Shown here piece by piece: positions 1 to 64,000 of a stretch of DNA of 64,000 nucleotides (position 1 is its first letter; each line of letters starts with the position of its first letter). The DNA is taken from assembly GCA_973895155.1 (NCBI GenBank), contig OZ316896.1, positions 4,655,925-4,719,924 on the forward strand. The letters are read 5' to 3'. The translations under genes were made by a program, and so were the position numbers. Below the pieces are notes generated by a model that was given only the letters and a program-made list of their open reading frames with translations, had not been told where the DNA came from and ran no database searches. Source of the stretch: Marsupella aquatica. Taxonomy: Eukaryota > Plantae > Marchantiophyta.

Positions 1-145
1 AAGATGAAGATTCATCTTCCTTTTTGCCGAGTATGTAATTATTCCAATATTTGGGGGTTTAATACAATGTTGTGAGTGAAAATTTTAGTATTTTCTGACT
101 GTTGCGTGAGTGAACATACATGCTGTGCTATAATCGCAGGTGTAC

Positions 146-318
146 AGCATGCATACTTATCACACAATTGAGGGTGACTTTACATGACTTCATTTGGGGC
201 ACTTATAACGGTACCAAAGCAAACTGAGAGCCAGCATGCATACTTATCACACAATTGAGGGTGACTTTACATGACTTCATTGGGGGCACTTATAACGGTA
301 CCAAAGCAACTGAGAGCC
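146..318. repeat. Tandem duplication, ~87 bp x2
   Basis: cagcatgcatacttatcacacaattgagggtgactttacatgacttcatt...ctgagagcc occurs twice head to tail, nearly identical. Confidence 0.85.
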
Positions 319-1129
319 ACCGCTTGCAAGTCCAACCCTAAAATCTTTTGACAGGCCGGGAGTTCAATAAATGGGAATCCCCTCAAATGAAAGGAGCCAA
401 AGTTTGGAAATGCTCAAGAACACTTGTGGAAATGATCTAAGATTCTAGTGAAAAAACAGCACCCTACATTAGGATTTACTTGGGCCCAGGCATTGCTTGC
501 CTTGTGGGATCTCTAGACAAGATATCTGAATTACACTCTTTACAGTATTTAGTCTCACACACTCTAATTACTGTGAGGTTATATTTGAGGTAAGTGACGG
601 TAATTAGGGTGTGTGACACTAAATAATATGGTATGACACTAATTATGGTCACATGTCAAATAGTGTCACACACACTTATTAAAACAAATAGAAGGGACGA
701 TAGTCAAAACTTGCTAATAAAAAATTAAAAATGTACACAATATTTTATTACAATTTACAAAATTTACTACTCAAACATTGAGAAAACTTTAGAAACTTAT
801 CTCCTTCCATATACTACTCAAACATTGAACAAAATTCATAAATTTATAACTCACAAATTGCAGTTTGGGGTACTCAACCACATTGAGCAAACATTCAAGA
901 TCTGTTTGATTCAATCACTTCTATCAACTACGAATAACACATGTTGAAGCTACGAACTAACATCCTTTTCACTCTCCTACAACCTGTCCCTTGTGTCCCC
1001 GCTTGTGTCTCATCCTTGCAAGACGGCATACAGCCCCAAGAGAAGTGGGTTGAGCCGGCTCTTCACCTGGTTCACCAACATCAGGAGCCACTTCAACAGT
1101 AGCATCAATGTCAAAGCCAACTCGACTCC

Positions 1130-1507
1130 CTTCAAAATTCACTTGATACTTTACTATATGATATTCTGAAGCTTAGGTGTAAATTGATTTTCAGACTATA
1201 CACCATTCACATTTAGAGACAAACCGGTGTTTATCATTGAATTTTGTGCACAAGACATGTCATGTGTGTCAACATAACTATTCAGCTCAGCTACAAAGTC
1301 CCTTGCCAATGACAAAAACCAATGTTTGCCTGGATTTATTAATTTCCCAGATGTGCTCCGTGTCCCGGTCCCCACATTTTTTGGGTCTTCATTTATCATT
1401 TTTTGAAGTGCAACGAGGATAAGCCAAAGGAGATGCAGATTAATTACCAGTGACATTTTGACATAGTGTTGATTCTCTCTTGGATTCTCTTTCCCTTGGT
1501 CTAGCAA
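1130..1507 (-). pseudogene. Degenerate, probably transposon-derived coding fragment
   Basis: ORF 1196-1507 (GKHWFLSLARDFVAELNSY...SMINTGLSLNVNGV) continues past a stop. It resembles repeat-derived protein fragments from memory only; family not established. Confidence 0.25.
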
Positions 1508-4500
1508 ATCCAGCTATGATGGCCAATCCATTCCCGCCATGTTATCAATATGTCAACCTCCTTTCACAAAGACTGACAAGCTAAAACACAAAAAAGCTTT
1601 CTAAGAACATGCACACAAAGAGATGTCACTGGTAGTCTGGATAACTTTGGAGTGGGTCCAGTTTAGGGTTACCACCAATAACATTATTACCTCTAATCAT
1701 CAATATTTTTCAATATGTTAATTTATTTTTCAAAATTAGGGGTGACAGTAAATAGTGTCACTTGGCTGAAAATCAAGGGCTACATCTAATTACTGTGTGT
1801 GATACTAATTGTTAGTGACACTAATTGTTTCATGACACTAAACCAAGGAAGACCAAAGGGCAACCCAATGAAAAGGGGGAACAGGATAAGAAGGAAAATC
1901 AGGGAAGACTTAACAGAGGCAAGGGGCCCTAGCGACTTCTGACTTGTAAAAGCCACTCTACCAACCATGCATTAAGGAATTCGAAAGCAGCAGAGAGAAG
2001 ATCCTGCTATCCAATAAGCTTAGAGAGGGCCGGGCATGTTGTGCAGTCTTCATCTCATTATCATGTTGTTCACAGTCTAGCTCAATAAGTACTCGTGTAT
2101 GCACAAAACAATGATGTTGGTGCAATGAAAGATGTCATAAATCAAAATGTGTTGTGCACAAAGATGTCATTGCCTAAAAGTGATTGTTGGGTTCAGGGTT
2201 TCATTGTGTTGTGAAGAAAAAAACCTTATAATTATGTGAAAGAAGTTGTTGCATAAAGAATGTAGTTTCTGGGCAGGAGGTAGGTGAGTGCCCAAGAAAG
2301 AGTGAAAGAAAGGCAGAGGTCGTCAGCAGCCAAGAGGGGCAGCAGAGGTCTAGGGCAGGGCTTCCATAAGAAAAAGTGGCAAATTTCACTTTTCGTAGGT
2401 TTGTAGGATGCTGGCAAATTTCACAAAGAGGATGCGATAAGGATTGACATGATTGAGTGGACCATGTTTTCGACTTTGTGCGTGCCCCTGTATTGGCGTC
2501 TCTTTGTGCCTCCTTTTTCCAGTTTCTTTGTGCCTCTTCCTTGTTCTGCTACCTTCCCAGTTTCTTTTGGCCCTGCAATTAAGTTGCACGACGACCAATG
2601 TATAAAAAAGCCGCGGTGCATATTACTATACTTTTTAATTGCCATAAAATCATGCCAAAAACTAAAAGCTCACACTGACATGAGAGTAGGTACCAACTGA
2701 TCGGCAGTAGGTGTTGCTAGACATCGAGGGGTTCAAAGTCCCTTCAAAGATATTACTTCAAATTCATATTTGTAAAAGTGATTATGATTTTAGTTTAGGT
2801 GTTTCTTACATGGCCTTATTTTTCCTCACTCCTTGTTTGTTTACAGGCTAGATTCAAACTTGCCAAATCTTTTGTGCCGTACGGTGTATAGTAAGTGAGA
2901 GGAGGGGACTTCCATACTGCCATCAAGAATAGAGCACTTAACGGGTGGAATTATCTAAATTTTTCTGATGGCCTAAAGCGCACAGGCCAGGTTTTTGTTT
3001 TTTATCTTCACTCATCATAAAAAAAATTTGATCATTTGGGCCTTTGGGTGCGTTTCTTACTTTGAGCAAAACATTGACATGAGACTTACTCCCACATTTC
3101 ACTCAGGAGTGTCTTAGGTAGCGTGAAACATGACAAGGACAAATAAATGAACAAGAAATGTCAATAAAGTGGGGTGAAGAGTGACATATTTTTAGACTTA
3201 CGGTGCAAGTTTTTCATATAATACTTTGCGTCATTGAATTCTGGGGTTTGTACATCTCCCTCAATGCACATGTAAGTGAGAATTATACTCTACGTTTCTT
3301 GCTTGTAGCAATACATAGGAGTTCTATGGAAGTCTGCTTCTCGAAAACGGAAAGTGATTAGAGAGTATGAAAATTAGTTGCTGGGGCCAATCCAACCGCC
3401 CTCTTGCCGCGTCCCCACTGGAGCACCTGGTCGGGTCTCAAACCTTACATCACATGAGTGCACGTGAATTTGGAATGGACGCTACCTTCTTCAAGAAGGT
3501 GTCAAGAAGCACTCGGGCATGCCAAAGCCAAAAGAACCATCGACCAAAGTTTTTAAAGTGAGCACCTAATTGCATGATTCATCATCTACAGATTCCCACG
3601 TCATCGTCCAACATACCCTTTTGTGGTATTTGTCAGCAGGACCTACCATCTGAACGGCTCACACCTTCCCATTGAGGCATACCAATCCTCAGACCGTCCA
3701 TTGTGAAGCCGTGTGAACCCTAAAAGTTGACAATCCTATTATTAGAAAAAGGTTCTTTTTCTTTTGTTTTCTTTTTTCGGTGACCAGTCTTTGAGCTGAA
3801 AAGTGAGGTATTTTGGAGATGGAAAGCAGTGCTTATCCCTAATTGTTCGCAGCCTGATCCACTGTCCACTGAATTTTTATTAAATTTTGTTTTAGTGTCA
3901 GTGTATTTTAGAATGAAATAGAGGTATGCGTGCTCCAGGCTTAGTTTCGCGGGTTGTTTCCACGAAGGTCATTCCTCCCCCCTCCCCCCCACCCCACCCC
4001 CCAATCCACGTCAGTTGGATTTGTCATCAGTATAAAATATCAGCTTAATTAGACAGCGTAACTTTTTTTCTTGTTTTTTCCTTTCTCTACTCTAAACGGA
4101 AAAACAAGAATTTTTCCAGCCCTGGACAAAAATATGGTCTACAAGGGTCCTGGTGAATGTAAAAGGAGATTTCATACAAACATTGCAAAGGTGAGCAAAA
4201 ACTTGTGACAATACATTCAATTGGTTGATGCCAATTTTAGCAGTCCATCCGAGTATCCGATCTGAGGTGACCGTCTGTGGGAGCCCTGTTGTCTACGTCT
4301 TCTGCTTCGGATTTTGTACCAACCTGCTGGGAGAAATTTGCATTGTTTCCAAAGGGGAGTGAGATTGTTCATGACATTCCGTTGGAGCAAATGTTTACAA
4401 AGGTTCTGATGGTTGCCCATTGTCTTCTAGACAACGACTCATGCACTTCTGTTGATAACTTTGTTAACGAGGACCATGAAGGATCCATGGTGTTTTCAAT

Positions 4501-7352
4501 CTTGAGCTGCCCACTTCTATGGAAAAAAGCTCCTTACGTTAGAGGACAAGGCCAATGTGGCAACATTGCATAATTACCCGTGGGTGGGTTGTTGCAATAT
4601 GTTATACCCCCATTGGACAGTTGTTGAGAGGGATTTTGTCACTACACTATTGCAAGCTTACCAGTGTAGTATTTGTACTTTTTTTGTGATACCAGTATGT
4701 CTAACTTAGTAGCACATCAAATAGCGCAGATACTCTAAAGCGTGCTACGCACAGAAACTGAAAATTGATTGAAAGCATTGCAGACCAAGTGCAACATATA
4801 TAGGAAAATTGAGTTCCTTTTGTTACATGGTTAGCGAAAAGATGCTCGATCATAGCACCTAAGGGCGTCGAGCAGATTACACGGGAAAAAGTGATTAAAT
4901 GAATGAATCACAGGAATGAGCCACACATGATGAATGAGTCTACAGGAATGAATCACACATGAATGAATTCACAGGAAAAAGTAATAGAAATTAAAGTTAT
5001 ATCAATACTTGTGTACATGACAACCTAGCAAACCCCAAACAATATATTAATGCTTGAATGGACCACTCCTCTGAACCTTGGCCATATGGATTAGTTTAGA
5101 TTTGACCAAAAAAAAGTGGACTTTTTATAACAAAGGAAAAATTTATCTCATTATAAATTGATCAATCCCGCCCATAGAGGCATGGCGTGTGGTAGTTCAT
5201 TTGAGTTGAACTCATAAGTCTAGAGTTTAAGTGTATGGCCGTCTCACCCTATTGATTGGGAAAAGTTACTTCGTCATGTCACAAAATAAAACAGTGTGGT
5301 GTCAGGTTGTCTTAATCTATGTTGTAGGGTGTCATCCTCAATTTTGCAATTTTTTTTAAATAGTGTGGCCTGTCGATTTGGAGGATTTTCTCTTTTGCAG
5401 CTTCCCATTCTTTCCATCATTCTCCTTTTCGAATGAGTCAACACCTTTTAACTGTACTCATGGAGCTGGTCCAATGCATGATTGAGTAATTCCATTGGGA
5501 GATTATCTAGGGGTGGAAGTTGATGAAAGCTTGCGGTGGGAGGTGGGCAAACGTATCCTTTCGTTCTTTCAAGAGCTACATCAAAAAATATAACTTGTAC
5601 AAAAACAGCCAAACAAATTACAATGAGGGGAAAGGAAAAGGGGTCCAAAGAGGGCAGACACCAAACACTAAAGAAAAGGCAAATGCAACCCTATAAACCC
5701 AGAAAGAGGAAGAAGGACAAACAAGCTGCCACTGATGCTGATGGTCTGCATCTACTGCAAAAGTGTCAAGACCCAAAGGACCCAAAGATCTCCTGCTAGA
5801 GGCAAGAAACCTGGTGGGAGCTCAAAATCTGTAGGACTCCAGCACATGATGTAGATCAAAGTGTACATCATGATTTTAATGACGTGCCCTTTCAGGTTAA
5901 CTAGCCCCAACTACCCGTTCTTTGAACATGAATAGCGAAGAGGACAATAAAAATTTCATCAAAATATATTCTCTATTCATATTCTTTGAATGTTAATAGA
6001 ATGATAAAAAACTCATCATTTTAATAATCATATATAATATATCATTGGGGGCTTGAAGTGGTCTATCCCCTAGTCTCAAATTTTTCAGAAATTCTAAGTG
6101 AAGATATGCAAATAGATACAAAACCCCAACATTTAGGGCACATCATTCTTTTTGTATGCACATTCATATGAATTTTTCACATGCACATGATAGCCATATT
6201 CTTTGAAGGTAAATAAAATGATAAAAAAAACTATCATTTTTAATAATCATATATAATATATGTACCATTTTTCTTTATGTGCATATTATTATTTTTGTAT
6301 GCACATCCATATGAGTTTTTCACATACACATGATGACCATAGAGTTAGGGTCTAGAGGTTTCACTCTAGACCTAGGCTCTTCACAGTAAACTTCAGTTGG
6401 CGTTTTTATAGTAAGTTTGCAATGAGTGAGCAACCTTTAGGAGCAAGTTAGTAGATTTACACCACTCTCACTCAACTCTCAACAATTAAAAAAATTAAAG
6501 GTCGAGACAGTTGTACTTGTATCCATGATTCTGTGACACTTCCCAATCTGCACAAATAAAAATTGAACAAGATCGATCTTACTGAGGACCGTAACCTTAA
6601 GTTTGCATTTTGTAACTTTTCAAAAGGCCTTGTAGGCCGAGAGAACCTCCATTATATATTCTGACCAGCACATGCAATGTCAGAGTCTTGCGCAGTATTG
6701 TCAAGCAAAAATTAAATGACCAGGCAGTGGGATGTAGTGGGAGTAGGCAAGTTGGACGCCCGGTTCACTTGGCCAAGCAACTCGATTTCAAGGACCAGGT
6801 GCAAGCTGTGCAAGATGTGGAGATTGAGTGATATGTTGGGCCCATCTCATGGTTGAGGAAAAAATATCCTAAATTATATCTGTTGCTCACTTTTTTTTGG
6901 TAGTGGTAGGGCAAAAAAATTTAAAAATCTGGTCAAAGGTAAGGGATAAAGACAAAATGTGAATTGAGTTTAGTGTGAATCACAAAAAGTTGCCCCATTG
7001 TCCAAGACAAACAAGAATAATCATACGATACACCAACAATTTAACGAAAAAGTGAGACTTTAACAGGAAGATCAATGCACAAGGATCAAGGAGGATAGTC
7101 CCTCCATGATTCATGTAAGGAAGTATTGTATCTACTCACATGCAAGTATTAAATATTGTATATATATGTAATATTGTGTGTAGCACAGTCTTGTATAATA
7201 TTGGTAAGAGTAATTTAATTGCTAATAATATTTTAGTCAATAGAGTATTGCATATATTAATCAATAAAAAAAAGTTCTCCCAATATTTGTGGTGATTTTT
7301 AGAGTCAATTTGTTTTTTGTCTTGAACAGAAATGGGGAGTAAATACAATTAG

Positions 7353-7637
7353 ACTCCCCCCACCCCAATGTGACAGTTTTTCCTGTAGGGAACCCAGACC
7401 AGGGTGAGCCCCAATGGATCCGACAGGGACCCGCACCCGGAAGGAGACTGAGAGGATTACATCAGGGCCACAAAGTGGGCAACCAGGGGCCGAACAGATA
7501 ATCAGAACTCCAATCCACTACCCACAAAACCCATCCCACCCACACACACATACCCTCCACACCCCAGTGTGTGGAGGGGGGATTGAACCTGGGACCTCTC
7601 AGTTCCAAGCAAATCCCCTAGCCAATTGACCTAAGCC
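7353..7637 (-). mobile_element. Putative tRNA-derived SINE
   Basis: The minus-strand 5' end has A-box-like TAGGTCAATTGG and B-box GGTTCAATCC in tRNA-like spacing, followed by ~200 bp of non-tRNA body. It is flanked by (c)aattag at 7346-7352 and 7637-7643, a possible TSD. Confidence 0.5.
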
Positions 7638-8157
7638 AATTAGTTTTTTTAGAGTCATTCACAATGTTACTTTCAATGCCAAAAACAAAAATAATATAGC
7701 CCAAAGACATAGTGAAGCGCATGGCACGGGTGTTCATGGCAAGGTGTCGGACGAGTGGCACACTCACAATGTAGGGCAAACCCTAAACCCAAAACCTATA
7801 ATATAATGTTGCGCCAATTTATAGAGTGGTAGTCATTCAAATGGGGACATTTTAGGTAAACAAAACAAAACAAGAAAAAGACAAGGACAAAACCCCAATT
7901 TAAGGAAAACCAAACTTTGGAAATTCCGAAAATCACTAAATATTATTATTTTAATAAAAAGGGGGCAACATGACGCGTGGCTGCGCGTGAAACCCTGAAA
8001 ATGACTGCAACGTCACATTTTAACCAATCCAACTTGACGGGACCAAGAGACATGCTCACGCGAATAATAATAATAGAGAAATAAATTTTTGAGATCCTTT
8101 ATATATGATAACCAGTATATAAGGAGTTTACAAATAGTTTCTAGAACGACATACAAA

Positions 8158-8884
8158 TTAATCTGATCTCATGCCGACTATTATTTTGGAAGCGTCCAAA
8201 ATTGGGCGTCTGTTAAATTGCTCTACTAGATATCTATCTCCATGCCTCTGAATCACAGAGTCTTCCCATAGAGTATGATTATAATCATAATCTCTAAAAA
8301 AAGATTTAACTGACCAATCTGGATAATCTCTTCCATTGGCAATGACAAGCGGCTCACAAGAGTTTGCTAGCTTGCTAAGATACGAAATCAGCAAGTTAAT
8401 CAGGAAACTGTCGTTGACCGACCCAAAATATTTGGGCGAAAATAATGATCCAACAACAGGATCTAAACAAGCATGAAATGCATCGGATTCGATAAGCATT
8501 ATATTTTGCTGTAGATACGCCTTCGTATAAATTCCAACCTTCTCAAAACATTTAAAAAATATTCGCTTATTTGATGTCACCCCATCGCATAAGTAACAAT
8601 GAGACTGATCCCAAATATACTTAAATGAGGCCATTTCCATCGCAGTAAAAAAAGATGCTAAAATCTGATCTAAAAGGTTCTTCCCAAGAGAGGACCAGAT
8701 CCCTACATCGAAATTCTCAAAACAGAATCTCAAGAATTCATGAAGATGAGGCCTTGGAAAAACGTATATATTCCCAATCCGAATTCCAGTTGAGACCGCC
8801 ATCAGTCGGGAATGCGGTGCAGAAACAGAGTAGATGCTCCACGTCTAAAACTATGAGCCCATTTTCTCTGCTGCAATGAATCTC
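8158..8884 (-). pseudogene. FCP1/NIF-like HAD domain, copy 3 (cargo exon, frameshifted)
   Basis: LIVLDVEHLL in the 8738-9079 frame, then PRPHLHEFLRFCFENFDVGIWSS...IWDQSHC...IMLIES in the 8158-8802 frame. In-frame GT-AG intron 8885-8976 links it to copy 2. Confidence 0.75.
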
Positions 8885-8970
8885 CTGAAGAGAAACACAA
8901 GAAGATGCATGAGCCCGTATGGATGTAGTCACGCGAATGGTCGCGTCACATATTATAGAGAAAACATCCT

Positions 8971-9678
8971 CTACACTCTGGCCATTGATAAGTGACGTCT
9001 GTTGAAGTGCTTGATAAGAACTTGATCTGCATGTCTCTGCACGTACAGATGCTCCCATATATCCTCGTTCAGATCCCAATCTCGATATAGATTTCTAATC
9101 GACCAGATGGGATAATCGAACTTGTTAGCAAACGCAAGACAAAGCCCTGAATTTGATAGCTTTCGTAAATATGGAATGAGGTCATCCCTCAAAAAGACAT
9201 CATCCAACGATCCTTGAAACGACTTAGCGAACAATAATCCGCATACAGCTGTCTGGCATGTATGGGAAGGACAGGCATCAATCTGGATTATATTCTCTGG
9301 TCGATAATCTTGAAACATATCACGTAGTCTCTCGATAGATTTGAAGACAACAGTCTTATAATTTTTCTTCACATAACCAAGATTCCAGCAATGATCCCGC
9401 GTGAACACATATATCAACTGCGACAGGTCGGTGCTCGACAACACTTCTGAAAGTATCTGATAAACCAGTTTATCGTCGAGAATAGACCAGACCATCACAT
9501 CAAAATGATCATAACATAATTTTATAAGATCATGAAGATGCAGCCTCGGAACGACACATAGAGATCCGATACGAATTCCGGGTGTCGACTTGAGCTGAGG
9601 AGTATATTTTGAAACAGAGCACAGGAAGTTTTCCAATCCTAAAACTAGAAGTTGACGCGACCTGCTCCACTTAGACAC
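8971..9678 (-). CDS. FCP1/NIF-like HAD domain, copy 2 (cargo exon)
   Basis: PRLHLHDLIKLCYDHFDVMVWS...VFKSIERL...ENIIQID; paralogous to copies 1 and 3; the motif-I Asp is replaced (LLVLGLEN). Confidence 0.75.
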   Translation of the reverse strand: MSKWSRSRQLLVLGLENFLCSVSKYTPQLKSTPGIRIGSLCVVPRLHLHDLIKLCYDHFDVMVWSILDDKLVYQILSEVLSSTDLSQLIYVFTRDHCWNLGYVKKNYKTVVFKSIERLRDMFQDYRPENIIQIDACPSHTCQTAVCGLLFAKSFQGSLDDVFLRDDLIPYLRKLSNSGLCLAFANKFDYPIWSIRNLYRDWDLNEDIWEHLYVQRHADQVLIKHFNRRHLSMARV

Positions 9679-9803
9679 CTGTAAATGAACAATTCGATTC
9701 TCATATTATGCAATTGCAAACAACCACGCGACCGGGCGCGTCACTCCCAAAAGTTCAATTTCAATCAATTTATAAATAATAATTGATAATAAACAATAAA
9801 CGT

Positions 9804-10711
9804 TTACTTATTGGACTTATCCCGGGCTTCTATAGCACGGTCTTTTTCGGCAGATAAGTATTTCATAAATTTGTCAAACTTTTCTAAATGGTCTTTATTC
9901 CCCTGATTACGAATGATCACGTTTCTCCTCCAAAGATTCGTCTTATCAATATAATCTTTCTCAAGATTTTCTTGAGAGAACGTTGGAATCCCATATCCAC
10001 TAAGGAGCTCGCGGAATGTCAACTTGTCAATTGACATGTCGCATAGATATGGATATAGTTTCTTTCTAAAAAATAGGTCATCATCAAGCCCAGAATATGC
10101 ATCGGGATACAACGATGAATAGAAGTCATTAAGGCTCGTCTTATATGCAGCGTCATCGATAAGAATGACATTCTCGATGTTGTAATCTTTAATATCGGCG
10201 GCAATGTCCGAGAGACATTTGACAAATAAAGGGATGTCATTATTATTCTTCCCAATAAGTCGAGTTGATTCTTGTCCCCATATAAATTTAATACGTTTCA
10301 AAACTTCGGGTCGAAGTATTAGCCTTACACAAGATAGAATATTTTGTTTGAACATGCACGACCAGATCGCAATGTCGTATAGATCTGCCACCTTCTCAAG
10401 AAATTCCATTAAATCAGGCCTTGGATAGATAACCTTGTGCATCTGTCTCACACCCCTTGACCGAATGGGCATCCCAGGGCTGATCTTCTCTGACCAGATA
10501 AGTACCCGATTCAGATCAAAAATTACAAGTCTCTTCTGAACCGGTGACTTCTTTGCCGATGGATTAGGCGTCATCTGTACCTGTGATTTTTGTGCCACAG
10601 GGTTTGGAGAACGTACTAGAATGGTCTGTTTGTTTCCCGCCTCCAGACGATCACCGGACTTCCGGACTGGTGCCTTCGATACTCGATCAGGGGGTTTCGG
10701 GATCTAGGCTT
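9804..10711 (-). CDS. FCP1/NIF-like HAD phosphatase domain, copy 1 (cargo exon)
   Basis: RLVIFDLNRVL...PRPDLMEFL...IAIWSC...FIWGQE...ENVILIDD, the FCP1-like HAD signature. Confidence 0.8.
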
Positions 10712-10797
10712 CTGTAAAACATTAAGAAATGAAAATAAGTTTATAACGTGAACGGTCGCGTGACTACAAAGAGAGACACTGAAATGAAGTGTATTAC

Positions 10798-11586
10798 CTG
10801 TACAAGACGGTCGTTCAGTGCTGGAATTCCGCTGGAAATGTCAATCATAGCAGCACGGATCCCGGTAACTAGGTTACTTGTGGACGTCGGCTTGCGGAAG
10901 TCCATGTCAAATAACGACAAGACTATCTCCCTACGGAATTTCTCAATTTGATCCGCGGCAAAATTAATTCCGTTTCCTTGACACAAGCACTTGGCGTATC
11001 TCAAGATAAACACACCACAACTATGGCCGTCACTCTGGTGAGGAATATCATTCCGATATATCCGTTCTCAACCTGAGAGATCCAAGTTGACACCAGTTCT
11101 CCAGCCAATTTCGTCGGCGTAGTACTTCCCAATAATATCTAGCACCCCAGGATTTTGTCGATTATGAACTAGAGAATCTAGGTACTCCAGCCGTTTCTCC
11201 TTCGGATACAAGACTACCAATGACCAATGTTCTTTCACAGCATTGTGTACTAGAAAGACCAGTTTCTCGTATTCACTGATTTTTAGCGGAAACTCCTTTG
11301 TCCAAGCTGCTCTCTCCTCGTCGAAAATGGTAGGATCCATGGAGAGAAGCTCAAAATGGTGTGTTTGGAAGAATTTGACAAGGTCTGACTTTCCAACTCT
11401 ATCGTGAATCAGTTCGAGAAAACTCAAATAAGCGTTAATTATATCATCGGTGAGCAACTCGCGCAGTCTCAGACACATCATATGTTTCCTCTTGATCGAG
11501 TGTTGTAAGAACTTGGTCAATAGCTCTTCCATATCCTTAGAAGGATCAAGGCATTGATCTATTCGACTAGCCAAATTTTCAAAAAA
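10798..11586 (-). pseudogene. Ulp1/C48 SUMO-protease domain (cargo exon)
   Basis: LTDDIINAYL, KEHWSLVV (His), YLDSL (Asp), then HQSDGHSCGVF (Gln/Cys) after an in-frame TGA at 11068 (probably TGG>TGA). Confidence 0.85.
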
Positions 11587-11738
11587 CTGCAAAAAATAGA
11601 GATTTCAGTACGCCTTCAAATAACGTACTGAGGTTGTAGCCTAAGGGTTGTAGCCTCAGAAAACAGAAACAATAATAGATCAATAATAAAATAATGACAT
11701 CTATAATAGAAACTTTAAGCTTATAGCTTGCGAATGAC

Positions 11739-12816
11739 CTTTGGATTGGGTGGATCCGGCCTTTTCACAGCTGATCTCTTGGGTGCCTCAATCGCAACAA
11801 CATCCTTCAGCCCTCCTCGAGACCGCAGTGATCGCTCCACCGGACCAGTTTGCGAAGGTTGGAGCGATGAGGCGGGAAGACCTTCAAATGGTTGTGGCAT
11901 TTGATTCAAATATTCCACAATCTGGAATCCGATTCCAAAATATCCGGTGCCACAATTTCTGCGCGAGTCACCTCTGCAATATATCGGGGTCGAGACCACG
12001 AACCCGGTCGCGTCAAGTCAACTGTTAGTCTCTTAACGACTTGAGCCGAGTTTGGTGCCAAAAACATTCCCAGGTCTTGCACTCGATTCTCGGAAAAGCG
12101 GACATTATTGATGATTGTCTCCATTCTGGATGCAGTGGCAGTGTTCTCCTCGGTAATCAAAAGACCCTTCCAATATTGCAAAGCAAGGACTGCCTGGACT
12201 CGGAGCTGCTCCGGTGAATATTTATTCCAATCATCCAACGAGACCGTACTTAAGGGTGGATCGTTAAATTCAAACTCCGGGCGAAGAAAATAGTCTAATA
12301 TTTTCTTCTTAACTGCAATTGAGGGTGAAGAAGGCTTCTTCAAATTCAGCCTTATTTTCGGTAGACGTTGTGCCTCAGGAATAAGCGAAAGATCCTTGGC
12401 CCTCTCGGCCTCCTTCCTCGTTGCCTCCAGTCTTGCGGCTTCTTCTCTCTCCAGTCTTGCGGAATCGACCTTTTCCGCCTCCAACTTCTCTGCCTCCACC
12501 CTCTCCGGTCTTGCGGTCTCGCCCGCCATCCTCTCGGCCAGCAGCCTCTCAGCCGCCACACTCTCCGCCTTGGCCCTATTTTCCTCTGTCACTAAAAGGA
12601 CTCTCGCAGCCTCCGCTTTCTCAGCCTGGGCTTTCTCAGCCTCCGCGTTCTTGGCCTGGGCTTTCTCAGCTTGGGCTTTCTCAGCCTGGGCTTTCTCCGC
12701 CTGGGCTTTCTCAGCCTGGGCTTTCTGAGCCTGGGCTTTCTCGGCCTCCGCTTTCTCAGCCTGGGCTTTACCATTGCTCCCTGCATCCTCAACATTGAAG
12801 CCGCAGTCGACTTGAT
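11739..12816 (-). CDS. Coiled-coil/linker exons with a KAQAE repeat
   Basis: In-frame intron 12817-12944 leads into DQVDCGFNVEDAGSNG(KAQAE)n, then an E/R/A-rich helix (ORF 11906-12592). In-frame intron 11587-11738 leads to the Ulp1 exon. Confidence 0.6.
12606..12768. repeat. 15-bp coding minisatellite (ctgggctttctcagc), ~11 copies
   Basis: Directly visible; the minus strand reads AAAGCCCAGGCTGAG = KAQAE. Confidence 0.9.
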
Positions 12817-12944
12817 CTGAATAAAATCAGATCATTTGATAAGAATGACTCACGCGCATATTCGCGTGAAAAGAAATGTTATGAATGTCCACGCGCATGT
12901 TCGCGTGACGCAATAAAAAGTAAGAGGTTTCAAAAGTAACTTAC

Positions 12945-13988
12945 CTTGGATTGGCCCACTAGGGTACTCCGTTGGTCGAATGTACAATCGATCGGAATCT
13001 TCAGAGAGTGCATACTCTTGCAATAATTGATTACAAATATTATCAGGGATATGTTGTTCGTGGAGGACATCCAAAACATCAGCCCTGAGAGCAGTTACGG
13101 ATGGACGGTACTTCATTAATTTATCTATACATTTTTCTATACTAGCCCGTACTGGGTCAATCAATGACAGCGTTGTATCAATTGTCGCCGTGGTGTGTTG
13201 CAAGAAACAAGACAACCCTATGCGTTGCCATAGGGCAGTAATATTTTACATTGGATCTAGCATCCTGCAAAAAAAGCCAAAATTAGTTCACAATATTAAT
13301 TGAGAATATAATAATCTAAATAATCTTAAAATCGAAACCCCAAAATATAAATCTCAAAACTTACCATTAAGCACTGGATCAAGTTCGTTCCCTCACCAAA
13401 GCATATAGCCCATTCCCCACATTGGACGAATTGACTAACAATACTTTCAAAGAATGGAAGTATCTTTTCTGGGGAAGGTGTCGTGAACTTGCCGCTCTCT
13501 TCAAAATTGGCTATCTTCTCAATCTGATATTTGGAGACCAATTGGAACTCGAGGGCTTGTGGATCGCCCATTGTGCTGAAGGCCAAGCTGTGAAAAGCGT
13601 AGGTTACAATAAGCTTCTTCTCCTTCGGCCGCTTCTGAATATAATGGCTATCGACAGCAACGTAGTGTGTGTACTTCCCTAATTCCCGTTTGATTAAGTA
13701 AGACTCAACGGGAGAGGCTACAATAATAACCACATGGTGTGGTTTTGCCCCTATCTCGCTAGTAGCACGAAATAACCCCTCATAGAATGAGCAATTTGGC
13801 GGACACAAATCTCCCATTGATGAGGGATCAAAATAAATCAAGCTTGCAAGGTTCTTGTCTTCACGTATGATACAGTCTGCAAACCCAACATTTTGTATAT
13901 CCTGCAGGGATCGCAATTTCAGCCTCTCACCGACCGGCCGCACTAGTTGGTTTCCTTGACTATCAACTGATTTTTGTATTCCTTCCAC
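12945..13988 (-). pseudogene. Degenerate beta-class N6-adenine/N4-cytosine DNA methyltransferase-like domain
   Basis: ASLIYFDPSS sits where the DPPY motif IV is expected and is followed by PEKILPFFESIVSQFVQCGEWAICFGEG, resembling the xKP...GxxVLDxFxGxG SAM-binding segment in beta-class order. Pattern recognition only. Confidence 0.45.
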
Positions 13989-15590
13989 ACCAACCTGTAG
14001 AATATAGGGTCGATCTCCTTCAACAAATTATCATTACTAATATTTACATTTATTAAGCACTTCTTCAGATAACCACTCAACGCATCTCTCAACTGCTTCA
14101 GCACCATCTTGTCAAGCTTAAAGCGATCAATCATTCCTTTGACCCGCAATTTCCACGCTGAATCTGTCAGACTTTTCAGCTCTATCCGGGTGGATGTTTC
14201 CCCGTTGAGTTTACTCAATAATAAAATCTCAAACTCAACTTTCGTCTTCTTCTTTATACAAAATTGCTCCAAACTCATGCTGGTCGTTGACAACACTGGA
14301 GCCTCAGAGGACTTCCTCGCCTTCCCAGATTTCACTTTGATGCTTCGGTTTTTGAGTATAGACAGTCTTCCGCTCAACATATATTCCACTGCCTTTCGAA
14401 GAACCGAGTCTGAGCATCCTTGACAAGAACGGAACATCTTCTTCAGAAGATGATAAGCACACGGATTATCCGCAATTTTGACGGCGTCCCTCTGTAAAAT
14501 TCCATTGTAAATTACAAGCTCTCCTGTCCTTGATAGTTCGTAGACCTCCATCCACTTCTTGAATATTTCGTCCTCCACTGTAAAGAGAAACGGAGCCAAT
14601 TCTCCAAATTTCATCATTTTGTTCTTCCCCATTTGAGCCCATGGGCAAACAAAACTCGTAGCTCTCATAAATACCTGAAAAACAATGGAAACATGACAAT
14701 TCTAAGCTTGACGCGACCGTTCGCGTGACAAAAGTTTATACGATAATGTGATCGAAGAGGGTTATTTATATACCTTCCAATTTGGATGACGATAATGTGA
14801 TCCAGGCCGCCCAAATGAGTTCCAGATATTACGACACTGTCGTACAATGGTGAGAAACTGTCCTTCTTCCATTGATGTTTGATGACAGTGGTTCAGAGCT
14901 TTCGATAATCCCATCAAATGAACATTATTGTCGTTGTTGAGCGTTGCCCAAAACATTACAGCTTCTACAGTACCGCAAGCGTCTCGTACAACTTGGCTGA
15001 CTTTGTCGTCCTCTCTCAGCAATTTGTACGCCATTATTGTGTGCTGGCCTCCGAGTATCCAGAAATGACTGGTCATAATTCCTCCTCCTTTGGCGATGAA
15101 TCGTAGGGCGTCCCATTGTAGTCGGGATCTCTGTCGGCCTCCGACTGAACCCACTTCACAGGGACTAAAAAGCAACATCGCTTCTCGAACTTTATAGCCG
15201 AATGAGAGAGGAGTGAATTCTTTAGCCTATCTGTGTAATCCTGATTCCACTCTCGGCACTTGATGTGGTCCGATGCAAGATGACAACGTGATGTCTCAAC
15301 AAAAAATGACTTGCTGTTAAATATATTCACAGCACTATATTCTTTGAGGAAAGAATCGAACAGAGCCCCGACATTTGCTAAGGTAATTACTTTCGGAAGA
15401 TTCTTCGCCGAGTATACTTCAACCTTGCTCACTGGCGGGGCCTTTCCCAAGCAAAATCCCTGGTTGAAAGGAACTCTCTGGAACTCAAGTACATCAATAA
15501 TGTATTGACAAATCAAATCTCCCGTTGATGCCTCTGGATCGGAAGGATATCCCACACTAGTAACCTTTTCCAAGGCATGCCTTGCACCTA
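13943..15590 (-). pseudogene. ParB/Srx-like domain plus helical region (cargo exons, frameshifted)
   Basis: KCREWNQDYTDRLKNSLL...CFLVPV (ORF 15073-15573) and FWILGGQHTIMAYKLL...LSKALN (ORF 14762-15178) follow the ParB N-terminal pattern (R...L..SI / PixV / GxxR / EN). In-frame intron 14675-14773 joins to ORF 13943-14668. Confidence 0.6.
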
Positions 15591-16090
15591 GAAGATCATC
15601 AATTCTAGGCTGATTGAAGGTTACATATTGCGTTCAATCCAAACAAATGCTTATTTTGTCTTCCTGCTGGTCGTCGCTAACTAGCAGAACCAATCCCTCT
15701 GTACAGTCTTTAACTTTCATGTTCTTCTCAAAGAAACACCCGAGAATTTTTGATCTCTCCAAAACTGTAGCTTTATCATTTCTTGCCACCACAAGACGGA
15801 CAGCCCCATTGCGAACGACTATTCCAAAATTGGATATCTCAGTCGATTCAAAGAGATGGATACTCTTTGTCTCCGTTGTTCTCTCTCTGATTGACTTTCC
15901 TCGATATGGTAGTATGGATGTCTCCGCGGGAGTCATTTTTGTCTTGGTTTTCTTTCGAGAAGCAGCTTTAGACGAGTCTCTTTTCCGCTTTGAGGTTCCG
16001 GTAGGATCTATTCTGTAACAGACAAATATTGAAAGTTAAATGTTTATTATAAAATACTAACACGCGCATGGTCGCGTCATGCTGAATTAC

Positions 16091-16617
16091 ATTTTAGGAA
16101 CGTTTATCTTGACCCAATCTTCTCGCTCATCTTCATCTAACCAAAACCAAAGGTTCCTAAATGTGTCAAGTTCAGATCCTTCAAATCCACCCAGAATGTC
16201 TAGCGGCGGGAGAGTTCTGATGGATTCTGTAAATCTGAATGCTACACTCCGTGAAGTCAAATGTCTTCGAAGCGATTCATATCCTGGTCTATCAGTGAAG
16301 TCGTAAGCTACCAAGGTGACCGTCGCCCAAGTACTACTATAAGTAACTATGTGGCACCACTTCTTACTGACTGTTCGAATGGCGATCAAGTCCATGACCC
16401 GATTTTTAATCGCAGTATCCGACAAATTCCCAAGACAGTGGAAAAACTCTTTGACTAATGGCCAAATATATTTCTCAACAATATCGTCCGGAAGACCGGG
16501 TATCAGGTCTTCAGCTTGACTCCATATCATGTTTCGGTTCATAACCTTTGCACGTGCAATGCGCTCCATCATCATTTGACGATGAGATTTTTGATTCATG
16601 TCAAAGGACTGCAACAT
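16091..16617 (-). CDS. F-box domain protein segment, copy 3
   Basis: LIPGLPDDIVEKYIWP...LIAIRTVSKKWCHIV; in-frame GT-AG intron 16013-16090 joins it to the next exon (15634-16012). Confidence 0.75.
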
Positions 16618-16651
16618 AATATGGAAAAGATTAAGAACAAGAACCTATCCA

Positions 16652-17180
16652 TTAAGAACTGGGACCACCGAGATTCTGAGAAAATCTACCAAACCTTTCG
16701 ATTAGGACATCTCGTTCTTCCTCATCTAAATTGTTATATTTGTTCGTAAACAATGCAATTTCATCAAAAGTAGTAGTCCCAAGAACAGATATTTCTGGAA
16801 GCATAGAAATATCCTGTCGAATAACTCGACAGACTGAGTCAAACTCCAACTCATCAGTTTCGGGTATGTCATAAAGAGCATCATTTGCGACATCAACAAT
16901 CCGGTTTGCTTGTTTGAGGATAGCCCATAACCTTGTATTTGTAACTAAAAAGTTCCACTTCTTGCTACAAGCTCCAAGCCGAATAAGGTCTCGGACCCTA
17001 TCGATAACCAAATCGTTATCGAGGTGTCGATATCCACGCAATCTTTCAATTGAAATAAAGTGTTCGTCGAGTATTGGCCAAATGTTTGAAATGACCAAAA
17101 CATCTGGTATTCCTCCAATAAGACTAGAGGAGGTTTCATCCAGCGTATCCCATATTGTTTTTTGTTTCTTTTCATGAGAT
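16652..17180 (-). CDS. F-box domain protein segment, copy 2
   Basis: LIGGIPDVLVISNIWP...LIRLGACSKKWNFLV; the frame is open upstream of the listed ORF. Confidence 0.7.
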
Positions 17181-17352
17181 GAAAGAAAATCTCAAGCCTC
17201 ATTCAAAAGTTGGCTCATCCTGCTTTTATCATATCACAAAACATTGTTAGAAGACATACGACGTGCTTGGTCACGTAAGTTAACTAGAATTCCTTAAAAG
17301 CGTAGATGTCACCCTCAAGGTATCCAACTTCGTGGCATCTGACTGTAAATTT

Positions 17353-17865
17353 CTATTTTTCAAGAGGGTGAAGAGCATCGTAAGTCTTCGTGAAGAGTTT
17401 CCTAAGATCTCTGGACATTGACCCCATGAATTTAATTCTTGGGTATTTCTGGAAGAAACTTTGAACTGTCGATGAGAGAGACTCATTTCCGATCGGTTTA
17501 GTAGGATTTCCTGGGAAAGCCAAATCTAATAAACTCAACTTGATTACACCCAAAAGATAGGTATTCCCAACAAGGTGGCGCCATCTGCGACACACCGAAG
17601 ATAGTCCTACAAACTCATCCAATTCCTTTATTGAGAAATTTCCTGCATTAGCCAAGGAATTAAAATTCTCCTGGATCCGAGGCCATATCAATTCCGCGAC
17701 AATGAAATCTGGAAGTCCAGGTAGTAGTGTTTCAACAAATACAGAATATCCCGCCAGTAGACCATCTTGGCTTCTGTCCAAAACGTCAAATATTGGGCAT
17801 AGATATTTGAAGCTCTCCAGACCAGGTTCGCCCATGACTCTTTTCAGCCAAATGATATATCCCAA
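17353..17865 (-). CDS. F-box domain protein segment, copy 1
   Basis: LLPGLPDFIVAELIWP...VGLSSVCRRWRHLV. Confidence 0.75.
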   Translation of the reverse strand: MGYIIWLKRVMGEPGLESFKYLCPIFDVLDRSQDGLLAGYSVFVETLLPGLPDFIVAELIWPRIQENFNSLANAGNFSIKELDEFVGLSSVCRRWRHLVGNTYLLGVIKLSLLDLAFPGNPTKPIGNESLSSTVQSFFQKYPRIKFMGSMSRDLRKLFTKTYDALHPLEK

Positions 17866-17975
17866 AGATTATTTTCACGCGACTGGTCGCGTCTACAAAT
17901 CAGAATGCATAAACAATTCTTTGAGAGACTGATTTTTTTGGGTCACAACGTGACAAATCATAAATGTTGCTTCGT

Positions 17976-18722
17976 CCTCTAACAGAACCAGTCAATGAGA
18001 GAGCAACCTCAGACGCGACTGGTTGCGTCAACTGAACCTAAACAACTATATCCACTAAACCTTTTGTGGAGATTTGGATATGGTACGCGCTCAGTAAATC
18101 TATCCAGTTTCCTTCTCACACGCGGCTGGTCGCGTCAACTGGTCCTAAAAGGAACCTTACCTCCTCTAACAGAACCAGTCAATGAGAGAGCTACCTCAAA
18201 CGCGACTGGTCGCGTCAACTGAACCTAAACAACTATATCCATTGAACCTTTCTTGTGGAGATTTGGATATGGTACGCGCTCAGTAAATCTATCCAGTTTC
18301 CTTCTCACACGCGACTGGTTGCGTCAACTCGTCCTAAAAGGAACCTTATCTCCTCTAATAGAACCAGTCAATGAGAGAGCTATCTCAGACACGAGTGGTC
18401 GCGTCAACTGAACCTAAAGAACTATATCCACTGAACCTTCCTTGTGGAGATTTGGATATGGTACGCGCTCAGTAAATCTATCCTATTTCCTTCTGACACG
18501 CGACTAGTCGCGTCAACTCGTCCTAAAAGGAACCTTACCTCCTCTAACAGAACCAGTCAATGAGAGAGCTACCTGACGCGACTAGTCGCGTTAACTGAAC
18601 CTAAACAACTATATCCACTGAACCTTCCTTGTGGAGATTTGGATATGGTACGCGCTCAGTAAATCTATCCAGTTTCCTTCTCACACGCGACTGGTCGCGT
18701 CAACTGGTCCTAAAAGGAACCT
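17976..18722. repeat. Tandem repeat, ~188 bp x4, with two CACGCGAC-NN-GTCGCGT palindromes per unit
   Basis: Unit start cctctaacagaaccagtcaatgagag at ~17976, 18163, 18352 and 18541; lies upstream of the minus-strand cargo cassette. Confidence 0.9.
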
Positions 18723-19844
18723 CACAGTATTTTCACACGACTGATCACGTCAATAGCTCAAACAACTTTTGGACAATAGGATAATACAGTGATACAACTG
18801 TGATTACTGACCCGTACGGACAAGGAAATCCAAGTAAGCATGATTTCATTCATTTGTATTCATTCATTTGTATTCATTCATGAACTTTACAATAATTCAG
18901 ATGTTTGAGCTCTGTCATTGTGAAACTATTATATATCAGAAGTTTAGAGAATGATCCAGCTAAGATGATTCAATTTAGCAGTCTACTGGTTGTATTCGTC
19001 AATTAAAGGATTCAGTGTAATGAGATTCACATAACATAAGAGTTTATATGATTAAATTCACAGCGTGCAAGTTTGTAATGACTTACTTAAGACGATTCAG
19101 GTTGTATTTTAATTAGTGAGTTTGTATGATTCACACATATTTGAGTTTACAAACAAACCGCATTATGAAAATTGTGCTTAATAATCAAGAGAAATTTTAG
19201 CAAACCACAATCAACACCAGCAGAAAATGTAGAAATTACACCTGAATTCTGAAAAATTGATGTAATCGTCTGAGAGATTGACGTCCAAGCACTTGAAGAC
19301 CTTGCTGCGGCATTCCAGAAAGTAAATATAAGATTGAAGATATTAATATGCTAAGCAACAACAACACAACTTCTATACTTCTATACATAGAGCTTCGCTG
19401 CCACCAATTGAATAACATGTGCTTAATGCTAAGGAGCTCATTATGTCGAGTTAAAAAGACTCTTTCAGAAGTATAATCAAAGCTGTGGATAGGCAAACTG
19501 AGCATGAATAAAAGCGCACTAAACCTGAAGATTCAAAGAGGTGAAACAAACCTGAATGCTGAATGGAAGGAACTAAAACAAGCTGCCAAAAAGTAGTTCG
19601 AGCTGCTGAAACACGTTGATTGAGCTGATATGAGCTTAAAATTGGCTGACACGAGCTGATACAAGCACTCCCAAAAAGCTAGCTGCAACGAACTAGCAAA
19701 CTAGAAGTGAATATGAGCTGTAAATGCGAGCTGCAATGCGCCAACGAGCTCCTGGTCAAAACGATGGACAACTACTAAGAGCTGCAACGCGCCGACAAGC
19801 ACCTGACTACCACGAACGAGCTGCAACAACAAAAATGAAATCCA

Positions 19845-19965
19845 GGGCAGGAGCGAGAGCGAGAGCGACAAGAGCAAGAGCGACAAGAGCGAGAGCGACG
19901 AGAGCAAGAGCGACGAGAGCAAGAGCGACGAGAGCAAGAGCGAGAGCGAGAGCGACGAGAGCAGG
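19845..19965. repeat. Purine-rich simple repeat (gagcga/gagcaa/gcgacga)
   Basis: Directly visible low-complexity array. Confidence 0.85.
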
Positions 19966-22037
19966 CGTGCAAAAGTCTAGGGAGCAAGAAACAACAACAA
20001 TGAACAATGAACTCGAGACCGTGGGCGCCAACACTAAGGAAGGACTAATTAGGGTATTGTTTTAGCATAACCCTAATAACAGCCTAGCGACAGGAAGGTT
20101 CCAGATGATCTCTGTACACTCCACCATCGACTGAACAAACTATGCAATCGTGAAAAAAAGATTATCGGATTCCTTTTGATTTGCCATACTAAAGGAGATT
20201 TCTATTTGATCGCCAATTTGAAATTTAAACCGGTAATTATGCAACTGCGAAAGATTGTTAGTGGGGACCCCCGGATCCGGATCCGTATCTTCACTATATC
20301 TGCCAATTCAAATCCAAAATGTGAACGAACGACAACTTTCTCACGATCGTTCCATCACGTAGTGGAGGCGAACTTCAAAATCATTCCATTTTGGTAGTGG
20401 AGACCGTCGGATCTGGATCCGTACTCCACTCTCTATCTTGCCAATTCAAACCCTTACTCTAAACAACGTAAAACGATTCTCACGGTCGGGGAGAACCGAT
20501 ATTCAAAATCAATCCTGTACAATGATTCTCACGACAGGAGACTCAACCAATTTTCAAAATCAAAATCGAGTCCAGATGAACACATCCTCCATGGAGTCAA
20601 TAGACTGATCTCATTGCTCACGGATCATTCTTCATTTTCAGTTTCTCCTGACCAGGATACTAGCTGGGCTCTCAGCGGAGGCTGATCCAAGGCACATTTG
20701 AGGTGGAGCAGATTGGATCATTCGACTATTCTAGTTGGAGGTGGAGCTCATTCAAGCAACGCTGGCGCAGTTCTTGTTGTATCACCTTCAATGTTGGGGA
20801 GAGCACATCCGATCAAGCGGGAGAGTTGCGACGAAGTGAGACGACAAACATTTAGAACCTCCATAGTCTGCCTCATTCATCGAAGCATTCTAGCGGACCA
20901 ACAAAGAGCGGCTATTATGAAATCATAGTCTGGTCAAGGATTTTGATCTTGATACGATCAACAAGTTGTCATTCTCTGGTGGTGGGATTCAATCACGATA
21001 CTCAAGGAAATTGGAGTTCAAAGGAGGAGGCTTAGTTGGCTGGGACGAGGAGGCTACGCTGGAAGGAAGAGGCTTGGTTGGGAGGAGGGTTTCTGCCAAC
21101 ATCGGAGGGTTGCCGCCAACATTGCTGAGACCACACCCAACTGAATAACTTGTAAGTATCAATCAGCATTAATTCTGCAATAAATGAGGAGAGTAGTTGC
21201 CTTAAATCACGCATTCAATGCATGAATTGAGTCAATGAAGTTATGGTCCAATTTCTCACTCCGATTTTGATCAATCCGTGTTTCAAGTCCAATACAGAAG
21301 CAATGTATCAGAAGTACTAGTAGAGGATCCGAATGAATTCTCTAGTCTAAAATTGTATGGCGTACGCGTATAGTTGTCCGTACGTTTTGCTATTGTTTAT
21401 TGTAGTCGACGGCCTAGCAAAACGAAACGTAATCGAGGTCCATTTTTCAGATCTTCCTGATCTCAACTTGTTAGTAGGATGACCTGTTTTTTGGGCTACA
21501 CATGTAGTTCATCACGCGCACAGTCGCGTGAACCAATTTATCTTGATATTGTTTATTGTAGTCGACTGCCCAACAAATTGGCCAGAAATATATTTTAAAA
21601 CCGAGGTCTTCGTTTCATCACGGGCCTAGTCGCGTTAATGTTTTAGAGGTCAGCGAAAGCTCTGCACTCTTAGACGTAATCGCCCTTTATTTCTCAGATC
21701 TGCCTGATCTCAACTTGTTAGTAGGATGACCTATTTTTGGTTACACATGTAGTTCATCACACGCACAGTCGCGTGAACCAATTTATCTCAGGTCTTTTTG
21801 ATATTGTTTATTGTAGTCGACAGCCTAGCGAATTGTCAGTCAGAGGAATCTTGATTTTTCCTTGATTGCAAAAATGGTTACATCGATCCCGAAGGACTTC
21901 GGATGTGGAATCCATATCCACTAGCACTATCCAGGAATTTAAGCTACACAGTATCTATAACAAGTTCTAACTTGAACTACTCTTGAATCTGTAGTTCTAA
22001 TCTTCCACTACTCAAAATATTGTTGACTTTGATCGAG

Positions 22038-22577
22038 TCAGTCATTCCAAGATGAAGGCATCCACTCATCGGTGTCTGGTGTGGATTCCCTTGAATCCAA
22101 AAATTCTTCCTTTGCCCAAGTCCTAACGTCCATAGATTTTCTCGGCTTGCTCTTTCTGTAATACAAATCAGAATCTTCGTTCATCTCTAATTGCCTTTTC
22201 TTCGGTGCGTCCACTTTCTTGGCCTCCTTGACTGTCTTAGTGTCTGCTGCTGCTTCCCCCGAAATGGATTCGACGCATGCTCTGGCCTTCAACTTCTCCC
22301 CCCTCGAAACGGATTCCATGAGGGCTTTGCCCTTTAACTTCTCCCCTGATGCCATCTTTGTAGTCATCTCTGTCGGATTGGTCTCCATCTGATCTTCCAT
22401 CGACAAATGTGGCGAATAATGTCGTCTCTCACAAAACATGTGATCCAATTTAGTCACCGTAAACATTATATTACATCGCTGACACATTCTGTAAGGAGTA
22501 CCATGAATTTGATACGTTGAATCTTCTGAATCGTCCGTCGGAACATCCTCATTCTTCGAGCTCAGCGGAGTAGTCAT
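22038..22577 (-). CDS. Unknown 179-aa cargo protein with a possible CxxC...CxxxH zinc motif and a basic/acidic tail
   Basis: ATG-initiated open ORF containing CQRC...FCERRH; TATAAA on the minus strand near 22707-22712. Confidence 0.5.
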   Translation of the reverse strand: MTTPLSSKNEDVPTDDSEDSTYQIHGTPYRMCQRCNIMFTVTKLDHMFCERRHYSPHLSMEDQMETNPTEMTTKMASGEKLKGKALMESVSRGEKLKARACVESISGEAAADTKTVKEAKKVDAPKKRQLEMNEDSDLYYRKSKPRKSMDVRTWAKEEFLDSRESTPDTDEWMPSSWND

Positions 22578-23053
22578 CGCCCTTCAAACAAGAGATGCTG
22601 ACCGAGACTAAGAATTGGAAATGAGAGAGCTGATGTGCGAATAGATTATCCAGTAGCCAGAAAATGGAATGCGTGGGGAAATGAGCAATAGGGATCATCT
22701 CAATGCTTTATACTGTTTAGTCTTCACTAGTCATTGTACATAGTGGTTTCTAGAAGAGGGTGCGCGTTTGACTGGCGCGTATTAGAATTGGCGGGAAGTT
22801 CAGTTGTCCTCTAATTATGGCTTTAATTTCACATTTAGCGACCGCCCTGGGAATACTGATTGCTAGTGAAGTCCTGAGATTTCTTATGAAGGTCAGTAGT
22901 TACTGACTGTCCGGTGTCCACTCATTGGTAAACTAGTACTGTCCACTCATTTTTCCTGAGTGGAGTTGAAATGATTGTTTGTAATCGATTGTAGTCGTTC
23001 TCATTCACTTGAAATGACTGACGGACCATGCATTATCTTTACCGGTATGTGTG

Positions 23054-23500
23054 ATGCCTTTAGATCCGTAATTGTATCTTCCTGTCTCGCGCGCAATCGT
23101 ATCTTACTTATGAAGTACCAATTACGAGCTAGAGTTTGGGCCTAGCCTTCTAGCTTCTACGTCGTAGACCCTGTACCCTCTGACTAAGGTCACGCGACAT
23201 GCCTTTAGATCCGTAATTGTATCTTCCTGTCTCACGCGCAATCGTATCTTACTTATGAAGTACCAATTATGAGCTAGAGTTTGGGCCTAGCCTTCTAGCT
23301 TCTACGTCGTAGACCCTGTACCCTCTGACTAAGGTCACGCGACATGCCTTTAGATCCGTAATTGTATCTTCCTGTCTCACGCGCAATCGTATCTTACTTA
23401 TGAAGTACCAAGTACGAGCTAGAGTTTGGGCCTAGCCTTCTAGCTTCTACGTCATAGACCCTGTTATCCCTACACCCTCTGACTAAGGTCACGCGACTAG
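23054..23500. repeat. Tandem repeat, 145 bp x3, in the divergent promoter region
   Basis: atgcctttagatccgtaattg at 23054, 23199 and 23344; each unit ends in the half-site ggtcacgcgac. Confidence 0.9.
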
Positions 23501-25365
23501 TCGCATGCAGGGCAGTGCATTGACTACATTCTGCCTACTTATTGTCGGTTGTGATAGGACAATGCAGTTCACGGACGTTTTACTGGCACTTATTAGCACT
23601 ACTGTCCTCAGTAGTTACTGACTGTCCACTCATTTGTTCTGAGTGGATGTGAAATGATTGATCGTAATCGATTGTGGTCATTCTCATTCATTTGACATGA
23701 CTGACGGACCATGCATAGTCTGTTGCCGGTATGTGTGGTACCTCTAGGGTCACGCGACCAGTCGCGTGCAGCGCAGTGCATTGACTACATTCTGCTTATT
23801 GACCGACGTGACAGGATAGTGCAGTGAAATTGACGGACGTGACAGGACTGTACGCTTACAATGATATTCTCTGATGTGCAGGATCATAATTATTATGGTG
23901 ACATCGACAGTCTGGATCAAGGAAGGCGGACAAGTTATTATAGGCATACGTGAGAAACAGGTTGGAAAAGGTCGCGTGATAAGTCTTGATCCTTCCAGGG
24001 TTTGTCACAATATTCCTCTTGGGGCGGACAGAGTTCTTCTTCTATTGGAGGAAGTTTTTGACGAGACCATTCTATGCGAAGATGGCGAACTTTTGAAGGA
24101 CATGATTGGGGGTTACCTTGTATGGGAAAGGAATCAGCTTTTTCGAGCTTCCATGGAATTGGAGGATGTGTTTGGCACTGTTGGTGATGATCAAGATCCA
24201 GTCAATCAAAATTCTGATGGGAACAACCATAATGAGAGTCGGTCTGGTGTGGAAGTAGTTTTACCAAAGGCCTTGTAGATGGGCATGCCTGTAAAGGTGG
24301 TGGATGAGAACAAGTTGATTTTTGCAGTGGCAACTATACATGTTCTAGATCCTATAGTGAAGCTTGGGGATGTCACCCTTGGGAATACACATGTGGGAAT
24401 TCTGATCAACGATTTTGTCAAGGGAGCTACCATAGATCATCTGAAGCATAGAGATTGCTTAAAAGCTTGGTCGATGGACCAACTCATTGCAAAGGATGGC
24501 AACTTGTTGTCTTTCCACAACATCAGGCAAGTTGTGGGAGGGAACACATCTCCAACAAGTGGCTGTCTTACATCCATAAAAGTAGGAAAAGAAAGAGTCC
24601 ATCTTCCCAGACATCTAGAAGAGACACATCTTTGGCACGTCAAGATGTGTTGTTGATAAACACCAAGGACTGTTGTAGTGAACCTTGTTGCCAATATCTG
24701 GACCGCAACTTGGCTATGGCAATTAGGCAAAAGTGGTGGTCAAAATCTTTTGCCGAGCGCAAGGAGGAGGAAATCAAGGCTATTAAAAATACAATACACT
24801 TGGGTACTGGAGAAAGGATTCTAGCAGTGGAGGGCAAAGTATTGTGCTTGGAGGCATGGAGAATCATTCATTCAAGAGGAAAGACTCAATTTTATGCCTT
24901 GAAGAAGACTGTGATGGCTGGAATGAACATAGGTACCCATGGTAATGCTGGAAAAAGGCGTATGTCCGAGAAAGTATCTCAAGCGTTCATGTCAATGAAA
25001 GAGATTATTGAGGAGGCAGCTGATCATCATCCAGCCAAGTTGAGAACCATGGTAGATAATACAAGGATGGTTTTGAGGGAATTGCCAACAAATCTTACTT
25101 GGGAGAATATTAGAAACAGGGTTAATGTTGTCAACCAGGAGGCTGGTCTTCCTCCAATTTCCCAACCCACCTTGAGTCATCTACATTAGATGTATTTCAG
25201 GGAGTTCTCACGTCACAAAAAGGGCAACAACTTTTCAAAGTGTACAACTTGTAGTGAGTTGCTTCAACGGAAAGCAAACCTTACAGGAGCTAAGGAAGAG
25301 TTAGAGGGCCTAAGGCGTGACGAGGAGGAACATCACCAAGACCACACACAGCAAAGAATGTGCTA

Positions 25366-25932
25366 TGTCGTGCGCATACACATCGCTACACAACATATTC
25401 AAACATAGTCACAATCCACTAACACGAACATAAGAGAATGGAGTACAAATGGAACCAATGTCCACATGCCCAAAACCCACAATAATCTTTTCTGGATGAA
25501 ATCGAACAACGATCAGTGCTAATCCAACAACGATCCCGTCCGACACGATCACACATATATGTCAAGCCCAACGCACCTTGTGCTTCAAGGAATCCACGTT
25601 ACTTGCACACAACCTGGTCAGCCACACCATAGCCACCAAGCTCATGCTCAAAGGCTCAACATTGAAAGATGAGGCCTTTGAGCCAACACAAGGGGATAAC
25701 TATCCCTCACACCAACTCAAACTAAACACAAAGTGCTCATATAGCACACATACAAAACCTCTATACCCTGGATAGTACGATATACTTTACTACCACTCTA
25801 AATGGTGTGACAGCTGTCGTGCGCATACACATCGCTACACAACATATTCAAACATAGTCACAATCCACTAACACGAACATAAGAGAATGGAGTACAAATG
25901 GAACCAATGTCCACATGCCCAAAACCCACAAT
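25366..25932. repeat. Terminal repeat block A(25366-25483)-B(25484-25812)-gc-A(25815-25932)
   Basis: The two 118-bp A copies look identical; B (329 bp) recurs at 34811-35139 with 3 transitions seen. Confidence 0.92.
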
Positions 25933-25942
25933 CGCCCCCCTA
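25933..25942 (-). promoter_or_regulatory. Polypurine tract
   Basis: Minus strand TAGGGGGGCG directly precedes repeat A. Confidence 0.7.
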
Positions 25943-26105
25943 GCTGGGAGTGAGGTCCTCTAACTCTAGCTAGCCATGAGTTCTACAAGGTTAATATACA
26001 CCTTTGTAGGTGCAAAGATCAGGAGGCCGGGTGCAAGTGAGCCCCATCGATCGCCTACCTGAAATCTATATCTTCCACAAGAACACAAATGATAACTAGT
26101 CGGCA

Positions 26106-27626
26106 TCACCGACATTGAGGACAAAACCATGATCCGCTAGGAATCATGTGCAAGGGTGGTGTCAAACACGACATGTGCCATCCTCTAGAACACCTATCAC
26201 AAATCAACATAGTAGCTGCTTCCTGAGCAGACCCACACAACATACACTTCAAGCTAGCACGAACATGTGCCAAGCTTGGATCCACAGTGCCATCAATGTT
26301 TGGAAGGTGACATGGCGCACAATTACGCACATGATCCTTCCAAACCATACCATCACGCCCTTCCAACATAAGGACTCCAGAAGGCAACACTTCACGCACA
26401 CGCAAGATTGTCCGCCTTGCAGTCACATCAAGCGTTGTTGGTGCTGTCTGCTACAAATAAACATAATCGCCAGGATGAAATCTCCTAATCTTCGTGCGAT
26501 AACCTCCTCCACGAATAGTAGCATATCGCAAAGTATCACGATGCTGGGCAATAGCAAGGTTGTCAAAGGCCATGGGCATGACTCTCTCAAAAACTCGTGC
26601 CCTCTCTGAACAAACATTTACCCAAATATCTGGATCATCCAAATCCACAATAGTTGCAACATCACGACGAATAGCCGCTGGCAAATCTGGCTCTCTACCA
26701 TAGAGCAAGAAATAGGGTGAGAAGGACGCAAGTGATGCTTGTCGACTGAAACGGTAGCCCATAGCTAACCAAGGTAGTTGGAGATCCCAGTCTCCCAAAT
26801 TACCAACCTGTAAGCCATACTTGCGCAATCCTCTCTTCACAGTTTGTACAACTCTCTCTGCCAATCCATCTGCCTCAGGATGATCGCGAGAAGTAGTACG
26901 ATGGTCAATCAGAGCTTGCTCACACAAACTCTCAAAATCTCCACGGAATTCCGTGCCCTGATCAGTCAACACCTCAGCTGGTGCTCCAAAGTGACTGAGT
27001 ACTCGATCCAGAAATGTGGTAGCCACTCCTCCACTAGCTTTATCTGGCAATGCCACTAGTTCAATCCACTTGGAGAAGTGCTCCACCATAACCAAAACAT
27101 AACGGTTATGTCATTGGGTGAGAGGCAATGGACCAGCAAAGTCCAAACTCCATCTGTACCCCAAACCCATGATTGGCAATGGATGCAACTGGGGAGTGGG
27201 AGCATTAAATGATGCCCTCACTCGATCACATACCACACACTTAGCTATCAGTTGCTGGACATGAGTGTGCATATCACGCCACCAATACTGTGTCTGCAAC
27301 AAGCTATAAGTGCGCTTGACACCAAAATGCCCTAACTCCTCGTGCGCATGTCGCACCAAATGTACTCGTTGTGATGGTTTTGGTACCACCAATACCTTAC
27401 CATCACGTAGTACTCTCAAAAGATGGCTTCCTTCCCATCGAAACCTCTTGGCTCTCTGTAGAACCCTGTCACGTTCCTTGGCATCAATACTGCCAACAAT
27501 AGAACCACTACGCAGATATTCCAACACTTTCACATCATTGTGAATATCTTGCTGTCCAAAAGTTACCTCACCAACATCCACATCTGAAGACTCATCATCT
27601 GCTTCATCCAATGAAGTAGAGTCCAC
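26106..27626 (-). pseudogene. Integrase (H2C2 zinc finger, DDE core) with C-terminal PHD finger
   Basis: AHEELGHFG...CVVC; WSLDFAG...LTDQGTEF...GLAERVV; CMLC...CDRCSRGWHMSCL...WFCPQC. Stops at 27111 and 26451. Confidence 0.9.
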
Positions 27627-27671
27627 AGAACCACTGCATGCTGGAACCCAACAAAGGAAGGCAGATGCATG

Positions 27672-29183
27672 TCATCCTGGCACCATCTCCTTATCTGATT
27701 CATCATGCCATCTGGCTCCAGTCTCATCCTCCTGACTGGTACATGGATTGCGGCTCAACCCATCTGCATCCAAATTCACCTTTCCAGGCCTATGCACCAC
27801 CTGGAAATCATACTCCTGTAACAACAATGCCCATCGTGCAAGCTTCCCTGTAAGCTTGTCAGACTCCATTAACCACTTGAGAGGCTGATGATCAGTGATC
27901 AAAGTGAAAGGATTACCAAACAAGTAACAGCGGAAGTGTGCCATAGCCCACACTGCTGCCAAACACTCTCCCTCATAAGAGCTATACTTAGCCTCTGCTA
28001 AATTGTTTGATCTACTGGCATATGTCACAACAAACTCATGTCCTTCATCATCTTTCTGAGTCAGCACTGCTCCAAGTCCTACTCCACTCCAATCAGTGTG
28101 TAGCTGAAATGGTCTCCCTGAAATGGGTCTTCTCAAAATAGGGGATGATGCCAATCTTTCTTTCAACTCCTGAAAGGTATGCTCCTGATCATCACCCCAA
28201 ATCCATTCCTGATCCAACTTAGTGAGTATGGTCAAAGGTTTAGCAAGCTGGCTAAATCCTTTAACATACCTCCTATAGTAGCTCGCCAATCCCAAGAATG
28301 CACGAACTCTACTCACATCAGTAGGACGAGGAATCTGTGTAATGGCCTCCACTTTAGTCTGTTGTACACCCAATCCCCCTGGGTATATAGTGTGGCCCAA
28401 ATACTCAATCTGTTCTTGGAAGAACTTACACTTGCCGGGATGGAGCTTCAATCCATGTTCCCTCAATCTCTCAAACACAATCTGCAAGTGTCGTTGATGT
28501 TCTTCCACAGTAGAAGAATAAACCAAAATATCATCAATATAACATCTGACAAAATCCAGACCTGCAAGGATTCGATCCATGACTCTCTGGAACTCAGCTG
28601 GTGCATTCTTCAACCCAAATGGTAAGAACAACCACTGATACAAACGATCCTTGCCATAAGAATCAATTCCCCAGAATGCTGTCTTGGACCTGTCAGAATG
28701 TCTGATTAGAAGCTGATGGTACCCTGCCCTCAGATCCAATGAACTAAAAACCTTTGCATGCCCCACTGCATCAAAGATCTCCTCAGGTGTGGGCATGGCA
28801 TATCGATCAGATTTTGTCTGACGATTAATAGGTCGGTAATCACCACACATACGCCTATCCGTGTAATTACCATGCACATCCTTCTTGGTTGGCATCACTG
28901 TGGCAGATGCATACTCCCTGTATGAGATCTCCACCAAACCAGCCTCCAACAAATCTTGAGTTTTGCTCTGAATCAAAGCTCTTTCCATGTCACTATAACG
29001 ATATGGTCTACGAAAGATTGGCGCATCACTAGCCAATTCAATCTGAATACCAGGGCCCTTCAATGTCCCCAAATCCTTCATGCTGAATGCAAAACAATTC
29101 CAATAACTCTTTAGGAATTGATGCATGCGACGTCTCTCCTCCCCTGTCAACTTAGGACCAATCTGTGGCTCCCAACTCTCCAC
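27672..29183 (-). CDS. Reverse transcriptase and RNase H (gypsy type)
   Basis: RMCGDYRPIN, LDLRAGYHQ, LPFGLKNAP, YIDDILVYS, LHTDWS, EGECLA, TDHQPL, ADGLSR. Confidence 0.95.
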   Translation of the reverse strand: MESWEPQIGPKLTGEERRRMHQFLKSYWNCFAFSMKDLGTLKGPGIQIELASDAPIFRRPYRYSDMERALIQSKTQDLLEAGLVEISYREYASATVMPTKKDVHGNYTDRRMCGDYRPINRQTKSDRYAMPTPEEIFDAVGHAKVFSSLDLRAGYHQLLIRHSDRSKTAFWGIDSYGKDRLYQWLFLPFGLKNAPAEFQRVMDRILAGLDFVRCYIDDILVYSSTVEEHQRHLQIVFERLREHGLKLHPGKCKFFQEQIEYLGHTIYPGGLGVQQTKVEAITQIPRPTDVSRVRAFLGLASYYRRYVKGFSQLAKPLTILTKLDQEWIWGDDQEHTFQELKERLASSPILRRPISGRPFQLHTDWSGVGLGAVLTQKDDEGHEFVVTYASRSNNLAEAKYSSYEGECLAAVWAMAHFRCYLFGNPFTLITDHQPLKWLMESDKLTGKLARWALLLQEYDFQVVHRPGKVNLDADGLSRNPCTSQEDETGARWHDESDKEMVPG

Positions 29184-29231
29184 CAGATCCCTAATATCTT
29201 TTTGTAGGGTAGAAGAGATAGCCGATGATTG

Positions 29232-30764
29232 CTATTTAGCAGTAGATTGAGCAGTCCCTTCCTGCTCAACAATCTGTCCAGCCTTGGCCAATCCTGCCAT
29301 AGGTCCATGGACTGCCTGCTCGCCCCCAACTGTGGTCATCATTGTCTCAGTGGACCGCAAGCTCACTAATGGACGATTAGTAACACCAGCAGAGCGCATC
29401 CGCAACTGTTCAGCTACTCCCAAGCTGATAATCCAAGTCAAGCAATTCAAATCCATGGCTTGACCAAGGACTTGGCGGCGTGAACTCTCTAACACCGAGG
29501 CAACTGCAGTAGTGCCTGTCAAACATCCCATAGCATGCTCTCTTTCATCAGCAGTAGGCTCCACTAATTGCTGTAGGGTTGTATCCCATACAAGTCCAGG
29601 CCCACCTGCTCTAAATGCATATGAAGCAGAATGGCTCACAAAAGTGGGTAATGCACAACGCGGACGACCAACTACATTGACCACTGCCAATGGAGATCTG
29701 TCAGACTAGGTCACATGTTGTGCACAACGCCCTGGATCCAAAATATCATCCACCACCAAGGATGTTGAGCGAGGAATGCTATCAAATGCTCGCTTCAACA
29801 CTTCAGAAGGTAACAAATTAGTCCACCACAAGCGTGGACGATGTGCACGAGAACCCACACGTGCAGCATCCAATAATACAGCAGGTCCAATCCAAGATCT
29901 GACCTGATGTACACTAGCAACAAGTCGATGACGCTCATCACCCAATAGTGGCACATTCTCCAAAATGTAGGCAGGGGAATGTGTTTGGTGTAACTGGAGA
30001 TGACGCAATACCCGTAACATCTCCCAAAACAATGCAAAGCGTGGATCATGAAGTCCATGTCCAACTCCAGCTCTTGATTGGCCTTGACATGGCCAACCAG
30101 CAATCACCAAATCAATGGGGCCAACGCGATCCAAATGATCCGCCCTCAGCAATGAAATATCAGCCGGCAATGCATGCTGATAGCCACGAACAGCATCCAC
30201 TGGCAACAACTGTGGATAACGGTCTACCAACATAGCCACATGGCGCAATGAGACTCTCCGTGTTGTCTCATCTGTCTCCACATACAAGTATCGACGCACA
30301 GGAATTCCTGCCTGAAGAATAGCAACCAATCCAGTGCTAATTCCACCAAATAGATCAAGCAAACAAATACCCTCTGGTGGATACTGCCATGCAATAGGAG
30401 TGGTATCCAATGGTGAAAGAGTCATTGGCCCACTTGTAGGAGATTGCTCTGCTCCTGACTGTGGTGTAAAAGCATGACGCCATGCATCATGTACCAATTG
30501 TGCTGCCCTCTGCGGCAAGGCTTGTGCAGTACCCCATACTGGTGGCACAACACTAGTTGGATTGGGATCATCCCAATCCAGGTTGCTCCTTCGCACCATC
30601 TGCTCCTCATGTGACTCCTCCACTGATGGAACATCTGCTGCATGTGCATTACCCTCCATCAAATCATCAGGACCAGTGATCACACCATTGAAGGCTGCCA
30701 AAGACAATAGTGTGGGTTTAGGGCCTCCCACAGGTCCACTAAATCGCACTGGCAACCTGCTCAA
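29232..30764 (-). pseudogene. DNMT3-like C5-cytosine DNA methyltransferase inside pol
   Basis: Motif I LLDLFGGIS, IV AGWPCQ, VI ILENV, VIII AHRPRLWWTNLP (compare DNMT3 AHRARYFWGNLP), X-like VLGQAM; in-frame TAG at 29706. Confidence 0.88.
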
Positions 30765-33224
30765 TCAAGCATCTCCTGACTGCCAATCAGGTCTGTATGA
30801 CACTGATTCATCCCAAAAATCAAGAATAAATCCCATGGGGTATAACACTGTACATCCCACCAACACGTCATAGGACTCGGCCTTAGTCAAAATAGCTTGT
30901 GCCTGTATGTGGGAGCTATCCTTGGCATGACCCTCCTGAATCCTCAATTCAAGTGGTCGTCTGGTGATGTGTTGTGTGGGTGTAGGTCCCCCCAATGAAG
31001 TCTGAATAGGAAAGGGACACTCCTCCAGATCATCTGGACGCAATGCCAATCCTTGTACTGCAGACTTACCCAACATCAAGGGCTGAGCACCAGTATCCAG
31101 TAACACTCTCTCTGGCTGGTATATGGCTCCAGTAGGCCCAACTAATCGGAAGATACCACTCCGATTATCCAATGACACAACACTAGGTTTAAACCTAGTC
31201 CTCTCAAATGCAGGGCGTGCTGGTAAATCCACCAACCTCGCTGCTGTTGCATGCCAGGTCTCGCTAGTAGCCGTAGGTGGCATGATCTTCATAGCTTCAA
31301 CACTGCAAGCTGCTTTTGCATGGGAAGCAACAACTGGAGTGTCCTCACAGAGTGTAGCTGCCAATCTGAACACTTCTACAGGACCAACTCCCAAGTTCAG
31401 CATGTTTGTAGCTGAAAATAATGGGGTGCGCACTATGGTAGTAGCCGCCCCCAGCAGGGTACCTGTCATCCCTGCTGCATCACTACCTGATTCTGCCAAC
31501 TTACCCACGTTAGGGTTTGTCCGAATCGGGTTCATAGAGGCAGTCTGAACTCCCGTCTGAACTGTCTCTGACAATGTAAAAGACTGAGGAAGCTTTGTCT
31601 GACGACGTGCATCCCCCCTCTGTGGATCTAGGTCCACTACTGCTCCTCGGGGCTCAAGAGCTTTTGCTGCCCCACGCGTCAAAGCTGTTGATGCATCAAT
31701 GTGTGCAGTGCCACACATGAATCCCATGGTGGCAAGATCTCCATCAACCCCATAAGATGTGGAAGCTCCATAGGATGTAGAAGCCCCATCACCAGAAGCA
31801 GGTCTCACCTGAGAACTAGCCATAGCAGCTAGTTGTTGCTCCAATTGAGCAATCTTAGCATCCTTAGGATCTGTGGTCACAGCAGGAGCAACCTGACCTC
31901 CCTGCCTTGCTACATGTGGCATACCTCGGCCACGACCACCACCTCTACCTCCTCTTCCCTGATCATGTGTGCGTTGTCCTCCTCTCCGTAACTCGGGATG
32001 GAGTGAGAAACACCTATCCTTGGTGTGTCCAGGAGCTCCACAATGATCACACTGCCGCTGATCAGGTGCTGAGGCCCCTCCTGACCCTCTAGGATCAGGG
32101 CAATACCGCTGCGCATGATCCCCACCACAGGTCCAACATCCTGATTGTTGTCCAGCATAGGAAGGCACAGGTCTCTGACTGGTAGACTCTCGTGCAGTAG
32201 GCTTCTCCCTCTGGCTCTTCCGTGCAACAGGCTGTGGTGTGGATGTAGATGCAGCCTTGGGTGCTTCCTTGGCAAATCCGGAAGTCACCACCTTCTCATT
32301 CACCATATTGAGCTCAATTCGCTCAGAAAGTGTAAAAACAACTGCCAATGTGGGATCTGCATCCCTAAGCAGAGTGACATCTCTCACTCTACGTCGCAAT
32401 TCTCTATCCAGAATTGCATACCAAAATTGGACTGCTTGAGCCTCTGTCACTCCCTTGGTGACAGTGATCAATCTGCGCATACGAGTGTATGCCTCACGTA
32501 GACTCTCTCCAGTCTTGCGCTGAAACTCCTAGAGACCCTTCAACTTATCAGTCCTCACACCCTAATAGTTTTGCTTTAATACTTCAAAGAACTCCACCAC
32601 AGGGTTAAATGTTGGCGTGACTCCAACCCCTGTCACAATCGCACTGGTAGGAGTAGCGGTGGATGTTGTTGGAGTGGTACTGGTAGATGGTGTGCCACTC
32701 TGGCTAGTGCTGCTAGAAGAAGCAACAGCTGTAGCAATGGGTTGGGCAGCCGCTCTAGTGCCATAGGTGATGGACACATAATTAGGTGACCAATGCTGCC
32801 TCCATGCCTCAATCTCAACCAAATGAGCCTTCCGAAACTCATGGTAATCATCCATGGGTGGCCCCTCCAAATGCTGAAATAATCCCTTCCATGCCATGAA
32901 AGGGGTAAACAACGTGGCATTACGCAATGACTGCATGTCGCACCACGTATCAAACTCCTGGATGAAGTCATCCAGATCAATCGTGCCAACTGCACCAGAG
33001 TATCATCGTGGGCCCTTTGTAGCCCTGTACATCTCTTCCATATCCCACAACAAAGGTGCAATCACCTGATGACAAGGAGAATTGGTCACAGAGTCCTCGT
33101 CAGAATCACTATCTGAAGCTGCACTTGCAACTGCTATCAATGTTGTTGGCCGAAATGGCACCCCACTTCGAGTGAAACCGGTCCTCTGTCCCTCGGACAG
33201 TTCCGTAGCACCCGAAGAATCCAT
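30765..33224 (-). pseudogene. Gag (two CCHC zinc knuckles) and aspartic protease
   Basis: CWTCGGDHAQRYC, CDHCGAPGHTKDRC, LLDTGAQP; upstream gag fragments are broken by TAG stops and a frameshift. Confidence 0.85.
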
Positions 33225-33781
33225 GATGACAAATCTGCCCTAAATCATCACCATCACCTTCATAATAGGCTTCACAATGCCCCAAGGTTGTAGCTAAGAA
33301 TCCATGCAAAATTAATCCAATCTATGCATCTAGATGGATTCAGAAGTATAAAAAACCTCCAAGTAGCATCTAATTTGGCCCAGAACAGGTCTCTAGACAA
33401 ACTAATAAGTGTATAAAGCCCCCTGGCCCTTTAACTTAGACAACAAGTTGTGAAAACTTGTGTGTACACTACATGCCATAAGAACCCCATGGTTAAGCAC
33501 GCGTAGGAGGAATAGCTTTGGGATGGGTGACCTCCCCCTTGGAGTTATGCACCAACTTAGGCACTCCAAACCAACCAATTGTCAACTACTCCTCACGTAC
33601 CAACAAGCTACCTTGCGGCCCGCTCCGGTCTGGCTCCTGTTCCGTCCTCACGCCCCTCGTCATGAGTCGCCTTGAAACGCGAGATGAGCCTAAGGGAGCC
33701 CTTCACACCCGCCACACTTCGCTACGTCGGGGTGAACCTCCAATTCAAATCCATTCAATAGTCATCCGGACGCCCGGTCCA

Positions 33782-34230
33782 CAAGTTGGAGTGGGATGAT
33801 CCCAGTCCAAGTCCTTCACATCCTCTACACAGGTGAAGTCGCCAAGATACAGTTGGATTGGGTTGATCCTAATCCAAATCCACTTCAAGGTCCAGATGAG
33901 GTCTCTGGACACGCCAACATACAGTTGGATTGAGATGATCCTAATCCAATTTCACCTTCGCCCAAAATCAAGTCTCCAACGTTGTCAATGTACAGTTGGA
34001 TTGGGATGATCCCAGTCCAACTTCAACTTCAAGTCCAAATGGGGTCCGAAGTTACCAATGTATAGTTGGATTGGGATGATCCTAGTCCAAATCCAACTTC
34101 GAGTCAAAATGCGGTCTCAAGAGACAACCCACAATTGGACTCGGATGATCCCAATCCAAATCCAACTTTGAGTCAAAATGAAGTCTCAAGAGACAACCCA
34201 CAATTGGACTCGGATGATCCCAGTCCAAAA
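33782..34230. repeat. Array of 7 hairpin motifs (TTGGATTGGGATGATCCCAGTCCAA-like), period ~70 bp, in the retroelement 5' leader
   Basis: Copies near 33786, 33853, 33925, 33996, 34066, 34135 and 34204. Confidence 0.85.
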
Positions 34231-34796
34231 CAAGGCGCGCCACAAAACACGCCGCAATTCTCGGACCAAAACACTGTTCAACAATATTGTCGTTTTCCTT
34301 GTGCCCTAGGTCGCCGCCGCACCTCGTCGCAACGCGGACTCCATCGTGACGCCGACAACGCAATTCACCAACATTTGATTGTCACTTTCTTCGTAAAAGT
34401 GTACTATCCATCAACGAATCTCAAATCCACAATAGTCTTTGCGATGCTGCAACGCAATCGATAAGGACTAGAACTCCAAAAACACAATGTAGCAACTACC
34501 ACTTGAGGCGCCTTCTGATCTTCGATCAATCCCTCATTGCCATAGCTTCGAGAAGCTCCAAATGTCAATCCGGTAATCAACTCCAGAGAGAACTTCAATG
34601 AACAAACTATCAGAGAGCTTCAAACAGCACCACGCTGTACTCTCAGAGCAATCAATAGCTCACAATCTCCAATCTACCAACGGCTGATCTGACTTGAGCT
34701 ACCACAAGTCAACCAGCAAGATCTCAACAATCCAAGCTACCATGGATCAACTCTGCAATACAGCAAGCTTCGAAACAACTTCGAATCAACTTGCAG

Positions 34797-34810
34797 TCAT
34801 CTTTCAATGT
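34797..34810 (-). promoter_or_regulatory. Putative self-priming primer-binding site (Tf1-like)
   Basis: 14-nt perfect inverted match to 34986-34999 inside repeat B; abuts the repeat border; no TGG tRNA-type PBS here. Confidence 0.7.
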
Positions 34811-35139
34811 AATCTTTTCTGGATGAAATCAAACAACGATCAGTGCTAATCCAACAACGATCCTGTCCGACACGATCACACATATATGTCAAGCCCAACG
34901 CACCTTGTGCTTCAAGGAATCCACGTTACTTGCACACAACCTGGTCAGCCACACCATAGCCACCAAGCTCATGCTCAAAGGCTCAACATTGAAAGATGAG
35001 GCCTTTGAGCCAACACAAGGGGATAACTATCCCTCACACCAACTCAAACTAAACACAAAGTGCTCATATAGCACACATACAAAACCTCTATACCCTGGAT
35101 AATACGATATACTTTACTACCACTCTAAATGGTGTGACA
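34811..35139. repeat. Terminal repeat B (5' end of the retroelement)
   Basis: Matches 25484-25812. Confidence 0.92.
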
Positions 35140-37117
35140 GCTATCATACCTGGAGATATGAGTCCATCCATCGTCCAAAGGAAGTGTTATGCCTTATTCA
35201 TGATAAGATGGATCATTCAAAGACAGCTCTCCCAAGAATGCCCTTCAATCCTAAGCATGTGGATGGTGCCCAAAAGTTCTCAATTACTGTCACTGGTATC
35301 CTTACTCATGGTCATGGTCCCAAGGCCATAGCCCAATATCATGTTGGAGTGTGGCCAGGTGATGTCAACATCACTATTGGGTCAATTGATTCAATACTAA
35401 GGATGTTGGAAAACCCAAATCCAATGATCAAATCACTTGTGGAGGGGCCAGACTCGACAAGTCTTTTTAAAGACCTCCTTTTTGGGAGAGCAGATATCTT
35501 GGAGGCAAGTGTCCTTAGAGCATTTGAGGATGACATTGCCTACATCTCAAGCCTAGGTACTTTACTCACAATCCTTTAATTTATTATTATTTAATAATAT
35601 AGGCTCACACACACTGACACTCTACTTTGTGTAGTTGTTGCTCCTCCTAGCCAAGGTTTCATTAATAGGGTTTAAACCCTAAACCCTAAATTGGGGTTTA
35701 GGGTCTGACTAGGGTTTTATTTAAAAGCATTCTGAGATTGTTACATTGTGATGCATCACCTAAGGCACCAAAGTTCAGGCCCCTTCCACGAGTATTGAAG
35801 CTACAACTGGATAATTGTGCCTCAGACAACAAGAACAGATATATGATGGCTTATTTGTCATTGTTGACGGCAAGGGAGGTGTTTGAAGAGGTTCATCTTG
35901 GTTTTATGGTGGTTGGGCATACTCATGAGGACGTTGACGGTATGTTCGGGCATTTTTCAGAGTCTATGATGCATAACCCCACATACTCATTGCCTGAGTT
36001 AATGTCCTTGTTCATGAGAGCAAGGACACCCAATGCAGTCCCAGATTTCAAAAAATACTTAGCTCCATTCATGTTGAAGGGCCCTGAGGCATTGGTGGGG
36101 CATTTAAAACCCAGGCAGTTTAGGTTCTATGTTCGTCATGATAGTATGCCATGCTTCCAATACAAAATGAAGTCAACTGATCAGGGATGGTTACCCAAGG
36201 AAGGTATTGAAATGTGGTCATGGAAAGATGACAAAAGTCCTCACATCCCAATTGGGGTGCCCAAACGGCTACCAATGATGGAGTTGAAAATGCTTCCTGA
36301 AGTGCTGACAGGGTTCTGAAGCATGTGTCATTCTTTGAGTTTATTCTAAAACAAACAAAAGAGGAAGAACCAAAGCGACGTTGGAAAACTCTCATCAATT
36401 ATTGGAATGACATTGTAGATACTGTACAGGGTGAGCAGGTGCAATATGAACCTGAAGGTGCACACAACTTGGAATACGGGTTTTGGCCTTTATCAATATG
36501 GAGAGAGCACGTTCCACCAGAATATCGAAATGTGGCATGTGAGTTGGAGGCAACAGTGGATTATGTGGGACCAGCAAAAGATAAACCTCCTGAGAGTTTT
36601 AACCCTAGGGTTGATGTTGTGAAGGGCTGTTATGTGTTGGTACGGCCGGACGACTCAGACCTGGATGTTTATCCCGTCCATATGGGGTTAGTTGTTACAG
36701 ATGTGGTAGAAGGACCAGTGAATGAACAAAACCTTCTTACTCATGTATGTGGCGTTGAGTGGTTTAGACCATTTATGGCAAAGAAGCAACGTGGTCAATC
36801 AGACTGGCAGCCAAGAGAGCGGTGGGCAGATTCTTGGGATAAGAAATGGGAACGTGATCCATCTCCAATATACAAAGAAGCTGAGACAATAGATGTTTCC
36901 TTTGCCTTGTGATGTTTCAAAGCACGCAAAGGACCAGTGACAGGGCTGGTAGGAATTCCAAAGAATGTTGCTGTCAAGGCAAGAGACTATCTCTTGACAT
37001 GCATAGCAAGTGACAAATCCTAGACAGTAATGAAGCATGTAGTTTAGCATACAGTTTAAAAGGCAACTCAGAATAGTAGTAGCCAGAGAACTCAAGTTTA
37101 GACAAGTCTTATCGTCT

Positions 37118-37695
37118 AAGTTAGTTAGTTGGTTAGTTTATTTAAGATATAATATTAGTTAGTGGGGCCTTAGTTTGGTGATATTAAGGCATGATATTAT
37201 TGACATTCAAATGAGTGTCCAGTAGACATTGTAATATACAACAATCCTATTAATAAATAATAATTATAGTTACACCCTCAAGTGAACTCAACTTTCAATG
37301 ATTTCTGATTTTATATGGTTCCGTGCCTGATTGAGTCAAAGCAATAGAAACTAACTAATTAAAGGGTGATACTATAATTGTAGGTCAGGCACCCTGGTGC
37401 GTGTCAATCTTTTTTGTATTCAACCCTATAGTAATTAAATAGACAAGTTAGTTAGTTGGTTAGTTTATTTAAGATATAATATTAGTTAGTGGGCCCTTAG
37501 TTTGGTGATATTAAGGCATGATATTATTGACATTCAAATGAATGTCAAGTAGACATTGTAATATACAACAATCCTATTAATTGTTGTAAAGAAACTAATT
37601 AATTAAAGGGTGGTACTTACTATGATTGTAGGTCATGCACCCTGGTGCGTGTCAATCTTTTTTGTATTCAACCCTATAATAATTAAATAGACAAT
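37118..37695. repeat. Subterminal tandem duplication of the DNA transposon, AT-rich, 2 copies
   Basis: aagttagttagttggttagtttatttaagatataat...caaccctata.taattaaatagacaa repeated with an internal indel. Confidence 0.8.
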
Positions 37696-38039
37696 TGAAA
37701 CAATGAATGATAGTTTAATTAAGGATTTGTGCATGGATCAAGAGGTACTTGATGTCATTTAGTGATGCATTGTTATAAAGATTTTGCAACAAAACATTTG
37801 AAGTTTTTGACTATCCCACCAAATGTTAAAGAGGTTGATCATTCATTAACTAATAATATTTAGATAAAATTGGAATTAATCTAATACTTCAGTATTCCTT
37901 AAATTGGGGTTACAAGGACAAAGGAATAGGACCAAAAAAACATGTCACCCCTTGGATGCATATATGACGTGACAACAACATCGAGCCTTGACAACTCTGA
38001 CTCTTAGTCGACTCGCTCCTTCCCTCCTTGACTTTTCAC

Positions 38040-38555
38040 TTCACAACGTCTTTCACATAACAACAGCTTGGGCGAAATGACACCTTTTTTCTTATAACAT
38101 CTTTTACTTCACTATATCTTTGGCAAAATTACACCTTTTTCATAACAACATCTTTCACATAATGACATCTTTGGGCAAAATGACTTCTTTTTCTTACCGA
38201 CACCTTTTTACTTCATGATATCTTTCACATAACAACATTTTTTTTCTTAACAACATATTTTGTGCAACACACGGGTACTTTCCCTCAACGATGTCATGGC
38301 CGTCACACCACTTTTCTCTTAACGATGTCTTTGCTGACACAACATCTTTTTTTCTCAACAACGTCTTGGCCGATATGACAATTTTTTCCTTAATATATGA
38401 CATCTTGCCTGACACAACATCTTTTTTCTCAACAACCTCGTGGCCAACACAACATCTTTTTTGTCAACGTCAACCTCTTGGCTGACATGACATCGTTTTT
38501 CTCAACCAAATCTTGGCCGACATGACATCTTGGCCGACAAGATATCTTTTGTGCA
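38040..38555. repeat. Degenerate low-complexity tandem repeat (acatcttttttctcaacaac-like)
   Basis: Recurrent imperfect units visible. Confidence 0.6.
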
Positions 38556-39083
38556 ACGCATGGGTACTGAGCTAGTTGTAATATATTGAATAGTCAGGGA
38601 GGCTTCCCACTATTTGAATGATATTCGAATCTGGCAACAATCCGTTGGGCAAATTTCTTAATGGATATAACTGCAGGCATAGTATACTCAGTGTTTTGAG
38701 ACATATTCCTACTACATTCAAGAGCAAGTGGCCCTTAACACACTAACTCTTTCAAGAAGTCATTTAAAAGTTTAGTTTCCCTTTGACTCCCGCTTTCACT
38801 CCACGTACATTAAAATTAAGCAATTCCATATTAATCATCCCTGAAAATTTTATTAATTAACACAGTTTGAAAATTTGAATATCCCTAAAATGATTGCGAG
38901 TTTGGCTGTAGACCCCTTATTAAAAATGCCATAGAATCTGGGGTTGACAGAGTTTCTAAATCAAAACAAGCTAAGTCAATTTTTAAGACAATAACAATCA
39001 TCTTTGGATTTAGTCACTTCAGTTGATAAGTACAGGAGTTTACTGGACAAAGATGAAGCTTGACATATTAATTGTCAATTGGA

Positions 39084-39118
<35 letters not shown>
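39084..39118. repeat. (TCTA)n microsatellite
   Basis: Directly visible. Confidence 0.9.
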
Positions 39119-41462
39119 AAAGAATAAAACACTTCAGTGTCTTATATATCAAAAGAAAGTTGCATATTACCCTAGGTAAAGTGTCACACTGAGGAAGTTT
39201 GAACAATGACCTAACTTGCTCATACTAGTACAGTAGAGATCACTCTTCAGAAATTGGAGACTAAATAGAGAGGAGAGGAATGTTCATTGAGCAGCTTGTT
39301 AGCTTGTCAAGCTATGGTGGATCATGTTAGTGCTTAATTAGTGTTTTCTTCTCTCGACTATAAACTTAGCCGAGACAAACTGAACAATGTGTCTTTGTGT
39401 TAGTGTCCATTGTATGCTGTATACTCGTTCCATGCAATGTCCTGCTGATCAATGTCGTCCAAACACTCCCTCTTCCTGGTTGTACTCGTCCGAGAAGGGT
39501 TTTGTGAGTATAATTGAGTACATATGGTCTATTGCCTGGCTATGACTATTTTGCAGAAAGGGTGAGCTTGAACTTCCACCTCCCCTAAAAGCTTGTGCCA
39601 CTTTTGGCCAAAATTTGCTAGTATTTTTCTGTCTCATTAACCAGTGTCCCACCTAATCATAGGCCCCATTAGCCAGCCAGAATCTAACAGTCATCCTTAA
39701 ATTTAAGATCTGATGGTCAAGAAAATAATTAGATAAGAAATATTTTTGTACATTTGCCACTTTGACTAAAAAGTTCCCAAGGACTCACTAATCTCATCTC
39801 ACACGAATAACGAAACAATGTTCGTTCATGCAACTAAAGAAATGATCTCAAATATGGTCACTCTAACTTTCCTTTCTTCGTCTTCTGTGAAAAATATACA
39901 AACATGATGCTTCCAGAAGCAATTTGCCCGGATGCAATTTTAGTCTGCTCTGTTTTGTTTTGCGCTGCCATATTATTAGGCACTGAGCTCTTGGGGCGCG
40001 TGCAGCATAAGTTTAAAGTGGCTTCTGTGCTTAATTCTTACCATGAATCCAAGTGTCAACTATTAATACGTACAGTCCTAGTACTGCCTAAACTCGTAAA
40101 CTATAGATCAACCGAGACGGTTGTCCCTTCCTTCCACATGCCCTGCTAATAAAAATAATAATATCGTAGGGTCTTTGTACAGTTGTGTGGCTGCTGATGG
40201 TCCGATCCACAGTGAGAACCAAGTGTTCGTCCTACGTGTATCCTTTCCCGGAACCAATCTGCAGATTGTCTGCTTGAGGCCAGAGACAATACACTACTAC
40301 AGGCCTGACTTATCATTACCGTAGCATCCGGGCTACGCCGGAGCAGATCGATGGATGAATGGATCCTTCGGGAAATAGCAGGCAGGGAAAGAGCGCTGCC
40401 TTTGCTCCATGTTGGCGAAAACGCGGAATGACCACCAAAGTCAAACGTGGACTCGTTCGACTGTGTAGAACTGTAGATTCACAAATCACATCATCACAAC
40501 GCTTCGCTTCTACGTGAGAAGTTGGGAACTACTTCACTACGGGACAGCAGCTAAACTAAGCAAATTAAAGCCGACTCTATGGACAAATTATTACTGTAGA
40601 ACATTTCGAAATCCAAATTAGAACTCTTGCGATCTTCGCCGTTGCTCGTTCGCAGAAATCTGTCAGGGGGCCTCGCAGTGTCGCTTTCTGGGGCTGGCCA
40701 GGTCTCTTGCCAGGAAGGATCGATCCTGACACATAGATCGGTGTTTTTGTTTGTTCAGTGGCCATCAGTCTGCACGCCATCGTCATTTATCGCGCCCTAG
40801 GTTTAACTGTACAAGTACAGTAATGCTGGTGGTTATTGTTATGATTTTTTTTGTCCACTCAGCCTCGATCTGTCATCCTTGTTACTTCCGGTTTCTTCTC
40901 TACTCCTCTTTTTGACACGGAATACTCAGGACCCTTTCTTAGTAAACGATTCGATCAACACCTCAAGAAGGAAGGGCAAGCGTTATTTACTACCTGCCCT
41001 AAACGAGAGGCTGTGCTGCTTTCAGGTCTCGACGCACTGTTTCTGACCTACTTCCTCCTTCGATTTCGATGCAATCCGTGGCACCTTGAAAATGTCTTCT
41101 TGCGCTAGCTGCGCATCTATATAACTTCTGTATCGACCCAGACAGAATAAAACGCGTCATACGTCTATTTCCTTGCTGTACTCGCTCCCTTCCAAAAGGC
41201 TTGACAGCCATGTAGATTTTTTCTTTCGTCGATGTTTGGAGAGAGTTTTTCGTTGCGTTCAAGTGGAGCTGTCGTCCAAGAGCTCGAGACACGCTCTCGA
41301 TCTTCCTGCAAGTGCGCAAATTCGTGGAATTTTGATTTCTGATGTGAGAACGATATGTCGAGTTTCACAATGTGTGCCTGCAATTCTTGAACTAGCTTAG
41401 GTGTGACTTCAGTTGCCCGATAACGAATTCTGGCCCAGGGGAAGGTGGTCGGGGAAGTGACG

Positions 41463-44400
41463 ATGAGGAGCAAATCACCGGCGTGGCGCGCTCAGCTTGG
41501 TCTGATGGCCTGCAGCGGACGTGTTCTCTTGGGCCTGTTTCAGTTCCTTGCCTTCTTGTGCATTGTATGTGGCCAGCAGGAGACGGGATTTTTTCTGAGA
41601 GAGTTGAACTCCTCGTCGGTCAACTGCTCTGGGAGCTCCTCACCAACGCCGGATAACGTGCCAGGATTGCGACACGCTGCTTGCCTCACCCCATTTCCAT
41701 GTATCGGCGACACGGCACGGGCACAAATTGCTGGGCAGTGCACTTACAATAAATTGATCCAGCTTCCACATTCGCCTTCTCGGGCGCGCTCTTTCAGTAC
41801 GATGTTCAGTTTCAACACGCTGAAATATCCGACCTACTTACCTGGAGAGGGCTTCACGTTCTTCTTGGCCCCTGCAAATCCTGACAATGTTAGCGACAGG
41901 GTTGGCGGCGATCTCGGGTGGCTTAGCCAATCCGCCATAGCTTCGGGCAATTACTCGGGCCACAACTTCGCGGTCGAGTTCGACCTCGTCAGTCAGACTA
42001 CCGGTGGATTTAATGATCCACCCGGTGAACATGTGGGCATCAACCTCAACAACCTAAATTCTACTTTGTTGAAATTGTTTGGTTCGGGCGATGATCTCAC
42101 AAGTCTTTCGAGTGTCGCTACGCTGTTTGTTTGGATCGATTACGATGGCGATAAGAAGTGGATTGACGTGCGACTCAGTCAAGAAGGCTCGAAGCCTTGC
42201 AAGTCTCTCCTCGTTGGCTCTATTGATCTAACAGACGTTCTTCTCGACACAATGTCCTTGGGCTTTTCCTCCTCGACTGGAGCTGCGAGCGATTCCACTC
42301 CCTACAATACTCAGACGACAATTTTTGATTGGAGTGTTAGCACCTCTGGCAAGGCAAGCGATGGCACGAACCATTTCTCCTCGATTGATTGCCACATTAG
42401 ACACTAGCTAGCTCTCCTAGACTTTCTGGAAAGCTTGGTCTGTTCATCCATCGATCTCTCTATCGTGATGTTAGACTTTAGACAGGAGCTCGCAAGCATC
42501 TTCAAATAGTCGTGTGCATCTATGCAGCCCTCCAGAATGATGTACTGATATTTGCTTGCGTCTGCAGGCTACAAATATTTACCGCCATGACGAGCGTTGC
42601 GGTCTCGTGGTGTCCAAGACAACGATTCTCGGTATCATCATCGGTCTCCTGAGCTTCCTCGTCCTTGTCATGCTTGGCCTGATTCTTTTCTTAAACTACG
42701 TCAAAACGAGAAAAGTGTCGGATTTGGAGAGGGAAAGGGCTGAGCTGCTAGCGGAGCTGAAGAATTTGGATTTTGGGGCACGGGCATTCACCTATCAAGA
42801 ACTTTTGGTAGCAACCGAACAGTAAGACACTGAACTTGCGCGAAAATGTGCCATGCGTTTCGTTTCGATAACCGTATCATCTTTAAGTGCATGCCCAGTA
42901 GTGATTTGAGCCTGGTAGCACATGTGAATGCTATCGAATTGTCAGTAAGGTACTTGAGATTGACAATGATCGCGAATTTTCAGGTTGGAGATGTATGTAC
43001 ATGATCGTTAGATCGCCACAGATTTGCCATGGTTTCAAGTGTAATTCTTATGGAGAGTGTTTCATGGTTTGATCCACCAGGTTCACACATAAAATTGGGA
43101 ATGGAGGTTTTGGAACGGTGTTCAAGGGCACTCTAGTGTCCCACGTCAAGGGCGACGATACGATTATTGCTGTCAAAATGATTAAAAAGACGCCGGACTC
43201 TGCCGACGACGCCAAGCAGCTGGTAGCGGAGGTGAAGGTGCTTGGCAGGTTGAGGCACGTTAATATCGTCCCCGTTCTCGGATGGTGTGCCGAACGAGGG
43301 CAAATGCTTCTCGTATACAAGTACATGGAAAACGGCGACCTCGATCAGTGGATGTTCCCTGCTGATTATGAAATCGAAGGTAAATAAATAAAGACAGTAC
43401 GATTGTGAAGGGCTGTAGATGTACCAATGACGTGCAATTGATGAAACAGTTTTTTGTAACAGCAGAAGCTGTTTGCGATGTACAGAAGAGCTATCGAAAG
43501 GGGCCGTAGCCACAAAGACTATTTGTTCGTGTTGCATGCGAAGTAACGATTTTCTCGCGGATCAGCAGTTTGCTAATGCTCGGCCTGGCTGTTAAACGTG
43601 TGCAGAAAAGGCAATCTTTAGTTGGGTGAAACGGATGAGCATTCTAAGAGGTGTAGCGTCCGCACTTAAGTTTTTGCACGAGGACTTTGAGTCCGATAAC
43701 ACTGTACTTCATCGGGACATCAAAACCAGGTTAGTTTTCCAAGAAAAATGGACTAATTTTGAACGAAGTACAAGAGCAAGCTATATCAGAATTAGTATGA
43801 TGGAGCTAAGTGCCACTGCATCTCATTTTTTATGGCTCGGTCCTTTCATGGCTCAGGAACGTCATGATCGACAGCAATTTCAATGCTCGCCTTGGGGATT
43901 TCGGGTTGGCCCGACTTTGCGACCGCAGCAGCCACGGATATCATAGCCAACAATTGGTTGCCACACCAGGATACATAGCGCCCGAGTACATGGCGACAAT
44001 GGGAGCTACCAAAGAGACCGACGTCTATAGTTTTGGAGTCCTAGCGCTGGTAGTCGCAACCGGCAGGTAACGACAATTGTCTTCAACTAAATTTCTGAAT
44101 GTGGACCAAGTGACTAGTACAGTTTATCAGTTTCCAAATAGACAATTGCATCAGCAATCTAGCGAATTCGTTACAAACACAAACAGATTCGCCCACGCTC
44201 TTGGACTGTAAGTGTTTCCTGCTTGTCGTCCTATTTGATTTTTAGGACGGACGTGGTGCCAGCAGATACTGACGTCTTGTGTGGCTGTCCTCGCAGGAAG
44301 CCTCTTGATGCAAAAGGAGGCCTAGCCAGGTGGGTGCGAGAACTCGATGGCGATGGAACGATAGCCGAGGCCGGGGATTCCAAACTCATGAACTACGATC

Positions 44401-44672
44401 AAACCTTCAGCCTACAGGAGATGGAAAGAGTGCTGAAAATAGGACTGTTTTGCTGCAACTTTGAACCCTCTCATCGGCCGTTAATGCATGAAGTTGTCAC
44501 CGCCCTACAAGGAGATTCCTCGATCTTCTCAGACTCGTTCCCTTCGTATTCACACCAGGAATCAGCCCACGTTTTTGATTTCCCAGCAGCGGACTACGAA
44601 GACGTAACTTTACCGTTTGACGAGTACTACAGCAGTCAGGATGCCATGTTGTCCAAGATCGACATCGACTAG
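41463..44672 (+). CDS. L-type lectin receptor-like kinase (LecRK), 6 exons: 41463-42353, 42568-42821, 43081-43379, 43606-43729, 43857-44066, 44297-44672
   Basis: Signal-like N-terminus, legume lectin motifs ([33 protein letters not shown]), a TM helix, and kinase motifs GNGGFG, IAVK, HRDIK, DFG, YIAPE, DVYSFG; splice phases are consistent. Confidence 0.93.
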
Positions 44673-45879
44673 TACTACTTTCGTGAAGTATGATTCGAAA
44701 TTCATCACCAATTTCAACATGGAGTCACTTGGTTTCCCTGTGTCGATGTACTTCGTGAAATATGACTTCGGCGAACGTCTTCTTACCCATTTTTGTAGAT
44801 GTCGGGGTCATCATAAAGACATGAGTATTTTGTCTGGTTCTGTAAATTATAGATGTCGGGGACATTATGTAGACCCTAAGTCTCATTTCTCAGGTTCTGT
44901 AAATTGGGTACCAGAGAGAATCAAATAGTTATTGGAGACTTTGTACAGTAGTGTTAGGAATAGGTGAATCACAAATGTTTTGAGAGAATTTACCATCATA
45001 ATTGGTTTGTGGGTTGTCGTATAGACTCCCATCATACTCTTCCTTACTTTCCTTATGAGCCAGAGCCGTCGATAGTGCGATCCTCGAATTGCCGCCTAGC
45101 TAGGAGAGGTGCACAAGAACTGCTGTAAACCTTTTACTGCGACTCACAGCTGACCTTTGTATCCATCTCTCTGAGCCTCTTAACTTTCTCCCAGCATTGA
45201 TGATCTCTTCACTTGTTCTGCCTGTGTACTCGTAGTTTCCGTGTTTCGCGTGATTGAATCTTGGGCTCCGCTGAGATTTGTTCAAGGATGTTCATCCCCA
45301 TATTAGCCAGGGAGCGAGATTCCAAAACGTGCTCTGTGAAGTAGAATTAGTCTAGGCAATACGGCATTGCTTACCTATCGCGACCTTGTACTTTATTGAT
45401 TTGGTCAACATGACCGTGATGAGGTTCCAACATACTGTCATTGTATTGGTGTCAAACGCTAATAAATTGACTGCAACTGCTACACGCAAACTGTACATTG
45501 TCACTTACTTTATTGTAACGCTCCAACTGCTACGGACGACTGTACGCTGTTATCCTCTCTTACAACCACGTAATGAAAGGTTGACGACAGCCAAGGTACA
45601 ACTAGCATCTGGATATCCTTTGACAAGTGTTATGCTGCTACTCTTTGCCATGTAAAGCAAGAGAAACTGGAAGATAGTGTCTGTTTCGATCATTGAAAAG
45701 AGAACTGTATCAGTTCTTCATTATTTTGATCGAGATCGTATCTGCCATGTTTCTTGTCTGAGTGGACCCTCCTTGAGGGAACACCTTTCACTTACTCTTT
45801 TGTGTGTCCATTTCCCATTCTCGGAAGGACTTGTCTCACGGAGTGTGCATTTCCCTTTCTCAGAAGGACTTGTGCATCT

Positions 45880-46900
45880 CCCAGTAATTAAATTTCTTGT
45901 TTGGTTGCTTCCCTCTCGTTTGGCCTCTTTGTATTTCTTGTTTGGTTGCTTCCCTCTCGTTTGGCCTCTTTGTATGCTTCCTTTGTGAATTTGGTTGCTT
46001 CCCTCTCGTTTGGCCTCTTTGTATGCTTCCTTTGTGAATGGAATGCCCCCCTCTTTGTATTTCTTGTTTGGTTGCTTCCCTCTAGTTTGGCCTCTTTGTA
46101 TGCTTCCTTTGTGAATGGAATGCCCTTGTGGACGCCTCTTTTGTATGATGTCCTTGTGAATGGAATTCAAAAAAATCTTTCAAAGCAAAAAAAACAGGAC
46201 TTGTCTCTCTAGAGGTTTTGAATCGTTCCTGTGTCCCAGTTTCTACCCACACAGCAAGAAGATACTGTTTTCAAGTGAGGAAGCAATATGGTGTGTAGGT
46301 ACTGTGTGCATGAGGCCTGCATTCGCGAAGGGACTCCATGGACTCAAGGGTGTGCTCTTCAATCATGGACTCAATGGACCAAAGAGAAAGTCAAGTGGTG
46401 GTACTACTGTACATTGTCAGAAAGACAACTAAGAAAAAAGAGTCATGGACTCAATGGACGGACGAGAAAGTCAAGTGATGGTACTACTGTACGTTGTCAG
46501 AAAGACAACTAAGAAAAAAGAATCAGAAAAGACAAACGCGGGAGCTAAATGCTTTAGAACACTAAAAGGCATCCAATCACCAATTTCTGAGCGAAATCCA
46601 AACAATAATTCCTCCCAGTCTCCACATTGGTGCGATCGAAACTCTGTAAATCAATCGTGCAAGCGGTGCGATAAAAACTCGGTAAATCAGTCATGCAAGC
46701 GGTGCGATCGAAACTCTGTAAATCAGTCGTGCAAGCAATGCGCCAGCACACGTGCTTCTCAATTTTTTATCTCCGCTTGTATAGAGTTGAGAGGCTTCGG
46801 GCTTATCTGTGGATTGATTTTCATGACACATTTTTTATCTCCGCTTGTATAGAGTTGAGAGGCTTCGGGCTTATCTGTGGATTGATTTTCATGACACTTA
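45880..46900. repeat. Composite block of several short tandem repeats between convergent genes
   Basis: tttggttgcttccctctcgtttggcctctttgtat x4; ~80 bp x2 at 46360-46520; 36 bp x3 at 46630-46740; ~70 bp x2 at 46762-46897. Confidence 0.8.
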
Positions 46901-47182
46901 TCTTTCAACGGAAAATTAATAATTGGAGGGAAACGATGATCAAGTTGCCAACCAAAATTTCCCCTGGTGCTGCAGTATAGGTTGACGAAGCACCCATTTC
47001 TCAACCAGGGCAAGCATCGGAATGCACAGCTCATTGTTTTGTTTTGTTGGCAAATGCAACAATATACTAGGAACACTGAAAAGATTCAATCTAACATTTT
47101 CCATGCTAGCGAAACCTTCACTCAGGTATAGAGGGACTCCATTAATCTGGTAGTAGGCCAAATTTCAGTTTAACCTAGTTTT

Positions 47183-50100
47183 CTACGAACCAAAGAAATA
47201 ACCAAAACAGGGGCGTATACCCTGTTTCCATGCTCCACTTAGATCCTCGATGTCGCTGGACATATCTGATCGAGGACTCTGGTGCCTATCGTCTTCGACT
47301 GGTGTGATTTCAGATGTTTCCCTTCTCCACCTTGAATCTCCCTCGCTCACGAATCTTCTCTTCTTCTTCCTGATGATTATCTTTCTCGTGATCAAGGCCC
47401 CACAAATTGGGCAGATCAACTCGTACGTCGTTTGCCCACGCAACACCTTCTCAACGTCGTACTTCAACGCATCGTCATGCTCGTGAAGGTTGTGATGGTG
47501 AAGATGCTGGCCGAGTGGTGGTTCACTGGTGACGTCCAGATCCTCCACCTCACTAGCATAATCCCGTCTACTACCACGATAGATCAACGGCCTCCGGGTT
47601 ACTAAGGGAGCCAAGTCCCCAGACTCCGAATTTCTTGGAGAAGGTGCTGGAAGTGATCGTGGGGTTGTCTCAAAACCTTGGAAAGAGTTTGAGCCTGCTG
47701 TGTAATCCGACTTCACAACCGCTCTTGGTGAAGCACCGTTCAAAGCTCTGGACGCCCTCGATCTATCATCTTTGAAAGACGGTGCTTTTCGCCTTCTCCT
47801 CCTCAAAGATGGAGATCCGCCATCATCCTCATCAGGCTCGTCCAAAGGCGTTGGCGTCCCTCTTTTGCCTCCTAGATCTTTGGCGGAGAGTTTGTCTCTG
47901 GCGTCGGCAGTACGTTTGAAAACAAGGGATTCTCCATCAGGTCCGTCGAGCACCATATACTCACTTTTCGTCAGGTCTTCCCAGTCTGCCCAGCGTCTCG
48001 TTCCCAAGGGAAGGTTCATAGCTGTTGGGAGGCCAGTGGGAAACTCAGGTTCAGAGGAAAATTCCCCATCATGAGTATCCTCGAAAGATGGTGATGAATG
48101 TCTACTGCCAGCAGGTGTGTACTCATTTTTCTGGACGACTTCCCGATCGTCTTCCCAGAGATTGTCTACACCAGGTTGAACAGGTTCGTACCGAGAGGTG
48201 TCTTCGTTGTCACCCAGGTCCTTTCTTCCCTGTCTTGAACCTAGGCCTGAATCTACAACGTTAAGGTTCATTGGCAAACTATTTCTAGACACCTCTGGCT
48301 CCAACTTTGCTTTTGGAAAACAGAACAGATCACCTTCGTCGGGAACTGAAGTCACCATTGCGTCGGGTTGCTTCCCGCGGCTCATGCCATCAATCTCCTG
48401 TTCAGAATTCATAGCTGTGTCAGAATTACTAGCGACAGGAGGTGTTTCCAAGGGTTCCACCGATCCTGCTCGCTTATTACTCCCGCTATCTACAATATTA
48501 CTGTCTGCATGATTTGGAGATTCAAGCCCATTTTCATGTTCGCCATCACCAAGGTCAGACTCCAACACAGGACTCGATCTCTCCGGTCTGCTCAAACGTT
48601 CACTCTCTGCACCAGAATGTTCAGAAGTATTAATATTATTATAGTTTGAGAAGTTTCATAGTTAGCTGTTTTCTCAAAAGATGGTGAACACCCTCTTAGA
48701 TATCCATAATAGGATTCGACTGACCTCTTACCACGTCATCCCAGTCTTCCCAGTTTGTTAATGCTGAAGACAATTTGGATAGACCTATATTGCTACTTTG
48801 ACCAGTTTCAGACTGAAGAGGCACAGGAATGCTATCCAACAAACTTGCTCCTCGTTCGTGACCTAAACCTTCATTTAGGTCCAGCAAATCCAAAACTTTG
48901 ATTCCGGGAACCTCCAGTTTTGGACTGGAAGCACCGATAGCTGCTATAGCTTCCTCGTTTGCAGGCCCTGAATTTTTCTCTTCCACAGAGGGTTCGCTAA
49001 AGTCTATAAGCCAGTCTGAATTCTCACCCTCCGGGATATGGACTGGCAAACTTGCAGCAGCAGCTATGTCAATTCCACCACCCTCAACAAAAGACTCTGA
49101 CTCCAAAGATGTACCTGTGGTTCCCTGTCCGAGCTCGCTCACGTCTCCATGGGAGTCTACTCGAGGAGTCAGGAGGTCTCCTGAGGACTTTGGATCTTGA
49201 GCCTTTCTAAAGGTTATCCCTTCCAAAAGCTTTAGGCCCCTCTTGATCACGTCAGCAACGCCACCCTCAACAAAAGACTCGACCTCCGAGACTGTACCTG
49301 TCTTTCGCTGTCCAAGCCCGGTAACATCACCAAGGGTGTCTGCTTGAGGAGTCTGGTATTCTCCTAAGGACTCTGGATCTTGGGTTTTTCTCAAGCTTAT
49401 CCCTTCCATAAGCATATCACCGCTCTTGATCAGGTCAGTGACACCACTCTCAACAATAGACTCGAACTCCGACACTCCGCCTGTCTTTGCTTGTCCAAGC
49501 CCGCTCACATCACCAAGAGAGCCTGGAGTCTCGTATCCTCCTGAGGATTCTGGATCTTGGACCTTTCTCAAGGTTATCCCTTTCATTAGCTTTTGACCGG
49601 CTTCGATCACATCGGTAACACCACCCTCAACAAAAGACTCGAACTCCGACACAATACCTGTCTTTCCTTGTCCGAGCCCGCTCACATCACCAAGAGAGTC
49701 TACTTGAGGAGTCTCGAATTCTCCTGGGGATTCTGGATCTTGGGCCTTTCTCGATGTTATCCCTTGCACAAGCATTTGGCCGGTTTGAATCATGTCAGCA
49801 ACACCACCCGCAGCAAAAGACTCGAAGTCCGAAATTGTTGTACCTGTCTTTCCCTGTTCGAACCCGCTTACTTCACCAAGAGAGTCTACTTGACGAGTCT
49901 GGTATCCTCCTGAGGATTCTGGATCTTGGTCCTTTCTAAACGTTATCCCTTCCATAAGCATTGGACCCCTCTTGATCACATCTTCCCAGTCATCCCAGTT
50001 CGCCTCTGCTGCTGAAAGTCTCAATGCCACTTTCTTTTGTGGATCAGTTTCTTCTCCTAACCCAGGGATTAGTTCCTGCCTGTCCTGGTCTGGACTCGAG

Positions 50101-51496
50101 TGAATATCAGCGGAAGTTGATCTCTCTAGAGAATCCACAGGTTTTTCTTTGTGAACCTCCATATTGACAGTGACTGGAAAAGCCGAAATCCAGTCCACAC
50201 CTGTAGGGTGAAAGCTGATTTCATGAACACCTTCTTGGTCAGATGTCAGGACAGCCGTTCCCGGTGACTCCAACATGGGTGCATCCGTATCTGCAGTATC
50301 ATCCTCAAGGCTGTCTGACTGTGATGATGTCAATCCATCCTCTGAGACGGACGGGCCTTCATCATCAATTTCTTGAGGCAAGGACGGCAATTTTCCTTGA
50401 CCAGAAGTATCGTCACCATGTACTACGTGTTCCCAGTCGTCCCAGTTTCGCTCTGCTGCAGAAAGTTTTACCGACGACCGTCTGCTTGTATTGGGTGGTG
50501 TCTCAGTGACACCCTCGGCATCATCTGAGAGTGGTTCCAAGCTTATGGCATCCACCTCTGCAGATTCATTATGTCCACCTATACCATCCACCTCCTCAGT
50601 TACGTGGACTACGTGACCAGATTGATCCATTGCGCTTGCATGTTGTGATGCTTCTTCATCCCCTGCACCCCGAACCAAATTTGAACTCTCGTGTTCATCT
50701 CCACTCTTATCTGCTGCCCCGTCCCCGCCCACACTAATAATGCCCTGTTCAGACTGAAATTCCTCTTCATTCTCTATCAGTGCTCCATCATCTGCTGCGG
50801 CTGGAAGGATTGCTTCCGTCTCACCAAATCCTTCACCCATCAACTCCTCCGCATTTCGGTCTTTTGTGCTAATCGTCTGACTCTCTTCAACCTGTTGCAG
50901 CACGTGTGCTGTCTTTTCTTGTGTGTCATCATCCGTAGCATTCAAGATGTGTTCCCTCTGGTGAAAACTATCACCCAAACCGTCAGGCGCCGAGTCTTTC
51001 AGTCTACTTCCATTTGATGAGGAGGAGGTTGACTGAACCCCTTGTGCAACGTCTGCCCTCGTCAGTGGCTCTTCCCCATCACTATCTACTCCTTGTTGAT
51101 TGCCGCTGGCAGAAACGTCAGACTCTGGCACAAAGTCAGAGCTTGCTACCCCGGAGAAATCCACAGGGTCAGATCTATCCAGAGGAAATCCATGAGGAAG
51201 GCTAACGTCACTATCCAAAGTTAGCAATCTGCCAAGGTCACGAGTGCCAGGCTCGAAATCCTTAGTAACAGGTTCTGAATCAAGCTCTTCCTTTCCTGGT
51301 GCCTTCGAGTTCTCTCCGGCTGCCAATAGCCCATGTTGATCAGAGAGTGTCCCTTTCTGATCTCCCAGCTGTGGGCCTTCAAACCCAGCATTCTTGTCCT
51401 GGTGCCCAAGCACACCCTGAGTGGTAGCTGAATCAGAACTCTCGGGCGTGGTGGGTTTGTGTACGACATTGGAAGAGTCCTGTGCGTCCTCTGCCT
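47183..51496 (-). CDS. Large acidic, mostly disordered protein with internal repeats and a MEBL (membrane protein of ER body-like)-type zinc-ribbon motif; two large exons, 5' exons unresolved
   Basis: ORFs of 939 aa and 470 aa separated by an intron-like gap; YDVEKVLRGQTTYELICPICGALITRKIIIRKKKR...CFGYF resembles the MEBL N-terminal motif from memory. Confidence 0.7.
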
Positions 51497-54400
51497 CTGC
51501 GAAAAAAAAATTCATATCAGTGAGCTGTTGATCAAAGCGTTATGGACCACAGGAAGAATCACAAATCGAAGAAACTAAAAAGAGATTCCGGTTCATTCCT
51601 TCAACTCAGAGTGAAATCCTATATTGTTCGGAAATAATGGCCGTTGATATCAGCGTTTGTGGACGGGAAAGTCCTACGGTAGACCTGTATCTTGGTCCGC
51701 TCTGATTCTGTGTCTACTAATTGCATGACGGAGTATTTCATTCTTTGCAAACGAGGGGCAAATTACTAGGTGAAGAAGTTTAAGAAGCGATTGTAAACTA
51801 GAAGGCATCAAGCTCGGTATGCAATTGTTACCTTCTCCTCTTGAGAGAAACAGCCAGCGGTGAACATTGCCGAATCCCCCCTGACAAATTTTCTTATGTG
51901 CTCGCCGTTGATGATGCTGTGGCTCTGGATTTGGGTAGGTATAACCACAATGTTTGCATCTCCACGTCCCTATGCGTACCAGTCAGAAAGGTTACGTGAA
52001 AGAACCAAACAAACATGACAAAATCAAGGAGCTTCTTCTTTTTCTGACCCATCAACTTTCCCACTACTTATCTAGTAAGTTTGTTGGCCTGCGAATGTCA
52101 ATCCACCGCAATAAGCTTTTGCAAAGGAGGACTGATGTGTGGAATGAGCCATAACGGTCAAAATCAAATATCGACAGGGTAAAGGTACGTCACGAATTCA
52201 CCCAATTTTAATTCCCATTCCCATCACATGCACCGTCACTGGAAATTTCAAACTTCCATGATAAGCTTAAATGGCGCACCAGTAGTTTCATCATAGTGTG
52301 CACTTTGAAATTTCTTCGGCTTCGTTGGGGCCCTGGCATAGATCGACTGCGAATGACTACTCTTGCTTCCAGATTCATGTCGCAAGTGGCGATGTAAAGT
52401 AGGGGAGCTTCGAGTTGGAGAAGGGGACGCCATCTCTGAACCGTGGACGAGTGAAGTCCGTGCCTAGCTTCGCTCGAGTAGAATCGAATTCTTCTGGATG
52501 ACTGGACGCAGCTTTCAATATTCTGTAAAACAACCAATGGGTGCAGATTATAGACCTCGTCAGTCTTACAGTACTAAAGAAGGAAATAGAGTCAAGCATC
52601 CTATCTAATTACCGTAATGACATGTCTCGGACAGTCAACTCGCAACTTTATTTGCATTATCTGCATAATACACAAGATCGTTTGGAGCTGTCCGTATGCA
52701 AACCCATCAACTTTCGTCTGCAGCTTTCAGCCTATGGATGTGCAGCAGCCCCGTAGACAGTAAATTCACCCGCTTCACGGCTCCTAATTGACCAATAACC
52801 GAGCGAACCAAATCACAACAAATGTAGACACTCTCCCAGGAGACACGCATTCTGCTACGGGTTTCCTATCTATCAAGCTAGCTGGTCATTCTCTTTCCCA
52901 TCCAAAAAGTTCATAGCGCAAACCCAACTGTTCCCCATAGGACAATAAGAATGATCTCCGGATGATTAAGACCTGAACGATCCGATTCTGTGAAAATGGA
53001 CGGCACGACGAGGACGACCAAGGAAGGATCTGTTTGCGGCGGAGTTGGTCAGCCAAATCAGCTTTTGTGAGAGGACTCCAGGATCAACAAAACCGTCACG
53101 CTGGTTAGTTTCTTAGCAACTCCCGGTACTTCTGCGTTTACATTTGCAACAGAGCAAATCTAACAGCCAGGTCATATCAGCAACGATGCACTTGACAAGC
53201 CACATCCGGATCCATACTTCTGATTAGGAAACTCGGTCCGCCACGAGAACCTATCTAGACCAAACTTGGAGTCCCAGCTGAGAATGGTTTGCACATTCTT
53301 CGGCTGATCGAAGCGGGTAATAATCGAAAATTAACCTGTTCAGAATTGGCGTGGTATAACCTCCACAACAGACTACAACGAAGCGCGATTGTTCCGCTCA
53401 TAAAAGCAAGCATAGCCGACAATCTCTGAATCAGAGAAACATAGAAACATACCATCGGGCTTCAATGAAACCTCTTGGGTACCAATCCTCCAATCTACTC
53501 GGAATTTGGCAGATAAACCTTCCCAAGTCCCAAGGCAGTTATCTCTTGAGAGAGGAGGCCAGCGAAAGAATTAAAAAATTCAAACATCAGCTTGTCTTAG
53601 ACATATGAAAGGGATCAAACTGTCAAAAGCACCACAAGGTTCTCCAGAGCCAGACCGCTTTGCTCTCTCTGCTGCAAGTGGTATCCAATTCACTTTGACC
53701 TCATGTGGCCAGCTACCAGGCAATGCTTCCCAGGACAACCGGTAAAGGGATACTCAGCACCTACCAGTTAGTGAGAGGGACATTCATAGCAACGCAAACA
53801 CCGCCAATACAATAATTATGAAAGACAGACTAGCAGCAAGTGCCTCAGAAGTCGGAATGAAGAAGGAAAACAAAACAGGGTTGAAGCCAAAGCAGGGCTA
53901 GTTAAGCCCAGAGGTTTCCCAAGAAATTTATGAGCTATCTCTTCCCATCGCCCTCCTCGACACCCTCACAAACCCAAGAACCCAACTCTCTCAATTTCTC
54001 AGGAATTTGGACTTTGCCTCTTTGAAACACCGTCAGCTCGATAGATTGAAAGCCTGACAAAGTAAAACAATTACCACAGATGACTACATCCACGAGACCA
54101 GACTCTTCCAAGTACTGTACTTCGAACAGCAATTCGAAGGTCGAGTACTTCGGATAACAATGAAGGTAATCTGTCCAGTTTGACTCTTCTGGCCAAGTAG
54201 ATATGACCGGTGCCACGCTTTACAATCTTTGCTCGCGGTTCCAATTCGTACATTACAATTGCTAAGTGGTCAATCGTGGCTCTAGAAAGATTCAGAGGTG
54301 AAAAAATTCAGCATCACCCATACACCAAGGACAATGAACGAACGACCAACGCACCCTGGAAATCTGATTAAGCCAGGGGACTGAGTGACCCACTCCTGGG

Positions 54401-55538
54401 GAAAACCACCATTCCTCCCAGCATTAGTCGGAAAGTTTCGAGAGGAGTCTTACTATCAATGCGTTGTGAGAACTACACCAAAAAACTTCACACTGCCATA
54501 CTCTTCAACAACAGGACATGGTGCACGGTGAGTTCCATTACTGAATTGCAGATGGCGAGGCAATGGGCAACTTAGGCACCTCCTGGGCCGCTGACGATCA
54601 GCAGCATCCTTCACGCAACCTTTCGCCTAGAAAAAAGATTCTTCACCTATAACAAAGCCATGTTATAATCATAAGTATTTTCACTCCTCTGCCCCCTGCC
54701 CCCTGAATCCTATCTCGATTCATCCAAAAGTTTCCGAATGCTATTATAGCCTTATTAATCGTCAGTCACATATTATGAGGCAAGTTAATATTTCAGAGCA
54801 TTAGAGATTGTGTGATGTTCAACTCTAATTAATGCTTGAGAGCCAAAAAGCAAGGCCATCTTCACTTTACCTAAGCCACAGCTTTGTCAATCAAAGCATC
54901 TCCATACTCCTAATTTTTTTCAGTATCGATTCATGTATTCATCATAGTGACGGCAATTGGGAAATCTTCACTTACCTACAGTACAGCTGTATCAATCAAG
55001 GCATCACCTCACTTCTAATGTTTTTCGATCCCGGTTGGTATTCGGCACCTTGACGGCACTCGGTCCAGGTCATATTGCCCGATCTGATGCGAGTGATCAT
55101 TTGGATGGCTGGCGAAAGAAAACTTTTCTTGAAAGAAGGCTTTTGCGGGAGAAACCATTGTTGCAGTTCCGGAAAGCTCCCGAGCTGCGATATCAGCCCT
55201 ACGCAAATCACTGCTTCCGTGGACCCAGACAACAAAGGAATCCCTTTCCTGACCGACGAAACTGTACACTTCCCTAGCGGAGCTCCACACCGCCACAAAG
55301 ACCCACCTCAAATGATCAGGAAAAAGTCTCGGAGGTACAGAGACCTTTCTGCAGATGTGCCAGAATTTGACGACTTTAGGGTCTCTTTTGTGACGAAATT
55401 TATTACATAAATCCAAATCCAGGCTCCGAATATAGCATGTGCCTTTAATGCATCGAATAATCGAAGTCTCCAACTCTCCATGTTGCCTTGTGATGAATCA
55501 TTAGCGAAGAAATGCCAACATGTCATCTTACTATAAAA

Positions 55539-55663
55539 GTGCAAAGTCTACTCTTAAGGGCCTAGGGTCTAACCCTTAATACAAACAAAAGTGATAATAA
55601 AAAGTGCAAAGTCTACTCTTAAGGGCCTAGGGTCTAACCCTTAATACAAACAAAAGTGATAAT
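55539..55663. repeat. Tandem duplication, ~65 bp x2
   Basis: aaaagtgcaaagtctactcttaagggcctagggtctaacccttaatacaaacaaaagtgataata twice. Confidence 0.85.
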
Positions 55664-58319
55664 ATGTGTCAATACAAAACTTCAAATGAGGATAAAGGTG
55701 AACAAAACACAAGAATGGGATAACTATTAACTGAAATAACATAGAAATTTTATTATGCAAGATTATTTTTCTTAGTATCTATTTGCATTCAAGAAGGATA
55801 GTTAGGCTAGTAATGAATAATTATGGTGCAGAAAAAATCGTATTTAGTAAGAGCATAATATAAAAGACCAACACACAACATACAAGGAAGTTTCGAGACA
55901 GTAAAGTAGACTCGAGACATGGTCCCACCGTGATCATGCCTTATGAGTCCTTCGCATCTCACCTGCTTTGTCGAAAAGGCTCACAATCCACTGACAGCAG
56001 GCTCTTATCTGGCTCGTGTACCTACATTGCTCCAGTCATGAGCTCAATCTTTAATGCGTGCACGACCATACAGAGTCACACGTTGGTCATGACAGTACCA
56101 CACAAACAGAGGTTTCATTAAGATCCTGTCACGAGGAATGATTATTCACTGAAGGAAATGAGCTGAAGTAGTGCCGTTCGTATGGGAGGTATAGCAGATG
56201 TGGTCGGGTATTTTGGGCGATGCAAAATTTACAGGCATCACTAGAGAAATAGGAGTCGGTCACTTGAGTCTAGTGTGACCAAAGCCCCTTTGGTCAGAGA
56301 CTAGGTGTTAATGTTATGTTGGTTAGATGCTGTGTAAATGTGTATTGTCATGTGGGCTGACTTGATTATCTCCACTTTGTTTGAGATGGGCTTCCTGTAC
56401 CCTCTCTGGATTATTTTCCAGATCTAGGTTGGAAGGATAATTTGCAGAGGAATGAATCTTATTCATCCATCTTAGGGTGTGATATATGGCTCAGGTGACA
56501 GATCTCATTGAGACATAGGGATGATTTTTTTCTGGTTTGAAAATATTCTAGAAACTTAAGACTACTTTATCATTTCTCTCCCTAGATAACAATTGCACTG
56601 TTGTGCCTCTCCCCCCCCCCCCGTGATCTGCTCCCTACGTATTGTTTGTATCAGATACACCTCCCCAATATGATTACTCAATTCTCCTGTTTGTTATTAT
56701 GGGATGGGATGCCATGGGATGGGATACTCAAAAACTGCAATTATAACCAATTGAAGCGTCCTTTTCACTTGCTAGTGAATGGAGTGGACACATCTAACTT
56801 CCCCGCCCATCTAGTGCCAAGAAGTTTTATTCAACAAACACCATATTCACAGAATATTTCATAAACTTAGGGATTAACAATAGTAAAATTGTACTTTATT
56901 TTTTTAAGTTTTAGGATATAGTTTATAATTTGAAAACTTTGCGCGTGATATGGGACCTCCCTTGGAATGAAGCCCCCCAGGCAAGACTTACTAGCTAGTA
57001 TGTGGAACTTAAGGTAATTGTTACAACTTAGTCATCAAAGAGATAGGGAGTCAGAGCTTAGTTTGTGGAGACTTTGTATGACCAACAAGCTTAGAGTTCA
57101 GAAAATTTCTTCCTTGTGTTCCTATAGACTTTGGGGCCTCACTCCAAGGGGGCCTCACTCCAAGGGGGTCCCATATCACACGCAAAGTTTTGGAGGAATA
57201 AACACCCTAAAACATCACTAACATGAACTTTCCAAGATTAGTAGTGTTGAACCTGCACACAAGATGCCTACTAAATCATTGTTGTATATAGACTCCCATA
57301 AAATTGGGAGTCATATTTCCTATCACCATGAAAAATCATCATTCCTAGCTTTGTTGGTCCATTCAGACTTTACTGACAAGGGCTGGGTGCATCCAAGCTT
57401 CACTACTAACATATAGCAGGCTCATCCTAGAACATGCTTGGTTTTTTGTCTTGTAATTTGAAAGTAAATAAAATATGAGAGTATTATAACTAGAAGGATA
57501 AAATAATGTAAGCAAAGTGACTGCCGAGACAAGCACAATGAAAAGTACAGTCAAGTTTTATGACACAACGATGCTACTATTTGTGCACTTAATTCAATGT
57601 GCCTTATGAATGACACTCATTTCAATAAAAACCGTGAACTTAGGAAAGAAGACATGAGGGAAACTTAAGACACTATGCATTCATGTTCTTCAGAATCAAT
57701 TCTCTTTACTCATGAGAATACTTTTGTTCAAGTGGTGGAACCATTGGTTTCATCTTTTCATCTCTAAGAGATCACAAACTTTAAAAGTTATAAAGGGGCT
57801 GCCAAAATAAGTTCAAAATACTCTATCATGCCTAGAATTAAAGGGGTCTGAAAATTAATTAAAAATGTATATGACACAAAGGTTTCCCCTTGATAAGGCA
57901 GATTAAAATAAAAATACATGACACAAAAAATCTGAATAAGAATAAAATCTGAAAGGTGGATTCACCATATATTCAAAAATTGAGTACATACTCTTTCTCT
58001 TAATGAAAACAAGTGGAAAATCTCAGGGACAAAAAATAGCTTAGTATATTAATATCATTATTTATCTCGTTCTTGGCGAAACTGAGAGCTGAACATGTGG
58101 CTCGTCGAAAGGTACGTGAGGCTCGTCAAAAGGTACACATGTTTCTTGTGCACTCATGAGGTATGCCACCGCCATGAATTATCCAGACTTCCGTATTCAT
58201 CAGCATGATGAAAATTACGTTTCTGTTCATTATTCCATTCTGTCACTGTTCACTGATGAAAGCTGGAGAATTCGAGCACGCAACAGGGATGGCACTCAGT
58301 TGTCGATGAGACCACCGCC

Positions 58320-58375
58320 ATCCTATCCTATCCTATCCTATCCTATCCTATCCTATCCTATCCTATCCTATCCTA
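58320..58375. repeat. (ATCCT)n microsatellite
   Basis: Directly visible, ~11 units. Confidence 0.9.
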
Positions 58376-61300
58376 CGACCCATAAATTAGGCACCCACAT
58401 CTGGTCTGTCCTTGGGTTTCATGAATTGATCCATCAGCCTTATGTACATACTGTAATCCCTTTTGTATTTCCCCTTTTTGAAGTTTATTGTTTAAAAGAT
58501 GATAACGTGGGTTCTGAGCTCTGAGTTTGATGTTCTGAGCTATGATGAACTCTGGATAACTCTCAGAACATCAAAATAGGCTTACACTCAAATAGGCTTA
58601 CACTCAAATGTGAGTTGTGAAGGGTCTCTTTGAGTTGTGAAGGGTCTCTTGGCCATTTTCACCCTGTAAGTTGCTGCTAGCGGTAGTTGCGGGTGCTCGA
58701 ATGGTCCTTTTTTTAGCCTTATGTCAATTTCTAGGAAAACAAAATTTAGAGAGATAAACTTGATAAACCGTTTTTTGCCTTATCTCAATTTCTACGAAGA
58801 ACAAAATTTAGAGAGATAAAATTGATAAACTCGCAACACAAAAAGTGTTATTTGATAAACCCATGAGTGATCTGGATCATTGATAGACCTTAATTCAATG
58901 TATGCAAAATCTCATGGGGTCTCAAAGGGTCCATCAAATAACAGTTCTCAATTTAGAGGTCCATCAAGTGTATGTCACACAAAACTTAATGCTGCTAAAT
59001 TTAGAGGTCCATCAAGTGTATGTCACACAAAGCTTAATGCTGCTGTTGTGCAGCCTACTCGGGGTGTCCTTCGTCACACCACCGTGCCCTGAGTAAAGTG
59101 TCTGCGGCAACAAAACAACAGAGTCACTACTCAGGGAGTATGTCACAAAAGTTCACTTTTTGGTAATTGAACTGTTTAGAGATGGTGCAAGAAATCGGCT
59201 CCATTACTCAAAGAAAGTTGAGGCAATAGCTCGTTACGTGTGCGTTCGTTTGTGAATTGGATGAACACAGGTGCTCTGCGCATCACTTGCACTTGGTGCC
59301 GTCCATTCTTTTTCTTTAAAATAAGAAATCTACAGTAAATCAATTAAATGGCACTGGCTCAAAAATTGCAAGAGGAAAAAGCAAGAGAATCCCATCTTCA
59401 ATTGTATTATAATCGGCAGGCTCCAATTTGGATGCCACATTGGAAAATAGATTGGGCCTTCCAGAACGGTCTCAGTTGAGATCCCTGACGGGTACATCCA
59501 GTTACTGTTTTCACGGACGAAATCGAAATTGGCAGGGATTAGTGATCATCAATGGTGGCCAGGACTGTAATGGGCCACGATTTACATGACCTTTTCGCTT
59601 TCTAGTAAAGTAGTGGGGGTCCAAAGCTGCAACTGACTTCGCAAAGATTGAGGAGAGAAATAATCATCCTGTTGGTCATTACGAATCGGAAAAACATGGT
59701 TGTCAAAGAGAAACGACAAATAAAATAAAGTCATGACAGGGACCCACACAGGAAGAATGATGAGAATTTTATGAACCACGAAAAAAACAAAGTACAAGGA
59801 AAAAGAAAAGCAGTTCCAAACCTAAAAACTGAAGAAAGTAAAGTGAAGAGTGTCAGCACCCACAAAGCTGATTTCATCATTCCGAGTATTGGTTTATTTC
59901 CTTCAGATCTTATTCGTCTGAGATCCCGTAAACCATTACAGAAAAGGCCCGTCGTATAAAGGTAATGTTGACCACGGTAGCGCCCCATACCTCGGGAATA
60001 AGTCCGCATCGAAACAAACGCAAGAATAAGGAGCCTTTCACAGTGCATCACTGAGCAGTGGTTGGTTCGGATTTGAGAGGCAGCTCCTGTGGGTTTTGTT
60101 GGAAACTTCCTTCCTTCCCACCCTCCCCAGGTGAGGCATTCAGCTCTCCAGCCTTGGATAACCCAACGATAAAAGCGGCCCCCCACCAAAAAAACAAAAA
60201 CAAAAAAACATGAAATCCTCAATGTTTAGCAGACGGCAATTGAATTCGGACAACTCCATGTTTAGTTAAACGAAGTCGATTTGGAATACTGTTTACTCAC
60301 TTTTAAGTTGGATTCGTACACTTTAGTGACGAGTGAACAGCAATTGAATTCGGACAAGTCACTGCTGATCGAGTAAACAGCAAATGAATTTCGGGTGAGA
60401 GTCACTGTCAGTCATGTGAACACCCATCGAAATTGAACAGCATGCTCACGCTTGAATAAACAGCGATGAGCCACTGCACTCAGATCACTCGATCACCCCT
60501 TCAGTGAACACTGAAGAAAATTTCTCAAAACAAAGCTCATGGACCAAAGTCAGTATCCCAAAAAGCCTAAATCAGCGGACATCAGAAAGCTTCCAGTCTT
60601 CCACCTTAGCTGGAGACAGGAGGGAACCTGGGCGCATGGAATGATTACTGCTGCACAGTACGCACAGAGCTTGTTCCCTATCCTCGACGACTGCAGACCA
60701 TGGCCAACGCAGCTTACTCCTGTGACAACTGGGACAAAGGGAGTGCGAAATAATTTGAGAGCATTCGGCATTGGTCTTGTGAAGCTAAGATGGTAGTCAT
60801 TAGTCGAAGACCATAGGATTGTGTAGATCATTTTGCAAGGACTTGTGAACGGACTGGTCAAGAGGGAATAGTTCCGGAAATTGGTCGGCGAGACCCCCAG
60901 GTCTTCCTTTATATGTACATCACCTACAGTAAATGAGAATACTTGAACTTATGGGACAACGTTTCCGGAAGCTGTTTCGTATAGTGTGCTGCCTCTCTCC
61001 GCTACCATTAGCTATGTCCATTTTCTACCGGCTGGTAAATATCTTGTGCTGTAGAAGGCTGTACTAGCATGCTTTTGCCGTCCACGTGATCACTTAGTAA
61101 GCTGTCTTCAATCCATCAACAAAACGATAGCCGTCTAAGATTATCCGATGGCAAGGGAGGTATGAACAGCCCCGCACTCCTGATGCTCCTATACTGTCGT
61201 GGCGGGCAGCAGTGTGTCAAAAACGAGGATCTTCCATTGACAACGTCGGTTGAATGCCAAATATGAAAATGTACCTCTGCCTTGGAGCAATCTCTGAACA

Positions 61301-63586
61301 TACGTCGGGCCCATCCATTACAAGCCGCTCGAACAAGAAAGACCGCTCATCAGTTTTACGGGATAGGCAATTTTTTGTGAGATTTATCTGCACATCTTGC
61401 AAACTCCTCCAATTCTGCGCCCAACCTGAGAGATGTAGGCGGCACAGAAAGCTGAGAACAGTCAGAAACTTTTCTTAGCAGAAATTATGTCAAACTGGAC
61501 TCAAAACTTAAATTTCGGCCATCCTCTGATGGTATTCGTAACTCTACTCCTCTTCTGCCACCTCCCTTTGTCTCCCGGCAGCTGCACAGTACAAAGGTGG
61601 CTAAGGCTTTTTTTCAACACTTCAGTAAGGTTGAGGAAACATGGAAATCAGCGGGGAGGGTTTTCCGTATCCTTCAGCGTGAAAGAAATGAGCTTTTAGC
61701 AATCCATTCACTGGACAGATCGATAGGACTAGTTATTTGAAGATGCATAGTGAATGCGACCCATTTCCGCTAATTTCAGGTGCGATTCTTTCTACTTGAA
61801 GAATGCAGAACTCTTCGAAGCACAGCAATTGTCTTTGATACGGTTTTGCCGACTCCACAAAGGTGTCTGCCATAGATCGCTTGGCTTGCATGTGCTGCCA
61901 GCTGCAGTAAAAACATGATCAATCGAGTTCTAGCGACTTCTTTTGCCAATTGAATCACATACGAAACCTATTTTGTGCCACTAAGAACTCAGAAATAACG
62001 GATGAAAGCTTAACTTGTTTGAGCTGGATTCTTTCGGGGTATTGCAGCCAGTCTGTCGCCAACTTATTTGGACTTAGCTGCTGGAAATGTTTGGGAGGGA
62101 TGCGTGCGACATTCACTTAACCGGCATTTCCGTTCACCGGTTCTCTTCAAAATGCAGTTTGCTACGGGGGAACTTTGTAAATCGTTTATTGCTAACACGG
62201 TGCAACATATAGATGATATCCAATGGATATCACTGTAGCTCGGGTGGCCAAGTTTGTTAGCTGAAGGGAGCCAATTCATGCCCTTCTAATAGCCTCACTC
62301 CTAATGCCTCGAGCACAGACAAGAGTGTTAACGAAGTCTCATTTACATCGCTTGAGAACTAACATTTCAACTGAGACTGCAATTTGCAAAGAGGTCTGCT
62401 AGAAAGTAGTTGGTAGCATTACATTCTGCAGTCTTAGCTCTGGAATTAGACGGTTTCAATTGCCCGAGGGATCTTCGGTGTTCCAAAGATAAACCAGACC
62501 ATTAACTGTCTTGCGAAGCACATTCACCAGCACAAGAACTCATCATTTTTGTGCACCAGCACAAGAACTCATCATCGCGCATGATCTGGTCGTCACTACA
62601 AAATGCTAACCCACATTAAAAGTATGTCCATTCTGGCCCAGAAGGTACTTTGGACTACCTGCTCACAACGACTTCTATTTCGACCACCGAGTTGCAAGAC
62701 TTGGACCATGAATTCAGATGCAAAAGAGCCATGCATCGAAGCAACATGACTCCCTAATCAAGAAAAAGGGCTTACAAAAAAATCCCAGGACCAATAAAGC
62801 CATTCTGAATTGATGGCTTTTAAGCTTGCCTTCAGCTCCACTGAAACAATCTATGAATGCTAAGAATCTGTACAAAGTCAGCTGCGAGCTTCAGCATGTA
62901 GATCTCCTGCAGAACACGAGCTCACCAACTTACTGTCTCTCGTATGCTCTCTAGTTACGAGTGTCATAGTGATAGTACAAGGTATTGACCACGAACTCAA
63001 TCGCTCCAACTAGTAGTCCTTCCTCTAGGGCTATCCAGATTATAGGCAACAATCTTCCTCCATAGATGTCCAGTTCCTTTGATATAAACTTCCTCTACAT
63101 CCATCCGCTTTAGTAGACGATTGCCATAAACCAGCATGCGCTCATTTCCAGATAACTTCCAACGAAGAACTTGGGGCAGATAAACATACTGGCCTTCAGC
63201 GTAAATGATCTCCAACTCATTCCCTATCCGGGGATTTGATTATGAGTTGCCACAGATTTGCCCGGAAAGGAGTGGTCCATTCCTTGTCCTCCTTGTATTC
63301 CGTCAGATCGTCCAGGTGGTGATTCTCGTTCCAATTACACATCTATCCTTCAAGACTAATCATGGACGATACAGGATCTTCAACAGAGCTGTTTGTACGA
63401 TAAGATCCCAAAACTTAATGTTACTTCCTGAATCGTCGTCTACTTTAAGCACACCTAGAGCCGGCATCCAGCGAGATGGTCTTCAACGGAGACTTTCCAT
63501 GACTAATATATGTATGTGGCTGCAAGGATTGACTGTGGGTTCAAACGTGGCGTTCTATACAATGTCAATACAAAACAATGACACAG

Positions 63587-64000
63587 TCAGTGAACCATGT
63601 CAATATGAGAGCTCAGGTCGCGCTCACTGTGAACTGCCATCCCACAAATCGGACATGATACTGACAGGGTTTTTGATCTGTTCGTGAAAGCGGACGGAAC
63701 ATTATTTAAATTGGATTCTACGACGCCATTTTCCACCTCCATAGGTGCAGCTGTTGGTTCCCCTTTAGAGTTCCCACCCCAATGTTCCGAGTCTATATGC
63801 TCATTGAGTCGCCATGTTGCATCACCTCCACCAAATTTTCTATCACAAATAGGGCATCGGATGCCTCCGGTTGTATGATCTGTTCCCCCATCGCTAGGAC
63901 GAGGGGGGGTAGATGCCACACTTACTGGATGGGGTGTACTTAAGCTCGGAGTATGGGCAGCTGCCTTGTGAAGATCCATTTCTTTGAGCATAATAGCACG
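63587..64000 (-). CDS. Partial ORF with two UBZ/C2H2-like zinc fingers
   Basis: CPICDRKF...LNEHIDSEH and CPICGMAV...LSSHID; the frame is open to the window edge and downstream exons are unresolved. Confidence 0.45.
   Translation of the reverse strand, partial: RAIMLKEMDLHKAAAHTPSLSTPHPVSVASTPPRPSDGGTDHTTGGIRCPICDRKFGGGDATWRLNEHIDSEHWGGNSKGEPTAAPMEVENGVVESNLNNVPSAFTNRSKTLSVSCPICGMAVHSERDLSSHIDMVH

Follow-up and report, generated by a model that had tools for sequence, protein, structure and literature searches.

The window, a stretch of 64,000 nucleotides of Marsupella aquatica contig OZ316896.1, holds a complete copy of a DNA transposon. The element is 30.0 kb long, or ~20.2 kb without the retroelement nested in it, and it is a decayed member of a many-copy family, placed in the Sola1 type by its Pfam DUF7869 match and its terminal features. 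A candidate target duplication, ACAA, stands on both flanks of this one insertion, and the match can be extended to 10 bp within a short local repeat. Contig depth drops outside the left end, with 161 at 7847 against 1147 at 8087 in X1. The features of the element are collected in Table 1.

Table 1. Features of the transposon copy, in window coordinates
Feature	Position	Strand	Basis
Whole transposon copy, Sola1-type, ends AACCC...GGGTT	7891..37911		Terminal inverted repeats, flanking duplication ACAA
Left terminal inverted repeat, imperfect	7891..7951	+	Inverted-repeat match, 20 nt, 95%
Dyad between left end and cargo gene 3' end	7973..7988		Perfect core
Three exons, each with one FCP1/NIF-like HAD phosphatase domain	8161..10711	-	Pfam NIF, E 3e-12, 2.9e-9, 4.9e-11
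Ulp1/C48 SUMO-protease-like exon, one stop at 11068-11070	10798..11586	-	Pfam Peptidase_C48, E 1.4e-6, 4.4e-4
Low-complexity exon with 15-nt (AEKAQ) repeat	11740..12816	-	Open frame and repeat
N4C/N6A methyltransferase-like region, by eye only (YFDPSS, FGEGT)	12945..14027	-	Motif order
Helical exon after ParB domain, candidate DNA-reading part	13988..14674	-	Homology to CAM6097985.1
Exon with basic tract, PH-like domain and predicted ParB/Srx-fold domain (WILGGQHT)	14774..16012	-	Homology to P0001
Three F-box-like exons	16091..17838	-	Pfam F-box, E 0.002-0.013, below curated cut-off
Ten dyads upstream of cargo gene, eight in four 189-bp tandem units (17975-18722)	17877..18750		Motif and repeat scan
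Three dyads in a local non-coding duplication, downstream of the 22041-22583 frame, possible intron	21514..21774		Motif scan
Probable second cargo gene, 181 aa, without family match	22041..22583	-	Open frame
Tandem 145-bp repeats containing half-sites and two full dyads (23491, 23752), between second cargo gene and transposase	23054..23767		Motif and repeat scan
DUF7869-type DDE transposase, split by retroelement, motif-free, CpG-poor	23865..36909	+	Pfam PF25273, E 5e-35
Nested gypsy-type retroelement, 5-bp target duplication, outside motif system	25366..35139	-	Repeat ends
Right terminal inverted repeat, imperfect	37848..37911	-	Inverted-repeat match to left end

The cargo gene and its predicted ParB-fold protein

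The cargo gene (8161-17838) and the transposase gene run in opposite directions. DUF7869, NIF, C48 and F-box were the only Pfam families among the 27 frames scanned, which included no Mutator transposase or VANC-family protein, and the six frames of the 18.8-22 kb region, read through stops, gave no protein family.

In this copy a stop at 15634-15636 and a frameshift near 15079 disrupt the exon with the ParB-like domain. Two pieces of it are 44% and 59% identical to the homologue P0001, for which we used an AlphaFold2 model (pLDDT 73). Foldseek ranks 1-9 for this model are ParB, Noc, PadC, KorB and Srx proteins (probability 0.93-1.00; E 0.011-0.14, all above 0.001), and VIA-align gave Z 8.5, modestly above the common background, with rmsd 2.9 and 2.6 over 99 and 93 residues and KorB a joint top match. 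Through this close homologue the cargo protein is predicted to have a ParB/Srx fold, which bears out the original prediction of a ParB-like cargo protein. Sequence profiles did not name the domain: the best Pfam entry was DUF6551 (E 0.05-0.17), the PHROG ParB-like family reached E 0.13, and PDB sequence searches gave no significant match. The parS-loading ParBs carry an arginine-rich CTP-binding box, GxxRxxA; the corresponding box here is GGQHT, without the usual arginines, and it is unchanged in all 9 close homologues compared. In the P0001 model the ParB domain is followed by helices, and the candidate helical exon of the window matches Calypogeia fissa CAM6097985.1 at 39% identity over 102 aa; in that protein it is joined to the ParB exon.

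Many eukaryotic contigs and a liverwort genome contain homologues that are 30-59% identical and share the exon end. Scans with the ParB-box pattern returned one decayed 1.2-kb metagenome contig, which has no dyad, and gave no confirmed relative among prokaryote genomes and viral contigs, which is weak evidence. No second family with DNA was recovered.

The methyltransferase-like region gave no match in Pfam, PHROG, PDB or Atlas, nor in an HMM search, and its single-sequence model has pLDDT 34. Aligned by hhalign with 11 bacterial and phage enzymes, it falls in register at the SAM-binding end, though at a probability of 0.3% and E 0.23. DPSS is the family majority here as well, so that this copy does not differ from it. 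Methyltransferase identity failed every statistical test tried and stays a lead; the region in this copy is degenerate at best.

Sequence and placement of the dyads

An 18-bp CpG-rich palindrome had been noticed at this locus. Its palindromic nature holds, but the consensus was over-specified: the part invariant across copies is ACGCG-N6-CGCGT, 16 bp. There are 25 copies within 7973-23767 (15 perfect, 7 with one mismatch, 3 with two), and every copy originally listed was recovered within one base of its stated place, including nine at 18012-18750 and a perfect 18-mer at 23751-23768. When all 5-bp spaced palindromes were counted without bias, the dyad ranked first in the motif zone, where 22 copies have at most one mismatch. 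By comparison, 100 second-order Markov simulations of 7891-23860 gave means of 0.01 perfect and 0.17 one-mismatch copies, with maxima of 1 and 2. The remaining 48,030 bases of the window have none with one mismatch or fewer; as first noticed, the host, retroelement and transposase DNA there lacks such copies. Multiplication by tandem repeats was likewise confirmed, as the 189-bp and 145-bp units carry dyads. Viral contigs, scanned with a 23-nt form of the motif, returned 0 matches.

The spacer sequence is free, the 6-bp spacing is strict, with no perfect half-site pair at any other spacing from 0 to 15, and both orientations are present. Together with the fixed half-sites, these properties fit a dimeric DNA-binding protein, and we infer that the dyads are the cognate site of the ParB-fold protein. 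Each dyad contains four CpGs; CpG transitions account for 11 of the 13 half-site mismatches, and one mismatch, at 18747, is absent from the family majority.

Eight of the nine cargo-gene dyads lie in predicted introns, which offer 8.7% of positions (P 2.8e-8); these introns were predicted by hand from sequence, with the motifs in view. Seven of the ten predicted introns carry dyads. Introns 8885-8976 and 9679-9807 in the phosphatase part have one each (8931, 9726), as do 10712-10797 (10746) and the two that flank the ParB-fold exon, 14675-14773 (14711) and 16013-16090 (16062); intron 12817-12944 has two (12852, 12891), and a degenerate dyad at 17261 falls in the gap between the second and third F-box-like exons from the left. 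Introns 11587-11739 and 13265-13364 have none. The expectation that all cargo copies would lie in introns or between open frames therefore fails for one, a two-mismatch dyad at 11998 inside the open frame of the low-complexity exon; an intron around it was considered, but no phase-compatible one was found.

Since seven intron dyads sit 34-48 nt before the 3' splice site, the palindromes might be RNA hairpins that guide the splicing of short introns. That distance, however, follows from intron lengths of 60-155 nt, the half-sites are fixed without compensatory changes and occur in both orientations, and 16 of the 25 dyads lie outside the introns and exons of the cargo gene while 3 of its 10 introns lack one, all of which makes a splicing role extremely unlikely. 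A host reader of unmethylated CGCG could instead be exploited by the element, with the ParB-fold protein doing another job. Plant factors such as CAMTA do bind CGCG cores, but none is known to have the spacing of the dyad, and the absence of dyads from the 48 kb of other DNA also makes a host factor quite improbable. The dyads could also serve transposition, with the transposase or a ParB clamp compacting or synapsing the 20-kb element: ParB clamps bridge DNA, and the perfect dyad at 7973 is 82 bp inside the left end. Yet the 3.1 kb at the right end contains no dyad or half-site, and the CpG boundary described below would be left unexplained, so we give this role very little credence.

CpG content and decay of the motif zone

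With motifs masked, CpG observed/expected is 0.83 in 7891-23860, and it is 0.87 in a 2.7-kb motif-free gap of the zone, against 0.35 and 0.26 in the two transposase parts and 0.39 in the left flank; a host kinase gene has 0.96. Across codon junctions the values are 0.84 for the cargo, 0.33 for the transposase, 0.14 for the retroelement and 0.97 for the host gene (Fisher P 1.3e-4). CpG falls 260-680 bp beyond the last dyad. The new observation is that CpG retention is confined to the motif zone, where it is at host-gene level, while the transposase gene of the same element is depleted.

CpG richness of this kind could stem from transcription alone or from recent capture. In the first case the ParB-fold protein would bind the dyads as an ordinary long-range transcription regulator, acting by KorB-like autoregulation or activation, with CpG retention a by-product of cassette transcription. 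The KorB match, the host-gene CpG level of the cargo and the position of the densest dyad clusters upstream of genes (17877-18750, 23491-23767) are all in keeping with such a regulator. We nevertheless regard it as unlikely, because one dyad per intron over a 10-kb gene exceeds the needs of a promoter switch and because 5 kb of DNA that is non-coding or decayed also retains CpG, although the transposase gene, necessarily transcribed too, is depleted. In the second case the cassette and its dyads would have come recently from an unmethylated donor, and the CpG content would record history and not protection. The CpG boundary does approximate the cassette boundary, and in red algae accessory cassettes of this sort pass from one transposon family to another, according to the accessible part of 10.1101/2025.02.11.637652. 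Against this, the spread of the homologues described above points to long residence in plants, the pattern scans gave no prokaryotic or viral relative (weak evidence), and dead copies decay fast (L001 has 16 CG vs 41 GC); we consider recent capture very improbable.

Decay is visible in the window copy itself. Within 12900-15300 it shows 22 differences from the family majority, of which 18 are C-to-T losses (9 CG, 7 CHG, 2 CHH), and the gene body has lost 4.7% of its CG and 4.2% of its CHG cytosines. The host thus methylates motif-zone DNA, and CpG richness needs upkeep. Since this copy decayed despite near-identical siblings, either the dyads are not sufficient for protection or the supply of the protein in trans is not constant, and any protection would be local and not permanent, given the decay inside the zone and the unprotected transposase gene. 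The original reading of self-protection accordingly stands in part: a predicted ParB fold, non-coding placement, repeat amplification and CpG retention in the motif zone agree with it, whereas the unprotected transposase gene and the CG and CHG losses inside the zone do not. A 35-bp duplication spanning the 14711 dyad stands in contigs of 4 of 4 runs and segregates among sibling copies.

Related systems and proposed role

The closest described element is Sola1-1_Ec32 of Ectocarpus, a likeness based on its published description in the accessible text of PMC12477816 and not on sequence comparison. It is ~21 kb long, its ends AACCG-CGGTT share 4 of 5 letters with those found here, and its 4-bp target duplication tends to end in A, which ACAA fits; ACAA does not fit the AWWT of insect Sola1. 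It also carries a ParB-like accessory gene opposite to its transposase, whose best match is the moss element Sola1-1_PPa. The accessory protein has 1104 aa and combines ParB with an N4C/N6A methyltransferase, and its authors propose self-binding and self-modification; a binding site, intron placement or CpG footprint is not described in that part of the source. The element in the window differs in its land-plant host, its defined 16-bp dyad, and its added F-box, PH-like, Ulp1 and three NIF domains.

The accessory genes PAG2/PAG3 of red-algal Plavaka, as far as the accessible part of 10.1101/2025.02.11.637652 describes them, also belong to giant DNA transposons with a ParB-like accessory protein and a self-binding hypothesis, and tandem inverted-repeat arrays adjoin the gene as they do here. 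These transposons differ in having an EnSpm/Plavaka transposase and a ParB fused to a 2OG oxygenase, and their repeats are described as adjacent arrays, in contrast to the one-per-intron layout here. In the same source, VANC is the only proven transposon system that binds and unsilences its own DNA. In the available portion of PMC5735166, VANDAL21/VANC21 of Arabidopsis resembles the present element in having a short motif specific to the family, which lies in introns and in intergenic and terminal non-coding DNA and is multiplied by tandem repeats that differ from copy to copy, like the 35-bp duplication. CG methylation is lost locally near its motif sites, and supplying VANC21 is reported to remove methylation even from silent copies that are not transcribed. 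In contrast to the present element, VANDAL21 has a Mutator transposase, a proven function, a 9-bp motif that is AT-rich, not palindromic and found in one orientation, and an element-wide non-CG effect, whereas the transposase gene here is unprotected; VANC is MAIN-related and not ParB (PMC13547354, accessible text). Bacterial ParB/parS, Noc, KorB and VirB combine a ParB/Srx fold with a palindromic 16-bp site, and VirB is a ParB-type clamp able to load, slide and undo silencing, as the part of PMC10770331 available to us describes. The element here differs from these in its GGQHT box, the absence of a ParA partner and its setting in eukaryotic chromatin.

We propose, and give an even chance, that the element's ParB-fold protein binds the dyads and, in propagating copies, shields both the cargo cassette of 16 kb and the promoter of the transposase from CG and CHG methylation by the host. 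The protein would probably bind intron and promoter dyads as a putative dimer and might then load and spread in the manner of ParB, KorB or VirB. It would also deliver to local chromatin the Ulp1, phosphatase, F-box and methyltransferase-like modules, for which splicing into one protein or into co-transcribed proteins is predicted. Because the dyad has four CpGs, methylation may itself affect binding, and the system would then be a switch that maintains its own on or off state.

A wider and more doubtful possibility is that a bacterial-type ParB clamp has been turned into a sequence-specific anti-silencer in land-plant transposons. It would load at CpG-rich dyads, slide ~1 kb either way through chromatin, bring a deSUMOylase, phosphatases, F-boxes and a methyltransferase-like module, and set up an unmethylated island of its own, a solution that would recur across eukaryotic transposon superfamilies with a different palindrome each time.

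The idea of a self-binding ParB is already published for algal transposons (red-algal Plavaka, brown-algal Sola1-1_Ec32); the land-plant case, with a defined site and a methylation footprint, is new. We found no land-plant ParB-bearing transposon in the literature, although subscription papers, Repbase entries or bioRxiv supplements may describe some. In the accessible algal sources the same role is proposed for ParB-like accessory genes without a defined site or evidence of effect. The present element, in a host with CG and CHG methylation, offers an exact 16-bp site, a young family with near-identical copies and a protection footprint, which make the proposal directly testable. If true, it would add a second, independent anti-silencing chemistry in plants and a eukaryotic ParB clamp, and possibly a tool for targeted demethylation.

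The transposon, its cargo and its copy family

The element under study is probably a Sola1. It is flanked on both sides by ACAA, a match extendable to 10 bp, and measures ~20.2 kb without the nested retroelement. Sola1-1_Ec32 of Ectocarpus is 21.5 kb long, with AACCG-CGGTT ends and a 4-bp duplication that tends to end in A, and its best match is a moss Sola1 (supplement of PMC12477816). On its size, its ends, its apparent duplication and that moss match, our element, compared by described features, most probably belongs to the Sola1-1_Ec32 group as a land-plant member. The host itself is probably a seed-free land plant, going by a Calypogeia fissa homologue, a lectin receptor kinase gene and decay at both CG and CHG.

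Features of the window and their positions
Feature	Position	Strand	Description
Element inverted ends	7891 and 37911		AACCC...GGGTT
Cargo modules	8161-17838	-	F-box-like exons, ParB exon, helical exon, methyltransferase-like region, repeat exon, Ulp1 protease, three NIF phosphatase exons
15-nt repeat	19851-19963
Open frame	20080-20925	+	only 2 stops in 282 codons; no family match in any frame
DUF7869 transposase	23865-36909	+	Pfam E 5e-35; split by the retroelement
Nested gypsy-type retroelement	25366-35139		5-bp duplication; 3 differences/330 bases between terminal repeats
Retroelement's own palindromic word, extra copy	30544-30587		one copy, in coding region
Retroelement's own palindromic word, array	33773-34234		about seven 70-bp tandem units
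Short telomere-like repeats	35661-35720		both orientations; within probable transposase intron
Host L-type lectin receptor kinase gene	41424-44669		CpG-rich; taken as unmethylated control
Long frames	47183-51539	-	490 and 947 aa; five 183-bp repeats; no Pfam match

Eight cargo introns are predicted with clean GT-AG ends and two more with weaker support, and the junction between the ParB exon and the helical exon is shared by an annotated Calypogeia fissa protein. The window copy is broken by stops and frameshifts; since the frameshifts are absent from sibling contigs, intact copies may produce the cargo modules as a single long protein. Contigs of four sequencing runs from two studies cover the cargo. 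The dominant contigs are identical to the window across 100-270 bases and far deeper than divergent ones (e.g., 813 versus 34-69 in run X1), which points to a family of many copies, the majority of them young, the depth being no guide to exact copy number.

Ahead of its reverse transcriptase, the retroelement encodes a C5 cytosine methyltransferase domain (Pfam E 7.7e-10); a PHD finger follows its integrase. Its ends resemble split direct repeats, with A-B-A at one end and B at the other; nonetheless, its integrase is of the DDE type and its target duplication is 5 bp long. A literature search on such a retroelement returned only tyrosine-recombinase elements among the matches listed.

The palindromic sites and their placement

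All of the palindrome copies named in the original prediction are found in the window. Its 18-bp consensus is too specific: the conserved unit is ACGCG-N6-CGCGT, with a spacer that is free in sequence and fixed in length. This unit ranks first among spaced 5-bp palindromes in an unbiased count. There are 15 perfect and 7 one-mismatch copies, every one within 7973-23767, compared to expected means of 0.01 and 0.17 in 100 Markov simulations of the motif zone (7891-23860). With the two-mismatch sites at 11998, 17261 and 18735 counted, there are 25 in all; four further two-mismatch matches elsewhere in the window, at chance level, were left uncounted. No perfect half-site pairs were seen at other spacings from 0 to 15, and the remaining 48,030 bases of the window contain 0 perfect or one-mismatch copies. 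Sites are present in both orientations. We think it improbable that they are read by a host factor, and slightly more so that they act in transposition, since the right end of the element has no site.

Eight of the nine intragenic sites fall in predicted introns, as had been proposed, although these make up 8.7% of positions (P = 2.8e-8, calculated with three intron ends that were off by 1-2 bases); the introns, seven of ten of which contain sites, were predicted by hand and not blind to the sites. That the palindromes act as RNA hairpins seems very improbable. A 35-bp duplication over the 14711 site is present in contigs of all four runs, which argues that site amplification is still ongoing.

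Predicted fold of the ParB-like protein

P0001, a close homologue of the cargo ParB exon, shares 44% and 59% identity with the two pieces of that exon in the window and was modeled from a 21-sequence alignment (pLDDT 73). The best nine Foldseek rows for this model belong to ParB, Noc and PadC, with probabilities of 0.92-1.00 and E-values of 0.011-0.14 (none of the nine <0.001). In VIA-align, PadC (rmsd 2.9 over 99 residues) and KorB (rmsd 2.6 over 93 residues) both score Z 8.5, ahead of five further ParB/Srx-fold chains. The predicted fold of the homologue thus matches ParB, Noc, PadC and KorB, in agreement with the ParB-like cargo protein first recognized from the sequence. P0001 residues 30-175 have a predicted PH-like fold (Z about 5, VIA-align), as does the domain preceding ParB in the window (15637-16012); this fold is used by histone chaperones too.

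CTP-binding ParBs carry an arginine box. The cargo protein shares the ParB fold, judging from the model of its homologue, but the arginine CTP-binding box is absent from the nine close homologues, all of which read GGQHT there. Beyond the box, methyltransferase-like words appear by eye in the right order; the hhalign probability for a comparison with 11 known enzymes was 0.3%, and other tests gave nothing. ParB-type HTH fusions are listed for eukaryotic adenine methylases (PMC4738411). Each of the four runs also has contigs that match the 42-base ParB box alone (15024-15069) and then diverge; more distant ParB-bearing families are present in those samples.

The CpG footprint and its reading

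CpG o/e, computed with the sites masked, reaches 0.83 across 7891-23860, 0.87 within a 2.7-kb site-free gap and 0.96 in the host kinase gene; the left flank (0.39) and the two transposase parts (0.35 and 0.26) lie lower. Change points lie at 7678-9323 on the left and 24024-24446 on the right, and codon-junction CpG is 0.84 in the cargo, 0.33 in the transposase, 0.14 in the retroelement and 0.97 in the host gene. Recent capture of the cassette is, in our estimate, a rather remote explanation of this pattern. Plain transcriptional control through the sites, with CpG retention as a by-product, is unlikely, if the least so of the alternatives.

The window copy differs from its siblings in 28 rows, of which 22 were kept (the other letter being the majority in all four runs) and 6 mixed ones dropped. 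C-to-T losses in the window copy account for 18 of the 22 (9 CG, 7 CHG and 2 CHH), or 4.7% of CG, 4.2% of CHG and 0.3% of CHH sites; a second set, 23 transition rows picked among 40 listed, contains 9 CG, 7 CHG and 7 CHH. Because the window copy has these CG and CHG losses, the motif-zone DNA is taken to be methylatable. Half-site mismatches are CpG transitions in 11 of 13 cases, at about the window copy's decay rate, and the one at 18747 is restored in the family majority. With the zone CpG-rich and the window copy decayed, the propagating lineage has retained CpG solely where sites occur, whereas a dead copy loses it. This footprint cuts both ways: the sites failed to save the window copy.

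Given the observed sites, their placement, the fold and the footprint, the reading we favour, at about even odds, is that the ParB-fold protein encoded by the element binds the dyads and, in active copies, keeps methylation off the cassette and the transposase promoter. The protein would bind the dyads as a dimer and spread, and the other cargo modules may take part.

Red-algal Plavaka elements have ParB-like accessory genes, with self-binding proposed and inverted-repeat arrays adjacent (10.1101/2025.02.11.637652), and a ParB-like accessory gene with a self-binding proposal is described for Sola1-1_Ec32 (PMC12477816). VANC21 motifs, which occur in introns and tandem repeats, cause CG hypomethylation locally (PMC5735166); among ParB-type proteins, VirB is an anti-silencing clamp (PMC10770331). 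Among the openly available papers listed in literature searches there was no land-plant case of a ParB-bearing transposon. The suggested likeness to a VANC system survives in layout, yet the element is not a VANDAL. It is unusual in both layout and composition, but elements of this kind have been proposed before, and it is a variant of them.

Follow-up and report, generated by a model that had tools for sequence, protein, structure and literature searches.

The accepted substrate of retroviral-type integrases is the ends of linear cDNA, with 2-LTR circles seen as by-products. Elements of the PAT/TOC/Ngaro group have a tyrosine recombinase and insert without a target-site duplication (TSD), and the spacer of IS3-family elements comes from flanking DNA. 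According to the accessible parts of the sources cited here, PAT/TOC/Ngaro elements carry split direct repeats in the order A1-coding-B1-A2-B2, with the insertion junction kept internally (PMC4157794), and in the IS3 family, which has no RNA step and in which the transposase forms the circle out of donor DNA, a DDE enzyme inserts a circle via abutted ends with a short spacer (PMC3299598). Foamy virus integrase cleaves each strand of the palindromic CA-nn-TG junction of the 2-LTR form behind CA, which produces 5' overhangs of 2 nt (PMC1180852), and the Panganiban-Temin model has circles integrate through an internal att junction, a route rejected experimentally for MLV (PMC11054761). In both of these retroviral cases the junction arises from joined cDNA ends, and a colinear provirus results. 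In Tf1/Sushi elements and plant Tcn1 chromoviruses, the primer site complements the element's own LTR and not a tRNA (PMC6317226).

Among gypsy elements, KnitGypsy-Dnmt3 of Klebsormidium nitens was published in 2018 with a Figure 4c legend giving DIRS-type repeats with gypsy domains; the accessible text is silent on the junction sequence, the TSD, the primer and the mechanism (PMC5890265). Gypsy-7a_cRei has a PHD finger and "LTR subparts", with no split layout described in the portion of text available (10.1101/2022.06.16.496473), and Gypsy-DNMT3 is mentioned, in the part of that source at hand, without repeat structure (10.64898/2026.05.21.726589). An earlier note on the present DNA had known of no description of permuted LTRs for gypsy elements; this stands as regards mechanism and junction analysis, whereas the layout itself is mentioned in the KnitGypsy-Dnmt3 legend. 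No mechanistic account of split repeats in a gypsy element was found in the literature searched, mostly without subscription papers, theses and Repbase reports.

The window, i.e. the whole stretch of 64,000 nucleotides of Marsupella aquatica DNA analysed here, holds one copy of such an element and no second one. Two whole direct LTRs around the internal region are absent. On the sense (minus) strand the element instead reads B'-primer site-internal-polypurine tract (PPT)-A'-gc-B'-A', with TG..CA ends, and its features are the following.

24452..36912, + strand: interrupted host target, a multi-copy repeat with a DUF7869 frame
25362..25365, no strand: left TSD copy, 4 bp, GCTA
25366..25483, - strand: terminal A', 118 bp, the 3' end of the element, sense strand ending ...GACA
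25483..25484, - strand: B'|A' joint, both ends defined by reverse transcription, precisely joined in this copy
25484..25812, - strand: B', 3' copy, 329 bp
25659..25672, - strand: 14 nt of B' with complementarity to the primer site; the transcript is predicted to start here and to use this stretch as self-primer
25809..25818, no strand: internal att junction, perfect palindrome GACA-GC-TGTC
25813-25814, + strand reading: spacer GC
25815..25932, - strand: internal A', 118 bp, immediately following the PPT
25933..25942, - strand: PPT (G-run), adjoining A'
26106..33002, - strand: one gag-pol frame, interrupted by 8 in-frame stops (5 TAG, 3 TGA)
26112..26246, - strand: C-terminal PHD finger, PF00628
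26877..27377, - strand: integrase zinc-binding and core domains, PF17921 and PF00665
27810..28862, - strand: reverse transcriptase and RNase H, PF00078, PF17919 and PF17917
29916..30161, - strand: C5 cytosine methyltransferase, best Pfam stretch PF00145
33773..34234, no strand: tandem units in the 5' leader, about 7 of about 70 bp, each with a hairpin-like inverted repeat
34797..34810, - strand: primer-binding site, adjoining the end of the 5' B'
34811..35139, - strand: B', 5' copy, 329 bp, the 5' end of the element, sense strand starting TGTC
34986-34999: the same 14-nt stretch in the 5' B'
35140..35143, no strand: right TSD copy, 4 bp, GCTA

The internal and terminal A' are identical (0/118 differences), and the 5' and 3' B' differ at 3/329 positions, all transitions. 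All coordinates of the earlier note hold, and so does its delimitation of the LTR defined by reverse transcription as A'-gc-B', which is flanked by the PPT and the primer site. The ends joined to the target recur, as it had also observed, head-to-tail in the internal att junction, and the PPT-side and primer-side ends are joined exactly at 25483/25484, one T being assignable to either side. The element shares with canonical Ty3/gypsy elements the PR-RT-RH-IN order (with gag first), a DDE integrase, TG..CA ends, a short TSD and a PPT. However, the canonical PPT and primer site touch the TG/CA ends, whereas here neither does, the primer site following a non-CA end; the att sites lie inside the LTR and the repeats are split.

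In the gag-pol frame a pair of CCHC knuckles and the protease motif DTGA were recognised by eye; the methyltransferase, reverse transcriptase, RNase H, integrase and PHD finger follow. The protease is represented in the window copy by the motif only and in relatives by Pfam aspartic-protease matches, and only part of the relatives carry a PF00145 methyltransferase. The best solved-structure matches of the integrase are those of Ty3 (7q5b) and foamy virus, and its second D-to-E offset is 35, compared with 36 in outgroups, one residue more. No tyrosine recombinase was detected in a six-frame Pfam scan of 25933-34796. The likeness to PAT/Ngaro split direct repeats pointed out earlier is combined with a DDE integrase (PF00665/PF17921) and a 4-bp GCTA duplication. 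The PHD finger takes the place after the integrase that the chromodomain has in Tf1/Sushi and Tcn1 elements, which also differ in lacking split repeats. As a possible sign of mobilisation in trans, the 8 in-frame stops were compared with an expectation of 1.8; P is 5e-4 for the point estimate and rises to 0.16 with the upper bound. An alternative genetic code was rejected, as TAG and TGA are mixed and stand at positions typical of W/R/Q decay. The window element is a broken copy, and the earlier suggestion that it could regenerate the same structure fails for this copy, which cannot do so alone.

At the target, the host reading frame runs through once one GCTA copy is removed, which supports the 4-bp duplication. 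Contigs of 4/4 runs pass from 25366 straight into the right flank and represent empty copies of the multi-copy host repeat. No contig spanning the whole locus was present among the listed pieces from the sequencing runs, and the layout was confirmed through other copies. Two points speak for a one-off rearrangement or misassembly: no long read spans the locus, and the TSD begins with the GC of the spacer. Against them stand more than 20 independent insertions, in other assemblies and with different flanks, that have the same layout, and we regard this explanation as refuted at the family level and next to impossible. The shared GC is a coincidence, because other TSDs lack it while the spacer stays at 2 nt. 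An origin of the spacer from the target was likewise rejected, the spacer being constant across different TSDs.

The 3' ends were counted over 37 distinct ends, comprising the window and metagenome loci. This revealed (i) the A'-2 nt-B'-A' arrangement in 21/37, to which L036 adds a further case, (ii) a single A' in 15/37, corresponding to the B'-internal-A' form anticipated by the earlier note, (iii) one partly deleted end (1/37), and (iv) no ordinary LTR (A'-B'-flank), 0/37. Ordinary AB...AB copies, which the earlier note had named as grounds for discarding the layout, are thus missing from these ends. An exact 4-bp TSD was found in 7/11 copies with both ends, each different (AAGG, CATA, ACCT, ACAA, CCAT and TACA, besides GCTA in the window), so that copies with different TSDs share the layout. 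The spacer measured 2 nt in 21/21 (GC 9, AC 7, AT 2, GT 1, TC 1, AA 1); AC, GT and AT would fit C-to-T decay of GC. It is a fixed 2 nt, whereas the IS3 spacer is taken from flanking DNA. The mirror form B'-A'-B'-internal-A' was absent from all 14 5' ends (0/14), and among complete copies the observed form prevailed over it by 8:0 (P = 0.004 if both junctions were used equally). Overall, the layout is real and family-wide. Six contigs reading att-B'-next gag (L001, L009, L050, L051, L055 and L070) are probably collapsed repeats and do not count as evidence of circles. A cryptic att site in L033, which stops 15 nt short and has an exact TSD, was also rejected, since the internal A' of L018 is equally shortened and tandem-unit slippage explains the case.

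The att junction lies 60-220 nt downstream of the PPT. Among 18 distant, mostly alga-type loci, 7 carry GACAGCTGTC exactly, 60-220 nt after the G-run, compared with 0.02 expected, and these group with chlorophyte proteins in the reverse transcriptase tree. For alga-type loci the internal junction alone was seen, without terminal A' or TSD. In the outgroup locus L081, TG directly follows the PPT. Viral contigs account for 3 distant loci only. K. nitens proteins fall in the same reverse transcriptase clade as the window element, and one of them (P0041) carries PF00145. KnitGypsy-Dnmt3 and the window element have in common a gypsy Pol with a Dnmt3-type/C5 methyltransferase and, by the wording of the published legend, a DIRS-type repeat arrangement. 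For the tree, 7 duplicates were removed beforehand and 12 rows with <70% cover were dropped; L049 and L050 have no reverse transcriptase part, the long branches of L040 and L054 are artefactual, and no named reference sequences were included. Contig depths and small-share air-metagenome runs were not counted as evidence. The clade belongs to the green lineage, i.e. early land plants and green algae; it has Ty3/gypsy enzymes, and a fixed palindrome inside the LTR marks both ends of its inserted copies.

The primer site of the window copy is complementary over 14 nt to part of B', and complementarity of 16, 13 and 16 nt was found in L007, L062 and L001, respectively. Primer site and B' complement differ between subfamilies yet remain complementary, and in the second subfamily a TATAAA-like box stands about 25 nt ahead of the complement in B'. 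By exact matches only, and in old copies, a self-complement of at least 8 nt was unrecovered in 3/16 loci and amounted to just 8-9 nt in 5/16. This complementarity predicts self-priming. A tRNA primer was rejected, given the missing TGG start and the 14-nt self-complement in its place; the window has no tRNA gene. The G-run adjoins A' in all three bryophyte-type subfamilies, and none of the 14 5' ends has a G-run before the 5' TG.

The B'|A' joint was precise in 5/8 complete copies and altered by indels in 3/8, versus 6 indels in 3733 bp elsewhere (P about 2e-4, a value to be read with a T-rich joint region in which the background rate may be underestimated, and with an ambiguous L052 alignment). 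In L062 the joint holds 134 extra nt that duplicate the PPT together with its upstream sequence; a longer cDNA end would have this effect, as expected for joined cDNA ends. L064 has a 216-nt loss at the joint, compatible with circularisation as well as with integration as the first event, and losses at AT microhomology occur in L033, L027 and L059. In the window's own family, the rows listed show no joint indel, and their loose ends at 25483 comprise the PPT or the primer site only (a further 12 indel and 65 loose-end rows exist). Wherever a 3' B' was seen (21 copies, L036 and L037), A' follows.

We put at about 0.6 the probability that the cDNA ends are joined into a 2-LTR circle, that integrase cuts the palindrome of the 5' LTR and that insertion follows. 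Transcription would initiate at the 14-nt self-primer within the 5' B' and terminate in the 3' B', and the RNA would therefore hold one intact att junction. Self-priming and the PPT, whose signals are present in the sequence, would then define a cDNA A'-gc-B'-internal-A'-gc-B' with ends devoid of an att site, and these ends would very probably be joined to give B'|A'. Staggered cleavage behind CA in each strand of the palindrome would leave 2-nt 5' overhangs at both resulting CA-3' ends, which is the usual processed-end geometry; insertion would lose the 2-nt spacer and leave a 4-bp duplication, an outcome visible in the inserted copies. In contrast to the foamy virus and Panganiban-Temin schemes, the junction is templated within the LTR, and the ends that become joined are not themselves att sites. 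The sequence argues against linear cDNA ends as the integration substrate. Three sources would account for copies of the B'-internal-A' form, namely 1-LTR circles, cutting at both junctions, or recombination between A' and A' at a later time; such copies would be dead ends. The 2-LTR-circle reading of the earlier note agrees with the internal att junction, the shared layout and the TSDs, but not in its plain symmetric form: a symmetric circle should yield the mirror product as well, so the missing mirror product demands an extra rule.

In a rival order of events, the linear cDNA would be opened by integrase at the att junction inside its 5' LTR and both new ends inserted; the free cDNA ends would then form a chromosomal break, which host end joining would seal to give B'|A'. 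Product and joint scars would be the same, a free circle would be unnecessary, and loading of integrase near the PPT end could explain the sole use of the 5' junction; a chromosomal break, however, might be mis-joined more often than is suggested by 5/8 exact joints and by an A' after every 3' B', and we consider this order of events rather doubtful. Alternatively, the element's own reverse transcriptase may make the joint by an end-to-end template jump, rolling-circle-like extension or a DIRS/PAT-like splinted single-stranded intermediate, the internal att junction again being cut by integrase. The losses at AT microhomology, the identity of the layout with A1-B1-A2-B2 of PAT/Ngaro in the accessible account (PMC4157794) and directional synthesis, which could account for the absent mirror product, speak for this route. 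Yet no specific scheme that we drew gives the observed product alone, an RNA-templated route would copy the joint faithfully, and the PPT-bearing joint of L062 stays unexplained, which makes it unlikely. Were the layout to have arisen once and the joint to be inherited from the parent, with cDNA truly ending at TG/CA and the PPT and primer sites misread, exact joints would be the norm, as most are, and the terminal B'A' does resemble an ordinary TG..CA LTR; but the position of the G-run in the three bryophyte-type subfamilies and its absence before the 5' TG, together with a self-primer complement that adjoins B' and covaries, render this very improbable.

Joining of the cDNA ends before integration has a wider implication, towards which we lean only slightly: an old chlorophyte/charophyte/bryophyte clade would have moved its att sites inside the LTR and made cDNA circularisation obligatory before insertion by a retroviral-type integrase whose core is one residue short throughout the clade. 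This would be a natural version of the circle-junction pathway that was put forward for retroviruses in 1984 and later abandoned, and would have converged on the layout of recombinase elements, with a built-in choice of the live-copy junction. The circle route was long thought unused by retrovirus-like elements, and this family likely uses one. Since the internal att palindrome is conserved across a whole clade, the old circle question can be tested directly with a natural enzyme on a substrate of 10 bp, and an integrase able to open a circle at a short defined site and insert it, if confirmed as such, would be a useful tool. LTR finder criteria, as given in the accessible part of one source, require two whole LTRs (PMC6317226), and such finders would miss or mis-delimit elements with split repeats. 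Because of this requirement, the share of bryophyte and algal genomes made up by these elements may be underestimated, and a terminal B'A' may pass as a solo LTR.

Repeat search and direct comparison bore out the split layout that the earlier note had reported: the sense strand reads B'-internal-A'-gc-B'-A', where A' and B' are the sense-strand forms of repeat parts A (118 bp) and B (329 bp).

Features of the element (coordinates in the window; by repeat search and direct comparison)
25366-35139, minus strand: gypsy element, 9.77 kb
25366-25483, plus-strand reading: A, outer copy
25484-25812, plus-strand reading: B, copy next to outer A
between B and inner A, plus-strand reading: GC spacer
25815-25932, plus-strand reading: A, inner copy, identical to outer A
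25933-25942, minus strand: G-run (PPT) on the sense strand
34811-35139, plus-strand reading: B, far copy, 3 transitions in 329

Both outer ends are TG..CA with GCTA at each flank; taking out one GCTA makes the host repeat frame (DUF7869 downstream) continuous again, and contigs cross the empty site in 4/4 public runs, which upholds the target duplication claimed earlier. Elsewhere in the window lie three adjacent frames with NIF/FCP1-like phosphatase domains (8158-10703, minus strand), a legume-lectin domain frame fitting a land-plant host (41424-42407, plus strand), clusters of short tandem or dispersed repeats with 145-190 bp units (17975-18725, 22938-23825, 37118-37694), and long frames of 490 and 947 codons (47183-51539, minus strand, and 49068-49982), which contain an internal tandem repeat of ~183 bp and gave no Pfam match.

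The element carries a single frame with 8 in-frame stops (gag, protease motif, C5 methyltransferase, RT, RNase H, integrase, PHD finger), and a six-frame scan found no tyrosine recombinase. In this it differs from the PAT/TOC/Ngaro recombinase elements, the kind for which similar split direct repeats are otherwise described (PMC4157794). It is of Ty3/gypsy kind, sharing TG..CA ends and RT-RNase H-integrase with canonical members but failing two canonical LTR features. Among named proteins, liverwort ones are nearest (Calypogeia, 74-82%; Riccia, 81% at partial coverage; Marchantia, 59%), followed by those of Klebsormidium, Closterium and chlorophytes. In the pol frame (26106-33002) the CpG observed/expected ratio is 0.38, vs 0.67-0.74 for the flanking DNA, and TpG and CpA are in excess, which is noteworthy in an element carrying its own methyltransferase. 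In some alga-type relatives a further long frame separates pol from the PPT (L028:11450-13831, 794 codons; L038:11300-11850).

The relatives' loci (L001-L083) comprised the best 80 of 399 from a metagenome contig scan plus 3 distant ones from viral contigs. An A'/B' library from six complete copies matched 47 of these 83, and removal of 6 duplicate pairs left 37 distinct 3' ends, window included. Among these ends, drawn from the best 80 of 399, (i) 21 read A'-2 nt-B'-A', (ii) 15 show a single A' and then flank, (iii) one (L037) is partly deleted, and (iv) none has the ordinary A'-B'-flank end, the AB...AB arrangement that the earlier note had named as the contrary case. The 36 unmatched loci were 13 bryophyte-type contigs that stop in or just past pol or are broken there, 3 outgroups, 18 palindrome-tested loci, and L001 and L036, read by hand; L036, a third subfamily, has A'-ac-B'-A' too. 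All 21 internal spacers are 2 nt long (GC 9, AC 7, AT 2, GT 1, TC 1, AA 1). Both ends are visible in 11 copies (8 B'-internal-A'B'A', 3 B'-internal-A'), with an exact 4-bp duplication in seven (window, L006, L007, L014, L033, L056, L062), one mismatch in L025, two mismatches in L052 that are each compatible with G-to-A decay, and an eroded duplication in L074. L023, a B'-internal-A' copy (4137-4150, 13214-13221), has an apparent decayed 8-bp duplication; its target looks like half of the att palindrome, the internal junction where integration ends fall. Other insertions with different duplications thus have the same layout, as proposed, the B'-internal-A' form exists too, and the permuted layout is real and family-wide.

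Directly after the 5' B' come 14 nt exactly complementary to 25659-25672 within B'. Complementarity of the primer site to the element's own LTR, from which priming is predicted here, is the self-priming signature of Tf1/Sushi and Tcn1 elements (PMC6317226). Primer site and B' partner covary in relatives (16 nt in L007 and L001, 13 nt in L062), with further self-complements of 12 nt (L075, L063) and 11 nt (L025, L033); 5/16 loci have only 8-9 nt, and 3/16 no exact self-complement of 8 nt. In the second subfamily this stretch lies ~25 nt downstream of TATAAA-like boxes; the window copy has no clear TATA box upstream of it. Every subfamily has a G-run adjoining A' at its start, and among the matches listed for the window's own family, PPT and primer site are the only loose ends shown at the A|B joint. 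From the positions of primer site, G-run and loose ends, the RT-defined LTR is predicted to be A'-gc-B' (449 bp), lacking TG/CA ends, in agreement with the earlier note. The predicted self-primer lies within a 10-bp inverted repeat of B' (25649-25687). Within the 5' leader, the ~70-bp tandem unit (33773-34234) holds a 25-nt hairpin-like repeat, possibly a packaging or binding signal, with one further copy at 30544-30587, where the pol frame runs from protease to methyltransferase.

Apart from 2 missing nt, the integrated form corresponds to the predicted cDNA circularly permuted, an arrangement that requires the cDNA ends to have been joined at one point or another. Eight complete copies allow both sides to be read in the same element; among them the B'|A' joint where these ends meet is exact in 5. 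Of the 3 altered joints, that of L033 is 2 nt short at an AT microhomology, that of L052 differs by a few nt (alignment ambiguous), and that of L062 has 134 extra nt, a copy of PPT and the end of pol. The rest of these repeats has 6 indels over 3733 bp, which gives P about 2e-4 for 3/8 altered joints, an optimistic value because the joint region is T-rich. In 3'-only loci, their own primer side out of view, L027 and L059 are apparently short of 2 nt, L026 of 1 nt and L064 of 216 nt, while L020 has one extra T, the first primer-site base. Unlike the joint, the att junction is constant in length, consistent with an att copied from the template and a joint formed afresh, though the window's family shows no joint indel among the matches listed.

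Seven of the 18 distant loci have the exact decamer GACAGCTGTC no more than 5 kb downstream of pol, against an expectation of 0.02 under base shuffling, and it lies 60-220 nt past a G-run; L001, L009 and L077 have it with one mismatch. Most loci without it are contigs stopping within ~2 kb of pol. What is visible in the distant palindrome loci is the internal junction, terminal A' and TSD lying outside view. In an RT-RNase H tree (FastTree, 82 rows; L049 and L050 have no RT), exact-match loci L028, L051, L055, L070 and L076 and one-mismatch loci L009 and L077 fall in an algal branch (support 0.99) with proteins of Haematococcus, Tetrabaena, Chlamydomonas eustigma and Pseudoscourfieldia, itself within a green-lineage clade (0.94) with Klebsormidium, Closterium and bryophyte sequences. 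The integrase second-D-to-E offset is 35 in 117/124 motifs of the collected proteins and in six att-bearing loci, and 36 in L081, L083 and arachnid outgroup proteins; the core (window 26877-27158; L001, L009, L028, L051, L055, L070) is clade-wide one residue shorter than in outgroups, and this short spacing is one evolutionary event. In the outgroup L081, a distant gypsy relative, TG follows the PPT at once, the canonical arrangement (L081:5794-5812); its LTR begins TGTCAC, the same letters as the window's B', a hint of the ancestral state.

The statement that nothing of this kind was described for gypsy elements holds in part: the literature searched gave no mechanistic account of split repeats in a gypsy element, but the layout is named in the Fig. 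4c legend of PMC5890265, where the repeats of KnitGypsy-Dnmt3, a Klebsormidium nitens element with gypsy domains, are arranged as in DIRS; the supplement text searched adds nothing further on its repeat layout. In 1984 a retrovirus was claimed to integrate through the internal junction of a circle, a claim dropped once a linear precursor was shown (PMC11054761).

We favour (probability about 0.6) a mechanism in which the ends of the linear cDNA would be ligated to a 2-LTR circle, integrase would cut each strand of the palindrome just after CA, leaving two processed-type ends with 2-nt overhangs, and insertion would follow with a 4-bp stagger. Foamy virus integrase is reported to cut its own junction with this same geometry, after CA on both strands with 2-nt overhangs (PMC1180852). 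The two junctions of a symmetric circle are equivalent, and use of the second one predicts a mirror product, B'-A'-gc-B'-internal-A', which was absent from 14/14 distinct 5' ends and complete copies (8:0, P = 0.004; 12 single-A' ends without a 5' side are untypable for this form). Something must therefore select the 5' junction. Of the proposal in the earlier note, internal att use and joined ends stood, while a plain symmetric circle would need this further rule. By inference from retroviral biology, the 5' junction is double-stranded first in the standard reverse-transcription scheme.

The core, namely that integration uses an internal att and that the cDNA ends become joined, is, in our judgement, very probable. 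It is unlikely that linear cDNA integrates first, its free ends then being repaired in the chromosome, and somewhat less likely still that the joint is made by RT. Beside primer sites that covary with their B' partners, a misreading of the PPT and primer signals is highly improbable, and beside a family-wide layout, a one-off event or misassembly is scarcely credible. The mechanism is well constrained, the order of its steps being unproven. After circle formation and opening by integrase, the product would have the promoter part of B' upstream and the whole A'-gc-B' downstream, and so would regenerate.
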